Origin: Anthoceros angustus
Taxonomy: Eukaryota > Plantae > Anthocerotophyta
Assembly: GCA_010909165.1 (NCBI GenBank)
Contig: MU008173.1
Location: forward strand, 1 to 64,000
Length of the DNA: 64,000 bases
Direction of reading: 5' to 3'
The notes beneath the pieces were generated by a model that saw only the letters and a program-made list of their open reading frames with translations, made no database searches and was not told the origin of the DNA. This document shows, piece after piece, positions 1-64,000 of this stretch (its first letter is position 1; each line of letters begins with the position of its first letter). The translations under genes were made by a program, and so were the position numbers.

Positions 1-545
1 CGTCATGGATGTGCCCCAGGTTTTAACATTGGACCTATGGACAAGAGGGTGGATAAGCAATGATGGATTCTCTTCCAAAGCTTTCGAGAAGACCACTAGC
101 GATGAACCGAGGATGATTGTGATGCATGGAGTGGAGGAGGCACATACATTAGAGAATCAATGCGAAAGTGGAGCGAAAGGGGCTTGGTGTCGTTCGTATG
201 GGACAAGACAAACATGAACAATGACAGGTGGATTTGAGACTGGAATACATAACTATCGGATGGGGTCAAGGATGGGAGCACAAAGGATGAATCGCAATGC
301 TACCAAATGCTATGCATGGAACATTCAACAATGGAAGGTCTCATTGCTCACGACACGATTGTCAAAAACAGTTTACATGTCACATGACAAGTTGGTGGTC
401 GCCTTACCGAGACCACTAGGGTTGATGACGAGACTTATTACAACCTTCTCCAAAGAGGGAGATTGGGTTGGATGCATGCTCGGGAGCGGCACCCGTATTG
501 CGTTACTTGCAGGAAGGAGTTGTATCGCCATCGAGGTGACTTGAG
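1..545 (+). pseudogene. Frameshifted beta-class N4-cytosine/N6-adenine DNA methyltransferase relic (PF01555-like)
   Basis: Motifs appear in beta-class order across shifting frames: MDVPxG (DPPY-like catalytic motif, nt 5-25), FVWDKTNMN (~192-220), LEYITIGW (~240-265), then PY-x-RPLGLMTRLITTFSKEGDWV-DACSG/GSGT-IALLAGRSCIAIE (SAM-binding motif I, ~400-535). Several 1-nt frameshifts. The 5' end may continue upstream of the window. Confidence 0.6.
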
Positions 546-1295
546 ATGTCGTTATATTTCACAAAGAATTCATGGATTTGAGGTGCTCCAGATGCGAGGA
601 GTTGAATTTTGAAGCCCACCGAGAGGACTTGCACGCTGGGCAAAGGAGGTTTGCATCGTGAAGGACTCCTTGAAAGCACAAGTGGTTTCTTTGAGTGCCG
701 TCGGAATAAGAGCAGGGGTGGCGATTTGTTGGAGGCACAAAACACTCGAGAACGTTTGGCGGTGGGCGGATGGTAATGATGAAGACACGGATGGGAACGA
801 GGACTCGAGGGCTTTGGTTGAAGTCGACACTTTCGATGAGGAAGAACTTGAGCGGATACGGAACTTGGCAGTTTATGATTCGTGTATGAACGCAAGCACC
901 GGTTGAGTCAGTTAGTACGTAGACGTTTGTAGTTGTGAACTATTGTCCGCTAGTGGTCAATTTTGGCGGAACCTAAAACAGGATGGTCTCCTGGCTTGCG
1001 ACGTACCCATACCTAGTTTTGTTGTGTTATTACTAGGCCTTTTGTCAATGTGGAAATGGATCATCGCACAAAACAAACTACTTTTGAGGACTAACAGCGC
1101 CGGCCAGCCAGCGCCCTTGACCCTTCCTGCAGGTTTTGTTGTTTCACAAACTGCGCATTCAGCTGTAGGAATCATTGTCCATGGTATGGGACACCCCGAA
1201 ATCCAAAAAAACACGGTTTTGGGAACCATGTGTAATCTGTGAAGGAGGTTTCGTTCAACGAAGGGGTTCGGATATTCACCTTTGAATACCATGTT

Positions 1296-1997
1296 CACTT
1301 GGTGAACACTCATGTAGTGGCGAGGTTCCTCTATAGACAGTTATCACTCGATATGGTCTCCCTTGGAGCTTGTCGTGACAGAGGGTCACATTTAAATCAG
1401 CAGTTATATCTCATATGACGATCTACTTCAACGTTCACACGGAAAAGCGACTCCTTATAATCCCAAGGCAAATGAACGGAAAAAGGCGAATGGGCTCTTG
1501 CGGGATCCTCAACAAGCTAGCGGTGGAATCTGGCGTCTGTTGGGATCTTAAGCTTCACTCAGCTCACAGGCATCTGAGTGCAGAGAAAATAACAACGCAA
1601 CAAACACCGTACTACCTCACCTCGGCCATTCTCGGTAATGCCTATTGAGTTTGAAATTCCCCCGCGTATCCGAGAAACTAACACATGGCGATGGGGAAAG
1701 TCGGTGGAGCGCTGGTCGTATCGCTTGAGGATAGGATAGAGGCAGGCGTTGAAAATCATGCGGGATATTCGGCGAAGCGGAAAATATGGCATGACAATCG
1801 GTTGGAAGCAAGAGTGGGTAGTACCGGTGACTTGGCCTTGCTTGTCGACAATAGGTATATGCACTTTCCGGGGAAGCTCCATCTTGGTGGATGGGGCCAT
1901 ACAAAGTCTGGACGTCTTGACAATGGCTAATTTAGCAAGTTAGCGGGACCTCCACTACCGACCCGAGTCAATGGGTGGAGGGTCAAGTATTATACAT
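1296..1997 (+). mobile_element. Degenerate Ty3/Gypsy integrase (core and C-terminus)
   Basis: Pieces across frames: VARFLY, RYGLPLELV-DRGSHF, YNPKANG, WDLKLHSA, PIEFEIP, RKIWHDNRL, FPGKLH-WMGPYKV, LPTRVNGWRVKYY. Many frameshifts. Confidence 0.8.
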
Positions 1998-2021
1998 AAG
2001 TTGGCGGGACGCGTAACAAAT

Positions 2022-2045
2022 GAGAAGGGGAGTATGTAAAGCGAT
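2022..2045 (+). mobile_element. Polypurine tract and probable start of the 3' LTR
   Basis: GAGAAGGGGAG followed after 2 nt by TG (2035), just downstream of the integrase stop. The LTR end could not be defined. Confidence 0.45.
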
Positions 2046-2399
2046 CTAGTCTGAAACCCACATTAAAATGTGCCACAAGTGAATTTTTGTTTTTGGTGAG
2101 AGTGGTGTGAAAATAAGTCGGAGTGGTAGTTAGGGGATATTCATAGTAAAAATGTCCTTGGCCTATGGAGTTCTTTTTGTTTTATTGTAGGTTAGAAAAT
2201 AAATGGTCCGAATTTGTGTTCCTTGGCCCATGGACTAATGTTCCCAAAAAATCTATACATGTGAGATAGGGGGTTGGAATAAGAGTCTATGTTGGGGTCA
2301 CCACCATGGTAGCCGAATGAGTGAGGTTGTGGATTGGATGGGGAAGGTCGAGAGGTCTAATGCGAGTAGGGGAACCTGGGAAACTTAACTCCAGAATGA

Positions 2400-5300
2400 T
2401 GTAATCCTGCTCAAACAATCTGAGCGCAACGGCAACAAGGAAGACAAGGAACTGGAGGAAATAAGGGCTGATTCAAGAAGATTGGTGTGTGTGAGGAGGA
2501 AGTTGCAAGTCATGACGAAGCAAAGCAGGAAGCACTCATGGCTCAAATTAAGGATGCCCACGAGACGAACCAGAGATGCAGGGGGAGTTGTTGCGAGCCC
2601 AGAGGTGAAGCGGCCTCAAAGGAAAAGGCCCATAAGCCAGCGAGCGATATAAGCGGAGCGGATGAGGCACGCCGCCGTAAAAGACAAAGGGAAGGGGAAG
2701 CGGGTAGCAGGACCACGATCGAGTAGCGGAAGGGCCTACCGAGCGAAGGAAGCAAGAACCGAGGTAGCCGAAACCTCACCTACCGCTGTTGTCGAACGAA
2801 CGACCGTGGAGTCCACTAGGTAGTCGAAACCGCCACCGACATTGGCGCAACCAACCCGGAAGGTGGCCGGGCGATGGATGCGACGTGGCGCCCGCGAGGA
2901 CATAGGCTGCAACTGTGTAGCCTACGGAGGAGGGGGTAAGCACTCACCGCAGTTAGGGGTCCTATTATATTACGGCACATGGATGAGGAAACTTATGTGC
3001 CTCGGTCTATATGTGAATGGAGAACGCTTAACCTCACCGTCGTGTGCGGTGGAAATAGGAGGGACTGTGGCCTACCATCGCAAGTGAGGACCCGGCGCAT
3101 ACTTCTACCATCGCCCTGTGGGGGTTGGCTCATTATGGAGGCGACTTTGGAGGAGTTGAGCGAGGAGGAGGTCCAGCTTGGGTGGACGAGGAGCCGAATA
3201 ATCCTCAAAGAGGCCAATGGAAGATGCTAAGCCCTGTAAGGTGGTACACCTCAAATTGACGCCCAGCAGGATGCTGAGGTGGAAGTAGTGGGAGAACCCG
3301 ACCACCGGGCGCAAGGTGAGAGCTCGCGGGCGCAATGGAGGACGGAGGCCGACGCCAAGTCGAGGTAGGGCGCGCAGATAGCGAGGCCGAGGTGGTAGCA
3401 ACCTAAAGATAATTTGGTTAGATGCCGCATCGACCTAGGATCGCCCGAATTGTGGGCGCGCCCTTCGCGATAGCCATCTTAGGACCTAAAATCAGCCCCA
3501 CCATGTATAAGAGGGGCGACTAGGTCCCTCACGCCGATAACTCGTTGAGATCCCCACGCTGCCTGTGGTCTGGAGACGTCCGATTGACAGGCGGGTGCGC
3601 GAGACGCCCTAGGGGTGGTCGAGAGCTTGCTCGCACTGGGAGGAGGGGTGATAAAGCAATTTGGCCGACAAAGGAGGAGGAAACCAAGGGATTGGCGCGG
3701 GGTCCGAGCTTGCTCAACGCCCGCCGTGACGGGGTTCTTCTTTCACACTTGTCCTCGCTAGTTGTGTTCGAGAGAGAGAAGTGTTGAGTGGATGGTTGAA
3801 GCCTCGGGCGAATTGAGGGAGAGAGAGAGAGAGGAGAAGATTGGGTGAAGGAGTGACTAAACAATCAGACGCTGGCGCGAGGTGTGAGAGGGGTTGAGAA
3901 GGGAACTAATTGAGAGGCTAGGGGAGATTTGTGTGAATCCAAAAGAAACCAAACCGTGGCCGGTGGAAGGCCGCAAGGGGAACAGCCTTTGTAAAGTTGT
4001 GTGAGTGGCGCCTTTGTGTGTGGAGCGTGAGGATTTGTGGAATTTAGGTCCCTAGGAACCTGTGTGTGCATGAAGTGGAGTGCAATAAAGCCGATCCGCA
4101 CGCCGTGACGCAGGATCCGCGGGCGCCGCGAAATAAGTCGCTAGGGTTGGGACCCACCGGTGGCAAGCAACCCCCGTGAGAGCCACCGGTCGTGGAATGA
4201 GATTTGCGGTCGTGGAATAAGAGTCGTGGTAGCTAGACAAGGGGGTAGTAGTGGTTGAGTAGATAGGTAAGAGGAGTAATAGCAAGTAAGTCTTGACTTA
4301 GGTGAAGGCGAGCGATAGAAGTTAGCGCCTCGGCACAAACCATTCCCTTGGGAGCGAATCCTAAGCCTACAACGACATTGAGGGTGAATGTGGACCTCTG
4401 TCCCCTGGACACGAATCCACCCACAAGACGCCAACCTCTCAAGGAGGGTGAAGAGGAACGAGCACTCCGGAAGGGCCGGCCGCCACCGGGAGGCGTAGGA
4501 AGGGCGCAGGAGGCGAGGCCTGCCAAGTCCGAGGAGAGGGTCCGGAGGAGGAGGACTCGAGGGAATTTGCACTCCACACGCCCTGAGCGGACCCCGCCAC
4601 CGAGAGGGAAGTGTGGAGGACATCCTGCTTTCCTCCTCCCCGGTGCCCCACCGGGCGGCCGGGCGCAGGAAGGAGCAACACAGATGGTGAGTTGGTGGTT
4701 CCAGTGCCGGGCAGTGCCTGCCCAACACACGCCACTGAGCCTCTTGACTCAAGGGAATCAAGAGGCGGAAGACAGGCGCTACCAACACAAAGACTTGTGA
4801 TTCGCCGTGCCCTGCTCGCCAATGGAGTGGCAAGAAGCGGAGGAGGCAAGGCAAGGCGGAGAGGGACGCTGGCCACGAGCTGGAGGCCACTGGGTGCTCT
4901 CACCTTGAGCCCCTGCCTACTCGACGGAGAGGAAAAGGGCCAGCTCCCGACCCTTCACCACCTCCGAGCCTGGGAGGAAAAGGGCGGAGAAGGAGTTAGC
5001 GCCAAGAGGGCTGCCAAGGTGAGGCTCTCAGACTCGTGACTCATGACCCAAGGGTCCTCGATTAGGGTCCGAGAGCCCACCCGGGACTCGCTCCGGATCA
5101 GGCTGGCGGTCCTGACGGACTGGGAGAGATGCCCGCGCCCACAGACTTTGGCATCTCCTCAAGAAAAGAAACGCGCGAATTTTAGCTACCGCCATGGACG
5201 GATGTTTTGGGGCCTCATGCACAATGGAGAAGACCCAAGAAGTGGAGGCCACCCGAGGAGGATGGTGGAACTTCAAGGGCATGGAGGCGGCCAAAGCGGG

Positions 5301-8300
5301 GCGATATCGAGTCCCCGCCCGAGTCGGAGGGAGGCGGAGCGAGAGGTCCGGACGGTCCAAAGCAAGACCGACTAAGATCCTCTCAACTGAAGCGGCAGTG
5401 GAGGCCCAAGCACGGTCAAGACCTCCGCAAACGAGGCGTAGCGCAGAAGGAGGCGGAGGAGGGTCAGGCGGAGAACGCCCGACCGCCGAGGGCTAGACCA
5501 ACACCAAGCCGGGCGAGGCTCGTGAAGGCGGCGCGGAGTGAGGCCGGCCGGGGGTGGTCGGATCACTACCGACGTGATCGAACCGTGGAGAGAAGCGCGG
5601 CAGCTGCTACCCGGGCAATAGTGGCAGTGGGAGCAGGCAGCCGCCAAGAGATGGAGGCCAAGACTGAGAATAGGGGACCTCCTGCACCGGCAGGAAGTGA
5701 GGAGCGCGGCAGGAGCCGGAGGCGCAAGGACACCTGAGTCGCAGCAACGGGTTCTCAACGGAGAATCCAAGACTTTGCAGAGATTGAGCGCCCATTCACT
5801 AAAGACGGAGGAGAATAGGCGGTGATCTAAGGAGTTGGACGCCGCCAGTCAAGAAGGAGCTGGAGGAAGCCTGTGAGTCGGGCGGAGATACCGCCCGCCT
5901 GGAGAAGGAAGTGGCGACTGCAAGGATGAACGGAGGGACGAGAGCGCCTGGAGGAGGAGCAGAGGTCGCTTGTCCAATTGCGGGCAGGGGAGCTAGCCCA
6001 TGGCCAAGTTGGTGGAGCCGCAACGAAGGGAGAGGAAAAGGCCAGCTCCGGACCTCCAGCCTCAAGGAGGAAAAGGCGGGAGTTAGCGCCAAGAGCGGAA
6101 GGTGAGCTCTAGACCTCGGCCTCGACCTAAGGGTCCTGATTAGGTCCAGGAGAGCCAGTCTGGACTCAGCTCGGGCCCAATAGTGTCCTCCAATGGACGG
6201 GAGATCTGTATACAATGGGACTTTGGGCATCTCTCAGTGGCAAAAGAAAGCACAATTTTAGCGCCATGGACGGGATGCTTTGGGGCCTCTGCAGTGAGAA
6301 GACCCAAGAAGTGAGGGGACCGGGAGGATGGTGGAACTTCAAGGCGGATGGAGGCGGTGGTGAAATGACAGGTCCCGAGTCGAGGAGGGAAACGCGTTGG
6401 GAGGCGAGGTCAGGATGGTCAATAAGGCCGGACAAGATCCTTCACCAATTGTCTTGAGACGGTGGGCGTCTGTGAGGAGGCCCAAGACCTGGTGAGACCT
6501 CACGGGGACGGAGCGCAGGAAGGCGTGAGAGGTCGGTGGGAGAACGTCAGCGACTGACCCAGTGACAGCTGATAACCTGGCAGTGAGCGGCGAGGAGAGC
6601 AGTGGCCAGGATGAGGCCCAGCGAAGGTCGGCCGGGATCCTCGACGTGATCAGACCCGGTGGAGAAGTAGCGGCAGCTACCAGAGCAGTGGCAGTGTGAA
6701 CAAGCCTGGGCGAGCGCGAAGAAGAATGGAGGCCACTCAGAAATAGGGGACCTCGGGTCCAATGCAGGCGGGGCTGGAGGCGGAGGGACAAGGACACCCC
6801 GAGCACACGGGGTTCTCAAATCTGGAGAATCCAAGACTTTGCCTTGGGAGATTGAGCGCCTCAACCAGACGGAGGAGAATAGGCGGTGATCAAGGAGTTG
6901 GACGTCGCCAGCTAAAGAAGGAGCTGGAGGAGGCAGGTCGGTGAGATCTGCCCGCCTGGAGAAGGAAGTGGCGGACCTCGAGGTGAGGATGAGCGGAGGG
7001 GCAGGCCAGTTGGAGGAGGACTTGTCCAATCGGGCAGAGCAGGAGAGCTGGCTCCATGGCCCAACAAGTTGGGTGGAGCACTGCAATGAAGGGAGGAGGA
7101 GCACGTCGAGCAATAAAGCAGTGCGGTGTCGGAGGCCTTGGCCAAGCGGCATCAAAGTCTGCCTGCTCAGTTCCGGGCCCAGCCGGAGAGGTGTGAAGCG
7201 GACAACACGCCCACCGCCGGAGCACTCTCTGGAGGAGGAAGCACGTGTGCCCGGCCCATGGAGGAGGCCATCAGTCGAATGACTTTGCCTACTACCACGC
7301 TGGAGCTTCAAGGCACCGAGGTGTCGCGCCACCCCAAGTGGACGGGTTCCGGGGATGGGCTCAAGGAGGAGGAGAGGAAGGTCCCGGATAGCATGCCCAC
7401 GGGGACCTTAGGAGCCACTGCTTGACGACCTATTACGAAGTAAGCAGGGGAGCAGGGGAGGCCTGGAGGAGCAGACAGGAAGGTCATCACGGAGGGGCAC
7501 TCGCACCTCGCACCTTAAGGAAGGAGGAGGGCCTGGGAGGCCGTAGAAGGGCGATCCAGAAACCGGAACCACGGAGGGCTCATGGGTGAGCCCGTGATAA
7601 GCCAATGAGGGGGCAAACCAGTGCTCGGAGTCGGACTTTGTCCCGACCAAGAAAGGCCGACCCCGAGGTCCTCTGAAGAAAGTCCGGACTCGAGGTCCAG
7701 ATTTAGTGACCGACCGGGTCCGGCCCAGTCCCAAAAGATCGGACCTCAAGGTGAGTCCGGACTCGAGGTTCTGACTCCGGAAAGAAGACTGACTCGAGGT
7801 CCGGACCGAGAGAGGCCGAGATCCGGACTCGAGTCGAGCTGGACCACGAGGTCGGACTCGGGGGGGAGGAGCCACCAATCACCGAGCCTTCTCTTGGAGG
7901 GGCCCAGCCAAGGCCCTTGGAGAGAGATGAGAGGATGGGGAGGAGGATTTAGTGGTGGCCGTCAGTCGTTGTCGAGCCGCCGCAGTGGCTTGACAGCGGA
8001 ACCTAGGAGAGGTGGGGCTTCATGAGATCATCCGATTGGGTGCGCCGCAATTATCGGTCAGCCTTGGGCCACGGCATATGAGGTGGAATCGAGGAACCCC
8101 ACCCCACCCAGGGCGTGAATGGGTGGAATAGGGGAAATAGTAGGCGTTAAGGCCTGAAATGGCCATCACTCGGAATAGGTGTAATAAAGCCATTGACATA
8201 GTATAAGAGTGAGGCCGCACTCTAAGTAAAGTATCTTTCTCACAGGTGTTGATGCCGTCTTCTTGCAGGCCTATGCCTTCTTGCTAGCGTGAGTCCCGAG

Positions 8301-8320
8301 TCACCGAGGCGGGCTACAGC
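2400..8320. mobile_element. Decayed LTR-retroelement-associated sequence (coiled-coil extra ORFs, LTR-like purine-rich tracts)
   Basis: Broken charged/coiled-coil-like ORFs, GA-rich tracts (3770-3900), clustered CCGGACTCGAGG motifs (7680-7860) and a possible LTR end GGCTACA near 8318. No intact gag/pol motif was recognised. Confidence 0.4.
4930..7080 (+). repeat. Diverged tandem duplication, unit about 1.07 kb, two copies
   Basis: Matching blocks offset by about 1070 nt: GACTTTGG(G)CATCT...GAAGACCCAAGAAGTG...GGAGGATGGTGGAACTTCAAGG at ~5143/6219, and GGAGAATCCAAGACTTTGC...GACGGAGGAGAATAGGCGGTGATC at ~5760/6824. Many small indels. Confidence 0.75.
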
Positions 8321-8599
8321 TCTGGAGAGTGATCAAGGTCCGGACTAGCAACGTGGTGGTGTGTGCAGGAAGGCGACTCGGGACCTTGCTCGTCCGGCGG
8401 CGACCCAGTCGGACGGGCGGGCGTGAGCGGAGGAACTCCGGGAGGTGTGTAGAGCCGGACGGAGGCTGTGAGCGGCGGAGGAGGAGGTCCGGACGCAGCC
8501 ACCAGATTTTCCCAAGGATAATGAGTGAAGTGTGAATAGAGCGAGGCGGACCCCGAGGATAGTGACAAACTTGAATGACACGGACCTTGACGGGTCCTT

Positions 8600-9885
8600 A
8601 AGCGTTTGGCCACGCTGGCGAACTTTATCCGGTGGAATATTCTGGTATGTAGTAAGCGATGAATGTGTGGAGTCCAAAGCGAATTTTCGTGGTGAGAAAG
8701 CGATTGAAGCAACCAGCCCTATCATTCTCTTGGAACGGACCTCCTTACTACAACGACCTGTTGTGCGTACGGTGGCCGTCGTGAAAGCCGCCACAACATG
8801 CATTGGCAGTTTCTGCAACCCCTTCCTTAAGTGCTCTACACCTTCTCATGCAGTGAGCCCTCTTTCACTGCCTTTCTTACCCTTGGCGTGGAGGGCCAAC
8901 AAGGGTGTTGGGCTGATGTCAGCATTTGGAATAAACGACAAGAACTCCAGCCCATCTTCTGTTTCCCTAAACTAGAGTCTAAAAGGTTCAAACTCGAGCC
9001 TTTTAAGCCAATCGGCAGCGTGAGAGAGACAACCAAAGGAAACCTGGGAATCAGTACTAAGCAAAAGCGAATGGAAAGACTTGTAGGCAAGGAGGTGGTA
9101 AGGAAAAAGATTGGGGTTGGCAATGTCAAGGAGCTAAAGGCAGTTTAAGAAAAAGGACAGGCGAAAAAGGCCTTTCAAGTTCAAGAGGAAAGGCGGCAAA
9201 TTCATAAAGGAGGATAGGTCAAGGGGTCGAGCGCTTATGAGCAATGTGAGCTCGAATAAAGGAAGCTTGAACCTTTTCCACCTTCACCCAAGAGGATGGG
9301 GAGAGATCCAGACCCTAGACTTCAACGCCATATAAGGCAGAGGGGATGAGCAACGTGAAGAAAAGCTGCTTCCGAAGGTTGATATTCTGAATAGTCATCT
9401 TGTATAAAGCACGGCGTAAAGCACAAACAGAGCCCATCCCCTTGGTAGCATGAGAGAAGCCAGAAGAGGTTCAGTTGAACTTGGGGCCAAATATAGTGAC
9501 ACCGAGATACGTATAAGAGGAGAGCATCACCACCTCTTGACCATCATAATAGAATTTGCACTCACCCTTGTGATCTCGGGAGTTAAACTGCATCATCTTG
9601 GTCTTGCACAGATTGATAGAGAGACCCTTGGCTTTGCAAAAGTCGGATAAAACATGAAGTTGCTTTTGTAGGCCCTCTAGGGTGTGTGAGAAAAGAACAA
9701 TATCATCAGTGTATAAGAGGATAGGAATATTCTCGAAGAACAGGCGAGCACCAGGATCACCAAATCATAGAAGCCACTCTCCGAGCTCGTCAATATTTAG
9801 CCGGAAAAGATTTGGAGACAAAGGGTCACCCTCACGGAGACCAAACTGAATAGGAATCTGGTGAGTAGACAAACCACGAGGAGTT
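8600..9885 (-). mobile_element. 5'-truncated non-LTR retrotransposon (RTE/RTEX-like LINE): RT domains 4-7 plus degenerate C-terminus
   Basis: Minus strand reads TPRGLSTHQIPIQFGLREGDPLSPNLFRLNIDEL...ILLYTDDIVLFS...GLSINLCKTKMMQF...YTYLGV (YADD mutated to YTDD; internal stops). A decayed thumb/CCHC-type tail continues to about 8600. Confidence 0.82.
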
Positions 9886-10450
9886 TGGATTCAAGTGCAA
9901 GGGGGATGAATGTGTAGCCTTCGTGCATGGGTGAGTACTTGTGAACCATTATTATTGCGCATCCCTCCACCGCCCAACCCGAAGGGTTGATCATAACATG
10001 CTCGTAGATAGTGTCCCAAGTAGGGTCTGTTACAACTACACTCGCAATCGAAACCTGGTCCCCCTAGCCAAAAAATAGATTAGCATTGAAGGAAACACGT
10101 TCAGCCAAGTATATGGGCACTCCCTACATGGCAAGAACCCACTTTCCTTCACCATTGAGAACATGGCGTCGCGGACGGCATCATGCATAGCAATGCGCTA
10201 CCCACCAGCGGGGCAACAAGCAAGGTGTGTCTCAGAGTTGTCGAGGAGGGCCCCACAGGTGCAGGACAAGAGAGCAGGCCACAGGTTGGACCAAACCCAG
10301 GCGGAACCTTATCACGGTAGAAAAAGAAGCCAGTGCATTTCGGAAAGCCTGGATGCAAGGTCGGTCTAGAAGCCAAGAACCTGCTCCCTTCCCCAAGCAA
10401 GAGCGAAGATGAGCCCGGGTGACTTGGGGAATCCAGGAGGAGGGCCAACT
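9886..10450 (-). mobile_element. C-terminal zinc-knuckle plus restriction-like endonuclease (RLE) fragment of a CRE/NeSL/R2-type LINE
   Basis: HLACCPAGG*RIAMHDAVRD...DQVSIASVVVTDPT...HKY...HEGYTFIPLALES. Homologous to 46270-46850. Confidence 0.7.
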
Positions 10451-10692
10451 GCGCCTGCGCGTACCGCTATTCCTCGAGGGAGGCTTGAAGCCCATGCAAC
10501 CCAACCTTGGAGAACGAGGAAAAGTGAGGCCTGATAGCCCTAGCCTCAGAGGATAAAGATCCTTTAGCCATCCTCAAGGACACCTTCAAAGGGAAGGCCC
10601 CTCCTCAGCGCCCGAGACGAAGGCCTCCAAAATGCGGGAATCCCTGATTAATCCCAATAATCATCTGGAGGATAATTAGCGGACAGTCCCTT

Positions 10693-10980
10693 TAAGGACT
10701 TACAACAGGACCTCTTTCAGCGGGCAAGGCCATAGAGAATCATATCTTAGGCAACTTCGAAGGGACTCACAACAAGAGCTCTTTTAGTGGGCAAGGCAAT
10801 AGAGAATCGTATTTTAGGCAACTTTGAAGGGACTTACGACAAGAGCTCTTTTTATGGACGAGGCAATAGCGAATCATATTTCAAGCAACTTCGATGGAAC
10901 TTATAACATGAGCTCTTTTTGCGGGCAAGGCAATAGAGAATTATGTTTGAGGTAACTTCAGGTTTTGAAGGGCTTTACAA
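10693..10980 (+). repeat. 67-bp minisatellite, about 4.3 copies
   Basis: Unit AAGGGACTCACAACAAGAGCTCTTTTAGTGGGCAAGGCAATAGAGAATCGTATTTTAGGCAACTTTG; units start at ~10694, 10760, 10827, 10894 and 10968. Confidence 0.85.
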
Positions 10981-11752
10981 GAGGCTCCGAAGGACTTCAC
11001 AATAGTGATTCGAGGAATGGATTGCTTAATCATGGAGTTCTGATGAACTTATGGTTCTGTGTCTTTCATCAAGGAATTCCACAAATATGGAATTGTCCTC
11101 CTCCAGCGGGGACTTTTTTTGACGTATCCAAGTTTTATTGAACATCGTTTATTTTGAAGATTATTTATATTTTATTTTATAGTATATATTTTAAATAATT
11201 ATTTTAAATATAAATTATTTATTATATATAGATATTAACTAATTAATTATAACCAAAAAGTAGGTTAGCAATATGTAAACTACTGTAGGGTACTGTCACA
11301 ATTCAGATAACATACAAGACGGCGAGCTGATGAGACTTGTACATGTGTTTCCGTGTACCGTGATAAAAGATACTGCACTGGAAGTCTGGAAGCTTATCTA
11401 GCTTTTATCAGTTACCTGGATAACAGGGCTGCTTGCTTCCAGCCGAAGGGACCACCTACTTCTGCGCTATGGTCTCTGATTCTTCGGCTTCAGGGACATA
11501 CGCAAGCGCGCTTGCTGTGCTGCCCCGCACTGCGGGTGCCCCGGATGCGCCGGGTGCACATGCCTGCAAGCGCTTCGGGCTAGGGGCGCGATTGTCAGGG
11601 CCCGGCTTGCTGTTAGGGATTGGAGAAGCTGGAGCTTCGGTGAGCGATTTCCCGCTTGATCCGCCTGGATGCTGCTGGAAATCTTAGCGGAGAACTAGTT
11701 TGCAGTGCTGCTGTGAGTCCGAAGAGCCGACAGAGGGAGCCTGAAGAGGATT

Positions 11753-14190
11753 ATGGCCCTTCGAGCCACTTCGAGGAGGATTGCCTCAGGATGTGCGCAG
11801 TTTTCTTCATCAAGACTTTCCAGCGCTTCTGCGGCGGAGTTAGATAGTGGAGCGGGTTCCGGGAGGTATGCCGCTGCCGTGACGCGGAGGCAGGAGAGGG
11901 TAGGGGAGGGAGATGAATCTGAGTATTCGAGGAATTGGAAGTTGCTGGGAGGAAGTGCTGCGTTGCTGGCCACGGGAGCTGGATCGTTGCTGGTGAGGGA
12001 GAGCAGGAGCGAGGGAACGCAGGAAATTAAAGTGCGGGAAGGCGATCCGGCGGCCGCTGTGCCCTTGGATGGGAAGAAGACGAAGTACATTCTTGGTGGT
12101 AAGCCTGCTTGTTAGTCCGTGCTGCAACTTGTCCGTATCGGTCCCTGTCTCTGACGTGTTGGCTAAGATATTGTGGTGCGGAAACTGAGCACATTTTTTC
12201 TTGACATCAGCTTCCTATCGCAAGCGTGTCTTCTTCAACTATGAGCAAAGGATGCGCATGCTGAGTCCTCCTGAAAAGGTAAATTTTTCTCGTCAACTCT
12301 AAGCCGCGTCTCTCATTGGACAGTAAACGGATGGCTGTTCGGTGACTGCCCTGCACCGCTTCTGCTGTGTATGCTGAAAGGTCTGCGCTCGGGGTAATTG
12401 CGTCGAATCTGTCAAAATCGCAGATCAGTTGACAAACTGGTCATTAATGTCAAGTGTGCATTTATCTGGAACCAGAAGAGGTTCTGAACGACGATTGCTG
12501 ACACGGGTGTCTTTGGGCTTTAGGTGTTCGAGTATTTCTCTTCTATCAAGAATGCAGAGGGGCAGTCATATTTCATGACCCCTGGTGATTTGATGAGAGC
12601 TGTGGTGCCGGTGTTTCCTCCATCAGAGTCGACTGTTATAAGGGAAGGGCATCTCAGTGGGGAGAGGCCTCCAGGAGAACTTTTTTGCCCGCCCTCCCCG
12701 TTCTTTATGCTTTTTGATACGAACGGAGATGGTCTTATATCGTTCCCAGAGTGAGTGATGCAGACCTACGTGACCAGAGCGTTTTATCTTCCATCTACCT
12801 GAAGACGGGATGTGCTGCCTGGGAAATCTTGCATATATGGCCTAGTCCAATGTGACTGATCAGTGTGACGTGGTTGTCGCAGGTATATATTCTTCGTGAC
12901 ATTGCTTAGTATCCCAGAGAGAAATTTCAAAACAGCATTCAAGATGTTTGATCTTGATGGGAACGGGTGAAGCTCCCAACAAGACCTGATAATCAGGTTG
13001 CTTTAGTTTGAATGATATTCTTGACTGTGAAACTCAAGTTGGGATCCTGGGCTTTTTACAGTACAATCGAGAGGAGTGAGTTCAAAAAGGTCATGGGAGT
13101 AATGCGGTCCCGCCATCGACAAGGTATTGCACAACGTGATGGTCGTCGAACGGGATTGGCAGTGCCAGACTCTGTGGAAAATGGCGGTCTGGTGGAGCTG
13201 TTCTTCGGACCGGATGGGACAGCTCGGTTGAGACATGAAGACTTTGAGGGGTTTTTGAAGGAACTGCATGATGAGGTTTGAAGCCTTCGGTTTTGCTTGT
13301 CTGCCTGTGCCTTTCGGTTGCTGTGTTTTAAGTAGAGTTGACCTTACTACAGTCTCTAAACAGTAGTACGGAAATTGCTTATTGCCTATTATAGTCACCT
13401 GTATGATATCATCTCATTTTGGGTGTCTGTTTCAGATCGTACGTCTGGAGTTTGCACACTATGACTTCAGGCAGACAGGAACCATCTCTGCCCGTGATTT
13501 TGCTCTTTCACTGGTTGCATCAGCGGATTTGACCTCGTTGAAAACTTTTCTCGATCGTGTTGATGGAATGGCATACAATCCAAAATTTGAGAATGTTCGA
13601 ATAACTCCAGAGGTAGGGACATTTTCCCTTGTTGGCTTTGAAAAATTGGATTTGGTCAGGAGAACTGCCAAATTCAAACGTTGGTGGTGAAGACTGTGAT
13701 TGCATGTATGTTTTGTGGATCTGAAAGGTGTATGGTGGGAATGGCAGGAGTTCCGAAAGTTTGCAGAGCTGAGGAAAAAGCTGCCCACATTGTCAGTGGC
13801 TTTAGACAGCTTTGGCAAATGCCATGGGCTGCTAACCAAGAAAGACTTCCAACGTGCTGCTTCTCAGGTACAGCCATGTCATACACTAGGAGGAGTGGCA
13901 TCTCAGGTCGATTTGTTTGCTCCATTAGTGGTTTGCTCACTCGCAGTAATGTGCAGGTGTGCAATGTGCCGGTGTCTGATGCTTTAGTGGACATCATCTA
14001 TCATGTGTTCGACCTGAATAATGACGGGAGCCTGAGCACAGAGGAGTTTGTGAAGGTCCTGCACCGGCGGCAGACGTATATTGCAAATCCTACAGAAATT
14101 GGCTTCATCAACATCTTCAAATGTTGGCGGACGTGCGCATCAGCATGCGGGACTCCTTGGGGCGAACTGTGGGCAGAGTCGACTGCATAA
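11753..14190 (+). CDS. MICU: Mitochondrial calcium uptake protein (MICU, EF-hand regulator of the MCU uniporter), 8 exons
   Basis: Arg/Ser/Ala-rich transit-peptide-like N-terminus, then exons spelling [29 protein letters not shown]...[25 protein letters not shown]...FDLDGNG/TIERSEF.../[10 protein letters not shown].../...[14 protein letters not shown]. Canonical GT-AG boundaries (e.g. 12098/12211, 12278/12524). Confidence 0.94.
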
Positions 14191-14307
14191 GGAGAGGCAG
14201 ATATTGGCTTCCTCAACATCTTCAAGTGTGGCGGACTTGGGCATCAGTATGCGGGGGGTCTCCCTGGAGCGAACTGTGGGCAGGGTCAACTGGTTGAGGA
14301 GGCAGAT
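14095..14307 (+). repeat. About 105-bp tandem duplication of the MICU C-terminal coding segment into the 3' UTR
   Basis: GAAATTGGCTTCATCAACATCTTCAAATGTTGGCGGAC...GAACTGTGGGCAG is repeated at 14199 as GATATTGGCTTCCTCAACATCTTCAAGTGTGGCGGAC...GAACTGTGGGCAG. Confidence 0.75.
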
Positions 14308-15340
14308 GTGTGCGCGAAGGAGAAGTCTTTCGCAGACATGATGCCCTGTATTTGTAGCGTTTCGGTCGGACGTCATGTGGTTCCGCGGGGTGAACCAGAT
14401 GCCCTGAATCTCTGGTCCAAGGTAATCCATATCCAACTCGTCGTTCGGCCAGGTCTGCGACACATGCTCGTCAGGCTTTGTCATGCAGCTCTTGACTGGA
14501 CTGACTTGTCTCTCCACATGGAGGTCGGCAACGACCTCGGTAAAACTCCAACAACTCTTGGAAAGTTCTCCAGCAATTTCTGTGAAGAGTCCAGGAGTTG
14601 GCGCAGTTTTGCCGCCTCTGTAATAAGATGTATAATGCAACTCGGGAAGGGTGTCACAGTCCACTTTATGCGAAGTCCGTCGATGCCGATGTGCAACTGA
14701 GCGTGACACACGAGGCGAGAACTGAGTCTGTATGCCTCGAGAAGAGTGGGAAAGCGCAGCGATTCAGAGAGAGCGTGACGTCCCCATGGTCAGCGAATGA
14801 TGACGCAGGCTGAGCGACACGTTAATGGTGAAGATTGTGGAGAGCAAAGCTTGTCGGATAGATGTTTGTCCAGGGAATCGGTCGCGGCACGATGACACAC
14901 GCAGGCCTACTTTGTTGCGGGGCAAACAAATTTGTGAGATTCCCAAGCCGCCTTGATTTCCATTTCCTGCAATGCGCAGATTCCCTCAAATATAACCGCA
15001 ACAGGCAACAGGCTACAGGCAACAGGCAACAGGAGGCTTTTCTGGCTGTGGCCACCGATTTGGCATATGTCATGACACACGCGCTCCAACAATAGCGGCA
15101 GGGTTGCTGCTGCTCCTGCAGCTCGCCGAGTGCCGCACATGCTCTTGCACACTCGCATCCCAGCCCCCTACGGACCGTGCTGCCGTGCAGTTTGACATCA
15201 AGCACTTTTGTGCACTGCGCGGACGAGGATTGGCGCAAACCCACTTCACAGCTTGATGCTTGATGCAGGGATTTCAGCAGCGTCATCAAGATCGTATGTG
15301 GGCGGCATCCTGCTCCTCGCTGTAGGCGACGCAAGGCCAA
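14140..15340 (-). other. Candidate unannotated spliced transcript convergent with and overlapping the MICU 3' end
   Basis: Minus-strand splice-like signals (TTGCAG|GAAATG...ACAAA|GTAGG near 14970-14907; CGCTCAG|TTGCAC near 14697; GAG|GTCGTT; TCGCAG|ACC). Two frames stay open across them. No family recognised. Confidence 0.25.
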
Positions 15341-15699
15341 CGCGGCCGCAGTCTGGCGGAAGATCGAGATTCATCGGGATTCGATCGCGATCGTAACAAG
15401 TTGAACAAGTTGCGTGCGGCTCCGCCTACCTTCCACCTCCCTCCACCGGCGTCACCCCGACTGGAAACACCCCGAGCGGCTGCTCAGGTGGAGCCGGAGG
15501 GAGCTCGCCACACCGAGCGAGCTCGAGCCTGCGCTGGAGTGTGCACTGTGCAGTTCCTGTGGGCGCAGACTGCAGTGCGAGTGGCACTGTTCATGGGCAG
15601 CGCCACCAGGAATACAAGTGGTGGGTGATCTGGAAAGGCACGACAAAGGAGGAGATGCTACGGGACAAGGCCAGGGAAGGTACCTACTACCACGACAAA

Positions 15700-16620
15700 A
15701 GGCCAGGGCAGTCGGGGCAGCGGGCTGCGGCCTGCGGCCTGCGGCCTGCAGGCAGGTCAAACATTCTCCCTTGCCTGCCTTGCCTGTGCTCGAGCTCTCG
15801 GCCTCTCTCTCCCTTCCTTGCCTTCTCTTTCCTTCGTCCTTCCCGGGCTTCCATCGTTTCTCTTTCCTCTCCGGCCTCTCTATCCTTTCCGTTGTTGGGC
15901 TCCCTTGCCTTGCCGTTCTTTTCCTTTCTGGCCTCCCGTTCTCTGCGCTTGTTGGCCTCCTTGCCTCGGCTTGCCCTCTCGCCTTGCCATCCCTTTCCTT
16001 TCTGGCCTGCCCCTGCCTCTGCCTCTGTCCTCTGCCCTCTGCCCTCTCCCCTCTGCCTCTGCCTCTGCCTCCCGTCCCCTCCAGTTATTATTATTCCAGG
16101 AATACAGTTGTGGGCTGTGGCGGCAGGGCGGAGCAGCAGGAGGTGGAGCCCGCCCCGAATGCCAGAGGCAGGGAGGCAGCGGCACAAGCGCGCACAGAGC
16201 CTGATGAGGTGAGTGGCGATGGTGCGAGGACGCGGCGTGGGCGCAGGTTGCCTGGCCTGCCGCGATTCCATTGCTCCCGCTCCCAGCTCGGCGCGCGCCA
16301 CGTCGGGGACGCCCGACGCCCGACGCCCGACGCCCGGGATAAGGCGACGCCTCGCAGCCAGAAGCCCGGGCGTAGCCTGACAGGCACCACTCCGCACCAT
16401 GTGGCGTCCCTCGGGGCCCGCACCCAGCCCCAGCCCCAGCCCCAGCCGTTTCGCGAAGTCCCAGCTCCGGCCTCGCCATCCCACTGTACTTGCGTCACCC
16501 CGGCCTCGGCCCTCGGGCTCCTGCAAACACCACACCTCATCATCGCCCGCCTTCATTCCTCGCGAAGGCCGCAAGCCGCAAACCGAAAGCCGCAAGCCGC
16601 AACCAGCTGCCCGCTACCGT
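15700..16620. repeat. GC-rich simple-repeat/low-complexity tract
   Basis: Runs of GCCTGCG, CCTCTG, CCCAGC, GACGCCC and CCGCAAG. These explain the long spurious ORFs on both strands. Confidence 0.6.
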
Positions 16621-17384
16621 CTTTTAATAGCCAAACCCTTTCACCTTCCCCCTCCCGTCTCTTCCCCGCTCAAGCACGCGCCGCTCTGGAACATCCAATA
16701 TCATAACCCGCTGCTCCTTGCACTATCATATATACTTTCCTTTGTTTTATACCATACATTTGTGGTGCTCAGTCGATATGGCCCTCTCCGGAGGGGCAAC
16801 AACCTGCCACCATCTTTCGTCACAAGCACAAACGCATGTGTGTGTACACCTCAAGGTACTTTTACTACTATTCTATGGGCACTTTATGCCTGCCCCTTCT
16901 TCCCCCCTGCCCCTTCCTTTCCCCAAGCATTTATTGCTCAGAATAGGACAAGTACAATACTCTGATAGCCGGAAACATCGCCTCATGTCTGGTGGTCTTA
17001 TTGTACCATTGTTTATGAGTAAAAAGTACATGTGCAATGACCCAGTCTCCCTCCTTGCTGTAAAACACTGTGCTTAGATTACATTAAAAAGGTCGGCGCA
17101 CCCTTAACTTGGATTATGAAACTCTACCCATCTATTAATAGTCCCTATACCATCACCGCCAGTACTCTACAAGTACAACAGACCAAGATTCTTGGAACCC
17201 TCTTGGAAGAATATTGTAAAGTAGTGTGGCATGTGTCAGCCACTTACGTTTCCATGTACCTAACACTTTCAACTTTAGGGTACTGTTCTAATATGAATCC
17301 TAAGGTGTGGGACAAGGACAAATTTATTTCTCTTCGTTCCGTTCCTTTGTGTTTTAGATCGAGATGCGGATGCATTTTTCTCCG

Positions 17385-17612
17385 AGTTTATTATTCATGC
17401 ATAGTGTGGAGCAATATATTTCTCATCCAAAGTGTTTATCGGTTCCAGCTACTGCACACCACTTCCAGCTGCTCCATAACACAAAGTATGTGCACGTGCA
17501 TCATTCGAGTTCATTATTCATGCATAGTATGGAACAATATATTTCTCATCACCAGCCTTACCAATTTCAGCTGCTGCACAGTACAAAGGATGTGCACGTG
17601 CATTATTCAAGA
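17385..17612 (+). repeat. Two-copy tandem duplication, about 120 bp
   Basis: TTATTCATGCATAGT(G/A)TGGA(G/A)CAATATATTTCTCATC...TGTGCACGTGCAT occurs twice. Confidence 0.7.
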
Positions 17613-19038
17613 GGATTGCCTGACTGCTGACTATATGTGTATTTAGGATTTGTTTGTTGATTGCTGATTGAATCTTCCCGGGTAGGAGAATTTCTGTTTC
17701 CCGCGTTCCATTACTTAGATTCGTTTGTAGATTGTCTATTGAATGTTCCATGGTAGGAGAATTTCCATCTCCTCTAGTTCATTCGAGAGGAATGACAGAC
17801 TTGGGACGTGGTAGGTACGAGGATTTTGTCTTTTGATTGAATGCTGTCGAGGATTTTGTCTTTTGATTGAATGTTGTCTAGCGGGAGAACGGAGAACTTA
17901 TTGGTTTCCCGAAAGTAACCAACCAAACCAATCTCATAGCTGATTCGTGACTGCACATGTATACTTAAGATTTGTCCTTCGATCGGATGATTCCTAGCAG
18001 TTCATCTCTAATTATGAAACCCAAAATTTTGAATAAAATTGATGAAGGTTGAAGACTCCGTAAGATATTTTTTTCAACGCCTGAAATTTATATACATTGA
18101 AAATAATAATGGTTGGACAAGGGTGTGAATTAAGGAGAGTACTTTTTGGGGAGCGGAGTTAAACACAACACAGCGCAGCAGAGGAAGGAGGGAGGGAGGG
18201 AGGAGAGGATGAATGAATGGAGGAGCAGAAAAAGAGGGGATAGCCATGAAAAGAGTAGAATAATATAGAAAAAGGCGCACCGATGGGGCCGCAAATGGCG
18301 GCTTTATGGGGCGCCAAGTTTGCAGCCACGCAAAAGGAGGCATATATTAGCTTGGGCCAGGCCCTTGATTTGCTCAAAGACACATGGGACCACCAAAGTG
18401 GAGCCTGGGCCGGCGGGTTGGGTCGGGTCTCGGGCTGGAGTTGGAGGCGGGCATGGGCTGGGGCTTGGGCTGGGGCTGGGGCTCGGGCTGGGGCTGGAGC
18501 ACGGGCAGCAGCAGCAGCGGGGCATACTGAAGGCGTCGGTCGGGCTCGGGCTCAGATCTGGTCCAGACTGCACTGCAATGCGGCCTGCTCCTCTCCCTGC
18601 CGCTGCAATGCGACCACAAATTGGCGGCGTCACCAGGAGCAGCAGAAGCAGCAACGGCGGCGGGCATGGAAGATAGGCAGCAGCAGCAGCAGCAGCTTCG
18701 CGGGGCCGGATCGTGGCAGCAATTGGGCGTCGCCCATTCCCGCGGCTCCGCGCGCCCCCTCCCTCTCGCATGAGCTGAGATGCGGCAGCGCCAGCACTGG
18801 CAGCCTTGGAAGCAGCAGCAGCAGCAGCAGGGAAGCGGGGCGAGTGGAGCGAGTGGAGCTACAGCAGAAGGAGGAGGAGGTAAAGGAACAGGGGCGGGAG
18901 TAGGAGTAGGAGCAGGAGCAGCACCGGGAGCTACAGGAAGCTGGGCGAGGCTGCAAGTGGGCCAGGTGGCAGGCAGCTGCAGCGCTGGCTCCGCTCCCCT
19001 GGGCAGTGAGCAATGTGAGGCAGCAGCGGGTGCGAGCC

Positions 19039-20175
19039 ATGTCGGATTCTGGGGACGAGGAGGCGCTGCGGCTGACGCTGTCGCCGCCGGGTTCCAGCTC
19101 CCGGCGCTGGGGCGCCTCCTCCTCGGGCTCCTCCACCGCCGCTGCCAGCTACACCGATGAGTCCCCGCAGGCAAATTCCCGCTCCCCACCTGCCGCTTCG
19201 CATTTGCAGCCAAGCTTGCATCCCGGCGTGCTGGAATTCGTCCCGTTCTGGGTCGCCCGTAGTGTCGGCGATGGGCGACGGGGCTGCGAGATTCACGTGA
19301 TTTTGGACGCGACTACGTGAATTGCGAGGGACATGTGGGACGGTGAGGCTGGGATTGTGTTCGTGTGTCCGTGTCTGATTGTTGTGGGCCCTGTGTGTGT
19401 GCGTGTGTGTGTTTGGCGGAGCAGGAGGGGAGAGGGAGTCGATCTTCCAGGAGGTCACAGACGTCGGCGGAGCAGTCTTCTGGGCCCAAGGATGACGAGA
19501 TTGATCCGCCCTTCGACTGGGCCACCAGTCGGCGGGCGGTGGTGCACTCGCTGGACGTCCTGGCGGGGGCCGGGATTCAGAGAATTGAAGGAGAGGTGAT
19601 GTGCAAGCGCTGCGACGGCCTCCAGATGGTGCCCGTCGATCTCGAGGTTGGTTAAGCTGCAAACTTCGAAGCCTGCGCAAGCCTGCCAGTGTCCTGTCCA
19701 ACTACTGTCTGCTGGCCTGCCGGTCTGTGAATGCAGCTGCAATACCTGCCACCTTGCAAGCTTCAAGCAGCCTTGCAGCTGCTTGTGGAAGCCTGGGACT
19801 GATCCACGCGCTTGCCTGGGGTGCTTGGGCTTGGATTGTCTGTAGGGCAATTTTGTTCAGATCAGCAGATATTTCCTGGCCAACAAGGGTTCCATGCACG
19901 ACAGGGCTCCCAAGATCTGGATGGTGCCGCGCCTGCTGGATTGCTCCATGTGCCACCAGACAGACTGCGTCAAGCCTGTCATCGATGGCCGCAAGCGCCA
20001 CATCAACTGGCTCTTCCTGCTTCTCACCCAGACCCTGGGCCTCTGCACTCTGGACCAGCTCAAGTATTTCTGCAAGCATAACCGCAGACACCGCACTGGG
20101 GCCAAGGACCGTGTCCTCTACCTCACATACGCTGGGCTTCTCAAGCAACTCAATCCCTCGGGACCCTATGACTGA
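19039..20175 (+). CDS. Plant-specific Cys-rich DUF7086-type protein, paralogue 1 (exons 19039-19170, 19425-19646, 19846-20175)
   Basis: LRLTLSPP N-terminal motif; IDPPFDWATSRRAVVHSL...EGEVMCKRC; MHDRAPKIWMVPRLLDCSMC...INWLFLLLTQTLGLCTLDQLKYFCKHNRRHRTGAKDRVLYLTY. All exons are phase 0; intron 1 uses a GC donor. Confidence 0.88.
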
Positions 20176-21469
20176 TCACCTCGTCTGCCCAACAGGCTTA
20201 AGACGAAGGATCCGGAGCTTCTGGGGGCCATCTCTCTGCATCTGCTACGTATGTATATCCCCACTTCAATGCTCTTGGGGCTATAGATATTATCATCAGG
20301 TGCACTTCCCCCGGGCCCCTGGGGCCCTCAAGCAACCTCTCGCCCTGCTGCTTCTTGGTACATGGGGAGACTAGGTCTTCTTCAGGCACCGGACATCTTG
20401 GTGATTTTCAACCAAACCAATGGCATTCTAGATTACTCACGCGCTCCTATCCTCCTTGTTTTGCTTTACTGGTTTACAGTTAGTTTACCGTTAGCCTTTT
20501 TCATCATTCTTGCTAGGAGGAACCTGGAACAGGGATGGAGCTTTTTCAAATTCCTAACTGCTCTTGTGAACATACTGCTCTTTGCGTTTGATTTGTGGTT
20601 TGATGCTTTTTATGCGTATAGTAATAGATCACGCTCGGGCGGTCCGGGACAGATTTGCGTGATTTATGCGCTTTTAGATATCTATACATTATAAAAGAGA
20701 ATATAAATATGTTTTTAATGATATTTTAATACAAATAATTTGCCAATATATTATAATATGAAGCTATAAGAACAATGACCTAACTAGATTCGATTCTGAC
20801 AACCATGTCAACCAGTTGATACTTTAAGGTATGATTATATATATTAAACAAGATGCTTGAAAATATACTAATATAAGCTGAATAAGACTGTATCAATACG
20901 ATATACTTGGAGACCTCGAGAGTTGAAACCTAGATAGTTAACTCCTATTCATATTCCATGCTAAATCAGAACCTTCGATAAAGTCGTCGTGAACACAGTC
21001 AATATTCTCTTCCATTAGCCGGCTACGTGGTTACCGAGTCACGAGTCATACATGTCAAAAATGGGGTACAAAATGAAGCCACCGCCTTTCCTCTAGGACT
21101 CCGCTAAACCTAGTATTATCCGACATTCGATAGGCAGCTAATGTGCCACCTGTGCCAAGTTAAACCTCACATGCTCACACAGCACCTCACCTGGCGGCAC
21201 TGTTGACTGCAGTGACAGCGTAGCTCAAAAGGTGAAGGTAAAAGGTAAAGAACAAAAAGCTGGCGCAAAGTGTCTGTTGTTTCAAACGCTCCAAAGGCCA
21301 CATGGTATTTATGTTTAGTGCAGAGTCACTGGCAGTTGGAACTCAATGGGCTCCGGACGTGTCTTGCGGTTACGTCGAAACTGTCTTGTCCGCAGGGTAA
21401 GTCGCACTGAAGTTGCTCATCGCCGGTCATCAAAACAGCAGATTAACCGTAAGAGTGGATAGGAAAACT

Positions 21470-24400
21470 TCAGCACTGGTAGCACTTGTCGAAGAAGCCG
21501 AACGTGTTGATTTCCCTAATGAATGTCGTCAAACTCGCCCATGATCCAATGATAAAACCCACAACCACCACCCAGATCACCACCAGGACGTTCATGCTGA
21601 AAATAAGTCTCCAGATTACTTCCGCAAATCGCGGGTGAATTTTAACGATGGAATCCTGCAGGACACGCAAGGGTCAGGTAACAGTGGAACCTGGAACTAA
21701 GGATAGCATGTACAGGCTGTGAGGAATATTCTTACATTTCGCATTTCGTGGCTCCTGAAGACTCTGTTGAAAACCACCGGAGGAATAACATATACCCCTA
21801 TGGACACCAACAGTGCTCCCATGACGGAGTTGATGGGCCCGAAGAAAGGGATAGCTATGGCTGCAAACCACACCAGAGCCAACACTGGAAGTCGCACGAG
21901 AATGCGAAGTCCGAAATTTCTAGTGTGCACCCTCGTAGCCTTCTCCACAACCAAGTAAACTGGATGAATAAACACCACAAACGCCATGAACTGCAACACC
22001 ACCATGGCTGTTAGATATCGTCACATTACCATAATGCATAAACCGTCCTGTCTGAACACAGGTTCGTTGTACGCCGACCTGGTGAATAAGGATGGATACA
22101 AGGGCCAGAGTGCGCCATCCGGAATAGGGCAGCACAGAGAAGGCATTCGAACGCTCCAGCAGACGGTCACCATATGCCCAATACACTGATGTGGCGCTGG
22201 GAATGGTCAGGGAGAGCGTGTACATGACTACGAAAACGTACACAAACTTAAACCGTCTTGGATGGTGCATCGCTTCCATAATCTCTCTGCACAGAAAGTG
22301 GCACAAACATCTCGCACCAGATGAATCAGCAAGCAGGACGGGCTATGGTACTTGTCCAGCAGCAATCCACAACAACAGTGGATTAAACCCCGCCTCAGGT
22401 TTTGCTGATCAGGATAAATCTCCTACAGTTAAGAGGGTGATTCACGCCTGACCCGCACGCCGGGGTCCGACAGGCAGAAAATAGCAGGTGACCTGCCGAG
22501 AGAGAGCGCGCCAGACAGCGCAAGAAGAGAGAGAAGGCAAGAGATGCCCGTCTACCGTGAGTTAAGGTCAAACATTCTCGACAGGTACTCCCGGCGGCAG
22601 AACTGGAGTCGCCTGACACACCCCCGCAATCGACGCACAGACACAGAGGCGGACAGCACGCCGCCCGATTCTGCAGCTCAGCGTCAGAGCTCGGAGCCGC
22701 GGGCGACACGTCCTCTTCCGCTGGGCTCTGAGTTGTCCCTAGTAAATATCATCTGTCACCACCCAGATCTACTTCACCCAACAGGAAACCCCTCTCGATC
22801 CGATGATGCTGTCGAAAGACAGCATCAATCATTCGAGCTCCCCAGGACCCCACCCCTTCGTGTGGTCGCCAAAGATAGGGCGACCTACATTCACTGCACG
22901 CTTTGGAGCACTGATTTAGTTAGTTACAAGCAAGCTCACATGCAGGGTTCCCCAGGGAGCCTAATGACTGCCGATTGCCCCACCCACAGCCATGTTCCTC
23001 AACCTTCCTACACAGCCCCTCATTTCTCTCTCTAGTTCCGTGAAACTAGCAGATGCCATGGACACGTCGACAGACACGTCTCCCATTATCCTGTTTGTGT
23101 TCCATTCACATGTGGACCCGATCTTGGCTCACAGTCAGACATGAATCCCCCCCACAGTCAACAGACAAATGCCTAATCTCCAAGGTTCCAGCCAGCCAGC
23201 AGCTTACAAATCAGACAACATGGTGAGATGTTTGAAGAAACGGGAACCTACATCGAACAGACTGCACTCACACTATGACGCTGGCAACATAGACAAACTC
23301 GCGACTCCCAGAAATAGAACGCCACTTCCAGCTCGTAACAGGTACAGGCAAGGGTCATGTGTAGGCATGTGGGGCGGGTGCCATGGAACCGCAAGCGAGG
23401 TACCTCCTAATAAACCTGCGTTAATTAAGGGGGCGCCACCGACAATTGGTGGCTGGCATTGGAGCGTTTTGCGTGAAGAGCAAGGACTTTGGACCGGCAA
23501 TAATCCCAAGAAGGCAGAAGAATCCATCCAAGCATGGGGAGCACTCCGAATTGGCACACTGTTGGAAGATGTCGGATTCGGGCGAGGACGAGGCTCTGAG
23601 GCTCACGCTCTCACCCCCCGGCTCCGCCAGCAGACGATGGGGAGGGGAGAGGGCTACCTCTTCCAGCTCCTCCACGGCAGTCGCTGCCAGCTACACTGAC
23701 GAATCTCCTCAGGTGAGGAAACTCCTGGATGGGTCGATTCGGGTCGCCTCGGGTTGGGTCGGCTCGGCTCATCTAGAAGTAACCGCTAGATGAAAGTTGG
23801 AGTTTCTTATTGCTAGTTCAATGAGATTGAAAAAGATGATGAAGCAAGAGTGAACTTCACCGACCACGGGAGCCCAGCCGTGTGTGAAGGATAGACATAG
23901 GAAAGGTTCTGGTCTGACTCAGGGGGATGAGAAAATCTCTGATCTGTGTCATCCAGATGGCGACCTGGCTGACTGAATTCATGATCCCGGGTTGTCATAA
24001 CAGGAAGGAAGGGGAGCCAGGCGGAGGTCGCAAACCACATCAGAGCCGGCGACAGGGCCAAAGGAGGAAGAGGTAGAGCCGCCATTTCCCTGGGCCACAA
24101 ATCGCAGAGCCACAGTGTATTCCTTGGAGGTCCTGGCCAGAGCCGGGATCCATAGGATTGAAGGGGAGGTGATGTGCAAGCGGTGTGACGGGCTTCAGAG
24201 GATTGACGTGGATCTAGAGGTTGGTTGAAACCTACCGTCTTATTTCCAAGGCACCAGTCATGATGCGATGGAAGAAAGGTCAAGGGTTATCTGTCTAATC
24301 GTAAACTCTTTGCTCAGGGCAATTTCGCCCAGATCAGCAGATACTTTCTGGCCAACAAGGATTCAATGCACGACAGAGCACCTAAGATGTGGATGGTGCC

Positions 24401-26260
24401 TCGCCTGCTGGACTGCTCCCTGTGCCATCAAGTGGACTGCGTGAAGCCTGTGATTGACGGCCGGAAGCGTCAGATCAACTGGCTTTTCCTCCTACTCACA
24501 CAGACTTTAGGCCTGTGCACTCTGGATCAGCTCAAGTACTTTTGCAAGCACAACAGGAGGCACCGCACGGGTGCCAAAGACAGGGTTCTCTACCTGACAT
24601 TCGTTGGGCTTCTCAAGCAACTCAATCCATCTGGACCGTATGACTGACCACACAGACCTTTGTAGTGGGAGAAATTGGATCTCCTTGGTAGTTTTGCTAG
24701 GCTGGTCAGGTGGTATTGGAATACTACCTATGTTAATAGGTTTGCTTGGTTCTACAGGATGAAGATAGTAGACTAGCAGCTGTGACTAAGGTAGAAGTGT
24801 AGATGTGCACCAACGTCCCTGGTAGAGGTGCTCTCAACTGTATTCCAAGGCAAATAGCAGTCCCCTAGCAATCTCAATCATACAAACCTGGTGAACACTA
24901 GGTATATCGGAATTGACATGGATGAGAGAGTTTGGAAAACGTACACAGTAACTCCGTGGCCGCCGTACGTGAAAAGGATGTTCGTGGCTCCCGTGAAAAA
25001 CTTGACAGAACTTGTAGGGGCTGTGTGCTTTACACCGGAAACCTGATAGAACCAGCCATAGCATTTGCGGGATTCATTTGTCAAAAACATAGTCTGCCGG
25101 ATAATTTGTTCCCCGCAAACCTAGTTATCGCTCTCCTTGAGAAGCAGGTGCGAAGTGACTTGCTACCCGTCAGCCTGAATAGGTCAGAACATTACCTGGC
25201 CATTTTGCAGAGAAGCAGCCGTGAGGTAAACGGCTGTGACGGTGGTTCCTAGTACTGCCAGAAAGGCTCCAGCCCGAAATTGTCTGTAACTGGGAAGGAA
25301 CAAGCTGATAATACCGACCACTCCCACCACAACTGTCCATTTCTGCTTGTCCAAATTCGAGTTTATGTAGTACAAATCACTGGAGACGGCACCACAAAGG
25401 ATGGATCAGGCCTCCTCTCAAACAACGCTGGCGCATGTCACTCCTCACGATCAGACTCCACGGAAAGTCTCACCTGGCTGACGCGATCAGTTGAATGACC
25501 GAGGCAAGAGTTAAAGCTCCGATATTGAATACGAAGGTTACTCTACCATACCAAACACCAGCAACCAACCCCATAACTTCATGATACTGCAAAACCGAAC
25601 ATTTGACACGAGTCTGAAGTTGGTTCCTCGTCTGCAGAGGGGAACGAGACCAGCACTTCGAACAGCTCTCGGGCACAAAAGCATGAGGAATGGACAGGAG
25701 TTGCTGTCTCACCTGCATAATGTGCCTTTCGTGCATTGGATGATTCTCGTTTATCAATCTTGCTTTAACTTGAAAGTAGAGCCAGGTGAGCAGGAACACA
25801 GACCAGCATCCGAGAGTGCCATAAATGAGCATAAAGATAATGCCTCCCGCATATCCCATTTGGGAAAAGCTATAAGGAAGAGTCACAATCACTTGTCCAA
25901 CCTGCAACGCCAATGGTAAGCTGACTAAGCTCCTACAGCCTCTAACAGTCAAACCTGGCGTAAACCTTCAACTGGAGACAGCGCAGCAAAGGGAAACAGA
26001 CAGGATGTCTGTGTGCAATGTCCATGTCGCAAGCCTGTCTTGACACTCACTTGAGCTGCCGCAGCAAGTAGCCAGGCATCAAATACGGAGGATCCGTGAA
26101 GAAGAGACGAAGAGGCCACCGAGTCGTGCCAGTAATCCTGAAAATCATACCATTCGCGAGCTCTGGAGCGCATAAAACCTCGTTTCGTGCCCCTGGTAGA
26201 GAACGACTCGGCAACAGTCTGCTCTGATCTCGCGACCAGCATATCCGGATTGGCCTCCAT
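21470..26260 (-). CDS. LAX: Divergent AUX1/LAX-family permease, 480 aa, 8 exons (26260-26051, 25901-25713, 25586-25474, 25379-25196, 25042-24945, 22286-22079, 21990-21736, 21655-21470)
   Basis: HGSSVFDAW, QVGQVIVTLPYSFSQMG, SVIQLIASASDLYYINSNLDK, FFTGATNILFTYGGHGVTVEIMEAM, PSATSVYWAYGDRLL..SNAFS, PFFGPINS, NTFGFFDKCYQC*. All junctions keep the frame. Intron 5 is 2658 nt. Confidence 0.92.
23569..24647 (+). CDS. DUF7086-type protein, paralogue 2 (exons 23569-23712, 24004-24219, 24318-24647), nested in LAX intron 5
   Basis: Same three-exon structure as paralogue 1 and near-identical last exon (MHDRAPKMWMVPRLLDCSLC...LKQLNPSGPYD*); intact ORF with GT-AG introns. Confidence 0.88.
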
Positions 26261-29200
26261 GTTCCCTCCTCTGCAGAACCTCAATAACTACAATCCGACA
26301 AATTCCCGACGCAGTCTGACACTTCTCCCTCCCCGCTGCCAGGAGGACCGCTGGATCCCTCTACTCGATCACTCGGATAACCTGGAAACGCAATTGCAAG
26401 CGGGGGCTCTGCCTCTCATTCCGTCCTCTGCCATTCCAGACTCCAAACTGCCTCCTTCCGCCACTGCAGCATCCACGTTCAAACATCAAAACCTTCCGAA
26501 AGAAGCGAACATCCTTCCTTCGAACAGGCTCGTCATCCAGACTCCATCCCGCTCCAAATTGACAGCATCTGGTATCATTCCACAACCGACATTGGCATCC
26601 GCTCAAGCTGCCGCGCCTCCGCCGGATCAATCCCGGGAACGAACCACAGCAATTCAAAGCTATCTCCCGAGCTGGAGAGCAGAACGTACCGGCACTGCGG
26701 GGTAAGGATCGCACGGAACCGCGCTGCCTGGAGCACGCCAAAGGTGTGGCCGGGTGGGGATTGCGGCTCCGGTTTCACACACTCGCGCGTCTCTGGGAAT
26801 CGGACAGACGAGTAGTAGTACACTTGGTTCCCCTGACCGACACGTACAACGTACCGATGAAGCGTCCCTTTCTTTCCGCCATCTTTCCAGGCTATGTTGA
26901 ACGGCTTCCTGTACCGGATGGCGTCTATTTCGAGAGGCTGCCATAAAAGCGGTGTTGCAGGTTCCAGAGGCGTCCGCTGCTGCTGCCACGCCCTGCTGGC
27001 CTGCCGCCACTGCCTCATAAACGGCACTGTTTCCGGGTTGCAGCCCATACAACATGTATCATTTTTGCGTCATTCGTACATCATGTGCGGACCAGAATGC
27101 AGTGTCATTTCTTTCCCGTGTCTTTTACTCTGCCCCCGTTTCCCTCCAATCAACTACCTGCAGCGTTGGCCACGGAATCGAGCCGTTGCCCCCGCCCCGC
27201 TCCCCGCTTTAGCCGGGCTTTTTTTAGATAACATTCGTTCACGAGGTGCCGGCTGCACATTGCGCAAATATGTGCCACAACAATCCCAGTCGTCCGCCCT
27301 GCCTCTCACCTCTTCGTTTTAGGTGGTGAAATAAATCGAATATTTATATTCTGATACCGGTGAGTCTTTTGGCACCTCTTCCTAATTTCTTCCATCCCCT
27401 GGCTCCAAGTGAGTTTAGGACATTGTAGTCTTCTGGCGACTTCCTCCACAAATTGTAACGTCTGTACATGATCTTCAGAATTTCTCTTAGCTGTGTTATG
27501 ATGGATAGACTCATACAATAAATTATTTATATTTATATTCTTCTCTAGATATTTATATTCATATTAAAATATATTATTGAAATTTAATTTCTTAATTAAT
27601 GTATCATGATATAGATATGAAGAAAACAAATCTGAAAGAGGTAGTCTTAAACATTATTCTATCTAAGGTGATAGGGGGAGCAGGGCTCAAGCCTTCGAAG
27701 CCAAGGATTGAACCGCTCACAACGGATGGCAAAGCCTTGTTAATTTTGGTAAGAGGCCACACTTGGTGAATATCACACATTGCAACACCGAAAAAGGAAG
27801 CTAGGTCGGGTCGAGAGAGTTGAAGATAAGGTAAGAAGACGCTTCTCGCCCTGAAAATCAAACTGAAGAACCGCTCACTAAAACTCCATTTCATGGGTTT
27901 CTCCTAGACATCAATGTTGAAACAACGTACAATCCATAGCCAAGAACCACCTTCTTAACTCATCCCTACCACACAACCACAAAGCCGATCCATCATCTCC
28001 AAACATAAAAGCCGAGAAATCCCATTTAGCAATGAGGGACAAACATGCGATCGATAATACATCGCAGCACGAAGCGATGGCGTCCTTCAGCAGCGAATCT
28101 ACTGCATTCAACACATCAACCATGGAAAGGCACCGACCTGCTCAACATGATGATCGAAAGCCAAGGGGGTTACCTTCCAGAAGCATCCAGACATTGCAGG
28201 CACAATCTACATCGAAAAGATTATTATCTATTGTGCAAGCAGGTTTGCTACCTAAACAAGGTGAGCCAAGTAATCATCTACTTTGCCTAATCAGGCTCGA
28301 ATGAGCACAACAATGACCTTTGGCTTTATCAAATGACTAAACATTAGTTTAAGCCAGCAAATCTCTTCAAACAAAAGCTCATCCTCTCACATTCCCATGC
28401 ACTTCTGCCTCACCACTTGGCTGCCCGGCTCTTGGTACGGTTGTTTGCCTTGTAGCAATTCGACTTGCAGCTAGCGACTAGAGGTTGATTCTGCACTACT
28501 TGTGACTGGTGGCTACTTTAGGCTCCCGTACAGCGGCTTGAAGACGTGAACTATCCTCTGGCTTTTCATATGGCAACTGGCTTTGCTGATGGCAACTGAG
28601 TGGAAGATGACAACTTTATGGTGTCACGCATTCATCCACGTTTCATGGGAAACCAAGAAAAAGACCTAACTAGAAAAAGGGCAGCCATATTACACTTTAT
28701 GTTAAGATTTGGACCCCTTGATATTGCAATTATATATAAATATTGGGTTCTTGTTATACTCTTTGCGCCCCTTGTTACAGTAAGGTTTCGAAACCAACCC
28801 TCCACCTTATAACATTGTTGTTACAGTCTTGTTCCAATTATGTAGCAATCTAGTGAGAGGTGGTATATGTCCCCTCTCAAAATTTCAACATAATTGCAAC
28901 AACCAAAGTGTTGCATGACATCTTGTTACATTTTTGCAGGCTTGGTACCAAACGTCCTCCCTGTCTACCTTACCGTTTGTTGCTTTTACTCCCATATTTT
29001 CCCGGTGTCATTGTTGTAATATGTATATGGGGTTGTACACGTATTTTATTTGTACATTTTTACTACCATATTTTTCTGAGGTGATTATTTCAATACCTGT
29101 ACGAGATCTTCTACATATTTCACGTGTATACTTTTTCAGCCATATTTTTCCGTAAAGATTTTTGCAATACGACCACCCGGGTTGTCTGTGTATTTTACGT

Positions 29201-29400
29201 GTTGCTTTGTCCCTTGTATGATGTACAATATTTTATACATCGGTGCATCGTACGCCTATATACGTCACCCATGTAACGTACATATATGTGCAAACCCATA
29301 CATTTCAAAAATATGATATATCAATATTTTATTGCATTGTAAATAAGCTGGCACATCCGATTATTCAAAATTGTGTTTCCGCATGCTCATCTAAGCAAGA

Positions 29401-29663
29401 TCTTGGAAAACGCTGCCCATCACCTTCTCTAACATCACTAAATAATTACACATTAGGCTCTTGGAAATGCTACCCATCACCTTCTTTGACGTCACTAAAC
29501 AGTTATGCATTAGGTTCTTGGAAAATGTTGCCCACCACCTTGTCTAACGTCACTAACTAGAGCTTGAAAAATGTTGCCCATCACCTTCTCTAACGTCACA
29601 AAATAGAGCTTGGAAAATGGTGCCCATCACCTTCTCTAATGCCACTAAATAATTATGTATTAC
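29401..29663 (+). repeat. Five-copy tandem repeat, 46-58 bp units
   Basis: Core TTGGAAAATG-TGCCCATCACCTTCTCTAAC-TCACTAAA; units start at ~29401, 29459, 29516, 29563 and 29609. Confidence 0.85.
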
Positions 29664-30089
29664 CCTCACACGGTAGTAATTTGGTAGCACCGGTAACATC
29701 ACTTAGTACCTCATGGTCTTGCTAAACCTCAAGCTTTTGTAGCAAACCATCAGAAAAAACCGTCAACACAAGATCAAAAATGATACGGCAGGTTCTGCAG
29801 GTTGAAATGTAGGATTTGTTTCTCACCTTACTACCTACTATCGTCAGATAGCATATAGCCTCCTTAGCATACATGGCCTCCTGTAACCTATAACTCGAGA
29901 TGCACAGATGCATGACACAATGAGCTCGAAGTCATGCACTCATCGCCCCCACAACCAGATCTTTCTTAGCTGCACACAATTTCAACATGGGTGAAGAACC
30001 AAAACGGAGAAAAGCTGCACACAATTTCAACATGGGTGAAGAACCAAAATAGAGAAATACCAGTGTATGTTTGTGCTAGAGTTGCCTTG

Positions 30090-30465
30090 AGGGTCCATTA
30101 TGTAATGGTTAAGCAATTGGACTAGGAGTAGTACCAGGAGTAGTAAGTCATAGGTCTAAATCCCCTAGGCTAAATTTAAAATTTTATTTTGAAATGTATA
30201 GCAAATATTTGTATATAGACTAGGAGTAGTAAGTCATTAGTTCAAATCCCCTAGGCTAAGTTTAAGAATTTATTTTTAAATGTATAGGAAATATTTGCTA
30301 TACATTTCAAATATTTGTATATTAGCAAATATTTATATATGTACAAAAAAAATGATAACTGTTGAGGTTCTAGAGCATGGTATGGTGGTAAACACATGGA
30401 CTGACCTTGCTTTCAGGTGATCATACGGAACTTGCTTTCGGGTGGTCGAGCGTTCGAATTCGGAT
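30090..30465 (+). mobile_element. Degenerate tRNA-derived SINE-like heads
   Basis: A-box-like TAATGGTTAAG with B-box-like GGTCTAAATCC / AGTTCAAATCC (30103-30165, 30240-30252), and a second TGGTATGGTGGTAAA...GTTCGAATTC (30378-30460). No complete cloverleaf. Confidence 0.3.
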
Positions 30466-30982
30466 ACTTGTTTTCGGATAGTTGTGTGTCTGCATCCATA
30501 GGACAACTAGGTATTTTTGCAGCTTGGTAGGACGGGTCTCGTGTACCAGGTATCGTGGGACGCAACAAAAGAGAAGTCATGGAGTTCGGGTTGTATTTTG
30601 AATTTTGTCAATGCGGGATGCAACCAGACGGGATGTATCCCTAAATTTCGCAATGAAACGGGATGTATCAAGTGTAATAAGAACATATATGTGGTATACT
30701 TCTATACGTATGCCCTATATATTCTATCATATTATACAAATAATTAAGCTTGTATCAATCTACATATACATGTATATACACCCTGTATTTTTACCATGGA
30801 TATAAATGGACGACAAGAGGGTGCATTGTTCATATCAATGTAGGATTAGTTGAAGGCCAAAAAAATTAGTGTTCAACTTCTGTATATGTGTGGTCAAGTA
30901 AAAACATTGACAAAAAAATGATGTATTTATGAGGTTGGAGGGAAAGGTAAGAGTTACGGGTCCATGGTCCACTAGTGTGGGC

Positions 30983-31279
30983 AACATAAACAAATAATTG
31001 TCAAGAGATGGGTGTAATGACGAGGGGAAGGTGATAGGGAAGAGAGGGGGTCCTTGAACATAAACAAATAGTTCTCTAAAGAGGGTGTAATAAAGAGGAT
31101 AGGGTAATAGGGGAGAGTGGGGGCTCCTTGAACATAAACAAATAGTTTTCTAAAGAGGTGGTAATAAAGAGAGGAGGGTGATAAAGGAGAGAGGGGACTC
31201 CTTGAATGTAAACAAATAGTTCTTTAAAGAGATTATAATAAAGAGAGGAGCCTGAATGGGAGAGAGAGGGTGCTCCTTA
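30983..31279 (+). repeat. Four-copy tandem repeat, about 74 bp units
   Basis: AACATAAACAAATAGTT...AAAGAG...TAATAAAGAG...GGGAGAG...CTCCTTG; units start at ~30983, 31057, 31130 and 31205. Confidence 0.85.
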
Positions 31280-31576
31280 TTAGAGTCATTCTGCATTTGC
31301 ATGGGGGAAGTAATAAAAAATGGTTGTGAGAGAGGGGGTGTAGTTTTGAAGCTGAGGTGGGAGGAGAGAGATTCAGGTTCGTATTAAGATGGTGGCACCA
31401 GGCGGGGAAAGAAGTGACAAACTTAATATTAAGCATCCAAAGCATGTTGCAATTTGAAAGTATAACATAGAATTGCAACAACGATTGTAACATAGGCTGC
31501 CGAATCTAGTAGGGAGAGGAAGTTGTGGTAGAAAAAGAGGTGGAGAGTGGTGTTGCCACTGAATTTTTTGGTAAGG

Positions 31577-31749
31577 AAGGGAGAGGTCAGCTTCTATAGT
31601 ATCATTCTTATTTGATAGACGTGGAGACTTTATAAAAGGAATGAAATGGGAAATCCCATCAAGAAAGGGAGAGGTCAGCTTCTATAGTATCATGCTTAAT
31701 TGATAGACGTGGAGACTTTATAAAAAGAATGAGATGGGAAATCCCATCT
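31577..31749 (+). repeat. Two-copy tandem duplication, about 87 bp
   Basis: AGGGAGAGGTCAGCTTCTATAGTATCAT...GATAGACGTGGAGACTTTATAAAA...ATGGGAAATCCCATC occurs twice. Confidence 0.85.
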
Positions 31750-33333
31750 ACCCCGAGGCAAAAGGGGACAACCCACGATGGGGCACCAGGCTAGGGGGTG
31801 TGCTCCCAAATATTTGTAGGTTCTTAAGTTTGTATGACATATAGCCTAATATCCTTGCATTGTAGTTTGTTCTACAAGTGTAAATGTTAACAAAAACATG
31901 GCATATACAAAGGCCTCATTGAAAACAAGGAAATGTCATTCTGTTTCCTACCTACATGTGTTTCTTGATTAAGTTTTTCATGTATGCTTGATATGTAGTA
32001 TTTGTAAACCATGGCATAGAGGAAATGAGTGGGGAGGAGGACAATGACAATGATATATTAGCGAGGACACGTGTAGTGAGGAAGAAAGTTAGGCCTCTTT
32101 GGATGTTTCATTTGTGTAGGACTTATTGTTTCCCCATTTCTAATTTCTTATCATATTTATGATGCATATGTGTGGGCCTGAACAAGGAGAAACTAATAAG
32201 GATGATATGGCAAAAGAAGTAGTTATGAAGGACAAAGTGACAAAGGAGGTAGCCATGAAAGAACAATGTGGCTAAAGAGGTAGCTATGGGGATGGCAATT
32301 TCCCGCGAAATGAGTGGAGTAAAGAGAAAAGTTAAGTAAATGCGTGGTTGGCTGCCTAGTAAATGAGAAATGCTAATTAAGTTGGTGTGTACGTAGTTAA
32401 GTGCTTGGAGGAGATTTTTGTATACCTAGTGCAAATGGATAACTTGATACATTTTACATTAATGTTATAAAAATGCATACCATACCTCGAGGGGTGATTC
32501 GGCATTAGTTAATTCAAATTAGTAAAAGTTGAATTTTCAGAAATTATTATCAGAGATTCGAAGGCATGCTTTACAAGCAGGTGGCCCAACAGAGCCATGG
32601 AGTTGGGGGAATGAATGACACCCCATCCGAGTACTGATGCGTCCCAAGGATGCTTGACTACCGCACGTCGAGCGGTGATTCAACAGGATAATGCCGAAAT
32701 AATTATTTTTTGAAAAAAAGATTCAATATAAATAATTATATTTTTCAAAATTTTAAATGAAAAATAATTTTATCAAATTTCAATATTTATTAAAATACAT
32801 AGGTATCTATATAGAACTAATGGATATCTATAAACCCACCCTAAACAAACCCTAGTTTTCCAGACAATTTCTAGTTTCCTTGTTTTCGACATCTTAAACT
32901 CATAAATTTTTATATATTCAGTATTTTAAGTATAATAATTTCTAAATTTTCTACTTTTACTAATTTTAATTAATTAATATTAAATCACCCTTTGGGGTAG
33001 GGTATAGATTTCCAATGAACCCATGTATAGATATCACTCTCAACGGGGGGACTAAATTGGGTAGCTTTGCTCCCTTGTTGCCGCTCGCTCTGGCTTTTTG
33101 TTCTTCGTTGATTTATTCTTGCGTTCTTGAAAAAAACAAAAACCTTTAGCCATTTTGGGGTTAGCCAACTAAACCAAGTTTCCCATACCCAATCGAGAGT
33201 TGAACCCAGGGGAGGTTTTGGCAGCCTAGCGCGACTAGAGCTCGAGGACTTTTGTCAGCCCTACAGGTCATTTGTATGGTCAGGGTTGTTGGTGGACTGA
33301 AGCGTAGGAGGCACTTCCGGGCGGTCGGCAGCC

Positions 33334-34029
33334 ATGGTGAAGTTTCTGAAGCAAAACAAGGTGGTTGTGCTCCTTCAAGGCCGGTACGCCGGGCGCAAGG
33401 CCGTGATTGTGAAGAATTTCGATGAGGGCACGCAACAGCGGCGGTACGGGCATGCCCTGGTTGCGGGTATTGCAAAGTATCCTAGGAAGGTGCGCAGCTG
33501 ATGACACTGTTTCTTGCAGGGTTCTAGAGTCTGCATGAATGGAGGCCTAGGGCTAACTGGTACCTCTCATGTACAGGTGATCAAGAAGGCTTCCGCCAAG
33601 ACGATCGCCAAGCGCTCCAGGTTGAAAGCGTTCATCAAGGTGGTGAACTACAACCACATCATGCCTACCAGGTGCCGCGTCTGCTCCTGTCTTGTGCGCT
33701 GTGTGCTCCTGTGAGAGTCGGGGTAGGGTAGGGTTGTTTTGCACCTGATTGATGGATTCTGGCTCTTCTTCCGCACGGCAGGTACACTCTGGACGTGGAC
33801 CTCAAGAACATTGTTGTGCCTGAGAAGCTGGAAACGAAGACCAAGCGAGTAGAGGCTCGCAAGGTTTGTGCTTTCCTTGCCCTGCCGGCTTTGTAGCATA
33901 TTTTCGAAGCATTCTATAGTTCGTGGACTCATCACTGGCATGGGATGTTCTCAGGAGACCAAGGCAGTTTTCGAGGAGAGGTTTAAGACTGGTAAGAACC
34001 GGTGGTTTTTCTCCAAGCTCCGGTTCTAA
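33334..34029 (+). CDS. RPL27: 60S ribosomal protein L27 (eL27), exons 33334-33489, 33577-33671, 33782-33863, 33955-34029
   Basis: [32 protein letters not shown]...YPRKVIKK...[24 protein letters not shown]...[19 protein letters not shown]. Confidence 0.98.
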
Positions 34030-34701
34030 GCCTCATGGTCCAAGGACCATGTCATTTTTGTAGTAAAGCAGCCCATCTTCATTTTTTGATTCGATGCTCT
34101 TACCAAAGGTCTCCAGCCTTGGCTATGTGTTCTGTGTATGGCCCACTCGTGGGCTTGTCGTCAATGAAGACAGTGTTCAATCATGGACTGAAGATATCAG
34201 AACGCTTTGGTGTCGGCGTTATGCCCAAAGTGTTGTTCCTCCGGTCCAGGACACTAAGTGCATGCCACCGGCATCCAGAATGCTCGTCATACTGCCATGC
34301 AGCAGGCTCTTCTGACCCTGCAGCCTGCTGTATGGAAGCTGGAATTTCGTGACAAGAAAGTAATGGGTTGCTCACAGTTCCTCTCCTTCAAGTAAGTTAT
34401 GCTGCCCACCGCATCCTTGGGTCATGTGACCAGCTCATGCAGCCTCGTTCCGGGACGAGATCAGTCCTCCTGTCCTCTGAACAGCATTAGCAGATCCGAC
34501 AGGCACACAAGTAGTGGTAACAGCGTCCGAGCCTTAACAGAAGCGACCATTCAATGAGCATCTCCACAAGGAACAGAAGCCATCTTCTGGCCACCTCAGA
34601 TGATGTCTCAGTCTTCGACCAGAGACGGCTTTTAGCCCCATGGTGGCAGTGATCACAAGTTGGAAGATTGTGTTGAGCCCTCCAGAGTGTGGAGTCGACC
34701 A

Positions 34702-34853
34702 AAACCCTAGCCCAGCTACCCACAGCATGCCAGCATCCTTTAACGCATGAACGCATCTTCCTCCATCCCTTATTTCACCGGCATGCCAGCATCCGCGTAG
34801 AGTTTTGTCATACAGAGCATCAGCCGTTGATCATGAAGTACGATTAGGGCCCA
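34702..34853 (+). promoter_or_regulatory. Telo-box (AAACCCTA) and site II (GGCCCA) motifs upstream of NUP107
   Basis: AAACCCTA at 34702 and GGCCCA at 34848, within 240 nt of the NUP107 ATG. This motif pair is typical of plant housekeeping/proliferation promoters, but short motifs also occur by chance. Confidence 0.3.
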
Positions 34854-34938
34854 TTCTAAGGCTTTCATTAATTTCACTGTTATTTCTGAACGAGGACTCG
34901 AACCCGAACGTTCTTGGGGGCTGTGGATTCAAACAGCC

Positions 34939-37900
34939 ATGGAGGCGGAAATGGAGGACAAGCTGGAGGACTTGGATGATGTCGCTGGGAGGGAGCGCTT
35001 TCGCCGCTACAGGTGGCTTGCGTGTGTGCCTTCTTTTGCTATGCCTGAGTGAGGTCTAACGCGGGACGGAATGCTGGTGACAGGAAACGTAGATCAATCG
35101 GTTCCCAACCTCTTAGTCCGGATTTGCAAAGGATCGTCTCCGCTACAGGAGCGTTTCTGGATGCGACACCGACCAAGGATGCAACTCTGGACAGCTTTCA
35201 AACCCCTAGAAGGACCCCCAAATTCTTCCCCGACTCGCTCACACCGGACTGGTCTGCAGTGCAAGGCAGGGGAAAGACAGAGCCGGAGGAAGAGGAAGAG
35301 GACGAGGACTGGCCAGGTTCTGCAGCTCCCAAGAGTGCAGCTGGAGTCAGCAAATCAGCAGACAGGGGTTTGGCTAGGCCAGCTGCTTCTCCAATCGGAT
35401 TGATCACTGTGAAGCAAGTCTGTACTTTTTTGTCTTTCTACCGCTCTTTGTAAACAATTTTCTTGACGCTTTGTACTACTGTGAGTGACACGGAAGCGGC
35501 GAATGGTTTTTTGCTGTATCTGAAGGTTCGTGATTCGAGCTGTGTTCTGGGTTTCAGGAACCAGGAGAGGAGGTTGCTGACAGTGCTGAGAGCTCGTTTG
35601 CACGGTTTGCTTCAATTGTGGATGCAGCTTCGCAAGGTGAATTTTAGGCAACTAAGCCGGCAGGGTCTATGTACGCAATTGTAGGTTTGGAAGGTTTTCT
35701 AAGGGGTGCATTCTGTAGGTTTTATAAGCTTTCAAGAAGTCCTGCAGCACTTTGAAAGCACGTGCAGGGAGCTTGCAGAGTTGGTCAGGTACCTCGATGC
35801 TAAAATCTGATTTCTTTGCTTCTGTTGCCATGGTTATTCTCTTGGTACAAGTTTTGAAGGAGGCCACCTCAGTAGATTTTTACTCTTCACAGGGAAGAAG
35901 CAGCGGAGAGACACCGTGTCACTGAGGATCGGTTGATGCGGCTGAAGGGTCAAATGCTGCACGGTGAAGCGGCATCATGGGCCCTGCTGTGGCACTTGTT
36001 TGGCAAAGGCAAGCCTCTAGCCCTAATGCTCCTCAGACAGAACACGCTTGCCCAGATGAAGATAGAGAATGCTGAGTAGATTTCTGTTATTCCACGGTGT
36101 GCAGGTCCCGAGGACTTCTATTCTTCAGAGGCTATTGTGGTACTGCTTTCAAACTCTTCAGAGGCTATTGTGGTGTTGCTTTCAAACTTTTCAGACAAGT
36201 TTTGGTCTTGGGATTTAAATGTCTTGGTTTTTAGTTGTCATTAATACATGCCCGTGTTCTTGACAGTCTCCGGCTACATCCCAGCAAGGGGCATGTGAGT
36301 TTTTAGCAACAGATGAAACAGCCCAAAAATGTCTACGGATAGTTCAATGGCTTGAGGAACTTGCTTCGAAAGAGCTCGACTCTGAGAAACAGGCAAGCTA
36401 TGCTTTCTCAGGGCAGGCTTCACGTTCAAGCTCTGTAATTGTGGGGGATCAGGAAGTTTAATGATGCATGGTGTTTCTTCTTGTAGAACAAAGGGTGGTA
36501 TGTTGGGTCTTATGGGCAAAATTTAGGCATCTGGTATCAAACGCAACGGTCCATACGAAAACGGGCTGGCCAAGCTACACTTGTTCAACATCTGGATCCG
36601 GATGCTCCAACCCGAGAAAATGCTCTAATTCACCCTGAAGACCAGGTAATGCCCGTGCACAATATCAATTTGATGGGGGTTCTTGCCCTTTTCAACTTAT
36701 TTATGTCTTAGTTTCAATGTTTGTGGCTGAAAGAAATTGGAGGGAGGCCTCCTTGAAGATGTCTGGAGACTCATACGTGCTGGCAGACTTGGGGAAGCAA
36801 GACAGCTTTGCCGAATTGCCGGTCAGGTGTAAATTTCTTTGCATTTCTTAGCGTGGACATGAAGATTACAGCTTATTTTTCTTGTTTTGTGTTGCTACCA
36901 TAATACAGGTTAGAGACAAAAGCATCGCCGAATGAGAAATTTCACTCGCTTAAACATTGTATGCCAAATTGTTAGAATCATCTAATCTCTGCTCAACATC
37001 ATGTTCCAGGCATGGAGAGCTGCCAGTTTGGGGGGCTGCGGTGACATTGGTCCCTCCCCTTCAGTAGAGTCTTGGTCTAGCCAAGGCAAAGATCGAACTC
37101 TTCAAGCGCTTGAACTGGAAAGTGGATATGGTTACCAGCGTCGTCTGTGGAAATGGGCTTGCTTGTGTGCTTCAGAGGTAAAGTTTCAAGTACACTAATG
37201 GGGTGTACAAGGTACAGGCCTTGTTCCCCTCTGTCTCCTTGAGTCTGAGCATGTCTGGCATGCAGATTGCATGTCATCCTATTTCCACTGTCCTTCACTG
37301 TGCTTTCAATATAAAGCTCATCAGGTTCTTTTTAAGGGGCTTTGAAGTATATCCGAAATCTGGTTATTCCTTTTTTATGCAGAAAATTGGTGAGCACTCA
37401 GATGAAGGAAGATACGAGGCAGCTGTATATGCAGCTCAATGCAGCAATGTTAGGCGAATGTTACCAGTGTGTCTGGATTGGGAGGTATGTGGAAGACTGG
37501 TCTAAATCATTTTCAGGCGTGCATCTCCTTATCTTGAAACTCTTTATGTGATGTTCTACATTTTGTTTCAGTCAGCTTGTTGGTCACTGGTGAGGTCTTG
37601 GCTGGATGTACAAGTGGACCTAGAGCTCCTCCAGCGCAGCATAAATGTGTCTGGTGACAGTGGGGCGGCTGTTGATATGGAGACAACAGTAGGACCAAAA
37701 AGCTGGCCTCATCCAGTTCTAAATCAACAACCACGTGATCTGATTGGTCTGTTCCAAAGGCTGCAAACAGGGTATGACACCTTCCAAGCCCACAGACTAC
37801 GGGTTCTGATGGATCATGCATCTAAATTATAATCATTATGCCTGTTTTTAAGGGATCTGGTCCATGAGAATGTGCATCGAAGCTCTCGAGAGCACCAAAG

Positions 37901-40790
37901 ACTTGTGCAGGTCAGTATATGTCTATGTCTTCAACAGTGTGTAAAGCTGTCTGCCAGGAAGGTTTGTGATTCATTTTCTTCTTACATACTGTGGTAACAG
38001 ATGAGCCTGATGTTAGGAGAGGTAGGGCACCTACTTGATGCTCTGAGGGGATGGGTTGTGCCATCTCGAGAAGAGGGAACCCTTGCCCGGTAATTTGTTT
38101 TTGGTTTTTCTCAAGTTGGTATTTGTTGTGGTATCACAGACCGCTCAGATGTGAACTAACTGGTGTCTCCCTTGACAGACCGCACGGTCATCCCCAAATG
38201 ATTCGATTTGCTGCTCACTTAGTGCTGGTGTTACGGGCAGTTATGCCAGATGCGATTAGGGAAGCGTTCAAAGAGAAGCTTTTGCTTATTGGTGACTTAA
38301 TCTTAAACACGTCGGTGCGCTCAACCCTGCCCGGTCTGATGTAGTATAGTTGTTCCTATGGCAATGCAGTCTCGTGAGTATGACCGTTTGCTGATGAACC
38401 CAGATATGCTATATTCCTCTTCACACAGCAAAAGGAGGAGCTTGTAGGTGTCTATGCTGCACAACTTGCCCCACATTTGTGTGTTGAACTCTTTGTGCAC
38501 ATGATGGATCTTCGGCAGAATGAAAGGTTTGTCGAATCTGTGGAAGAACTGTGTGAGTGTTTTCGTTATCGCTGGACCTAATCAATGCACTTCGTGTACA
38601 GCGTCCTAGTGAAGTACAAAATTTTCAAGTCTGCAGTGGAGTATCTCCCCTTTACACCTGAAGACAGTGCTTCCAAGGGATCTGTTTCAGAGATTTTGCA
38701 AAGGTCTCTTGTGGTTGTTTAAGGATATGTTTTGCAAACCATGTTGAAGTGTTTTGTTGGAACTAGGAGTTGCCCTGGACTCCGATCGGACGCTCAAGAC
38801 GTAGACTGAAAGTACTTTCTACTGTAGGCCAGACTGTGTTCGTGTGCCTGACCCAAATGTTTCTTCTGGATGTGGACAGGGTTCTGAGCAGGGCCCGTGA
38901 ATTGAAACCAGGGGTGAGGCATGTGAAGGCAGAAGAAGCAGGAGAACATCAGAGAGTGGAAAGTGCACGCAAGGCCCACACAGTGCAATGGTTATGCTTC
39001 ACCCCTCCCCCAACTGTGCGCAACCCAGATCTTCTCGGTGCTGAACTTCTTGCCAGAGCTCTTCAATACAGGTGTGCCCTGTGCCCCGCGCTGCAATTGT
39101 GAGTCACCTGACAAGAATCGAAGCTCAATATCTGCTCTCCTGTGTCTGCAGCAACCTCCTTTTCCGAGAGTTTGCGCTAATTTCACTCTGGCGCACATCG
39201 AAGCTGCCCGCTGGTGCCCATGTGCTACTGGGGCACCTTGCAGAGCCTCTGAAGCAGCCCATGGACAACCTTCTTTCTCTTGAGCAGCACAGGGTTCAAG
39301 ATAATCTTGTGGAGTTCAATGATTGGGTTAGTCTGTCTCTCAAGATTGTTATGGTCGTTCTGGCCAGATTCCATTGTCCACGGATCTGCACTACTTACAA
39401 CATATTGTGAGAAATAATTCTGAGAGTTCGCCCATGTTTCAGAGGGAATACTATGCGTGTGATGCTCTGTACCGGAATTGGTACCAGGTGGAAGAAGCGA
39501 GCGCAAGTCTACTTCCTAATAAGTTGTCGTCGGAAGAAAGGGAGAAAACAATTAGGGCAGCTAGGCAGGCCTTGGATGCTGCCTTTGTCTTGTTGAAAAG
39601 TGAGTTTCTGCTTCATCAAGTGAGACGTGAAGTAGACACATAGCTTGATGTATCCTGCCTTCACCACACACGGTTCACATCACTTTCGTTGTGGTTGGCA
39701 GGAAAGGATGTGCTGTGGTTAGCAGACGATAGCGGAGCGGAAGCTCCGCCGGGAGCCGGGGGGTGGCTGGAGTTGAAAGCCACTGCTGTTTTGACCTCAT
39801 CTGCTGGCATTTGCTTGATCCCAGATGCCACAGTCTGCACAGCTTTGACCAGCGCTCTGTATGCATCTGCTGGTGATCACGTCGTTACACGGAGAGAGCT
39901 CACTGTAAGAAACTGAGGTCCATCTTGAGCTTCTTCCTTCTGCAGGCATAGGCGTACCGTACCCTTAGCTGATTCTGTTTTGTTGTCAGGTGGATGTGTC
40001 CGTGAACTCGACAGACGAAAGTTATTTGAACGTTGCTCTGCGCTGCTTACCTGAAAACGGTGACGGGATTGGCGCAGTCGTCAGTCAGGATGGGGGAATC
40101 CTGGCGCGGATTATGGCGACAGCAGTTAAAGGTAATTTGCGAGTTGATCAGAGCTGATGCATGTGCATGCGTGCTTTATCATGTCTTGATATGTGTCAGG
40201 TAGTTCGTTCAACGTCCTTGTAATTTGCAGGGGAGCTGCCACACTTCCAAGTAGGATATGCTTTAGAAGTAGCACGAATCGATGCATGTTACGTAGACGG
40301 AGACGTGGAGCTGCAGACCCCTGCAGATCACATCACGAGGGGACTGTGTCGTCGCTGCTGCATCCCCGAACTTGTTCTACGATCCATGCAGGTGAGTGCA
40401 AATCAGACTTCTGTTTCTGCAGTTTGCCCCAGCCGAGCTTTCGGTTGAACCTCTTGCCTGCACGTTCCCCTGCTGGCACAAACTCTGTGTGCGTCCTTGT
40501 GGCAGATTATTGCGTTCCTTGTTCGGGCAGGCGCTGAAGCAGCAGACGCAAGCAAGGAACTGGTCAAGCTTGTTGTGCAAGAAAAACTGGAGTACTTGTT
40601 CAGCAAGAGGCAACTTCAAGTAAGGACTGCTCCCCCACCGGGCTTCCACTATACCAATAGTCGACGTGTCTCGTCTCCTGAAACTTTAATTCAATTCAAT
40701 TCGTGCTGTACGCAGGAGCTACTTCGTTTCGAGCGAGACATCTGGATACAGAAACTCGCTCTCCGAGAGCAGGACACCGGCGCATCATAA
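34939..40790 (+). CDS. NUP107: Nuclear pore complex protein NUP107 (Nup84/107 family), about 20 exons
   Basis: RERFRRY N-terminus; HLDPDAPTRE; DVWRLIRAGRLGEARQLCRIAGQAWRAASLGG; RRLWKWAC; YEAAVYAAQCSNVRRMLPVCLDWESACW; QMIRFAAHLVLVLR; DNLVEFNDW..YYACDALYRNW; ELLRFERD. Regular GT-AG introns. Individual exon limits were not all traced. Confidence 0.92.
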
Positions 40791-41195
40791 CGTGAAATCG
40801 GGCCTCGGCAAGTGAAACCAAAAGGTTGGCTGGCGGAGGCAAGCCAGGATTCAGCTCGGCCTCATTCTTATCAGGGGAACATTGCGGATCCGGAGCACCG
40901 CGGCTGCCATGTTCGGCTTTGGCTCCGGGGAACCTTGCTTGACTTGACTTCATCATAGTGCTGTCCTATCTTGAAATGCTGGCAGTAGCCATCGTGAGTA
41001 CAAGCAAGCATACGGTAGCTGGGCCATGAATGCGGCATGTAGACTCTTTAATGCAGCAATAAAGCAGGCCCCTCCACTTGTGAGATGATGCGAGCTTGTC
41101 TTGTGCGCAAACTAATTCCACAGGGGGGCAAGGATCCTGGTGTCGCCGGAGTCGCCACGTAAGTACACTCTCGCCTTGTGGTTTTCTTACCATCT

Positions 41196-42390
41196 GCTTC
41201 AACTGAATCTGCTGTTGCATGCACAGCAGGGGTGTTACCTCACCGCAAATAGAAGTTCCAGCTGAACTTCCTGCTCCAGTAGTCTAATGCTCCTGCGATC
41301 TCACCGACCACACATCTGGGTGGGTCCTTAGGGCAGGCCAGCAACAGCATGGCATTTACAGCGGAGGGACCATCACATGTCTACGAACCAGGTGAAGTCA
41401 CAAATTGGCCCAGGGACAGTACGAGTAAACTCCTATCCCTGTGACACCGGCTGAGCAGGCAGTCACATCATCGCAAGGTACTTGCACACTTCTGTTGGCT
41501 GTCATGCAGCTTTAAAAGGAAGGTCCTTGATCCCCTGGGCTGTCTGGCATTTTCCAACTGCCTACAGTGCTCCCGCGGGGCAGCAGCACTACGGGCGGCA
41601 TGGAGTCAAATAACTGTCCAACAAACTCTTTTACGCAAGGTGGGATTTGCGGGGTTCGCAGATTCTTGTGCAAGCAGGATGATGCACACTGCTTGCTGCT
41701 TGCTTACAGGTATGTGCAGCCAGGCACATGGAACCCATAACCCCTTGTTCCGCTCATCGTTGCAGTAGAGCACCTGACACACCCACATTTCTAGGAACCA
41801 CCTCCAGTTCGTACTTAGACAAATCCCGTGGTGGGAAGGTGACTGGAAGTAACTATTCCGGGACGGCCAGCAATGCCGCTCTGAGCCCGAGAAAGAGTGG
41901 AGGATTTTTTGAGAGAGAGGACGCTGGCTGATCAAGTGGGAAGTTCCACTATCTGGGAGCAGTTGGGGTGGTGGTGGATTTGCTACAAAACACAACTCAC
42001 TTCAGTCCTGCCTTTATGCTTCTCCTGTGCTGTGTAGGCCTTCGTCCTATGCAGAGAAGCAGGAATAGTCACGGCGTTCCCAGGTGACAAGTCTTTTTGC
42101 ACCTGCCTCCTTTGCTGCTGGTCATCAAGGCCTGAGAGAGCCCGGCCCCGGCTTCTCCCCTCTCTCTCCCTGCTCCGACTCCCCCATTATTTGGGCTCTC
42201 CGGTCTCCGGGAGCCAGGAGAAGGCGCAGCAACAGACCCAGAAGCCAGAGCCAGAGCGCAAGGGAACATTCAGGTGTGTCAGGCGCTCTCCGAGGTCCTG
42301 GATGCCTTGGAGTAGCAGTGGCATTGCCTTAGATTTCATCGTCCTCGTAATTATGGCCTCCGCCGTCTCGCTTCTCTCTTGCCCATCCAA
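41196..42390 (-). other. Candidate spliced minus-strand gene or lncRNA between NUP107 and SAD
   Basis: A series of donor/acceptor-like pairs (GGCAG|GTGCAA, GCATAG|, TGAA|GTGAGT, ACCT|GTAAGC, CTGTAG|, TGCG|GTGAGG, GATG|GTAAGA). One joinable frame reads ...GYGFHVPGCTYLQLENARQPRGSRTFLLKLHDSQQKCARALDYWSRKFSWNFYLRFS*. No family recognised. Confidence 0.25.
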
Positions 42391-42770
42391 TTTTGCTGCT
42401 GCTTAGCACGTGCTTCCTTGTCCTGCGCTACAGGACAGGCAGTCCGCTTTCGGTCTTCAGTGGATGAATCTGAGCTTCAATTTGCCAGGCAGGTATGTTT
42501 CAGAATTTGAGTCGGAGTCCCCAGTTGGCTCCGTTGGCGTGATATGCACACTCAAGTATCCTGGTGCTGTCTCTGTGGCTATAATTTTGGAGACCACGCA
42601 GGCCTGTCTGCATGTTTTGAACAAATCCATTCCAGCTCCAGGCTGAAGCTGGCGCTCGGGTGGTGGGTATCTGAAGCTGCATTTCAGAGGCAGAGGCGGA
42701 GGAGGAGGAGGAGTTTGTATTTCTACTTCACAAAATTTGAGTAGACGCCCCAGCTCGGGACAGGGCAGCG

Positions 42771-44443
42771 ATGGCGGCGAAGCTTGTGAGCTCTTGGCAC
42801 CAGCTTGCCAGTAAGGCCCAGGACGCCCACCCTCCGATCTCGTTGCCTTCCTTGTCGTGGAGTACTGGTCACGATGTCACCAAACGTAACTTGCTACGGC
42901 CCGTCTTGGGTCCGGGGAAAGCTCTTCCTACCCGGCTTCGGACGAAATGCGAGTTGTTGGCAACATCCGTCAAGCAGAGGTGAAGAATTCTCGCAAAATG
43001 GATGTGGCAATGGAATTAAGGGGGAACGTAATCGATGCTTGTAGCGGAGTCTTATATTGTTTGTGTTGTGGTTGCAGGGAAGTGGAACCCACCTTGAAGT
43101 CTTCTGCTGGGCAGAACCTTATGACTGACAGAGGTCAACTACAGAGGACAGCCAGTGTGACTAGTGCACCAGCGAAGTTTCAAATTCCCAGAGAACAGCT
43201 GGAGGTTATCGAGTCACTGGATGGCTGGGCTCAGACTTCGCTTTTGCCTCTGCTGAAGCCCGTAGACAAGTGTTGGCAGCCGCAAGATTACCTTCCCGAT
43301 GCATCGTCCGAGAGCTTCTACGAGGATGTGAGAGCGCTGCAGCAAAGGGCACGGGAGCTCCCCGATGACTATCTGGTGTGCCTGGTGGGAGATATGATCA
43401 CAGAGGAGGCTCTGCCAACATACCAGTCTGTTTTCAACACTTTCGAAGGAGTGAGAGACACCACAGGTAGCAGTCCAACACCATGGGGAGTGTGGGTCAG
43501 GGCATGGACAGCAGAGGAGAATCGCCATGGAGATCTGTTGAACAAGTATCTGTATCTTTCTGGCAGGGTGGACATGAAGATGGTAGAGAGAACGACTCAG
43601 CATTTGATTGGCTCGGGCATGGTATGATGACTTATTCTCCCACACCAGCTTCAGAGTAAATTTTTTGTCGGTTAGCATCTTGTTGCCTGCCTTCTGACCA
43701 CGAACTCCGCTTCCTTTCTGCACAGTGACTGGAGCAGCGCAGTGCTGTCTAACTATCGACTGTCACGTCTGCTTGTACTGCAGGATCCCGGAATCGACAA
43801 CAGTCCCTACAATGGCTTCATCTACACTTCTTTCCAGGAGCGTGCTACATTTATTTCCCATGGTAACACTGCCAAGCATGCCAAGAAATTTGGAGAGAGC
43901 AAGCTTGCTACCATCTGCGGGATGATTGCTTCTGACGAGAAAAGACACGAGATCGCCTACACCCGGATCATGGAGCAGCTGTTCAATCTAGACCCTAGTG
44001 GTGCTATGATTGCATTCGAGGAGATGATGAGGAAGAGGATCACGATGCCGGCTCACTTGATGTTTGATGGGGAAAATCGCCACCTGTTTCAAGACTACGC
44101 TTCAGTAAGAAGACCCCTTTCGCATCAGTTCCTTGCTTGTTTGTGTGTTCAACAAGTCTTCATTGTGCGTCTTATACCTTGACCTCTGCTTTCGCAGGTT
44201 GCTCAGCGATGTGGAGTTTATACGAGCAGAGATTATGCCCAAATTATCGAGCACTTGATTCAAGCCTGGAAAGTGGAAGAACGAGTGGGACTCTCCAGCG
44301 AGGCACAGCGGGCTCAGGATTACGTGTGTAATCTTCCCAGACGCATCCTAAGGTTGGAAGAACGAGCTGAGAGCCGATCGCAAAACAGACCTGCCAAAAC
44401 GGCTGCCTTTAGCTGGATTTTCAACAAGGAAGTTGCGTTGTAA
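42771..44443 (+). CDS. SAD: Plastid stearoyl-ACP delta-9 desaturase (exons 42771-42979, 43078-43621, 43784-44104, 44198-44443)
   Basis: Transit-peptide-like exon 1; [86 protein letters not shown] (both di-iron ExxH motifs), [11 protein letters not shown]. Confidence 0.97.
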
Positions 44444-46269
44444 CAGAATCACATCGGTAGCAGCGGAATCTGATTGACACGGCACGGCCAAACAAGCAAC
44501 TGCTCTCACATTTGGACTCACTAAAAATTCCGAGAATTCATATAAGAACGCAAAGGTTTGTAAATATATTTATAGATATGTATGTGGTACATTAGCGTGC
44601 GAACATATTACTATGAAACATCTTAATTTTAATATAGATCTTACAAGAGAAAATTCAATAGATTTAAAATTATATTTACTTTTTCATCTCTAGAGGACAG
44701 ATTACGCTGAATCTGATTCATATACAGTTTATTACTGGATAAGACGATTGATAGTCTGATAAAGGTTAGAAAATATTATTGTTTTTAAATATAAATAAAT
44801 TGAAAATATTTTATTGAACTAATATATATATAAACTTATGAAGAAGTATTATTACAGCTGGTTAAAGCTCGCACTATGATTAGGCAAGCTCTGACCATAG
44901 GACATAATGAGATAAACCGTCTATTAGGAGTGTATTGAAAAGTAAATATTATAACATGTGGTCAAAGCTTGCACTATTAAGTCATAGATAAACCTATGTT
45001 TTTGTCCCCACAATTTATCTCTTTGAGGCACTATTAGTTGTTCCCACTTATGCTTTAAGACAGCGTCCACATGAGCAGGTCCATTTTGAGCCAACAACAA
45101 CATGAGCACCTATTGATATTAGACCTCTCAGTCTCCCTAATCGCAGAAAAACGCTCGCTCGCATTCTTCTCGTGATGTGGAAAATTGGTGGTGCAAGTTT
45201 CAGGCAGTCACAACAGTTTTTGAGGTAGAGGTGAAGGGCCTCGTAGTTTTCATATGGAGAAAACAAGCCCATCATATTTTTTGGTATTTAGTTAAGAGGA
45301 AAATTTGTCCAAAAGGTCCGAAAACTAGCTTAGGCCTTTTGGGGTTAAGGGAGAAGGGCTAGAGTCAGCTTTTTTGCAAAGAAAAATACATCAGATTAGA
45401 ACAAATTGGTACAAAGACCCGCCGTTTAAAGACGGCAATGCTAATTGCGAAAGCCAAAGGCCCTAATCTATTAAAGTAGACTAGAGTTGGCCTAAAACTT
45501 GCTTACCTTGCTCACAGCTTTGCCAATACAAGGGGTGTGTTCTTGACACATTTGTATGAGACTAATGACGGCTTGTTGCAGGTAGGGTATTTCTTTATGG
45601 CTTCTCTCTCCTTGTTGTACAAATTTCTTCCGCATATGCACTCAGTAGGCTCTGATAGATTCTACACTGTTAGCAACATTTACGGTAGTATCTAGATTTT
45701 ATCAAGTGACATCTAAACGTTTCGTATGCAGACATATGTATATTTTGAAAAGTTTGAAATCCTTGTTGCAAAAACTTGAAGGTGCTAGATCACTTAGGTT
45801 GACTCCAAATGCGACTTCCTTTGTTCTTACATAGTAACATTTTTCCAAGGAGGTTTATACCTTCAACAAGTCAACATGTTCTACATTTGGCATCACTGAC
45901 CATGAAGCACTTTCGCTCCCAAAAGTTTTAGGACTCATATATGTCTTAACTCTAAATAACTTCATATTCACATAAGTACCACCTATAGACTTCATTTAAT
46001 CTCCTTTACAAAAATATTATCATGGCCTAAAATAGTTTTTTTCCTAATTACTTCGTTGGCAAGGTTTGGCAAAGTGCGAAAAATCTGTTATAACGAAACA
46101 TTTATAACAATAATAGATCCATACTAATAGGCACGGTTTTGGTAGAAACCATGATACCCTATGTTACGTGAAGTAGTTCAAATCCGCTAGCGAACCCAAA
46201 CCGAAAGTGTGATATGCCCAATAACAGCGTTGTAAATGTAGGCCACGACCATGATAATAGCTCTGGGAT

Positions 46270-46850
46270 ATGTGCACACCCAATTTCCTAATAGTAAACT
46301 TTCCCTCCACGACCATGACTCTGGGATATATTTGGCTCGCTGCCCCCATGGGGTCAACGCATCGGCACCCACGATGCCATCCGCGACGTCACGTTTGCTA
46401 TAGCTCGCATAAGTGGGTACATGGCTTGGAGAGAGTGGTGTTACACTTTTCGTACAAGTCAGCCGTGTAGGGCCAACTTGTACCTTGTTCGCAGCGACCA
46501 GGTGTCGGTGGCGGACGTGGTGGTCACCGATCCTGCATGTGACACCACCTTTGTTCACATCATCACTAATCGTCAAAGCTAGGCTACTGTTGAAGCAGCG
46601 GCTCTCAAGGTTAGGAAGTATGATGCAATGGAAGCGGGCCACCACTTCATTCCGGTCGCCTTGGAAACGTATGGGGCTATGGCTGAGGACTTCAATAAAT
46701 TTCTAAATTTCTTACGCCAAAGCCTACCATGCCCACAAGCACGGACAACGCTGTCCCTCTCCTACTTCATGGCATTTTTCAGACGCATTTCCATCCCCTT
46801 CAACGGATACTCGCAACGGCGATCCTCCACAAGGCGGCGACAGTATGTGA
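46270..46850 (+). mobile_element. RLE-type (CRE/NeSL/R2-like) LINE 3' fragment: zinc knuckle plus restriction-like endonuclease
   Basis: YLARCPHG-QRIGTHDAIRDVTFAIARISG...DQVSVADVVVTDP...KVRKYDAMEAGHHFIPVALETYG...RRIS. Confidence 0.75.
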
Positions 46851-47569
46851 TGCATCCTCCTCTTCCTAAAGAAGAGGAGGATGCATGTAGGCCATTCATT
46901 AAGCCTACATATGATATTGGTGGCACAGTTGATGACTTGGTTGCTCCTGTTTACCACAACCCTCGGGGTCTCCCATTGTTGTCCCATGAATAGGCTCTCT
47001 ATGACACAAGTAGCTTAGGCACACCATGGTACAAGTTGTTAAGTACCAAACTCGCATGGAAAATTCAATCCAAGTGGACTATAATATATTCTTTTCCTCA
47101 TTCTCTCCCCATATTTTTCCCCACAATAAAATTAATTATCCTTTGTTTTTAGACAACAACAACAATTGACACAAGTAATCACGAAAGATCGAACATCGAA
47201 CGGCTGCCGGGAGGAGTTCTCGTTGCTCGTGCACGGCCCGACAACACCAGGGAAAACGCAAAGCTCGTCGCGGGGGTCCGCTTGACATGGCGTGATAGTG
47301 TGAACTGGCTGTGGTATCAAATCAGAAGAGCTTAGTTTTTCTACAGACAGAGTTCCGACGCTAGGAAACAGAGTTCTTCCTAGCGTCGGCAGTAGTAGCC
47401 TCCAAGTGAACATGCAACTCGCCTTACATCAGGGCTGTCTGCCCAAAGGGGGTTCGCTCGAGCGAGGAGCGATTGCACAGCGACAGGCTGCCATACCAGC
47501 TTCCGGTTTCGGAATGAGTGTGGATGTGTGGCCACGAACTCGTCTTTGATTGAGGGACCACGCAACAAG

Positions 47570-50500
47570 ATGGGGACAAGCGACGACTTGTCCAAAGCCT
47601 TTGCCCGCACTTTAAAGGACGTGAAAGCTGAATTTGAAGCTGACAATGTGAGACGCCTGCAGGTGACGTGTGCTCGTTCCCTGCCCCCTACCATTGTAGG
47701 TCTAAACTCTGAGTAGGATGAGTATCTAAGAGAGATGTGATGCTAAGCAGGCAAGACTGGAGCGCAATTCCGCAAATTTGAGGAGGTTCAGTGGGAAGCT
47801 TGAGACTCTATCAAGAAAGCAAGGGAACCAGTCTGCGCAACTGCTGAAGAAGCAAACGAAAGCACGCCCCTTGTCCGACCCAGGAGGATTAACTGCAGCT
47901 TGCAAGGTCCATGCTTCCCGCTGCGATGGAAGGACATCTAATGATAAGTGCTGTGAGGACAAGGTGGAATTTCGGGCAGCTGATGGAACGAAGCTACTCC
48001 TCACCAAGAAACATCAAGTCAGGCTTGATGTTGTGCAGAACGTGCCGCCATACATTTCTTGGGTTTTTGTTCAGAAGTGAGTCCGACGTCTTGTGGCTTG
48101 GTTCTTGATGACTTTGTACGCTGATTGCTTGGGTTGTGATGCGTGCCCTTGGTATTTTTTTGTGTGCAGGAACGAATTTATTACAGAGGATCTGCCAGTC
48201 ATTGGGCATCAAAAGGTCTACTATGATGGCAAAAATTGTGCTCTCGTTGACTGCACCAAGTCTTCGAGAAGGTCCAGAGACGAACTGGATGATGGGAACA
48301 CCTTCCACAAACTTGATGATTCCGTTATCGTGTACTGTCCAGCAGCTGTCGTGGTTTATGGAGGGTTACGGATGAGTTCCGAACTTTTTCGGAATGATTC
48401 TCATAGCTTTCCTCCTGTGTTCTATGCAGGAAGATGATTGAGAAGCATGGTTCTGGCCCTAAGGTACTTGAAGAGCTTGCAACTATTCTGGACAAGAGCT
48501 GTGACGAGGTTAAGGTACAGGCAGGTGTACCCAGCCCAATCTGACTCATCGATTCATCCTTTCCCCTCAATGACGTGCAGGGTTTTCCAACTTGCGCTGT
48601 GGACCTCTGTCTGTGACAGGCACGTTATGATGAGATTGAAGCAAAACAAGGTGGTCAAAAAACTATGGAGGCTTTTAAATCAAGCGTTACATGCAGCTCG
48701 ACCACGAGCAGAAGTTCATCAAATGTTGATAAAGCTGTGAAAGAAGTGGAAGAGGACAATGAGACACCTGACGATGACCGGATTCATGCTAGTCGAAGCT
48801 TGAAACAGGCAATGGATGCTTTTGAGTGCCTCTTCTGCCGCCGATGCTTAGTAAGACTCTCCAACTGCTGTCATTGTTGTGCGTATTGTCTTGGTCATTT
48901 ATCTTTGAAATGACAAGGGTCATGGTTTCTTTTTCTATTACCCCTGGCCAGCTTTTTCAACTGACCAAGCAGCTGTTACTCATTTAATCTGCAGGTCTTT
49001 GACTGTGTGCTGCATGGCTGCTCACAAGAACTAGCTTTGCCTGTAAGACATTGCAGTTTCTGTTGTCTGACCTCGTGCTGTTTTGCAAACTGGAGAATAT
49101 GGCATTCTTAGTGGCTTGGGGGTGCATCATTGTAGAATGAAGTAACTCGCCATTGGACACAACCAGATGTCGAAAGATCAAGACCCTGTAGCTCTCAATG
49201 TGTGTTACAGGTACGTCTGGCTCCTAACAGTGGATGTTGCGTATAGGATTGAGATTCCAAAGTTGTGGGACTATGGACAATGGGTGAAAAGATCTGACTG
49301 CATTGTGTTCACAACAGCCTGTTGAGCTCAGCGGGGTGTCTGGTATTGGAAGCTGTGAGGAGCAGGGATTCAGCTCCATACAGAAGCAAGACACATCATG
49401 CTCTCAAAGGATGGTTGTGGGTATAACTGAAGGTCACCTTGATAGAGTGGGCTCGTCCAGTGCTCTTGGACGAGGAATAACCTCTTTGAGGGATAGTCCA
49501 GCTACAGTAGCACGAAGCAAGAGGAAATTTATGCCAGAAGATGGTGAACTGTCAGGCGGACTACAAGATGACAGTGAGAAGACTGAGGAGGTTCAGGTGT
49601 GTTTGAAGCGGACCAGAGATCAGGGAAGCAATTCAATTCGGCTGACCTCAGAAACTGAGCATGATCAGGAGAAAAGTGTCCCAAAATTCCTGCCTGAAGC
49701 TGAAGCTGATTCTGGCCACCTGATAGAGGAAAAGACTGCTTCTTCAGCAAATGAAGATATAGCAAGTACTAACAGTGGAGATCAGGGGGCAAGGCTCCAT
49801 CCCGTGACAGATTCACTTGTTGAAACTGGTGGAGACAATAGTGGCTGGACAAATCTCGAGAAAGATCTGTATGAGAAAGGTTTGCAGATTTTTGGCTGCA
49901 ACAGGTATCCATTTTGTCCCATTGAGCCACGGTTATTGCTCTGGTCAAGTGAAAGTAGAGTAGGTTTCATCTAAGCCCTGGTCCTTTGTTTGGCTGCTGA
50001 TGCAGCTGCCTTATTTCCCAAAACCTTCTCAAAGGCTGGAAGACGTGTATTGAGGTTTCAAAATTCATGACTACACGGGAAGGCTCTCAAAAAGTAGGTG
50101 GTGGCCATTATCAGCCAATACAGGCAGGCAATGACCAGGTGTGAAACTTGTGCCAGCTACTTTTGTTTTGATTGTCTTTTGTCGTAAATTGGCACAGAGG
50201 TAGACTTGCCGTCCTGGTGGGATGAATGGTGGTTATGGGATAGAACATGAAAATGCATCTCATTGGTTGAAGAGTGGGCTGGTTAAAGCAGGAAGCAGAT
50301 GTCCGCCCACGTGGGGGTGGCGGTAGGCGGAAAGGAAGAGCGGGTAGAAAAGGGTCTGGCAGTAGTATGACAAATGCTCTGCGACAGCGGTTGAGTGATC
50401 TTGCTAAGAGAGATGTGTATACAAACTACAATCCCTGTGCCTGTTTCCCAACATGTGGGAAGGAATGCCCTTGCAAGCTTAATGCAACCTGCTGTGAAAA

Positions 50501-51832
50501 GCTTTGTGGGTAAGAAACATGCATGCCTCACTATCTGCCAACGTCACCAACTGGGTTGAACAAACTCGACTTCATGTTCTTGGATGTCGGATCCTTGTTT
50601 GGTTTGTGCAGGTGTGCAAGCAGTTGCAAATATCGTTTTAGAGGATGCAATTGTGCAAAGGGTCACTGCAGTACGAGGAATTGTCCTTGTTTTGCTGCTT
50701 CACGGGAGTGTGATCCTGATGTATGCAGGAAATGCTGGATAAGGTGAGCATGTTGGAGTGCTTGGCAGACACGTCTGTGTGGTGCAACTTAGGTTGGAGC
50801 TTCCTGCATGTCAGCGAGGTTGTAGTGTATAAAGTTTGATCATGGTAATGATTTGCTTCTCTCAGCTGTGGCGATGGCTCTTGTATTGGACCACCTCAAC
50901 GAGAAGACATCTGTGACTGCCACAATATGTCCCTCTTCCTCGGACAAAAACAACGGGTACTCTAGGCATGCAGATGACACTCTGAGTTATTGCTACCGAG
51001 TCTGGGAGAGGCAGGAAAATGGAGGAGGCAGGCTGGCTTATTAATCTATGCTATTTCTCTGTCATGCAGGTTCTGCTAGGAAGATCAAGCATCGTTGGGT
51101 GGGGAGCTTTTCTGAAGGTTGGTGCTGAATGGAGGGTCAGATATTTCATTACTATGCATTATGTGGTGTTGATTCAACACTCTGAATCCTTACTGTGCAG
51201 AACCCTGTGGAAAAGAACACATTTCTTGGAGAGTATACAGGTGAGCTGATCACCCACGATGAAGCAGAACGAAGGGGAAGGAAGTATGATCATGAAGGCC
51301 GCTCGTACCTCTTCAACCTGAACAACGAGGCAAGAACCTGACACCCTTTGTGGTCTTGCTGTACACGTGGCACAGTGGAGGGAGAATTCTAACAGCTCAC
51401 TACTCCTAACCTCTCCAGTTCTGCATCGATGCTTATCGGAAAGGGGACAAACTCAAGTTTGCAAATCATTCCAGCCACCCGAACTGTTTTGCTAAGGTAA
51501 CTATTCCCGACAACCCGAGGGAGCCTTGCAACTTAATTTCATTCGTGCGTGGAACTGGGACCTTACGCTTGTTCTCTGCTTCACAGATCGTACTGGTGAG
51601 TGGAGACCACCGCGTAGGGATTTTTGCGAAAGAGCGGATCACTGCAGGTGAAGAGCTGTTTTACGACTACGACTATGCTCCGGAATCTTGTCCTGATTGG
51701 GCCGTGAAAGTGAACGAGGAGGAGCTTCGACAGTCACGCCAAAATCGTGCCAACTCCAAGTTCGCACGAAAAGCCCAACATCCTCGCAAACTGAAGAAGC
51801 CAGCCAAGAGGCTGTCTCTGTCGGATCCTTAG
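47570..51832 (+). CDS. E(z): Enhancer-of-zeste (CLF/SWN-type) PRC2 histone H3K27 methyltransferase, divergent paralogue; start codon approximate
   Basis: [12 protein letters not shown]; [23 protein letters not shown]; [27 protein letters not shown]; CXC (PCAC..CGKECPC...[19 protein letters not shown]...[21 protein letters not shown]); SET ([14 protein letters not shown]...GEYTGELI...YLFNLN...[17 protein letters not shown]...[22 protein letters not shown]). One GC-AG intron at 51330. Confidence 0.93.
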
Positions 51833-52694
51833 GCCTTGTTTTTCGACTCCAAGGCGAGTGAATGTGTCTGCGAATGTCTTCTTTCTGTGGATGAGGAAGC
51901 CGTTCCCATGAAAATTACTAGGGTCCTGCTAGGATGGAAGTGTGGTTTGCGATGCGGACCTTAGTCTGCGCATTTTGATTGTGAGGCTGTATCGGGCACC
52001 TCCGCCGTGATCCGACGGACAGATAACCAGCCAGTTATCCTCTCCACTTGCTAAAACTCCGTCCCCGTTGCGGAAGCCATGCTTGCTAGCATGGGAATCG
52101 GAATGACGTAAGGGACAGTGCGTAGGAAACTCCGCGTGGCACTGAGACAGCTCCCATTGTCACAAGTTTTGGAGCACGGATGGCGTCACAGGAAACGCAA
52201 GCCTCAATCGGAGCATTTTTTAAACACAGGCCTGGACACACACAGTCGTTCTTGGGCCTCAATCGGAGCATTTTCTTCAAAAACTGGCCTGGACGCACAC
52301 AGTCATTCTTGGGCTAATTAGCGATGCCACAATGCCATGTCAGCTTTCATCCGTCTCCCGAGTGTCACCAACTTTTTGCCGTTGCCGATTTCCATGTTGC
52401 CTCTCCAGGATTTGATGCTCAAGGATTGCGCTACACTACACGCTGTGTGAAATCGTCTCTGCACGCTTGCGTCTAATAATATTAAGGAGCGCCTCTTCCT
52501 AGTCCCCACGCTAGAGGCCCATACAAGATTGAGGACGAGGCTCCTTCGACCTGGTGTTTGTCGGGACTCGAGAGATGTATGAAATGTAGGCAGATCCTTG
52601 TTACAGTCTGTATTCCACCTACCCCATATCTAATAACAAGGAGGTGTCTGAGATCTATGCACATCCTTGTCCCTGGCCGTATTCCACCTCATGT

Positions 52695-52960
52695 GCCGAG
52701 AAATGTGTTCTTCTCGACGGGGTTCTGCATAGCTGGTAAGGATCCAGAGTGTTGAATCAACCCCAAAGAATGCATAGCAATGAACTATCTGACCCTTCAT
52801 TCAGCACCAACCTTGAGACAAGCTCTTCAGCCAAGGATGCTAGTCTTCCTAACAGAAGCTGCGGCGCAAGACTGACTCTGCGGCGCAAGAGTAACTTCCA
52901 AGGCAGCACTTTATCAACTCTGGGGGAGGTGGGGTCCGACTCAAATACAGTCGCTCCGAA
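52695..52960 (-). pseudogene. Inverted, frameshifted E(z) fragment (pre-SET/SET exons plus intron)
   Basis: Reverse complement reads KLLLRRR...CTTCTGTTAGGAAGACTAGCATCCTTGGCTGAAGAGCTTGTCTCAAG|GTTGGTGCTGAATGAAGGGTCAGAT...GTTGATTCAACACTCTG...GCAG|AACCCCGTCGAGAAGAACACATTTCTCGG. This matches 51068-51220 of the E(z) gene, including intron sequence. Confidence 0.72.
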
Positions 52961-53123
52961 GTTGACAGGCGAACACACGCAAGGAAAATCATAAGAAACG
53001 CAGCTTGCAACGACAGTCAGAGTGAGACGAGAGCTGGCCCCTCCTCCTCCTCTCAAACATGGGAACTGGGCAGCTTTCCCTTTCCCTGCTGAGAGGAGCC
53101 GCAGTTTCCAGTGTCGTCCATCC

Positions 53124-54995
53124 ATGGCGGCCGGCTGGAAGGGGAAGTTGAGCAAATGGGCGAGGGCGTCGGCGTCGGCGAGCAGCAGCGAGAGCGGGGA
53201 GGCGAAAATCGTGGTGGGCTTGGATTTCGGGACCACATTCTCGGGCTTCGCGTTCGCGCACAGGGACGAGCCGGACAAGGTGTTCTGCCACTACGAGTGG
53301 CCGGGGCAGGACACGAGCTACTGCAAGACGCAGACGAGCCTGTACTACGAGCGGGAGGGGCCCGGGCCCGGGGCCGAGTACAGGGCCACGCACTGGGGCT
53401 GGGCGGCGCAGCAGGCGCACTTGAAGGAGCTCAAGAGTCAGGGCAGGCGGGTCGGGCCCGGGGAGCAGAGCGCCGGCCTCTTCCTCTTCAAATTCAAGCT
53501 CAATTTGGCGCCGGAGGGGTGGAGGACGGAGCGGCAAGGGCAGGACGCGGCGCAGCTGGATGCGCTGGCCAGGCTACCGGCGGGGATCACCACCGAGGAC
53601 AGCATCACCGAATACCTGGGGAAGCTCTCGGGCTTCGTGATCGAGCATCTCAAGGACAAGTACGGGCCGCACATCACGTCCCGGGACGTGCAGTGGTGTC
53701 TCACGGTGCCCGCGATATGGGAGGATTCGGCCAAGCAGACGATGCGCAGATGCGCCCAGATGGCGGGCATGGCCACCGGGCCTTTCTGCCCGGCGCAGAA
53801 GGCGGGGAGCGCCAGCCCGTTCCCGCTGGTGAGCGTGCTGGAGTCGGAGGCGGCGTCCGTGTACTGCGCGCGCAGATCCAACCAGTTCGCTCTCGGGAAG
53901 GGGGACCAGTTCCTGGTGGCGGACGTGGGGGGCGGGACCACCGACATCGTGGTGCACACCAAGCAGAACGACAGCTCGTCCGATCTCCGGCTGCGGGAGA
54001 CGTTGCAGAGCTCGGGGGACCTCTGCGGGGGCACGCACGTGGACCAGGGGTTTCTGAGATTTCTCAGCCGCAGGATTCCGTGCTTCCCGGATGAGGTGCA
54101 CAGGGTGCCCGCTACTCTCACCAAGGTGCTGAAACGGTGGCTGGAGATAAAGGTGTCGTTCGATGGCGAGGACCAGTGGGGGCCGGAGGAGTTGGACATC
54201 CCTCCCAATCTGTCCAGGGCCTGGAAGAAGTACGATGCCAGGATGGGATACCGCTCTGAAAACCACGACGAGATGGAGATCAGGGCGAGCGATATGCGGG
54301 CCATCTTCGATCCTGTGGTGGATAGGATCATTGCGTTGATCGGGGAGCGGCTGACTCTGGAGGTGAAGATGATGCTGCTGGTGGGTGGCTTCTCTTCCTC
54401 GCCGTATCTCAAGCTGAGACTGAAGGCTGCCTTTGCCGGGCAGCTGGGTGATCGGATAGTGACCCCGCCGGATCCCGGCAGCGCTGTGTGCCAAGGGGCC
54501 GTCTTATTCGGCTTCGCGCCGGAGGTGGTCATCTCCAGGGTTAGCCGCAAAACGTACGGGATCCAGCAGATGCGCAGGTTCAAGCCTGGGGATCCCCCTG
54601 CTTACGAGACCATGTTGCGGGGGAGGGCCTACTGCAGCAACACCTTCACGCCCTATGTGCGGAAAGGTGAGGAAGTCCCCATTGAGCACTGCGTCAAGTG
54701 CAAAGGGAGCCCTTCTGTGCTTGGCCTCGACACCCTCAACATCAACATTTACAGCTCGGATGAGCAACAGGTGCGCTACACCACCGACGATGGAGTGAAG
54801 CTGGAGGCTACCTTCAGCATGGACATATCTGACGATCCTAAGAAACTGGATCTGGACAGGGTAGTGGAGCTGTCCATGTACTTCGGATTGTCGTGCATTC
54901 AGGTTCGGGCGCGGCGCCTCAATTTCGGTAATCGGAATGAGGTGGTTGAGATGCACGATGTCATCGGCTTGACACTCGAGACAGCCGACGTTTGA
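53124..54995 (+). CDS. Atypical Hsp70 (HSPA12-like actin-fold ATPase) copy 1, intronless, 623 aa
   Basis: VVGLDFGTTFSGFAF (phosphate 1), WCLTVPAIW, LESEAAS, DVGGGTTD (phosphate 2), CGGTHVD, LLVGGFSSSPYL (adenosine), AVCQGAVLFG, SRVSRKTYG. No canonical DVLLLD linker, helical lid or EEVD. Confidence 0.88.
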   Translation: MAAGWKGKLSKWARASASASSSESGEAKIVVGLDFGTTFSGFAFAHRDEPDKVFCHYEWPGQDTSYCKTQTSLYYEREGPGPGAEYRATHWGWAAQQAHLKELKSQGRRVGPGEQSAGLFLFKFKLNLAPEGWRTERQGQDAAQLDALARLPAGITTEDSITEYLGKLSGFVIEHLKDKYGPHITSRDVQWCLTVPAIWEDSAKQTMRRCAQMAGMATGPFCPAQKAGSASPFPLVSVLESEAASVYCARRSNQFALGKGDQFLVADVGGGTTDIVVHTKQNDSSSDLRLRETLQSSGDLCGGTHVDQGFLRFLSRRIPCFPDEVHRVPATLTKVLKRWLEIKVSFDGEDQWGPEELDIPPNLSRAWKKYDARMGYRSENHDEMEIRASDMRAIFDPVVDRIIALIGERLTLEVKMMLLVGGFSSSPYLKLRLKAAFAGQLGDRIVTPPDPGSAVCQGAVLFGFAPEVVISRVSRKTYGIQQMRRFKPGDPPAYETMLRGRAYCSNTFTPYVRKGEEVPIEHCVKCKGSPSVLGLDTLNINIYSSDEQQVRYTTDDGVKLEATFSMDISDDPKKLDLDRVVELSMYFGLSCIQVRARRLNFGNRNEVVEMHDVIGLTLETADV

Positions 54996-55293
54996 GGGCT
55001 GGCTTGCTCTCGGTTCCACGATTTTGAAGCCCTTCCCTGGCCCCGCAGTCCTGATCAGATTGGGCGGCTGCATTCACGACATCTGCGGATAGATATCTGT
55101 TTCGTTCCAAGGTGTACGAAGCCCTACAGATTGTCTCGGTAGCCTGATGAAGAAAAGGAAGAGCATTTGAAGGCCAGAGGAGGTAAGCCGTCCAGGTCTC
55201 CACAAGTCAGACCTGCGTGTAAAGATGCAGCTTCTGGATACCTCCTACAGCTGTGTGTGAGCAATCCACAACTCTCGAAAAAGCGCCCGACCA

Positions 55294-57566
55294 TTAAGTT
55301 GACTGCTTCCCACTACCATCTTCAGGAGCAGGAGCTAAGCACCTTGAGGAGGGAGAAATTTGAGAGTACACTTCACTTTTTATGATGACTTTCCCTACAC
55401 GGAAGCCCGGAACAACCATGAATGCCACTTTGGGAAGGAAAGGTTGTTCATCTTCATCCACAATGTTAGCCATGTACAGAGGATCCAAGTCTGCTCCACT
55501 ATCCACTCCAAAGATCCTTGCACTGGGCAGAAAGGAGAGAGCCAACCTTTGCAACAGCCACACCGCCGTTGCAAGAGCCACGAACCTTCTGTAGTAGGGG
55601 TGGTTAGTTTGTTGACATGTCGGTACAAGCTGTTCAGGAGTGATGCTTAGAAACTTGCTACGAGCAAATTGTACCATCTTACTGCTGGAGTTGGCCGGGT
55701 TCAGGTCCACCACCGTTTTGTGGGACTTGAGCTGCTGGAATTCCTCGAAGAAGGCTCCGTGAGGCTTGTCCAGATCCCAAGGTCCTTGCTCGCAAAACCC
55801 ATCAATCTCGAAGCCTTGGAACATGGCAGTAGATATGACATAGGCCGCAAGGTACTTGTGGTGGGTAGACCTTGCAAATCTCGTCCTGCTGATCACTCCG
55901 GAATCTCCATAGGGCAAACCCGCTTTCTCCATCACCGTGCCATACTCCTTGGCAAACAGCAGCAGCTTGTCTTTCACTATCCTCACATGATCATCCAGCA
56001 GCACAGGTGTTGCTTCACCGTCAGTGTATGCTCCGGAGCTCGACGTTCTTGCGTTACTCTGTTCCCACAGCCTCGTCAGCTTCTGCACCTGCTGCTGCCC
56101 AGCCCTTACCTCCTCCTTCAGCTTTTCTTTCTCCAGCTCGTTCTTGCTCCTCAACGTCTCCTGGTAGGTTGCCCGCTGCATATACGGCTTCGGTGATTCG
56201 GTCCTGGTTGGAGACCCGTACTGATCGTAGCGAGTGATATCATCCACAGATAACCCTCTCCGATCGAGGGAGTCCCAAGTTCTCATATCATCCGGCGTTC
56301 GCCATCTGTGATCGACAGACTGCACTAGGGCGCCGCTACCTTGAAGCTCTTGCTGCATCTCGGTCACACTGGCGTTGGAGTGACGATTCTGCTGTGCTCG
56401 CTTCATCTCCGGTAGAGCCAGCAGTATCTCCAGTTGCCTGTGATACTCCACAGCCTCCGAAACAAACGCTGAAATGTGGTTGCTCCAGTTCTTCAGATGA
56501 GAAAGAACATCAGCTGTCCCTTCCCTCTGCCTGGGGTGGTACCCGCGAGCGTCATCCAACGAGTCTGTTCGTCGATGGCCGTGGCTTTGCTGAATCTGGG
56601 CAACTCGGTTCTGAGGATGGGCAGACGCCGGGGCAAGTGGTCCCCTGGAAGAATCTCCCAACCGCTCCCGTTCTGCAATCATGCCATCAGCTGTCCTGGC
56701 AGGTAGCTCCACCAGACCTCTACATTTGAGCTCTTGCCTTGCCTGGAAGGCCAACTCTAGCATCTTTTTGCATCCAGCTTCAACATTGTCCAGCGCAGAT
56801 AGATACTGATTGGGTACTTGGCCCAGCACCCTCGGGGCTGTATTCTCGTACCCTTTTCTATCTGTAATCCGGGCCGATGTGAGTGGAGCCAACTGCTGCA
56901 GCAAAGATGTTAAAGGTTGGGTCGGAATGACTTGGACTGAGGTAGAGGAAGTGTAATCCCCAGCTCTTGATGACTGGAGAATCGACTATTGTTCAAAACA
57001 GAAAGCACAGGTCAGTCAGCATTCCACAAAATTCGTCTTCTTCCGTAACTTTGTACAGCATTGCCAGAGCTTGATCCGCCTTGCAAGTCTAGGACAGTAC
57101 CTCGTTACCTTCGGCGCCATCTAGCATCTTTTTGCATCCAGCGTCAACATTGTCCAGCGAAGATAGATACTGATTGGGTACTTGGCCCAGCCTCGGGGCT
57201 GTATTCTCGTACCCTTTTCCATCTATCCGGGCCGATGTGAGTGGAGCCGACTGCTGCAGGAAAGCAGTTAAAGGTTGGGTCGGAATAACTTGAGCTGAGG
57301 TAGAGGAAGTGTAAGCCCCAGCTCCTGATGACTGGAGAATCGACTATTGTCCAAAAGGGAAAGCACATGTACAGGTCAGTCAGCTGCATGCCACAAAATT
57401 CTCCTTCATCCGTTGCTTTGTACAGCATTGCCAGAGCTTGATCCGCCTTCCAATTTCAGGACAGTACCTCGTTATCGCTGGTGCCATAGCCAAACGCCTC
57501 TTGTCCCTGCTTCTTCGAATTTTTCTGCTTCACGGTGCCGAACACCGTCTTCCACGTCCACGCCAT
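55294..57566 (-). CDS. GIL1/IRKI-family coiled-coil protein with GrpE-like C-terminal head, about 677 aa (exons 57566-57468, 57343-57101, 56985-55294)
   Basis: Spliced ORF starting MAWTWKTVFG; central coiled coil (ELEKEKLKEEVRAGQQQVQKL); KYLAAYVISTAMFQGF, FFEEFQQLK, FARSKFLSI, YYRRFVALATAVWLLQRLALSFLPSARIFGVDSGADLDPLYMANIV...KVAFMVVPGFRVGKVIIKSEVY, matching the GIL1/IRKI C-terminal consensus. Both introns (124 and 115 nt) are GT-AG with a CTGAC branch motif and are phase 0. Confidence 0.8.
56757..57487. repeat. About 365-bp tandem duplication (intron plus exon) inside the GIL1/IRKI-like gene
   Basis: CTAGCATCTTTTTGCATCCAGC...GATAGATACTGATTGGGTACTTGGCCCAGC...GACAGTACCTCGTTA begins at 56757 and again at 57121. 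Confidence 0.9.
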
Positions 57567-57885
57567 ACCTCCTCTGCAGATGGTTCCAGCAAGCCGTGAA
57601 GTAAGATTGGAGGTAGTGGTGGAGGCAAGTCTCCCGCATGAACCGCGTGCGGCGGGTGGAGGCAAGTTGCGAGCAAGAGCGCATTGCCTGCCTGCCTTAT
57701 CCTGGGAGCGTGCACCTTGCTCTAGGACTTTGACATGGTCTTCAATTGTTTATGAAGAGAGCCAGCCTACCCCGCATGTGCCGTGGCAGAGCGTAGTTGG
57801 CGTGCATTACAAACCTGCCAGTTTGCGGGATCGCGGGCAAGGGAAGGGAAGGGTCGGCAGGGCAGAGCTGTCCTTTGCTGTTGCA
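57567..57885. promoter_or_regulatory. Putative 319-bp bidirectional promoter between the GIL1/IRKI-like gene and Hsp70-like copy 2
   Basis: Divergent ATGs at 57566 (-) and 57886 (+). No canonical nGAAnnTTCnnGAAn heat-shock element seen. Confidence 0.5.
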
Positions 57886-59697
57886 ATGTCGACGTCGGAC
57901 TCGGCCGGGGTGGAGGTCCGGGTGGTGATCGGGGTGGATTTCGGGACCACATTCTCGGGCTTCGCCTATGGTCACAGAGACGAGCCGGAGAAGGTATTCA
58001 CCTTCTACGAGTGGCCGGGGCAGCTGGGCAAATCCTACTGCAAAACGCCCACCAGCATCTTCTACTTCAACAACGGCACGGCGGACGCGCCGGAGTACGA
58101 GGCCACGCTCTGGGGATGGCCCGCGCCGCTGCACAACTTGAAGGAGAAGGAGATGAACCTGGCGCACGGCGCGCTGGTGACCCAGTTCAAGCTCCTCCTG
58201 GCCCCGGGGCCCGGCAAGCTCGGGAGGCTGCTCTCCAGATCCAGGGGATCCGGCTCCGGATCCAGGCGTGGCGGGAGGAATGAGGAGCCGGAGACGGCGG
58301 ACATCCTCCCGGGGGTCACGGCTGTGCGGGCCATCACAGACTACCTGGGCAGCATCTGCAGATTTGCGCTGGCGCACGTCCAGGCGATCTACGGGGAGGC
58401 CAACGTCACGGCGCAGCAGGTGCAGTGGTGCCTCACAGTGCCGGCAATCTGGGACGATGCGGCCAAGCAGGTGATGAGGAACTGCGCGCAGCGGGCCGGG
58501 ATCGTGACGGGCCCGCTCTGCCCCGCCCGGGAAGGGGGCAAGGCCAGCCCGCATCCCTTGCTCATCGTGCTCGAGTCCGAGGCCGCGTCGGTCTACTGCG
58601 CCACGAAGCGGCAGCTGCTGCTGGTGAGGGGAGATGAATTCTTGGTGGCGGATGTGGGAGGGGGGACGGTGGACATCGTGGTGCACACCAAGGACAGCGA
58701 GGAGGGGGAAGACCTGGTGCTGCGGGAGATGCGGCAGAGCAGCGGGGACTTGTGCGGGGGGACGTTTGTGGACACGAATTTCCTCAGGTTCGTGAGCGGC
58801 AGGATCCCTTGCTTCGATGATGTGGTGGCCACCAGTCCGGGTGTGAAGACGGTGATGTTGCGGAGGTGGGAGGAGGTGAAGGCGGTGTACGGAGGGGACG
58901 AGGATCTGGAGCCGCAGGGCCTGGAGATCCCGGCCAAGCTGCGGAGGGAGATGAGGAGGCGGAATCCGGGAGGGGAGTGCGACGAGCTGGAGATCTCGAG
59001 GGAGGACATGGCTGGGATCTTCGACCCCGTGATCGACCAGTGCATCGGGCTGATCCGGCAGCAGCTCACGGCGCGCACCAGGGTGCTGCTGCTGGTCGGA
59101 GGGTTCTCGGCGTCTCCGTATCTGAGGAACAAAGTGCGGGCAGCCTTCCAGGAGGAGCTGGGAGGGAGCATCGTCATGCCGCCTGATCCCGGCAGCGCCG
59201 TGTGCCAGGGCGCTGTCCTCTTCGGATTCTTCCCCCGGACTGTGGTTTCTAGGGTTTCCCGCAAGACTTACGGCATCCAGGAGCTGCTGCCGTTCGAGCC
59301 TGGTGATCCTGAGGATGCCGCTGTGAGCACGGCGGGAGGAAAGAGATGCGGTACTCGCTTCACCCCTTTCGCGCGGAAAGGGGAGCCCATCGGGATTCAT
59401 CAGTGCGTCCAGCACAGCCTGTACCCTCAGTTTAAAGGACAGAACAGCTTAGCTGTGCGGATTTACAGCTCCAGTGCCGCGCAAGTGCGCTACACCACTG
59501 ATCCTGGTGTGGAGATGGAAGGGGAATTCATCATCGATATCGCTGACGATGCGGAGGGCCTAGGCTTGGCTCGCCATATCGTAGTGTCCATGTTTTTTGG
59601 GCTGTCCTGCGTTGAAGTGAAGGCGCGGCGCATCAATTTCGGCGACCGGTCTGAGATCATCCCACTTCACGACACCATCGGGTTCGAGCACTCCTGA
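57886..59697 (+). CDS. Atypical Hsp70 (HSPA12-like) copy 2, intronless, 603 aa
   Basis: VVIGVDFGTTFSGFAY, WCLTVPAIW, LESEAAS, DVGGGTVD, CGGTFVD, LLVGGFSASPYL, AVCQGAVLFG, SRVSRKTYG. The ATG at 57886 is preferred over the GTG-started extension in the ORF track. Confidence 0.88.
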   Translation: MSTSDSAGVEVRVVIGVDFGTTFSGFAYGHRDEPEKVFTFYEWPGQLGKSYCKTPTSIFYFNNGTADAPEYEATLWGWPAPLHNLKEKEMNLAHGALVTQFKLLLAPGPGKLGRLLSRSRGSGSGSRRGGRNEEPETADILPGVTAVRAITDYLGSICRFALAHVQAIYGEANVTAQQVQWCLTVPAIWDDAAKQVMRNCAQRAGIVTGPLCPAREGGKASPHPLLIVLESEAASVYCATKRQLLLVRGDEFLVADVGGGTVDIVVHTKDSEEGEDLVLREMRQSSGDLCGGTFVDTNFLRFVSGRIPCFDDVVATSPGVKTVMLRRWEEVKAVYGGDEDLEPQGLEIPAKLRREMRRRNPGGECDELEISREDMAGIFDPVIDQCIGLIRQQLTARTRVLLLVGGFSASPYLRNKVRAAFQEELGGSIVMPPDPGSAVCQGAVLFGFFPRTVVSRVSRKTYGIQELLPFEPGDPEDAAVSTAGGKRCGTRFTPFARKGEPIGIHQCVQHSLYPQFKGQNSLAVRIYSSSAAQVRYTTDPGVEMEGEFIIDIADDAEGLGLARHIVVSMFFGLSCVEVKARRINFGDRSEIIPLHDTIGFEHS

Positions 59698-60220
59698 TGA
59701 CCCTCCCTTGGCCCAATCACACCCAACGTCTGGCTTCCATGTGTTTCGCAATTCGCATCACCATGCGGAAAACCTTCCTGTCCGGAACACTCTTTCTTAG
59801 TACTAGTAACAACTGGATGCGTGCATAGTGGAGAGGGGACTGATGACAGATGAGGAGGAGAGAGCACTGGTGAGCGGGCGTGCACCCCTGCCCGTTCTCT
59901 ATCTGTCATCTTCCTTCTGCAGGATTTGATGCGCAAGGATAGCGCAGGACAAACGGGCTCTGTGACTCTCTACAATGCATACAGATTGGGAAGCGACTTC
60001 GTTCCACGCGCGTCATTTCTCAGGACCTGCACGCTTGCTTCCTTCCTTCCTTGTACCGGCGTCAGACGAGAAAAGTTGCACATGCATCAATCAGATTAAA
60101 ATTTACTGTATGTACAGTATTAGGAAGGAGTATTAGGAAGGAGATGCCAGCGCGTGGGGCCACTGTGGGCTTGGAACTCAAGCCTCACGGACTACCATTT
60201 GACCATCCTGGTGCGCCAAA

Positions 60221-60366
60221 GGGCCATAGGGATTCAAAGATGTTTGGGTGAATTGAAGAGGCCTCGGACGAGCTTTGGCCCTCCGCTCGGACGAGCTTTG
60301 ACCGGAGGGCCATAGGGATTCAAAGATGCTTGGGTGAATTGAAGCGGCCTCGGACGAGCTTTGACC
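60221..60366 (+). repeat. About 86-bp tandem duplication
   Basis: GGGCCATAGGGATTCAAAGATG(T/C)TTGGGTGAATTGAAG(A/C)GGCCTCGGACGAGCTTTG at 60221 and 60307. Confidence 0.8.
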
Positions 60367-60409
60367 GGTGTCTATTTGCTTCACCGAAAGAGATCAAGCG
60401 ACTTCATCA

Positions 60410-61950
60410 AAGAAGATGAGAGTTTGTACCTTGACTCCGGTGCATCCCAGCATTTCAGTTATAACCTACCTTAGTTCTCAAGCTATGAGGTATTGCTAGA
60501 GGGGCATACAGTGGCACTTGGTGACAATAGGTCACATGACATGACATCAAGGGAAGAGGAGTGTTCCGAGTCCATTTTCCAGGAGAACAGTCTACAGGTA
60601 TTAAGGACGTGCATCATGTGCCTCATCTTGCGAGGAATCTTCTTTCTGTCGCAAAAATCGCCAATGCAGATCATGAGGTTGTGTTCAATTCCAAAAGAGT
60701 TCGGATCCAATCCGAGGAGCCTGAGTTATCGAATGCTAAAGTGGTTGCTAGGGGCGTCCGAATAGAAAATTTGTATAAGTTGTGTGCTTCCGTGGGAAGG
60801 CAAACTTGCACCTTTATGGACAGTTCGCAAAATAGCATTGGATCTATTGATTTATGGCATCAACGTCTGGGGCACATTGGTGTCAACAATATCAGGTTGA
60901 TGAAGAATCAACATATGGTCACAGGCTTGGATTTGAAAGAAGTGGGTGAGCCACAATTATGCCAAGGGTGCATAATGGAAAAGCTAAAGCGAACCAAGTT
61001 CCCAAAGATTGCAGCGCGACGAGCAAAGATGGTGATAGAGTTGGTACACACGGATGTGTGTGGTGCAATGAAAAATCCCACTCATGGCGGAGCCCGCTAC
61101 ATTCTGGTGTTCGTGGATGATTTCACCAGGAAGACCTGGACATATCTTATGAAGGAGAAATCCCAGGTATTTACACTCTTCAAGGAATGGAAAGCCATGG
61201 TGGAGAATGCAAGTGGACAACGTATGAAGACTTTGCGTAGTGACAACGGAGGTGAATACATCTCCGCTGACTTCCAACGCTTTTGCAAGGAGCATGGAAT
61301 TGGGAGGCAACTAACCATCCCTCACACACCGGAGCAAAATGGAGTGGCGGAGCGCAAACTTAAGAGTCTGGTGGAGGTAGCTAAATGCATGTTACATCAT
61401 AGTGGCTTGGAAGTACGTTTTTGGGGTGAGGCTGTTGTTACAACAACCTATGTTTTGAATCGAGTTCCAACCAAAGCTATTGTTGGAATGACCCCGGAGG
61501 AAGCGTGGTCTGGCGTCAAGCCCGACATAAGCCATTTGAGAATCTTTAGTTCAGTGGTTTATGCTCACGTTCCGAAGCAAACCCAAACAAAATGGGATCC
61601 AAAAGGCATGAAGTGCCTAATGCTTGGATACTCTACTGAGATTAAGGGCTACCGGTTGTCTAATCTTTCAAGGAAGAAGATCATGTTTAGCAGGGACGTA
61701 CGTTGTATTTAATGAGGTTGTGGAACCCATTAAAGGAGTGGGAGCTCCAATCCCAATGGTTATCATGAAGGATCCGACGACGTATGTTGACAACCCTGAT
61801 GAGGATTCTGAGTATGATGACACTCTTGAGCAACCTGCTCCTGAGCCCAACGAACCTTCTCAACAACGCGATATAGAGGGGGGAGAAAGGGAAATTCCCG
61901 ATGTCGTGGTTCGAGAAGTAGATGAAGATCAAAGCATTGTCGTAGTTGCT
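60410..61950 (+). mobile_element. Ty1/Copia internal fragment (protease, GAG-pre-integrase, integrase); RT/RNase H and LTRs not seen
   Basis: YLDSGASQH; VPHLARNLLSV; LWHQRLGH; CQGC; ELVHTDVCG; VFVDDFTRKTW; LRSDNGGEY; PEQNGVAERK; SRDV. Frameshifts at both ends. Confidence 0.9.
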
Positions 61951-63009
61951 CCCTCCCCGTGCCTGCACCCTCGCTCCCCGTCCCCGCGCCCTCCCTTCCC
62001 GTCTTCGCGCCCCCGCGCCCTCCCTGCCTTCCGCTTGACGAAGGCAGATCGCTCCTGCCTTCCGGAAGTCTTTAATTTGAAACACCCCGCGCTCAGTTCA
62101 TACTCTCGCGCACAGTTCTAAAATCAAGCATGGTTGGGTTGTGCCGTGCTGAGCAAAATACGGCAGTGACATCCTATACCATGATGAGAGAGAATCGTGG
62201 TGGGCGAGGCATGGCAGATTTTACACGCGCGAAGCATTGATTGCTTCGGAGATTCAGGCACATTTGCGGTACTTGGCTGCCCCCAAGGACGTATGTTGCG
62301 AATCCCACGCTTGTGCGCCTTATGGGATGCCCGACCCTACATCACCGCCCTATTCTGAAATGGCCTAAAAGCTAGGGTTGTTCAGCTTGTGCAGTCGAAG
62401 TATTTTAGGGCCCTCACCCAACCGAAGAATAGGACACGAAACACTCCCCGAACCGATGAAGCCGAGCTATGTACACCCCCTTGTAAGTCTACGCGCTCAA
62501 CAGAAGGTCATGCTCACTTGCTCACGTCATTTCCTTGCACACCACCGAAACATCCATCACTGATCCAACACTTGAAGCCACAAGCTCAGCTCCCCACGCT
62601 CTGCATCAACCCGGACGCGAAGTGCGTGCAGAAGGACTCTCCAAGCTACTCTGCTCTCCAAGCAACACAGCCACTTCAGTCACCTTCGGGCCAGCTTACA
62701 GAGAGCACGCGGTAGGGGGAGCAAGACATTTGCAAAGCACGAGATTGACGGATGTGGTCTTGAGTGTAGCGCGTACTGCAGACAGAGGTATTGCAACTCG
62801 GGGTTTCCGATTGTCGGCTTCGGGTAGTAGTGTGTCATGTGACTCCTGTGGTGGCGTATCACAAAAGCTTGGCAGCAAAGGACGCCACGTTAAACCAGTT
62901 CATGGTGTGGTGCATTCATCAAATCATAAGTTCTCGGTGAATGCTGAACATCTCCACAACCGCAAACATCCAGGGCGTTGATCTCCTACCAGGTGGTCTT
63001 CGCTGCGGC

Positions 63010-63262
63010 CACTAGGTTGAGGATTTGCACACCTATCTTTTGACCATGATCTTCCGAAGCCGAAAGCCTGGAACAACCATGAACCCAACTTTGAGCGGGG
63101 CCATGTCAGACTCCTCCTCCTCACCGTTATCCGCAATCCTTGCCATGTACCGCTCGTCAACACGGCACTAGGATCTTTGCTCTACGGGGAAAGGAGAGAG
63201 CCAACCTCTGCAATTGCCACAGAGCAATAGCTAGAAGCACAAACCTCCTCAAGGCCTCATGA
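63010..63262 (-). pseudogene. Decayed C-terminal fragment of a second GIL1/IRKI-GrpE-like gene
   Basis: HHEALRRFVLLAIALWQLQRLALSFPRRAKI-(frameshift)-DERYMARIADNGEEEESDMAPLKVGFMVVPGFRLRKIMVKR*V. Aligns with 55340-55580. Confidence 0.8.
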
Positions 63263-63266
63263 TGAG

Positions 63267-64000
63267 TCACAATTCGAGGGTGGAGGCCATTTCGACCGTC
63301 TCGTCAGTGTCACCGAAGTTGAGTCGTCGAGTCTGAACGCGGATGCACGACCTGCCGAAGAACATGGACGTGGTCCATTTGCGCGCCATACCTAGCATCT
63401 CGGGATCCTGCGAGATGTCCATTCTGTACTCGCCTTCCAGAACCACGCCGGGCTCGGTGACGTAGCGCACCATCAAGGCGTCTGTGCTGAAGATGCGAAA
63501 TCTTACACCGGTCTGGTCTGCACGACCGGGCCATCCGGGAAGCGAGAAGCATTCATCCACGCCAACGTGCTGTCCCTTGCGCACGAAGATGCTGAACCTG
63601 TGCATGCATCGCCAACCCAAGGAATCACCCCATGCCCGATGGCTGGAAGGATCCAGTTCCTCATCGAAGGCACGCATCACCTCCAGGCCGTAGGTTTTGC
63701 GGGACACTCTGGAGGTGACCAGGTCGGGGGAGAAACCGAAGAGGACAGCTCCTTGGCACACGGCGCTACCGGGATCTGGCGGCATCACGATCGCTTTGTC
63801 TCCTAGCCTGCCTGCCAATGCTGCCTTCACTCTGTCCCGCAGGTAAGGAGAGGCAGAGAAACCGCCTACCAGCAGCAGCTGCTTCAGGCGCGGGGTTATG
63901 GCCTCCCGAATGAGCTCTATGATCCTGTCCACCACAGGGTCGAAGATTTGCTTCATATCCGACACTGTGAGCTCGATCTCAGCGAAGTTCAGGTCCACGT
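63267..64000 (-). CDS. Atypical Hsp70 (HSPA12-like) copy 3, 3' part only (runs off the window)
   Basis: IFDPVVDRIIELI, LLLVGGFSASPYL, PPDPGSAVCQGAVLFG, SRVSRKTYG, SMFFGRSCIRVQTRRLNFGD...LEL*. Clear paralogue of copies 1 and 2. Confidence 0.86.
   Translation of the reverse strand, partial: VDLNFAEIELTVSDMKQIFDPVVDRIIELIREAITPRLKQLLLVGGFSASPYLRDRVKAALAGRLGDKAIVMPPDPGSAVCQGAVLFGFSPDLVTSRVSRKTYGLEVMRAFDEELDPSSHRAWGDSLGWRCMHRFSIFVRKGQHVGVDECFSLPGWPGRADQTGVRFRIFSTDALMVRYVTEPGVVLEGEYRMDISQDPEMLGMARKWTTSMFFGRSCIRVQTRRLNFGDTDETVEMASTLEL

Follow-up and report, generated by a model that had tools for sequence, protein, structure and literature searches.

The function of HSPA12-type Hsp70 proteins is unknown despite their massive expansions in some animals, including bivalves (2026 review, PMC13580251). 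The window analysed here, a stretch of 64,000 nucleotides of Anthoceros angustus (contig MU008173.1, positions 1 to 64,000), carries three Hsp70-like genes of this type, called H1 to H3, interleaved with a gene of the GIL1/IRKI family, called G. This raises the question whether G is a cofactor of H. Bacterial DnaK with GrpE and mitochondrial mortalin with GrpEL1 are Hsp70 proteins that work with a dimeric coiled-coil nucleotide-exchange factor, and we know of no partner gene described for the animal HSPA12A/B proteins. Our tentative answer is that a two-gene module of H and G is plausible and has partial support; it may represent the Hsp70 plus exchange-factor theme in a new form.

All positions given for the three Hsp70-fold open reading frames in the first-pass annotation hold. 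H1 (53124..54995, plus strand, 623 amino acids) and H2 (57886..59697, plus strand, 603 amino acids) are intact and intronless, and H3 (63267..64000, minus strand) is the C-terminal 243 amino acids of a third copy, truncated by the end of the window. H1 was assigned from its open reading frame, a weak Pfam HSP70 match, the family profile and AF2/Foldseek, and H2 and H3 from their open reading frames and their identity to H1 (50% and 52%, respectively). In a tree the three copies form one lineage-specific clade. The claim that the H genes lack introns agrees with a 1785 nt RNA contig colinear with H1, but this support is indirect, as the identity of 94% means that the source of the contig is an allele or a paralogue of H1. 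More generally, the RNA contigs over H1 and H2 come from copies of 92-94% identity, not demonstrably from the window loci.

The motifs GLDFGTTFSG, TVPAIW, ESEAAS, VGGGTTD and SRKTYG were read in the sequence, in line with the HSPA12-type signature proposed earlier. The label of the HSPA12 branch is indicated by source names alone, namely 'HSPA12A-like' in the annotations of Selaginella and Mortierellomycota (Entomortierella) homologues. In an alignment of 18 H homologues, the columns for phosphate-1 (DxGTT), phosphate-2 (DxGGGTxD) and the catalytic Lys and Glu are fully or at least 90% conserved, and from this conservation the proteins look active. The H family profile matches the nucleotide-binding domains of BiP and DnaK with an E-value of 4e-12.

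As modelled by AF2 (pLDDT 83.6), H1 can be superposed on BiP and DnaK in the ATP state over approximately 620 columns, through the beta domain (Foldseek, E 1e-22, TM 0.6). Past residue 469 the model consists of beta strands only, without C-terminal helices, i.e. without a helical lid. The C-termini of the H reading frames are ...ETADV, ...GFEHS and ...STLEL, and EEVD is absent, so the earlier statement on missing lid and EEVD stands, the former as predicted by AF2. H1 is in this model a nucleotide-binding domain followed by a beta substrate-binding-like domain. This lid-less architecture differs from that of DnaK and is that of animal HSPA12A/B, with which the H genes also share multiple copies, tandem arrangement and rapid diversification. 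Unlike HSPA12A/B, they are plant/streptophyte genes, intronless in the Anthoceros genome. H homologues are abundant in seed-free plants.

G lies on the minus strand and has three spliced exons coding for 677 amino acids with the N-terminus MAWTWK. Its expression and splicing were established from RNA contigs. Exon 1 (57468..57710) contains the ATG at 57566 and a 5' UTR extending to at least 57710, and an RNA contig covers 57468-57710 with zero mismatches. Exon 2 (57101..57343), defined by the RNA joints and by blastn of the repeat units, adds an 81-aa repeat; this exon arose by recent tandem duplication of the beginning of exon 3, to which it is 92% identical in DNA (blastn). Exon 3 (55294..56985), supported by Pfam, RNA contigs and AF2, ends in the stop codon and encodes the long helix and helical bundle of G together with its GIL1_IRKI_C beta domain (the GrpE-like module). 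Exact-match RNA contigs lie on this exon at 56077-56826 and 56798-56985. The RNA joints connect 56985 with 57101 and 57343 with 57468, with CT..AC on the plus strand corresponding to GT..AG on the minus strand, and both introns share the same ends, GTACTG..CAATAG.

The G reading frame at 55294-56904 (minus strand) matches GIL1_IRKI_C (PF24994) with an E-value of 3.9e-9 and 36.8 bits, where the gathering cut-off is 27. An exhaustive phmmer search gave 179 family members; word-indexed homologue searches with G, both as a single sequence and as a 60-sequence profile, gave no matches. The N-terminal coiled-coil model DUF641 (PF04859) has no Pfam match in G and is present in 25 of 60 aligned relatives. 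The AF2 model has pLDDT > 90 across residues 240-520 of the G reading frame, and Foldseek relates it to GIL1 (E 8e-13), IRKI (E 1e-11) and MIEAP (probability 1.0, E 8e-7 to 1e-4). In the ESM Atlas, MIEAP also turns up as a neighbour by both shape and feature. Thus, G has the C-terminal domain and overall fold of GIL1/IRKI/COST1 (the DUF641 family), from which it differs by giving no match to DUF641 and by the internal repeat. It shares its fold with MIEAP/SPATA18, the animal mitochondria-eating protein, which belongs to another kingdom, has other reported biology and showed no sequence similarity to G in the searches run.

H1 and G are tail-to-tail, 298 bp apart. G and H2 are head-to-head, and the divergent interval (57567..57885) measures 319 bp from ATG to ATG, given the RNA-supported start of G. 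Both spacings are exactly as first reported. Since the G transcript fills at least 144 bp of this interval, its 5' end is at most 175 bp from the ATG of H2. The second, decayed copy of G reported behind H3 is real. It is found at 63039..63267 on the minus strand, by tblastn, by reading the sequence and by hmmsearch with the G C-terminal profile (two pieces, E 6.5e-10 and 2e-5), covers partner residues 433-509, i.e. the beta-domain region only, and contains a frameshift and stops. The relic begins at the stop codon of H3 on the same strand, and its arrangement is therefore unlike both H1/G and G/H2. The first-pass annotation had counted the two families as co-occurring twice within 11 kb. As independent events this count does not stand, because H1-H3 are lineage-specific duplicates, and the double co-occurrence is probably one duplicated unit. 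A fragment of a copia integrase lies between H2 and H3.

A gene-neighbourhood survey, proposed in the first-pass annotation, was carried out on 11 loci from other species, where a pair was defined as both families within 10 kb. The outcome is divided: the pair was found in two very distant streptophytes, but the other nine of the 11 loci have no partner in this range. The nine are those of Physcomitrium, Ceratodon, Calypogeia and Selaginella, one ENA moss-like contig, two contigs from metagenomes, and two more G loci. At locus L008 of Klebsormidium nitens, the multi-exon H gene P0101 (plus strand, start 6265) has a G-family reading frame (4265-1653, minus strand) head-to-head with it, and this reading frame is recognised with an E-value of 8e-13 by a profile excluding both the frame itself and the window G. 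At locus L009 of Riccia fluitans, an intact G (P0124) is accompanied, in tail-to-tail orientation, by the decayed C-terminal half of an H (tblastn E 3e-52) and by a decayed second G; this H and the second G copy are pseudogenes. A metagenome scan with the H alignment gave two usable eukaryotic loci, 0/2 with G. The observed 2/11 is to be compared with a rough chance expectation of approximately 0.03, which supposes no more than 10-50 copies of each family and genomes of 100-400 Mb. Linkage in three lineages, i.e. in the window, a green alga and a liverwort, makes G a testable candidate cofactor of H.

Adjacency could also exist without functional coupling. G would then be an ordinary adaptor of the GIL1/IRKI/COST1 type inside a large recombining H array, with the Klebsormidium and Riccia pairs being coincidence or leftovers of old synteny. 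The lack of the pair at most surveyed loci fits this reading, as does the descent of H1-H3, by which the window contributes a single event. Furthermore, none of the best 120 H homologues comes from a seed plant, though G-family genes are present and functioning in seed plants, so the G family does not depend on H. Nevertheless, two pairs in 11 loci are far above the rough expectation, copy numbers being assumed, and both the head-to-head and the tail-to-tail geometry recur. Given the rapid turnover of the families, unselected synteny would hardly last past the split between Klebsormidium and embryophytes. We consider adjacency without coupling somewhat unlikely.

A number of other candidates were examined and rejected. 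No H-G fusion protein was found among the long homologues examined: the extra length of the H homologues P0001 and P0002 consists of low-complexity inserts rather than G, and the long G homologues have no Hsp70 domain. Neither the XS gene beside H in Ceratodon nor the XH gene beside H in Riccia has a counterpart in the window, and they were not taken as parts of the module. That the pair came from a virus or a mobile element was considered and set aside, as the Klebsormidium H is multi-exon and G has spliceosomal introns. A monophyletic clade of 'H-linked' G proteins was likewise rejected, since the G tree is unresolved, with Klebsormidium on a long branch and the window G grouping only with P0121.

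The GrpE likeness of the C-terminal module of G is indicated by three independent lines, each of them weak to moderate. Firstly, GrpE is the top VIA-align match of G and the only globular solved fold recovered. Secondly, Foldseek relates G to a GrpE-annotated AFDB cluster (E 1.4e-7), and GrpE clusters are among its ESM Atlas shape neighbours. Thirdly, hhalign aligns the beta domain of G with that of GrpE with a score of 29.3 (P 4e-4), against 15.7 as the highest score of 100 column shuffles, 10.1 for the reversed alignment and 16.2 for an unrelated family. The GrpE profile used for this consisted of 15 sequences from five phyla and replaced an enterobacterial-only profile, which was too shallow (probability 0.4%). 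The region matched in this profile-profile alignment is precisely the beta domain that is equivalent in structure.

The proposal of a GrpE-like partner is kept as a possible likeness in the fold of this module, but not in the sequence. Pfam GrpE (PF01025) does not match G at E-values up to 1, and hmmsearch with the G C-terminal profile found nothing among PDB sequences; membership of the GrpE family by sequence was therefore rejected. Weak Pfam GrpE matches in three of 60 G relatives (best E 0.028) are probably driven by the coiled coil, and the Foldseek PDB search with G was not significant. G also differs from GrpE in its long disordered N-terminus and its helical region, which is approximately three times larger.

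Members of the G family have been connected with NTPases. COST1 is a binding partner and stimulator of the GTPase RHD3, and its C-terminal domain was modelled beside the GTPase domain; the action is via dimerisation and promotion of hydrolysis, not exchange (PMC13189119). The known partner of the GIL1/IRKI/COST1 family is thus a dynamin-like GTPase, whereas G is linked to Hsp70-like genes. In P0174 an SMC_N ATPase head is fused to GIL1_IRKI_C, and a basidiomycete cluster with the same fold as G carries a G-domain.

These relatives bear on a second alternative, in which linkage and co-regulation of H and G are real, G is a scaffold, targeting adaptor or client rather than an exchange factor, and the resemblance to GrpE is a convergent succession of a long helix and a small beta domain. 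Like GIL1, IRKI, COST1 and MIEAP, G could then tether H to a membrane, a condensate or a receptor. The mode of action of COST1 and the divergent promoter geometry are compatible with this, and the fold matches are strong to GIL1, IRKI and MIEAP (E 8e-13 to 1e-4) and weak to GrpE. Against it, the profile-profile alignment sits on the equivalent beta domain with clean controls, and no globular solved fold other than GrpE was recovered. In our estimate this second alternative is unlikely.

Under the module reading, the window would be part of a large, quickly turning-over array of intronless HSPA12-type genes in a seed-free streptophyte, with G embedded in it. Each H would combine a catalytically equipped nucleotide-binding domain with a beta substrate-binding domain, the lid being absent. 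G would have a disordered N-terminus and then a long, probably dimerising helix, followed by a helical bundle and a small beta domain; the bundle would resemble the four-helix bundle of GrpE, and the beta domain its beta head. The module may have been inherited from early streptophytes, with H and G transcribed divergently out of a short common interval. A G dimer would dock on the nucleotide-binding domain of H and regulate its nucleotide cycle, by exchange or by other cofactor action, for which GrpE on DnaK and COST1 on RHD3 are precedents. The role of such a pair might lie in stress or in conflict.

As in DnaK-GrpE, the gene for an Hsp70-fold ATPase is here beside a gene whose product has a long helix, then a helical bundle and, at the C-terminus, a small beta domain; unlike in the bacterial operon, H and G are separate eukaryotic units, either divergent or convergent. 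A wider reading, which we regard as doubtful, is that GIL1/IRKI/COST1 in plants and MIEAP in animals are distantly related to GrpE, a kinship not recognised before, and use the beta head to regulate nucleotide-dependent switches, and that one early-streptophyte lineage became the dedicated, linked exchange factor or cofactor of lid-less HSPA12-type Hsp70s. A linked candidate cofactor makes the function of these Hsp70s experimentally approachable. If the module is real, these orphan chaperones gain their first known partner, and if the GrpE likeness holds, there is a structural rationale for the poorly understood proteins GIL1, IRKI, COST1 and MIEAP, all of which would regulate by setting a GrpE-like head on a nucleotide-binding domain.

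Birth-and-death turnover, suggested in the first-pass annotation, is borne out by the decayed copies in the window and in Riccia, and by the comparison of H1 with the expressed copy of 94% identity, an allele or paralogue, which gave 27 nonsynonymous and 9 synonymous changes from just 39 displayed differences. In this the locus is similar to head-to-head immune pairs such as plant NLR pairs: G and H2 are divergent with a short common interval, there is local duplication and decay, and no sign of purifying selection was seen. It differs in that immune domains such as NLR or TIR are absent. That the H copies and G are merely non-functional remnants of a dying array, as the frameshifted G relic, the copia fragment and the 27:9 ratio of H1 could suggest, is highly improbable in view of the long intact reading frames of H1, H2 and G, the conserved catalytic motifs of H, the transcription and correct splicing of G, and an expressed copy that differs from H1 in length by an in-frame 9-nt insertion only. 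A DNA contig of a related organism (run X3, approximately 90% identity) spans the H1-G junction, which adds to the evidence for linkage beyond the window.

Three GC-rich ORFs of the HSPA12-type Hsp70 family (H), namely H1 (53124-54995, +), H2 (57886-59697, +) and the partial H3 (63267 to the window end, -), all sit within the final 11 kb of the window. Between H1 and H2 a minus-strand ORF, here called G, encodes a GIL1_IRKI_C domain according to Pfam. The first-pass annotation had described these three ORFs and the interleaved GIL1/IRKI-type gene; we confirm that observation, and the spacings it quoted from G to H1 and to H2 are exact.

The three H copies share 50-52% identity. Single H sequences gave weak scores against Pfam HSP70, and with a profile of 18 family members BiP and DnaK were matched in their nucleotide-binding domains (E 4e-12). 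For H1, AF2 gave a model (pLDDT 83.6) that comprises a nucleotide-binding domain and a docked beta substrate-binding domain without the helical lid, and that superposes on ATP-state BiP / DnaK over ~620 columns (E 1e-22, TM 0.6). Across homologues, the columns for phosphate binding and catalysis are fully or almost fully conserved (>=90%). The function of HSPA12 was called unknown in a 2026 review (PMC13580251).

Homologues of H are plentiful in mosses, liverworts, lycophytes, ferns, Klebsormidium and Mesostigma; Mucoromycota have weaker ones, and none of the best 120 matches came from seed plants. In the tree, H1-H3 form a lineage-specific clade with nearest relatives from Logan assemblies, so that one duplicated unit is the simplest explanation for both co-occurrences of H and G in the window. 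The two families do co-occur twice in 11 kb, but the two occurrences are not independent evidence.

An exhaustive search gave 179 relatives of G. The closest, at 47% identity, and the closest relative of H1 are both from one Logan sample; the remaining ones, at ~30%, belong to the GIL1/IRKI/DUF641 proteins and stem from Welwitschia, Ceratopteris, Riccia and Selaginella, and the DUF641 model itself did not match G. The partner had been called GrpE-like, and this holds for the plausible fold of its tail but not for the sequence and PDB searches, as there was no match to Pfam GrpE, nothing was found by hmmsearch against PDB sequences, and Foldseek against PDB gave no significant match (best E 0.12), with GrpE chains recurring only at ranks 11-29 (E 0.7-1.6). 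In the AF2 model of the third-exon ORF (536 aa), with pLDDT >90 at ORF residues 240-520, a helix of 49 residues is seen along with a helical bundle and a small beta domain. In the AlphaFold libraries the closest folds were GIL1, IRKI and MIEAP, followed by a GrpE-annotated cluster (E 1.4e-7) and Swiss-Prot GrpEs (E ~0.01). GrpEL1 again ranked first in an independent VIA-align search of 48,161 representatives, where the other top rows were all trivial single-helix matches, and two GrpE clusters were among the rows of an ESM Atlas shape search. Additionally, the beta domain of G was compared with that of GrpE (146-186) by hhalign, using a GrpE alignment of 15 sequences (E. coli and ten plasmid-borne genes, five phyla). 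The score was 29.3 (P 4e-4), against a mean of 9.9 and a maximum of 15.7 for 100 column shuffles, 10.1 for the reversed alignment and 16.2 for the unrelated H family; the hhalign probability was just 18-34%. G and GrpE probably share a fold and are possibly distant homologues, membership of the GrpE family not being established.

To survey the linkage of H and G in other species, 11 independent loci (7 found via H and 4 via G) were taken with 10 kb on either side and searched with tblastn and a G profile. The pair was present at two, in Klebsormidium nitens and Riccia fluitans. In Klebsormidium a minus-strand G-family ORF (4265-1653; E 8e-13 with a profile built excluding that ORF and the window) and the multi-exon H gene P0101, with its start at 6265, are arranged head-to-head. 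In Riccia, less than 10 kb after the intact G gene P0124, a frameshifted C-terminal half of H (E 3e-52) lies tail-to-tail with a second, broken G, so both geometries of the window recur elsewhere. Furthermore, a DNA contig of a related organism bridges the H1-G junction at ~90% identity. No pair was found within the flanks of the other nine loci (Physcomitrium, Ceratodon, Calypogeia, Selaginella and five further contigs, some metagenomic). Chance would give ~0.03 positives among 11 loci, a rough estimate on assumed copy numbers (<=10-50 per family, genomes of 100-400 Mb) and not a test. An XS-domain gene adjoins H in the Ceratodon locus (L006, 5486-6689) and an XH-domain gene adjoins the H fragment in the Riccia locus (L009, 13258-14828), neither having a counterpart in the window; XS and XH each form one half of the IDN2/SGS3-type architecture.

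The proposal of an Hsp70 and GrpE-like module is partly supported, by linkage in two distant lineages and by the plausibly GrpE-like fold of the G tail, but most surveyed loci lack the pair. We tentatively prefer a functional module in which G would act as cofactor of the H nucleotide-binding domain, with putative interaction and exchange. No description of such a pair was found in our literature searches. That H and G are adjacent without any coupling agrees with the nine loci lacking the pair and sits against the two having it; we consider it rather unlikely.

The RNA evidence for G is from a run of the same sample as the best-matching DNA. Contigs match 56077-56826, 56798-56985 and 57162-57343|57468-57710 with zero mismatches and carry two minus-strand GT..AG joints, giving a spliced ORF of 677 aa with its ATG start at 57566. 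A recent tandem duplication spans 56628-57467 (-), in which exon 2 and its intron were both copied (92% DNA identity to the following segment), and both introns for this reason have the same ends, GTACTG..CAATAG. Both exon copies are spliced, adding an internal repeat of 81 aa to the protein. The transcript extends to at least 57710, leaving <=175 bp between the 5' end of G and the ATG of H2, which is compatible with a bidirectional promoter. Over H1 and H2 the RNA contigs align colinearly at just 92-94% identity, and were therefore assigned to alleles or paralogues and not to these copies.

Such spacing would also suit genes that are linked and co-regulated without G being an exchange factor, an explanation we hold to be unlikely, with the plausibly GrpE-like fold on the other side.

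COST1, a DUF641 protein, binds the dynamin-like GTPase RHD3 and raises its GTPase activity, and its C-terminal domain adjoins the GTPase domain in an AF3 model (PMC13189119). The G-family homologue P0174 (981 aa) has an SMC_N ATPase head fused to GIL1_IRKI_C, and a basidiomycete cluster in the ESM Atlas with the same GIL1_IRKI_C / MIEAP-like fold carries a GTPase G-domain. The latter two hint at a general association of the fold with NTPases, and all three are compatible with a general cofactor role on nucleotide-binding domains, Hsp70 being in none of them.

A dead locus is very improbable, given the intact ORF of H1 and the spliced transcript of G, even with decay nearby. The G relic (-), which has a frameshift and stops, shares the strand of H3 but not its frame, and its first position, 63267, is also the final base of the stop codon of H3. 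Neither H1/G nor G/H2 would give such a junction by simple duplication of their arrangement. Riccia likewise mixes intact and decayed copies. H1 was also compared with an expressed allele or paralogue of 94% identity (53312-54113). The 39 displayed differences, a partial list, fall evenly over codon positions (12/15/12), comprise 27 nonsynonymous and 9 synonymous codons and give no sign of purifying selection; they would point to relaxed or diversifying selection. The sole length difference is an in-frame insertion of 9 nt in the expressed copy behind 53542.

A Ty1/copia-type integrase fragment (rve, gag_pre-integrs, SH3-like domain; 60561-61712, +) lies between H2 and H3. The regions 3000-8000 and 15000-20000 are GC-rich (58-63% GC), and both strands there carry long overlapping ORFs with zero Pfam matches. 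Upstream of the cluster, an FA_desaturase_2 exon of a stearoyl-ACP-type fatty-acid desaturase (42947-43627, +; E 1e-68) and a SET-domain exon (51545-51832, +) belong to ordinary plant genes.

Follow-up and report, generated by a model that had tools for sequence, protein, structure and literature searches.

The window, by which we mean the whole stretch of 64,000 nucleotides of Anthoceros angustus contig MU008173.1 that was analyzed, contains on its minus strand (55294..57566) a GIL1/IRKI-like gene with three exons and a product of 677 amino acids. The gene model was built from contigs of the public run X1 and from the translation. Exon 1 (57566-57468, minus strand) opens with the ATG at 57566, exon 2 (57343-57101, minus strand) consists of 81 codons and is part of a spliced X1 contig, and exon 3 (56985-55297, minus strand) runs to the stop codon at 55294-55296. 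Intron 1 (57467-57344) and intron 2 (57100-56986), both with GT..AG borders on the minus strand, are spliced out in the X1 contigs at the joins 57468/57343 and 57101/56985, respectively. The spliced sequence translates in a single unbroken frame from the ATG, and the contigs carry the transcript to at least 57700. The intact frame and the spliced contigs speak against a pseudogene, and that reading was rejected. Exon 2 duplicates, in tandem, the first part of exon 3; the repeat is readable in the translation, and tblastn of the 536-aa minus-strand ORF (55294-56904) located it at 57262-57113 with 83% identity. This exon duplication, which distinguishes the protein from the plant GIL1/IRKI/COST1 proteins, falls in the poorly conserved N-terminal half. 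The protein has an N-terminal extension of approximately 370 residues, which is probably disordered, and inspection by eye revealed no obvious organelle-targeting signal.

The gene is flanked on both sides by plus-strand genes for putative Hsp70-fold ATPases, which we take to be of the HSPA12 type on the strength of the N-terminal signature of that family. Copy 1 (53124..54995, plus strand) lies tail-to-tail with the GIL1-like gene, their stop codons some 300 bp apart, and copy 2 (57883..59697, plus strand), which is 50% identical to copy 1, lies head-to-head with it, its ATG 316 bp away from that of the GIL1-like gene. A third copy (63270-63989; tblastn, 52% identity) runs off the window. The Pfam HSP70 profile matches copy 1 weakly, with a score exactly at the cut-off (20.6 bits), and copy 2 below the cut-off. 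By eye, the translations of these neighbors show DFGTT, DVGGGT(T/V)D (DVGGGTTD in copy 1) and VGGFS, candidates for the phosphate- and adenosine-binding motifs of such ATPases. Copy 1 is 39-43% identical to the HSP70-annotated neighbors in two other loci, L086 and L089.

The AlphaFold2 (AF2) models, one of a 307-aa piece of the protein (pLDDT 88) and one of its last 97 residues (pLDDT 87; the domain model), are confident. A long stalk helix, probably a coiled coil, spans residues 381-429 of 677 (56041..56187, minus strand; AF2 helix 11-59 of the piece) with pLDDT above 90. The original prediction had placed a coiled coil upstream of the C-terminal domain; this helix lies in that position, and there the family profile matches keratin coiled coils among the PDB sequences (E 1.6e-5), a comparison that for the whole piece yielded nothing beyond coiled-coil noise. 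A second long helix (55921..56007, minus strand; AF2 helix 71-99) folds back onto the stalk in the model. It is followed by a helical subdomain of approximately 100 residues (55615..55902, minus strand; AF2 helices 106-201), left unaligned by hhalign and having no counterpart in GrpE. The last helix before the head (YYRRF...QRLAL; 55537..55599, minus strand; AF2 helix 207-227) corresponds in the VIA-align superposition to the last helix of GrpE. The predicted head itself (55357..55521, minus strand; AF2 strands 234-287 of the piece) is made of six short strands and is the element that resembles GrpE in Foldseek, VIA-align and hhalign. The Pfam domain GIL1_IRKI_C (PF24994) covers 55366-55515 on the minus strand (residues 464-513 of the 536-aa ORF; E 3.9e-9). 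The segments singled out in the original prediction are all where it had them. The stretch 55294-55600 comprises the last 100 or so codons of the ORF; the quoted helix YYRRFVALATAVWLLQRLAL is found letter for letter in its C-terminal part, and G-A-D-L-D-P-L-Y-M-A-N-I-V, the acidic loop and K-V-A-F-M-V-V-P-G-F-R-V-G-K-V-I-I-K-S-E-V-Y are present at its end.

By this C-terminal domain the protein is a true member of the GIL1/IRKI/COST1 family. PF24994 scored 36.8 bits in the window protein against a cut-off of 27, and it is matched by all 109 aligned relatives, members of the DUF641-bearing clade among them. A word-indexed protein search with the ORF or its C-terminal region returned no match, and for this reason an exhaustive search was carried out. 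It yielded 196 relatives with homology over approximately 260 residues, the nearest being 48% identical. Atlas models of the family superpose on the model of the window protein with TM 0.67-0.73. Family members often bear DUF641 (PF04859), which Pfam detects in 35 of the 109 relatives, whereas it has no match in the window protein. In the tree the window protein stands in the long-branched half, apart from a compact clade that holds the DUF641-bearing relatives P0097, P0003 and P0011.

GrpE is the nucleotide-exchange factor of bacterial Hsp70. The original prediction likened the C-terminal domain of GIL1/IRKI proteins to a GrpE beta-head, and the comparisons that we made with two structure aligners, by profile-profile alignment and with Pfam agree with it. 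The Foldseek check that it called for, run against the PDB with the domain model, returned GrpE in matches 1 to 12, from five species (E 0.017-0.3, probability 0.77-0.99), before falling at match 13 to E 3.6 and probability 0.01. VIA-align of the domain model against 48,161 chains placed the four GrpE representatives at ranks 1-4 (Z 6.6, 5.5, 5.3 and 4.2), followed by a chain with Z 3.5, and only 27 of the 48,161 chains reached Z of 2 or more. Residues 15-93 of the domain model were matched nearly gaplessly to residues 116-195 of E. coli GrpE. With the whole model, Foldseek placed GrpE chains at ranks 1, 2, 4, 5, 9 and 11. VIA-align likewise ranked GrpE first; it paired 155 of the 161 residues of GrpEL1 sequentially around an insertion of approximately 100 residues (rmsd 17.6 Å), and the predicted stalk helix paired in order with the GrpEL1 stalk. 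The GrpE clusters of the Atlas superpose on the head domain with TM 0.56. The structural scores are modest, with no Foldseek E of 0.001 or below, TM of approximately 0.4, Z below 8 and identities of 11-19%. The rmsd is high (7 Å for the domain model, approximately 17 Å for the whole model), and therefore the agreement with GrpE is limited to topology and local geometry. The match of the modeled head is modest in score, yet exclusive to GrpE, and the models support a GrpE-like fold at the C-terminus of this GIL1/IRKI-like protein, in which a beta-wing follows a helix.

The sequence profiles led to the same register. The spacing of the GrpE head motifs put forward in the original prediction recurred in the hhalign comparison of the family C-terminal alignment with 13 diverse GrpEs, which aligned 54 columns in that register (score 34.0, P 6.5e-5, probability 64%). 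The score lies approximately 12 standard deviations above those of 200 column-shuffled GrpE alignments (9.9 ± 2.0, maximum 17.7) and above that of the reversed alignment (16.9), and the register is that of the structural alignment. The match is confined to the head; the helices were aligned without confidence. The signal was seen only with the diverse GrpE set, drawn from plasmid-collection records. A word search and a contig scan for GrpEs had yielded Enterobacteriaceae only, and against such near-identical enterobacterial GrpEs the hhalign result was insignificant (16 columns, probability 0.4). The Pfam GrpE profile (PF01025) weakly matches seven of the 109 relatives and is the sole foreign family matched by more than one member; in the relative P0055, residues 63-103 align without gaps to profile positions 117-157 (E 0.0019). 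The best of the 109 scored 18.3 bits, and none reached the cut-off of 25.8 bits. The same profile had no match in the window protein itself even at E of 10 or below, nor did the C-terminal family profile match anything among the PDB sequences at that threshold, GrpE included. The family HMM did not match E. coli GrpE alone, and phmmer of the ORF against the PDB sequences gave nothing useful.

Set beside GrpE, GrpEL1 and Mge1 (PF01025), the window protein has the same order of predicted elements, namely a long stalk helix, shorter helices and a C-terminal six-stranded beta-wing. In both heads G-x-x-(F/L)-D-P-x-x-(H/M)-x-(A/S/N)-(V/I) precedes V-x-(F/V)-x-V-x-x-G-(F/Y)-x-(V/L) in a common register, and a basic residue stands three positions ahead of the last strand. 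The window protein retains L-D-P..M-A-N and G-F..K in the GrpE register, whereas the R-P-A of the last GrpE strand is missing. The aspartate and proline at the F-D-P columns are kept in approximately 32% and 29% of the relatives, respectively. In human GrpEL1, the D-P of the F-D-P motif contacts the Hsp70 mortalin (PMC11685456). Unlike GrpE, the window protein has the approximately 100 additional helical residues after its second helix and ahead of the helix that leads into the head, carries the long N-terminal extension, stays below the Pfam GrpE threshold and has no evident organelle-targeting signal. Taken together, we regard the head of the window protein as very probably homologous to that of GrpE. 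In the searchable literature, GrpE is not linked to DUF641 in this sense, nor to COST1, GIL1 or IRKI.

The neighborhood offers a second parallel. In the bacterial records that we examined, grpE lies beside dnaK, and the GIL1-like gene likewise lies beside genes for Hsp70-fold ATPases. Among eight other loci of relatives, HSPA12-type sequence is present within 10 kb of the relative in three (Calypogeia fissa, Riccia fluitans and an ENA contig) and absent within that distance in five; the contigs of P0001 and P0004 were too short for a view of the neighbors. The HSPA12-adjacent relatives are spread over three separate subclades of the tree. As the tree scatters these members, the notion of a single HSPA12-linked subfamily was abandoned. 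The adjacency is circumstantial evidence for the exchange-factor role that the original prediction suggested for GIL1/IRKI/DUF641-family proteins, and it makes a partnership of the HSPA12-type ATPase with a GrpE-like head testable rather than proven.

To our knowledge, no biochemical activity is agreed upon for the GIL1/IRKI family and no co-chaperones are known for HSPA12-type Hsp70s. The explanation that we consider best as a whole, and hold tentatively at somewhat short of an even chance, is that the gene encodes a GrpE-derived stalk-and-head protein that acts on a partner Hsp70-fold ATPase. According to this proposal, the product would be a cytosolic plant GIL1/IRKI protein whose last 90 or so residues, one helix and the six-stranded beta head, would be a very divergent homolog of the GrpE helix and beta-wing. 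The coiled-coil-type stalk helix and the further helices would stand upstream in the GrpE order, interrupted by the helical insertion of approximately 100 residues. By analogy to GrpE, the stalk most likely mediates dimerization and the head is most likely set against the nucleotide-binding domain of the partner ATPase. The partner of GrpE is a DnaK-type Hsp70; the likeliest candidate here would be the HSPA12-type ATPase encoded on both sides of the gene, the nucleotide release or turnover of which the head would alter. Taken by itself, a regulatory role of the head in the nucleotide cycle of some Hsp70-fold ATPase is a possibility that we put a shade lower again. Were the proposal correct, a stalk and head of the GrpE type would suggest an activity for the family, that of a dimer docking on a nucleotide-binding domain and altering nucleotide turnover, and the divergently transcribed neighbor with its GrpE-like head would be a candidate partner for HSPA12-type Hsp70s.

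GIL1, IRKI and COST1 influence gravitropism, cell polarity, autophagy and the shape of the ER. A serious competitor, to which we give a little over one chance in three, is that the head derives from GrpE (or has the same fold) while the members of the family now serve as dimeric adaptors of the coiled-coil type, with heads that bind other partners, for example dynamin-like GTPases, receptor kinases or proteins of autophagy. The HSPA12-type neighbors would in that case be an accident of local tandem duplication. Arabidopsis COST1, which is termed a member of the DUF641 family, is reported to be dimeric in vitro, to form a heterotetramer with the GTPase RHD3 and to stimulate the GTPase activity of RHD3; the C-terminal domain of COST1 is modeled beside the nucleotide-binding (GTPase) domain of RHD3 (PMC13189119). 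The IRKI proteins are polar and cortical and are linked to the kinase IRK, as cited in a preprint (10.64898/2026.08.17.745269). Neither of these angiosperm partners is an Hsp70, which counts against a role on Hsp70-fold ATPases. The five loci that lack an HSPA12-type neighbor and the poor conservation of the D-P contact motif across the family point in the same direction. An accident of duplication is harder to reconcile with an adjacency that three distinct subclades show and that at least two liverworts have in addition to A. angustus, or with the head-to-head arrangement and its 316 bp, and an adaptor leaves the conserved GrpE-type head and stalk order unexplained. For its part, the docking-dimer activity proposed above, if true, would be in keeping with what is reported for COST1 and RHD3, and the dimeric state of COST1 and the modeled position of its C-terminal domain count in favor of that proposal.

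We consider it quite unlikely that the ordinary Hsp70s of the cytosol or ER (Hsc70, BiP) are instead the ones for which this protein, and the family as a whole, provides GrpE-like exchange factors. The fold evidence would be the same, the GIL1_IRKI_C head is kept family-wide, the DUF641-bearing clade included, and angiosperms appear to be without HSPA12-type genes. Yet no result of our analysis and no paper in the searchable literature ties a family member to Hsc70 or BiP, the cytosolic Hsp70s are already served by the exchange factors Bag, Hsp110 and Fes1, and the neighborhood signal favors the HSPA12-type genes. Least probable of all, and very improbable in our judgment, is a convergent or chance resemblance between small beta domains that follow a helix and have few residues in common: the modest TM, Z, identity and hhalign probability leave it some room, but both of the independent structure searches have GrpE alone at the top and fall off steeply after it, the profile score stands far above the shuffles in the register of the structural alignment, and seven relatives match Pfam GrpE independently.

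The arrangement of helical subdomain and head recurs in Atlas models of animal MIEAP/SPATA18 (PF16026) and of Mucoromycota proteins. MIEAP is a language-model neighbor of the window protein (0.82), with a similar predicted shape of the subdomain and head; its agreement with the whole model (TM 0.46 over 184 residues, rmsd 4.4) and with the head model (TM 0.54) is borderline, as is that of the Mucoromycota proteins with the whole model (TM 0.53-0.55). In sequence, the 109 C-terminal segments matched 19 families and the longer segments 155; MIEAP appeared neither in the former set nor in the 25 most frequently matched of the latter. It is an unlikely extension of the GrpE-derived proposal that plant GIL1/IRKI/DUF641, animal MIEAP/SPATA18 and the Mucoromycota proteins form one GrpE-derived cytosolic superfamily, ancestrally a nucleotide-exchange or nucleotide-cycle factor of HSPA12-type ATPases and later turned to other nucleotide-binding partners, for example RHD3. 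Within the window, a relic of a second GrpE-like head (63039..63267, minus strand) is found by tblastn directly downstream of HSPA12-type copy 3, where it matches residues 433-465 (61%) and 473-509 (51%) of the 536-aa ORF.

The C-terminal helix and strand residues on which the original prediction was based are present at the end of the translation of the minus-strand ORF 55294–56904 (536 codons), whose 3′ end is 55294–55600. The ORF matched the GIL1/IRKI C-terminal domain in Pfam (PF24994, residues 464–513, E 3.9e-9, 36.8 bits versus a cut-off of 27), and neither a DUF641 nor a GrpE match was found in it. By the Pfam criterion the GIL1-like protein is not a GrpE. A word-indexed protein search recovered zero relatives, and therefore an exhaustive search was made with the last 307 residues of the protein. 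At E ≤ 1e-3 this search recovered 196 proteins, the top match sharing 48% identity; the homology covers residues ~20–285 of the 307-aa piece and mostly stops at the C-termini of the relatives. The named relatives are from Riccia, Calypogeia, Ceratodon, Physcomitrium, Selaginella, Ceratopteris and Welwitschia, and 35 of the 109 that were aligned carry DUF641. In a quick tree the family falls into two groups with 98% support: a compact clade of 44 rows, which includes the DUF641-bearing members checked (P0097, P0003 and P0011), and a long-branched part of 65 rows, which includes the GIL1-like protein of the window. The gene model of one relative, P0060 of Physcomitrium patens (981 aa), has an SMC_N/AAA_23 ATPase head and ends in GIL1_IRKI_C; if this fusion is genuine, another coiled-coil ATPase would bear a GrpE-like head.

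AlphaFold2, with the 109-sequence alignment as input, modeled the 307-aa piece with confidence (pLDDT 88.2, pTM 0.80). The predicted structure opens with a 49-residue helix and a second long helix, followed by a cluster of short helices (residues 106–201), the 21-residue helix quoted in the original prediction, and six short strands (residues 234–287). The last 97 residues, modeled separately, reached a pLDDT of 87. When these were searched against the PDB with Foldseek, hits 1–12 were all GrpE (E 0.017–0.3, prob 0.77–0.99; Thermus, human GrpEL1, M. tuberculosis, Geobacillus and E. coli), and hit 13 was at E 3.6, prob 0.01. With the whole piece, GrpE chains occupied ranks 1, 2, 4, 5, 9, 11, 15 and 40 (E 0.5–2.5). 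VIA-align of the 97 residues against 48,161 chains placed the four GrpE representatives at ranks 1–4 (Z 6.6, 5.5, 5.3 and 4.2), with the next chain at 3.5 and only 27 chains reaching Z 2; model residues 15–93 were aligned to E. coli GrpE 116–195. The whole piece ranked GrpEL1 first among the same chains (Z 6.2); 155 of its 161 residues align in order, at an rmsd of 17.6, a high value that indicates that the helix and head are at different angles compared to those of GrpE. For these predicted models the scores against GrpE are modest, and the weight of the fold evidence resides in GrpE being the sole top scorer in both the Foldseek and VIA-align lists.

When the 109 C-terminal segments were scanned against Pfam at E ≤ 10, GrpE was the sole foreign family matched by more than one segment (7/109, best E 0.0019); in P0055, residues 63–103 were matched to GrpE model positions 117–157, 41 to 41. 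An alignment of enterobacterial GrpE sequences alone gave no signal in hhalign, and for this reason a diverse set was built from 12 genes in plasmid-collection records plus E. coli. The family C-terminal alignment scored 34.0 against this set in hhalign (P 6.5e-5, probability 64%, 54 columns), compared to 9.9 ± 2.0 (maximum 17.7) for 200 column-shuffled GrpE alignments and 16.9 for the reversed alignment. The family pattern a-x-I-F-x-V-x-x-G-x-x-F-x-x-x-Y-M-E-S-V was paired with v-x-x-i-x-x-x-G-x-x-F-D-P-x-x-H-x-A-i of GrpE, and k-V-g-F-m-V-x-P-G-F-r-v with t-V-v-x-v-x-q-x-G-Y. The head register originally proposed recurs in both this alignment and the structural one. The helices were aligned to GrpE without any confidence. 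Very probably, the head and the beta-wing of GrpE are homologous. Structure searches of the Atlas also returned animal MIEAP, at TM 0.46 with the whole model and 0.54 with the head, and clusters of Mucoromycota proteins at TM 0.53–0.55; no sequence support was found for either match. The predicted shape of the helical subdomain and head thus recurs in animal MIEAP/SPATA18 and the Mucoromycota proteins (TM 0.46–0.55), and on these models both may belong to a wider class of GrpE heads.

The original interpretation of the GIL1/IRKI domain is supported for fold and homology by Foldseek, VIA-align, hhalign and the Pfam matches; that the GIL1-like protein would function as an exchange factor is plausible by analogy, and a role as Hsp70 factors for the whole GIL1/IRKI/DUF641 family is beyond the evidence. 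Our literature search did not find GrpE named together with COST1, GIL1 or IRKI, and GrpE and DUF641 were co-mentioned only in a single paper, on an unrelated topic, each once, outside title and abstract. COST1, which is described as belonging to the DUF641 family, is reported to dimerize in vitro and to assemble with RHD3, a dynamin-like GTPase, into a heterotetramer; it is reported to stimulate the GTPase activity of RHD3, and its C-terminal domain is modeled beside the GTPase domain (PMC13189119). This mechanism resembles that of GrpE, although RHD3 is not an Hsp70. The IRKI proteins are polar, cortical and tied to the IRK kinase (preprint 10.64898/2026.08.17.745269). In human GrpEL1, D171-P172 of the F-D-P motif and A177 contact mortalin (PMC11685456). 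L-D-P is kept in the GIL1-like protein of the window, and D and P are kept in only about a third of family members.

Genes for HSPA12-type proteins (putative Hsp70-fold ATPases, named for the N-terminal signature of that family) surround the GIL1-like gene. About 300 bp separate the end of copy 1 (53124–54995, +) from the GIL1-like stop; copy 2 (+) starts at ATG 57883, divergent from the GIL1-like ATG at 57566 with 316 bp between them; and copy 3 (63989–63270, −) runs off the window. Directly after the copy 3 stop is the relic of a second head (63267–63039, −), in pieces 61% and 51% identical. For eight relatives, the flanking sequence could be read over 10 kb or more on at least one side, and HSPA12-type sequence was within 10 kb in three: head-to-head with a second GIL1-like copy in Calypogeia fissa (L086), as a fragment in Riccia fluitans (L085), and as a neighbor 39% identical over 635 residues on an ENA contig (L089). 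In Selaginella, Ceratodon, L084, L090 and L103, none was found within 10 kb of the family member. The linked members are spread over three separate subclades of the quick tree. On these loci the linkage is suggestive only. The second copy in L086 (3629–4426, +) is unannotated and lies ~6 kb upstream of the annotated P0012; its partner is a 605-aa gene annotated HSP70/DUF8340. Elsewhere in the window, a copia-type plant retrotransposon ORF (60561–61712, +; GAG-pre-integrase, integrase core and SH3-like domains) lies between copies 2 and 3, and an exon-sized ORF (42947–43627, +) matches FA_desaturase_2 of the stearoyl-ACP desaturase type (E 1e-68).

Splicing of the GIL1-like gene was read from contigs of X1, a public run whose type is RNA by guess only, matched over 55100–57700. 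These contigs skip 124 nt at 57468|57343 (−) and 115 nt at 57101|56985 (−), both with CT..AC ends on the plus strand, that is, GT..AG for a minus-strand gene. The joined exons form a single open frame of 677 codons, from ATG 57566 to the stop at 55294–55296 (−). As the spliced form is present, processed transcripts exist, and the GIL1-like transcript extends to at least 57700. Exon 2 (57101–57343, −) duplicates in tandem the opening 81 codons of exon 3 (56743–56985, −), and the duplicated unit also takes in the intron that precedes them. Since the duplicate serves as exon 2 in the spliced contig, the protein has an 81-residue N-terminal repeat. Further X1 contigs, with 7–28 mismatches and higher depth, are derived from paralogues; over 55447–56106, in the C-terminal half, their word depth is 8–14 times that of the exact-match contig, and hence at least one paralogue appears more abundant in X1.
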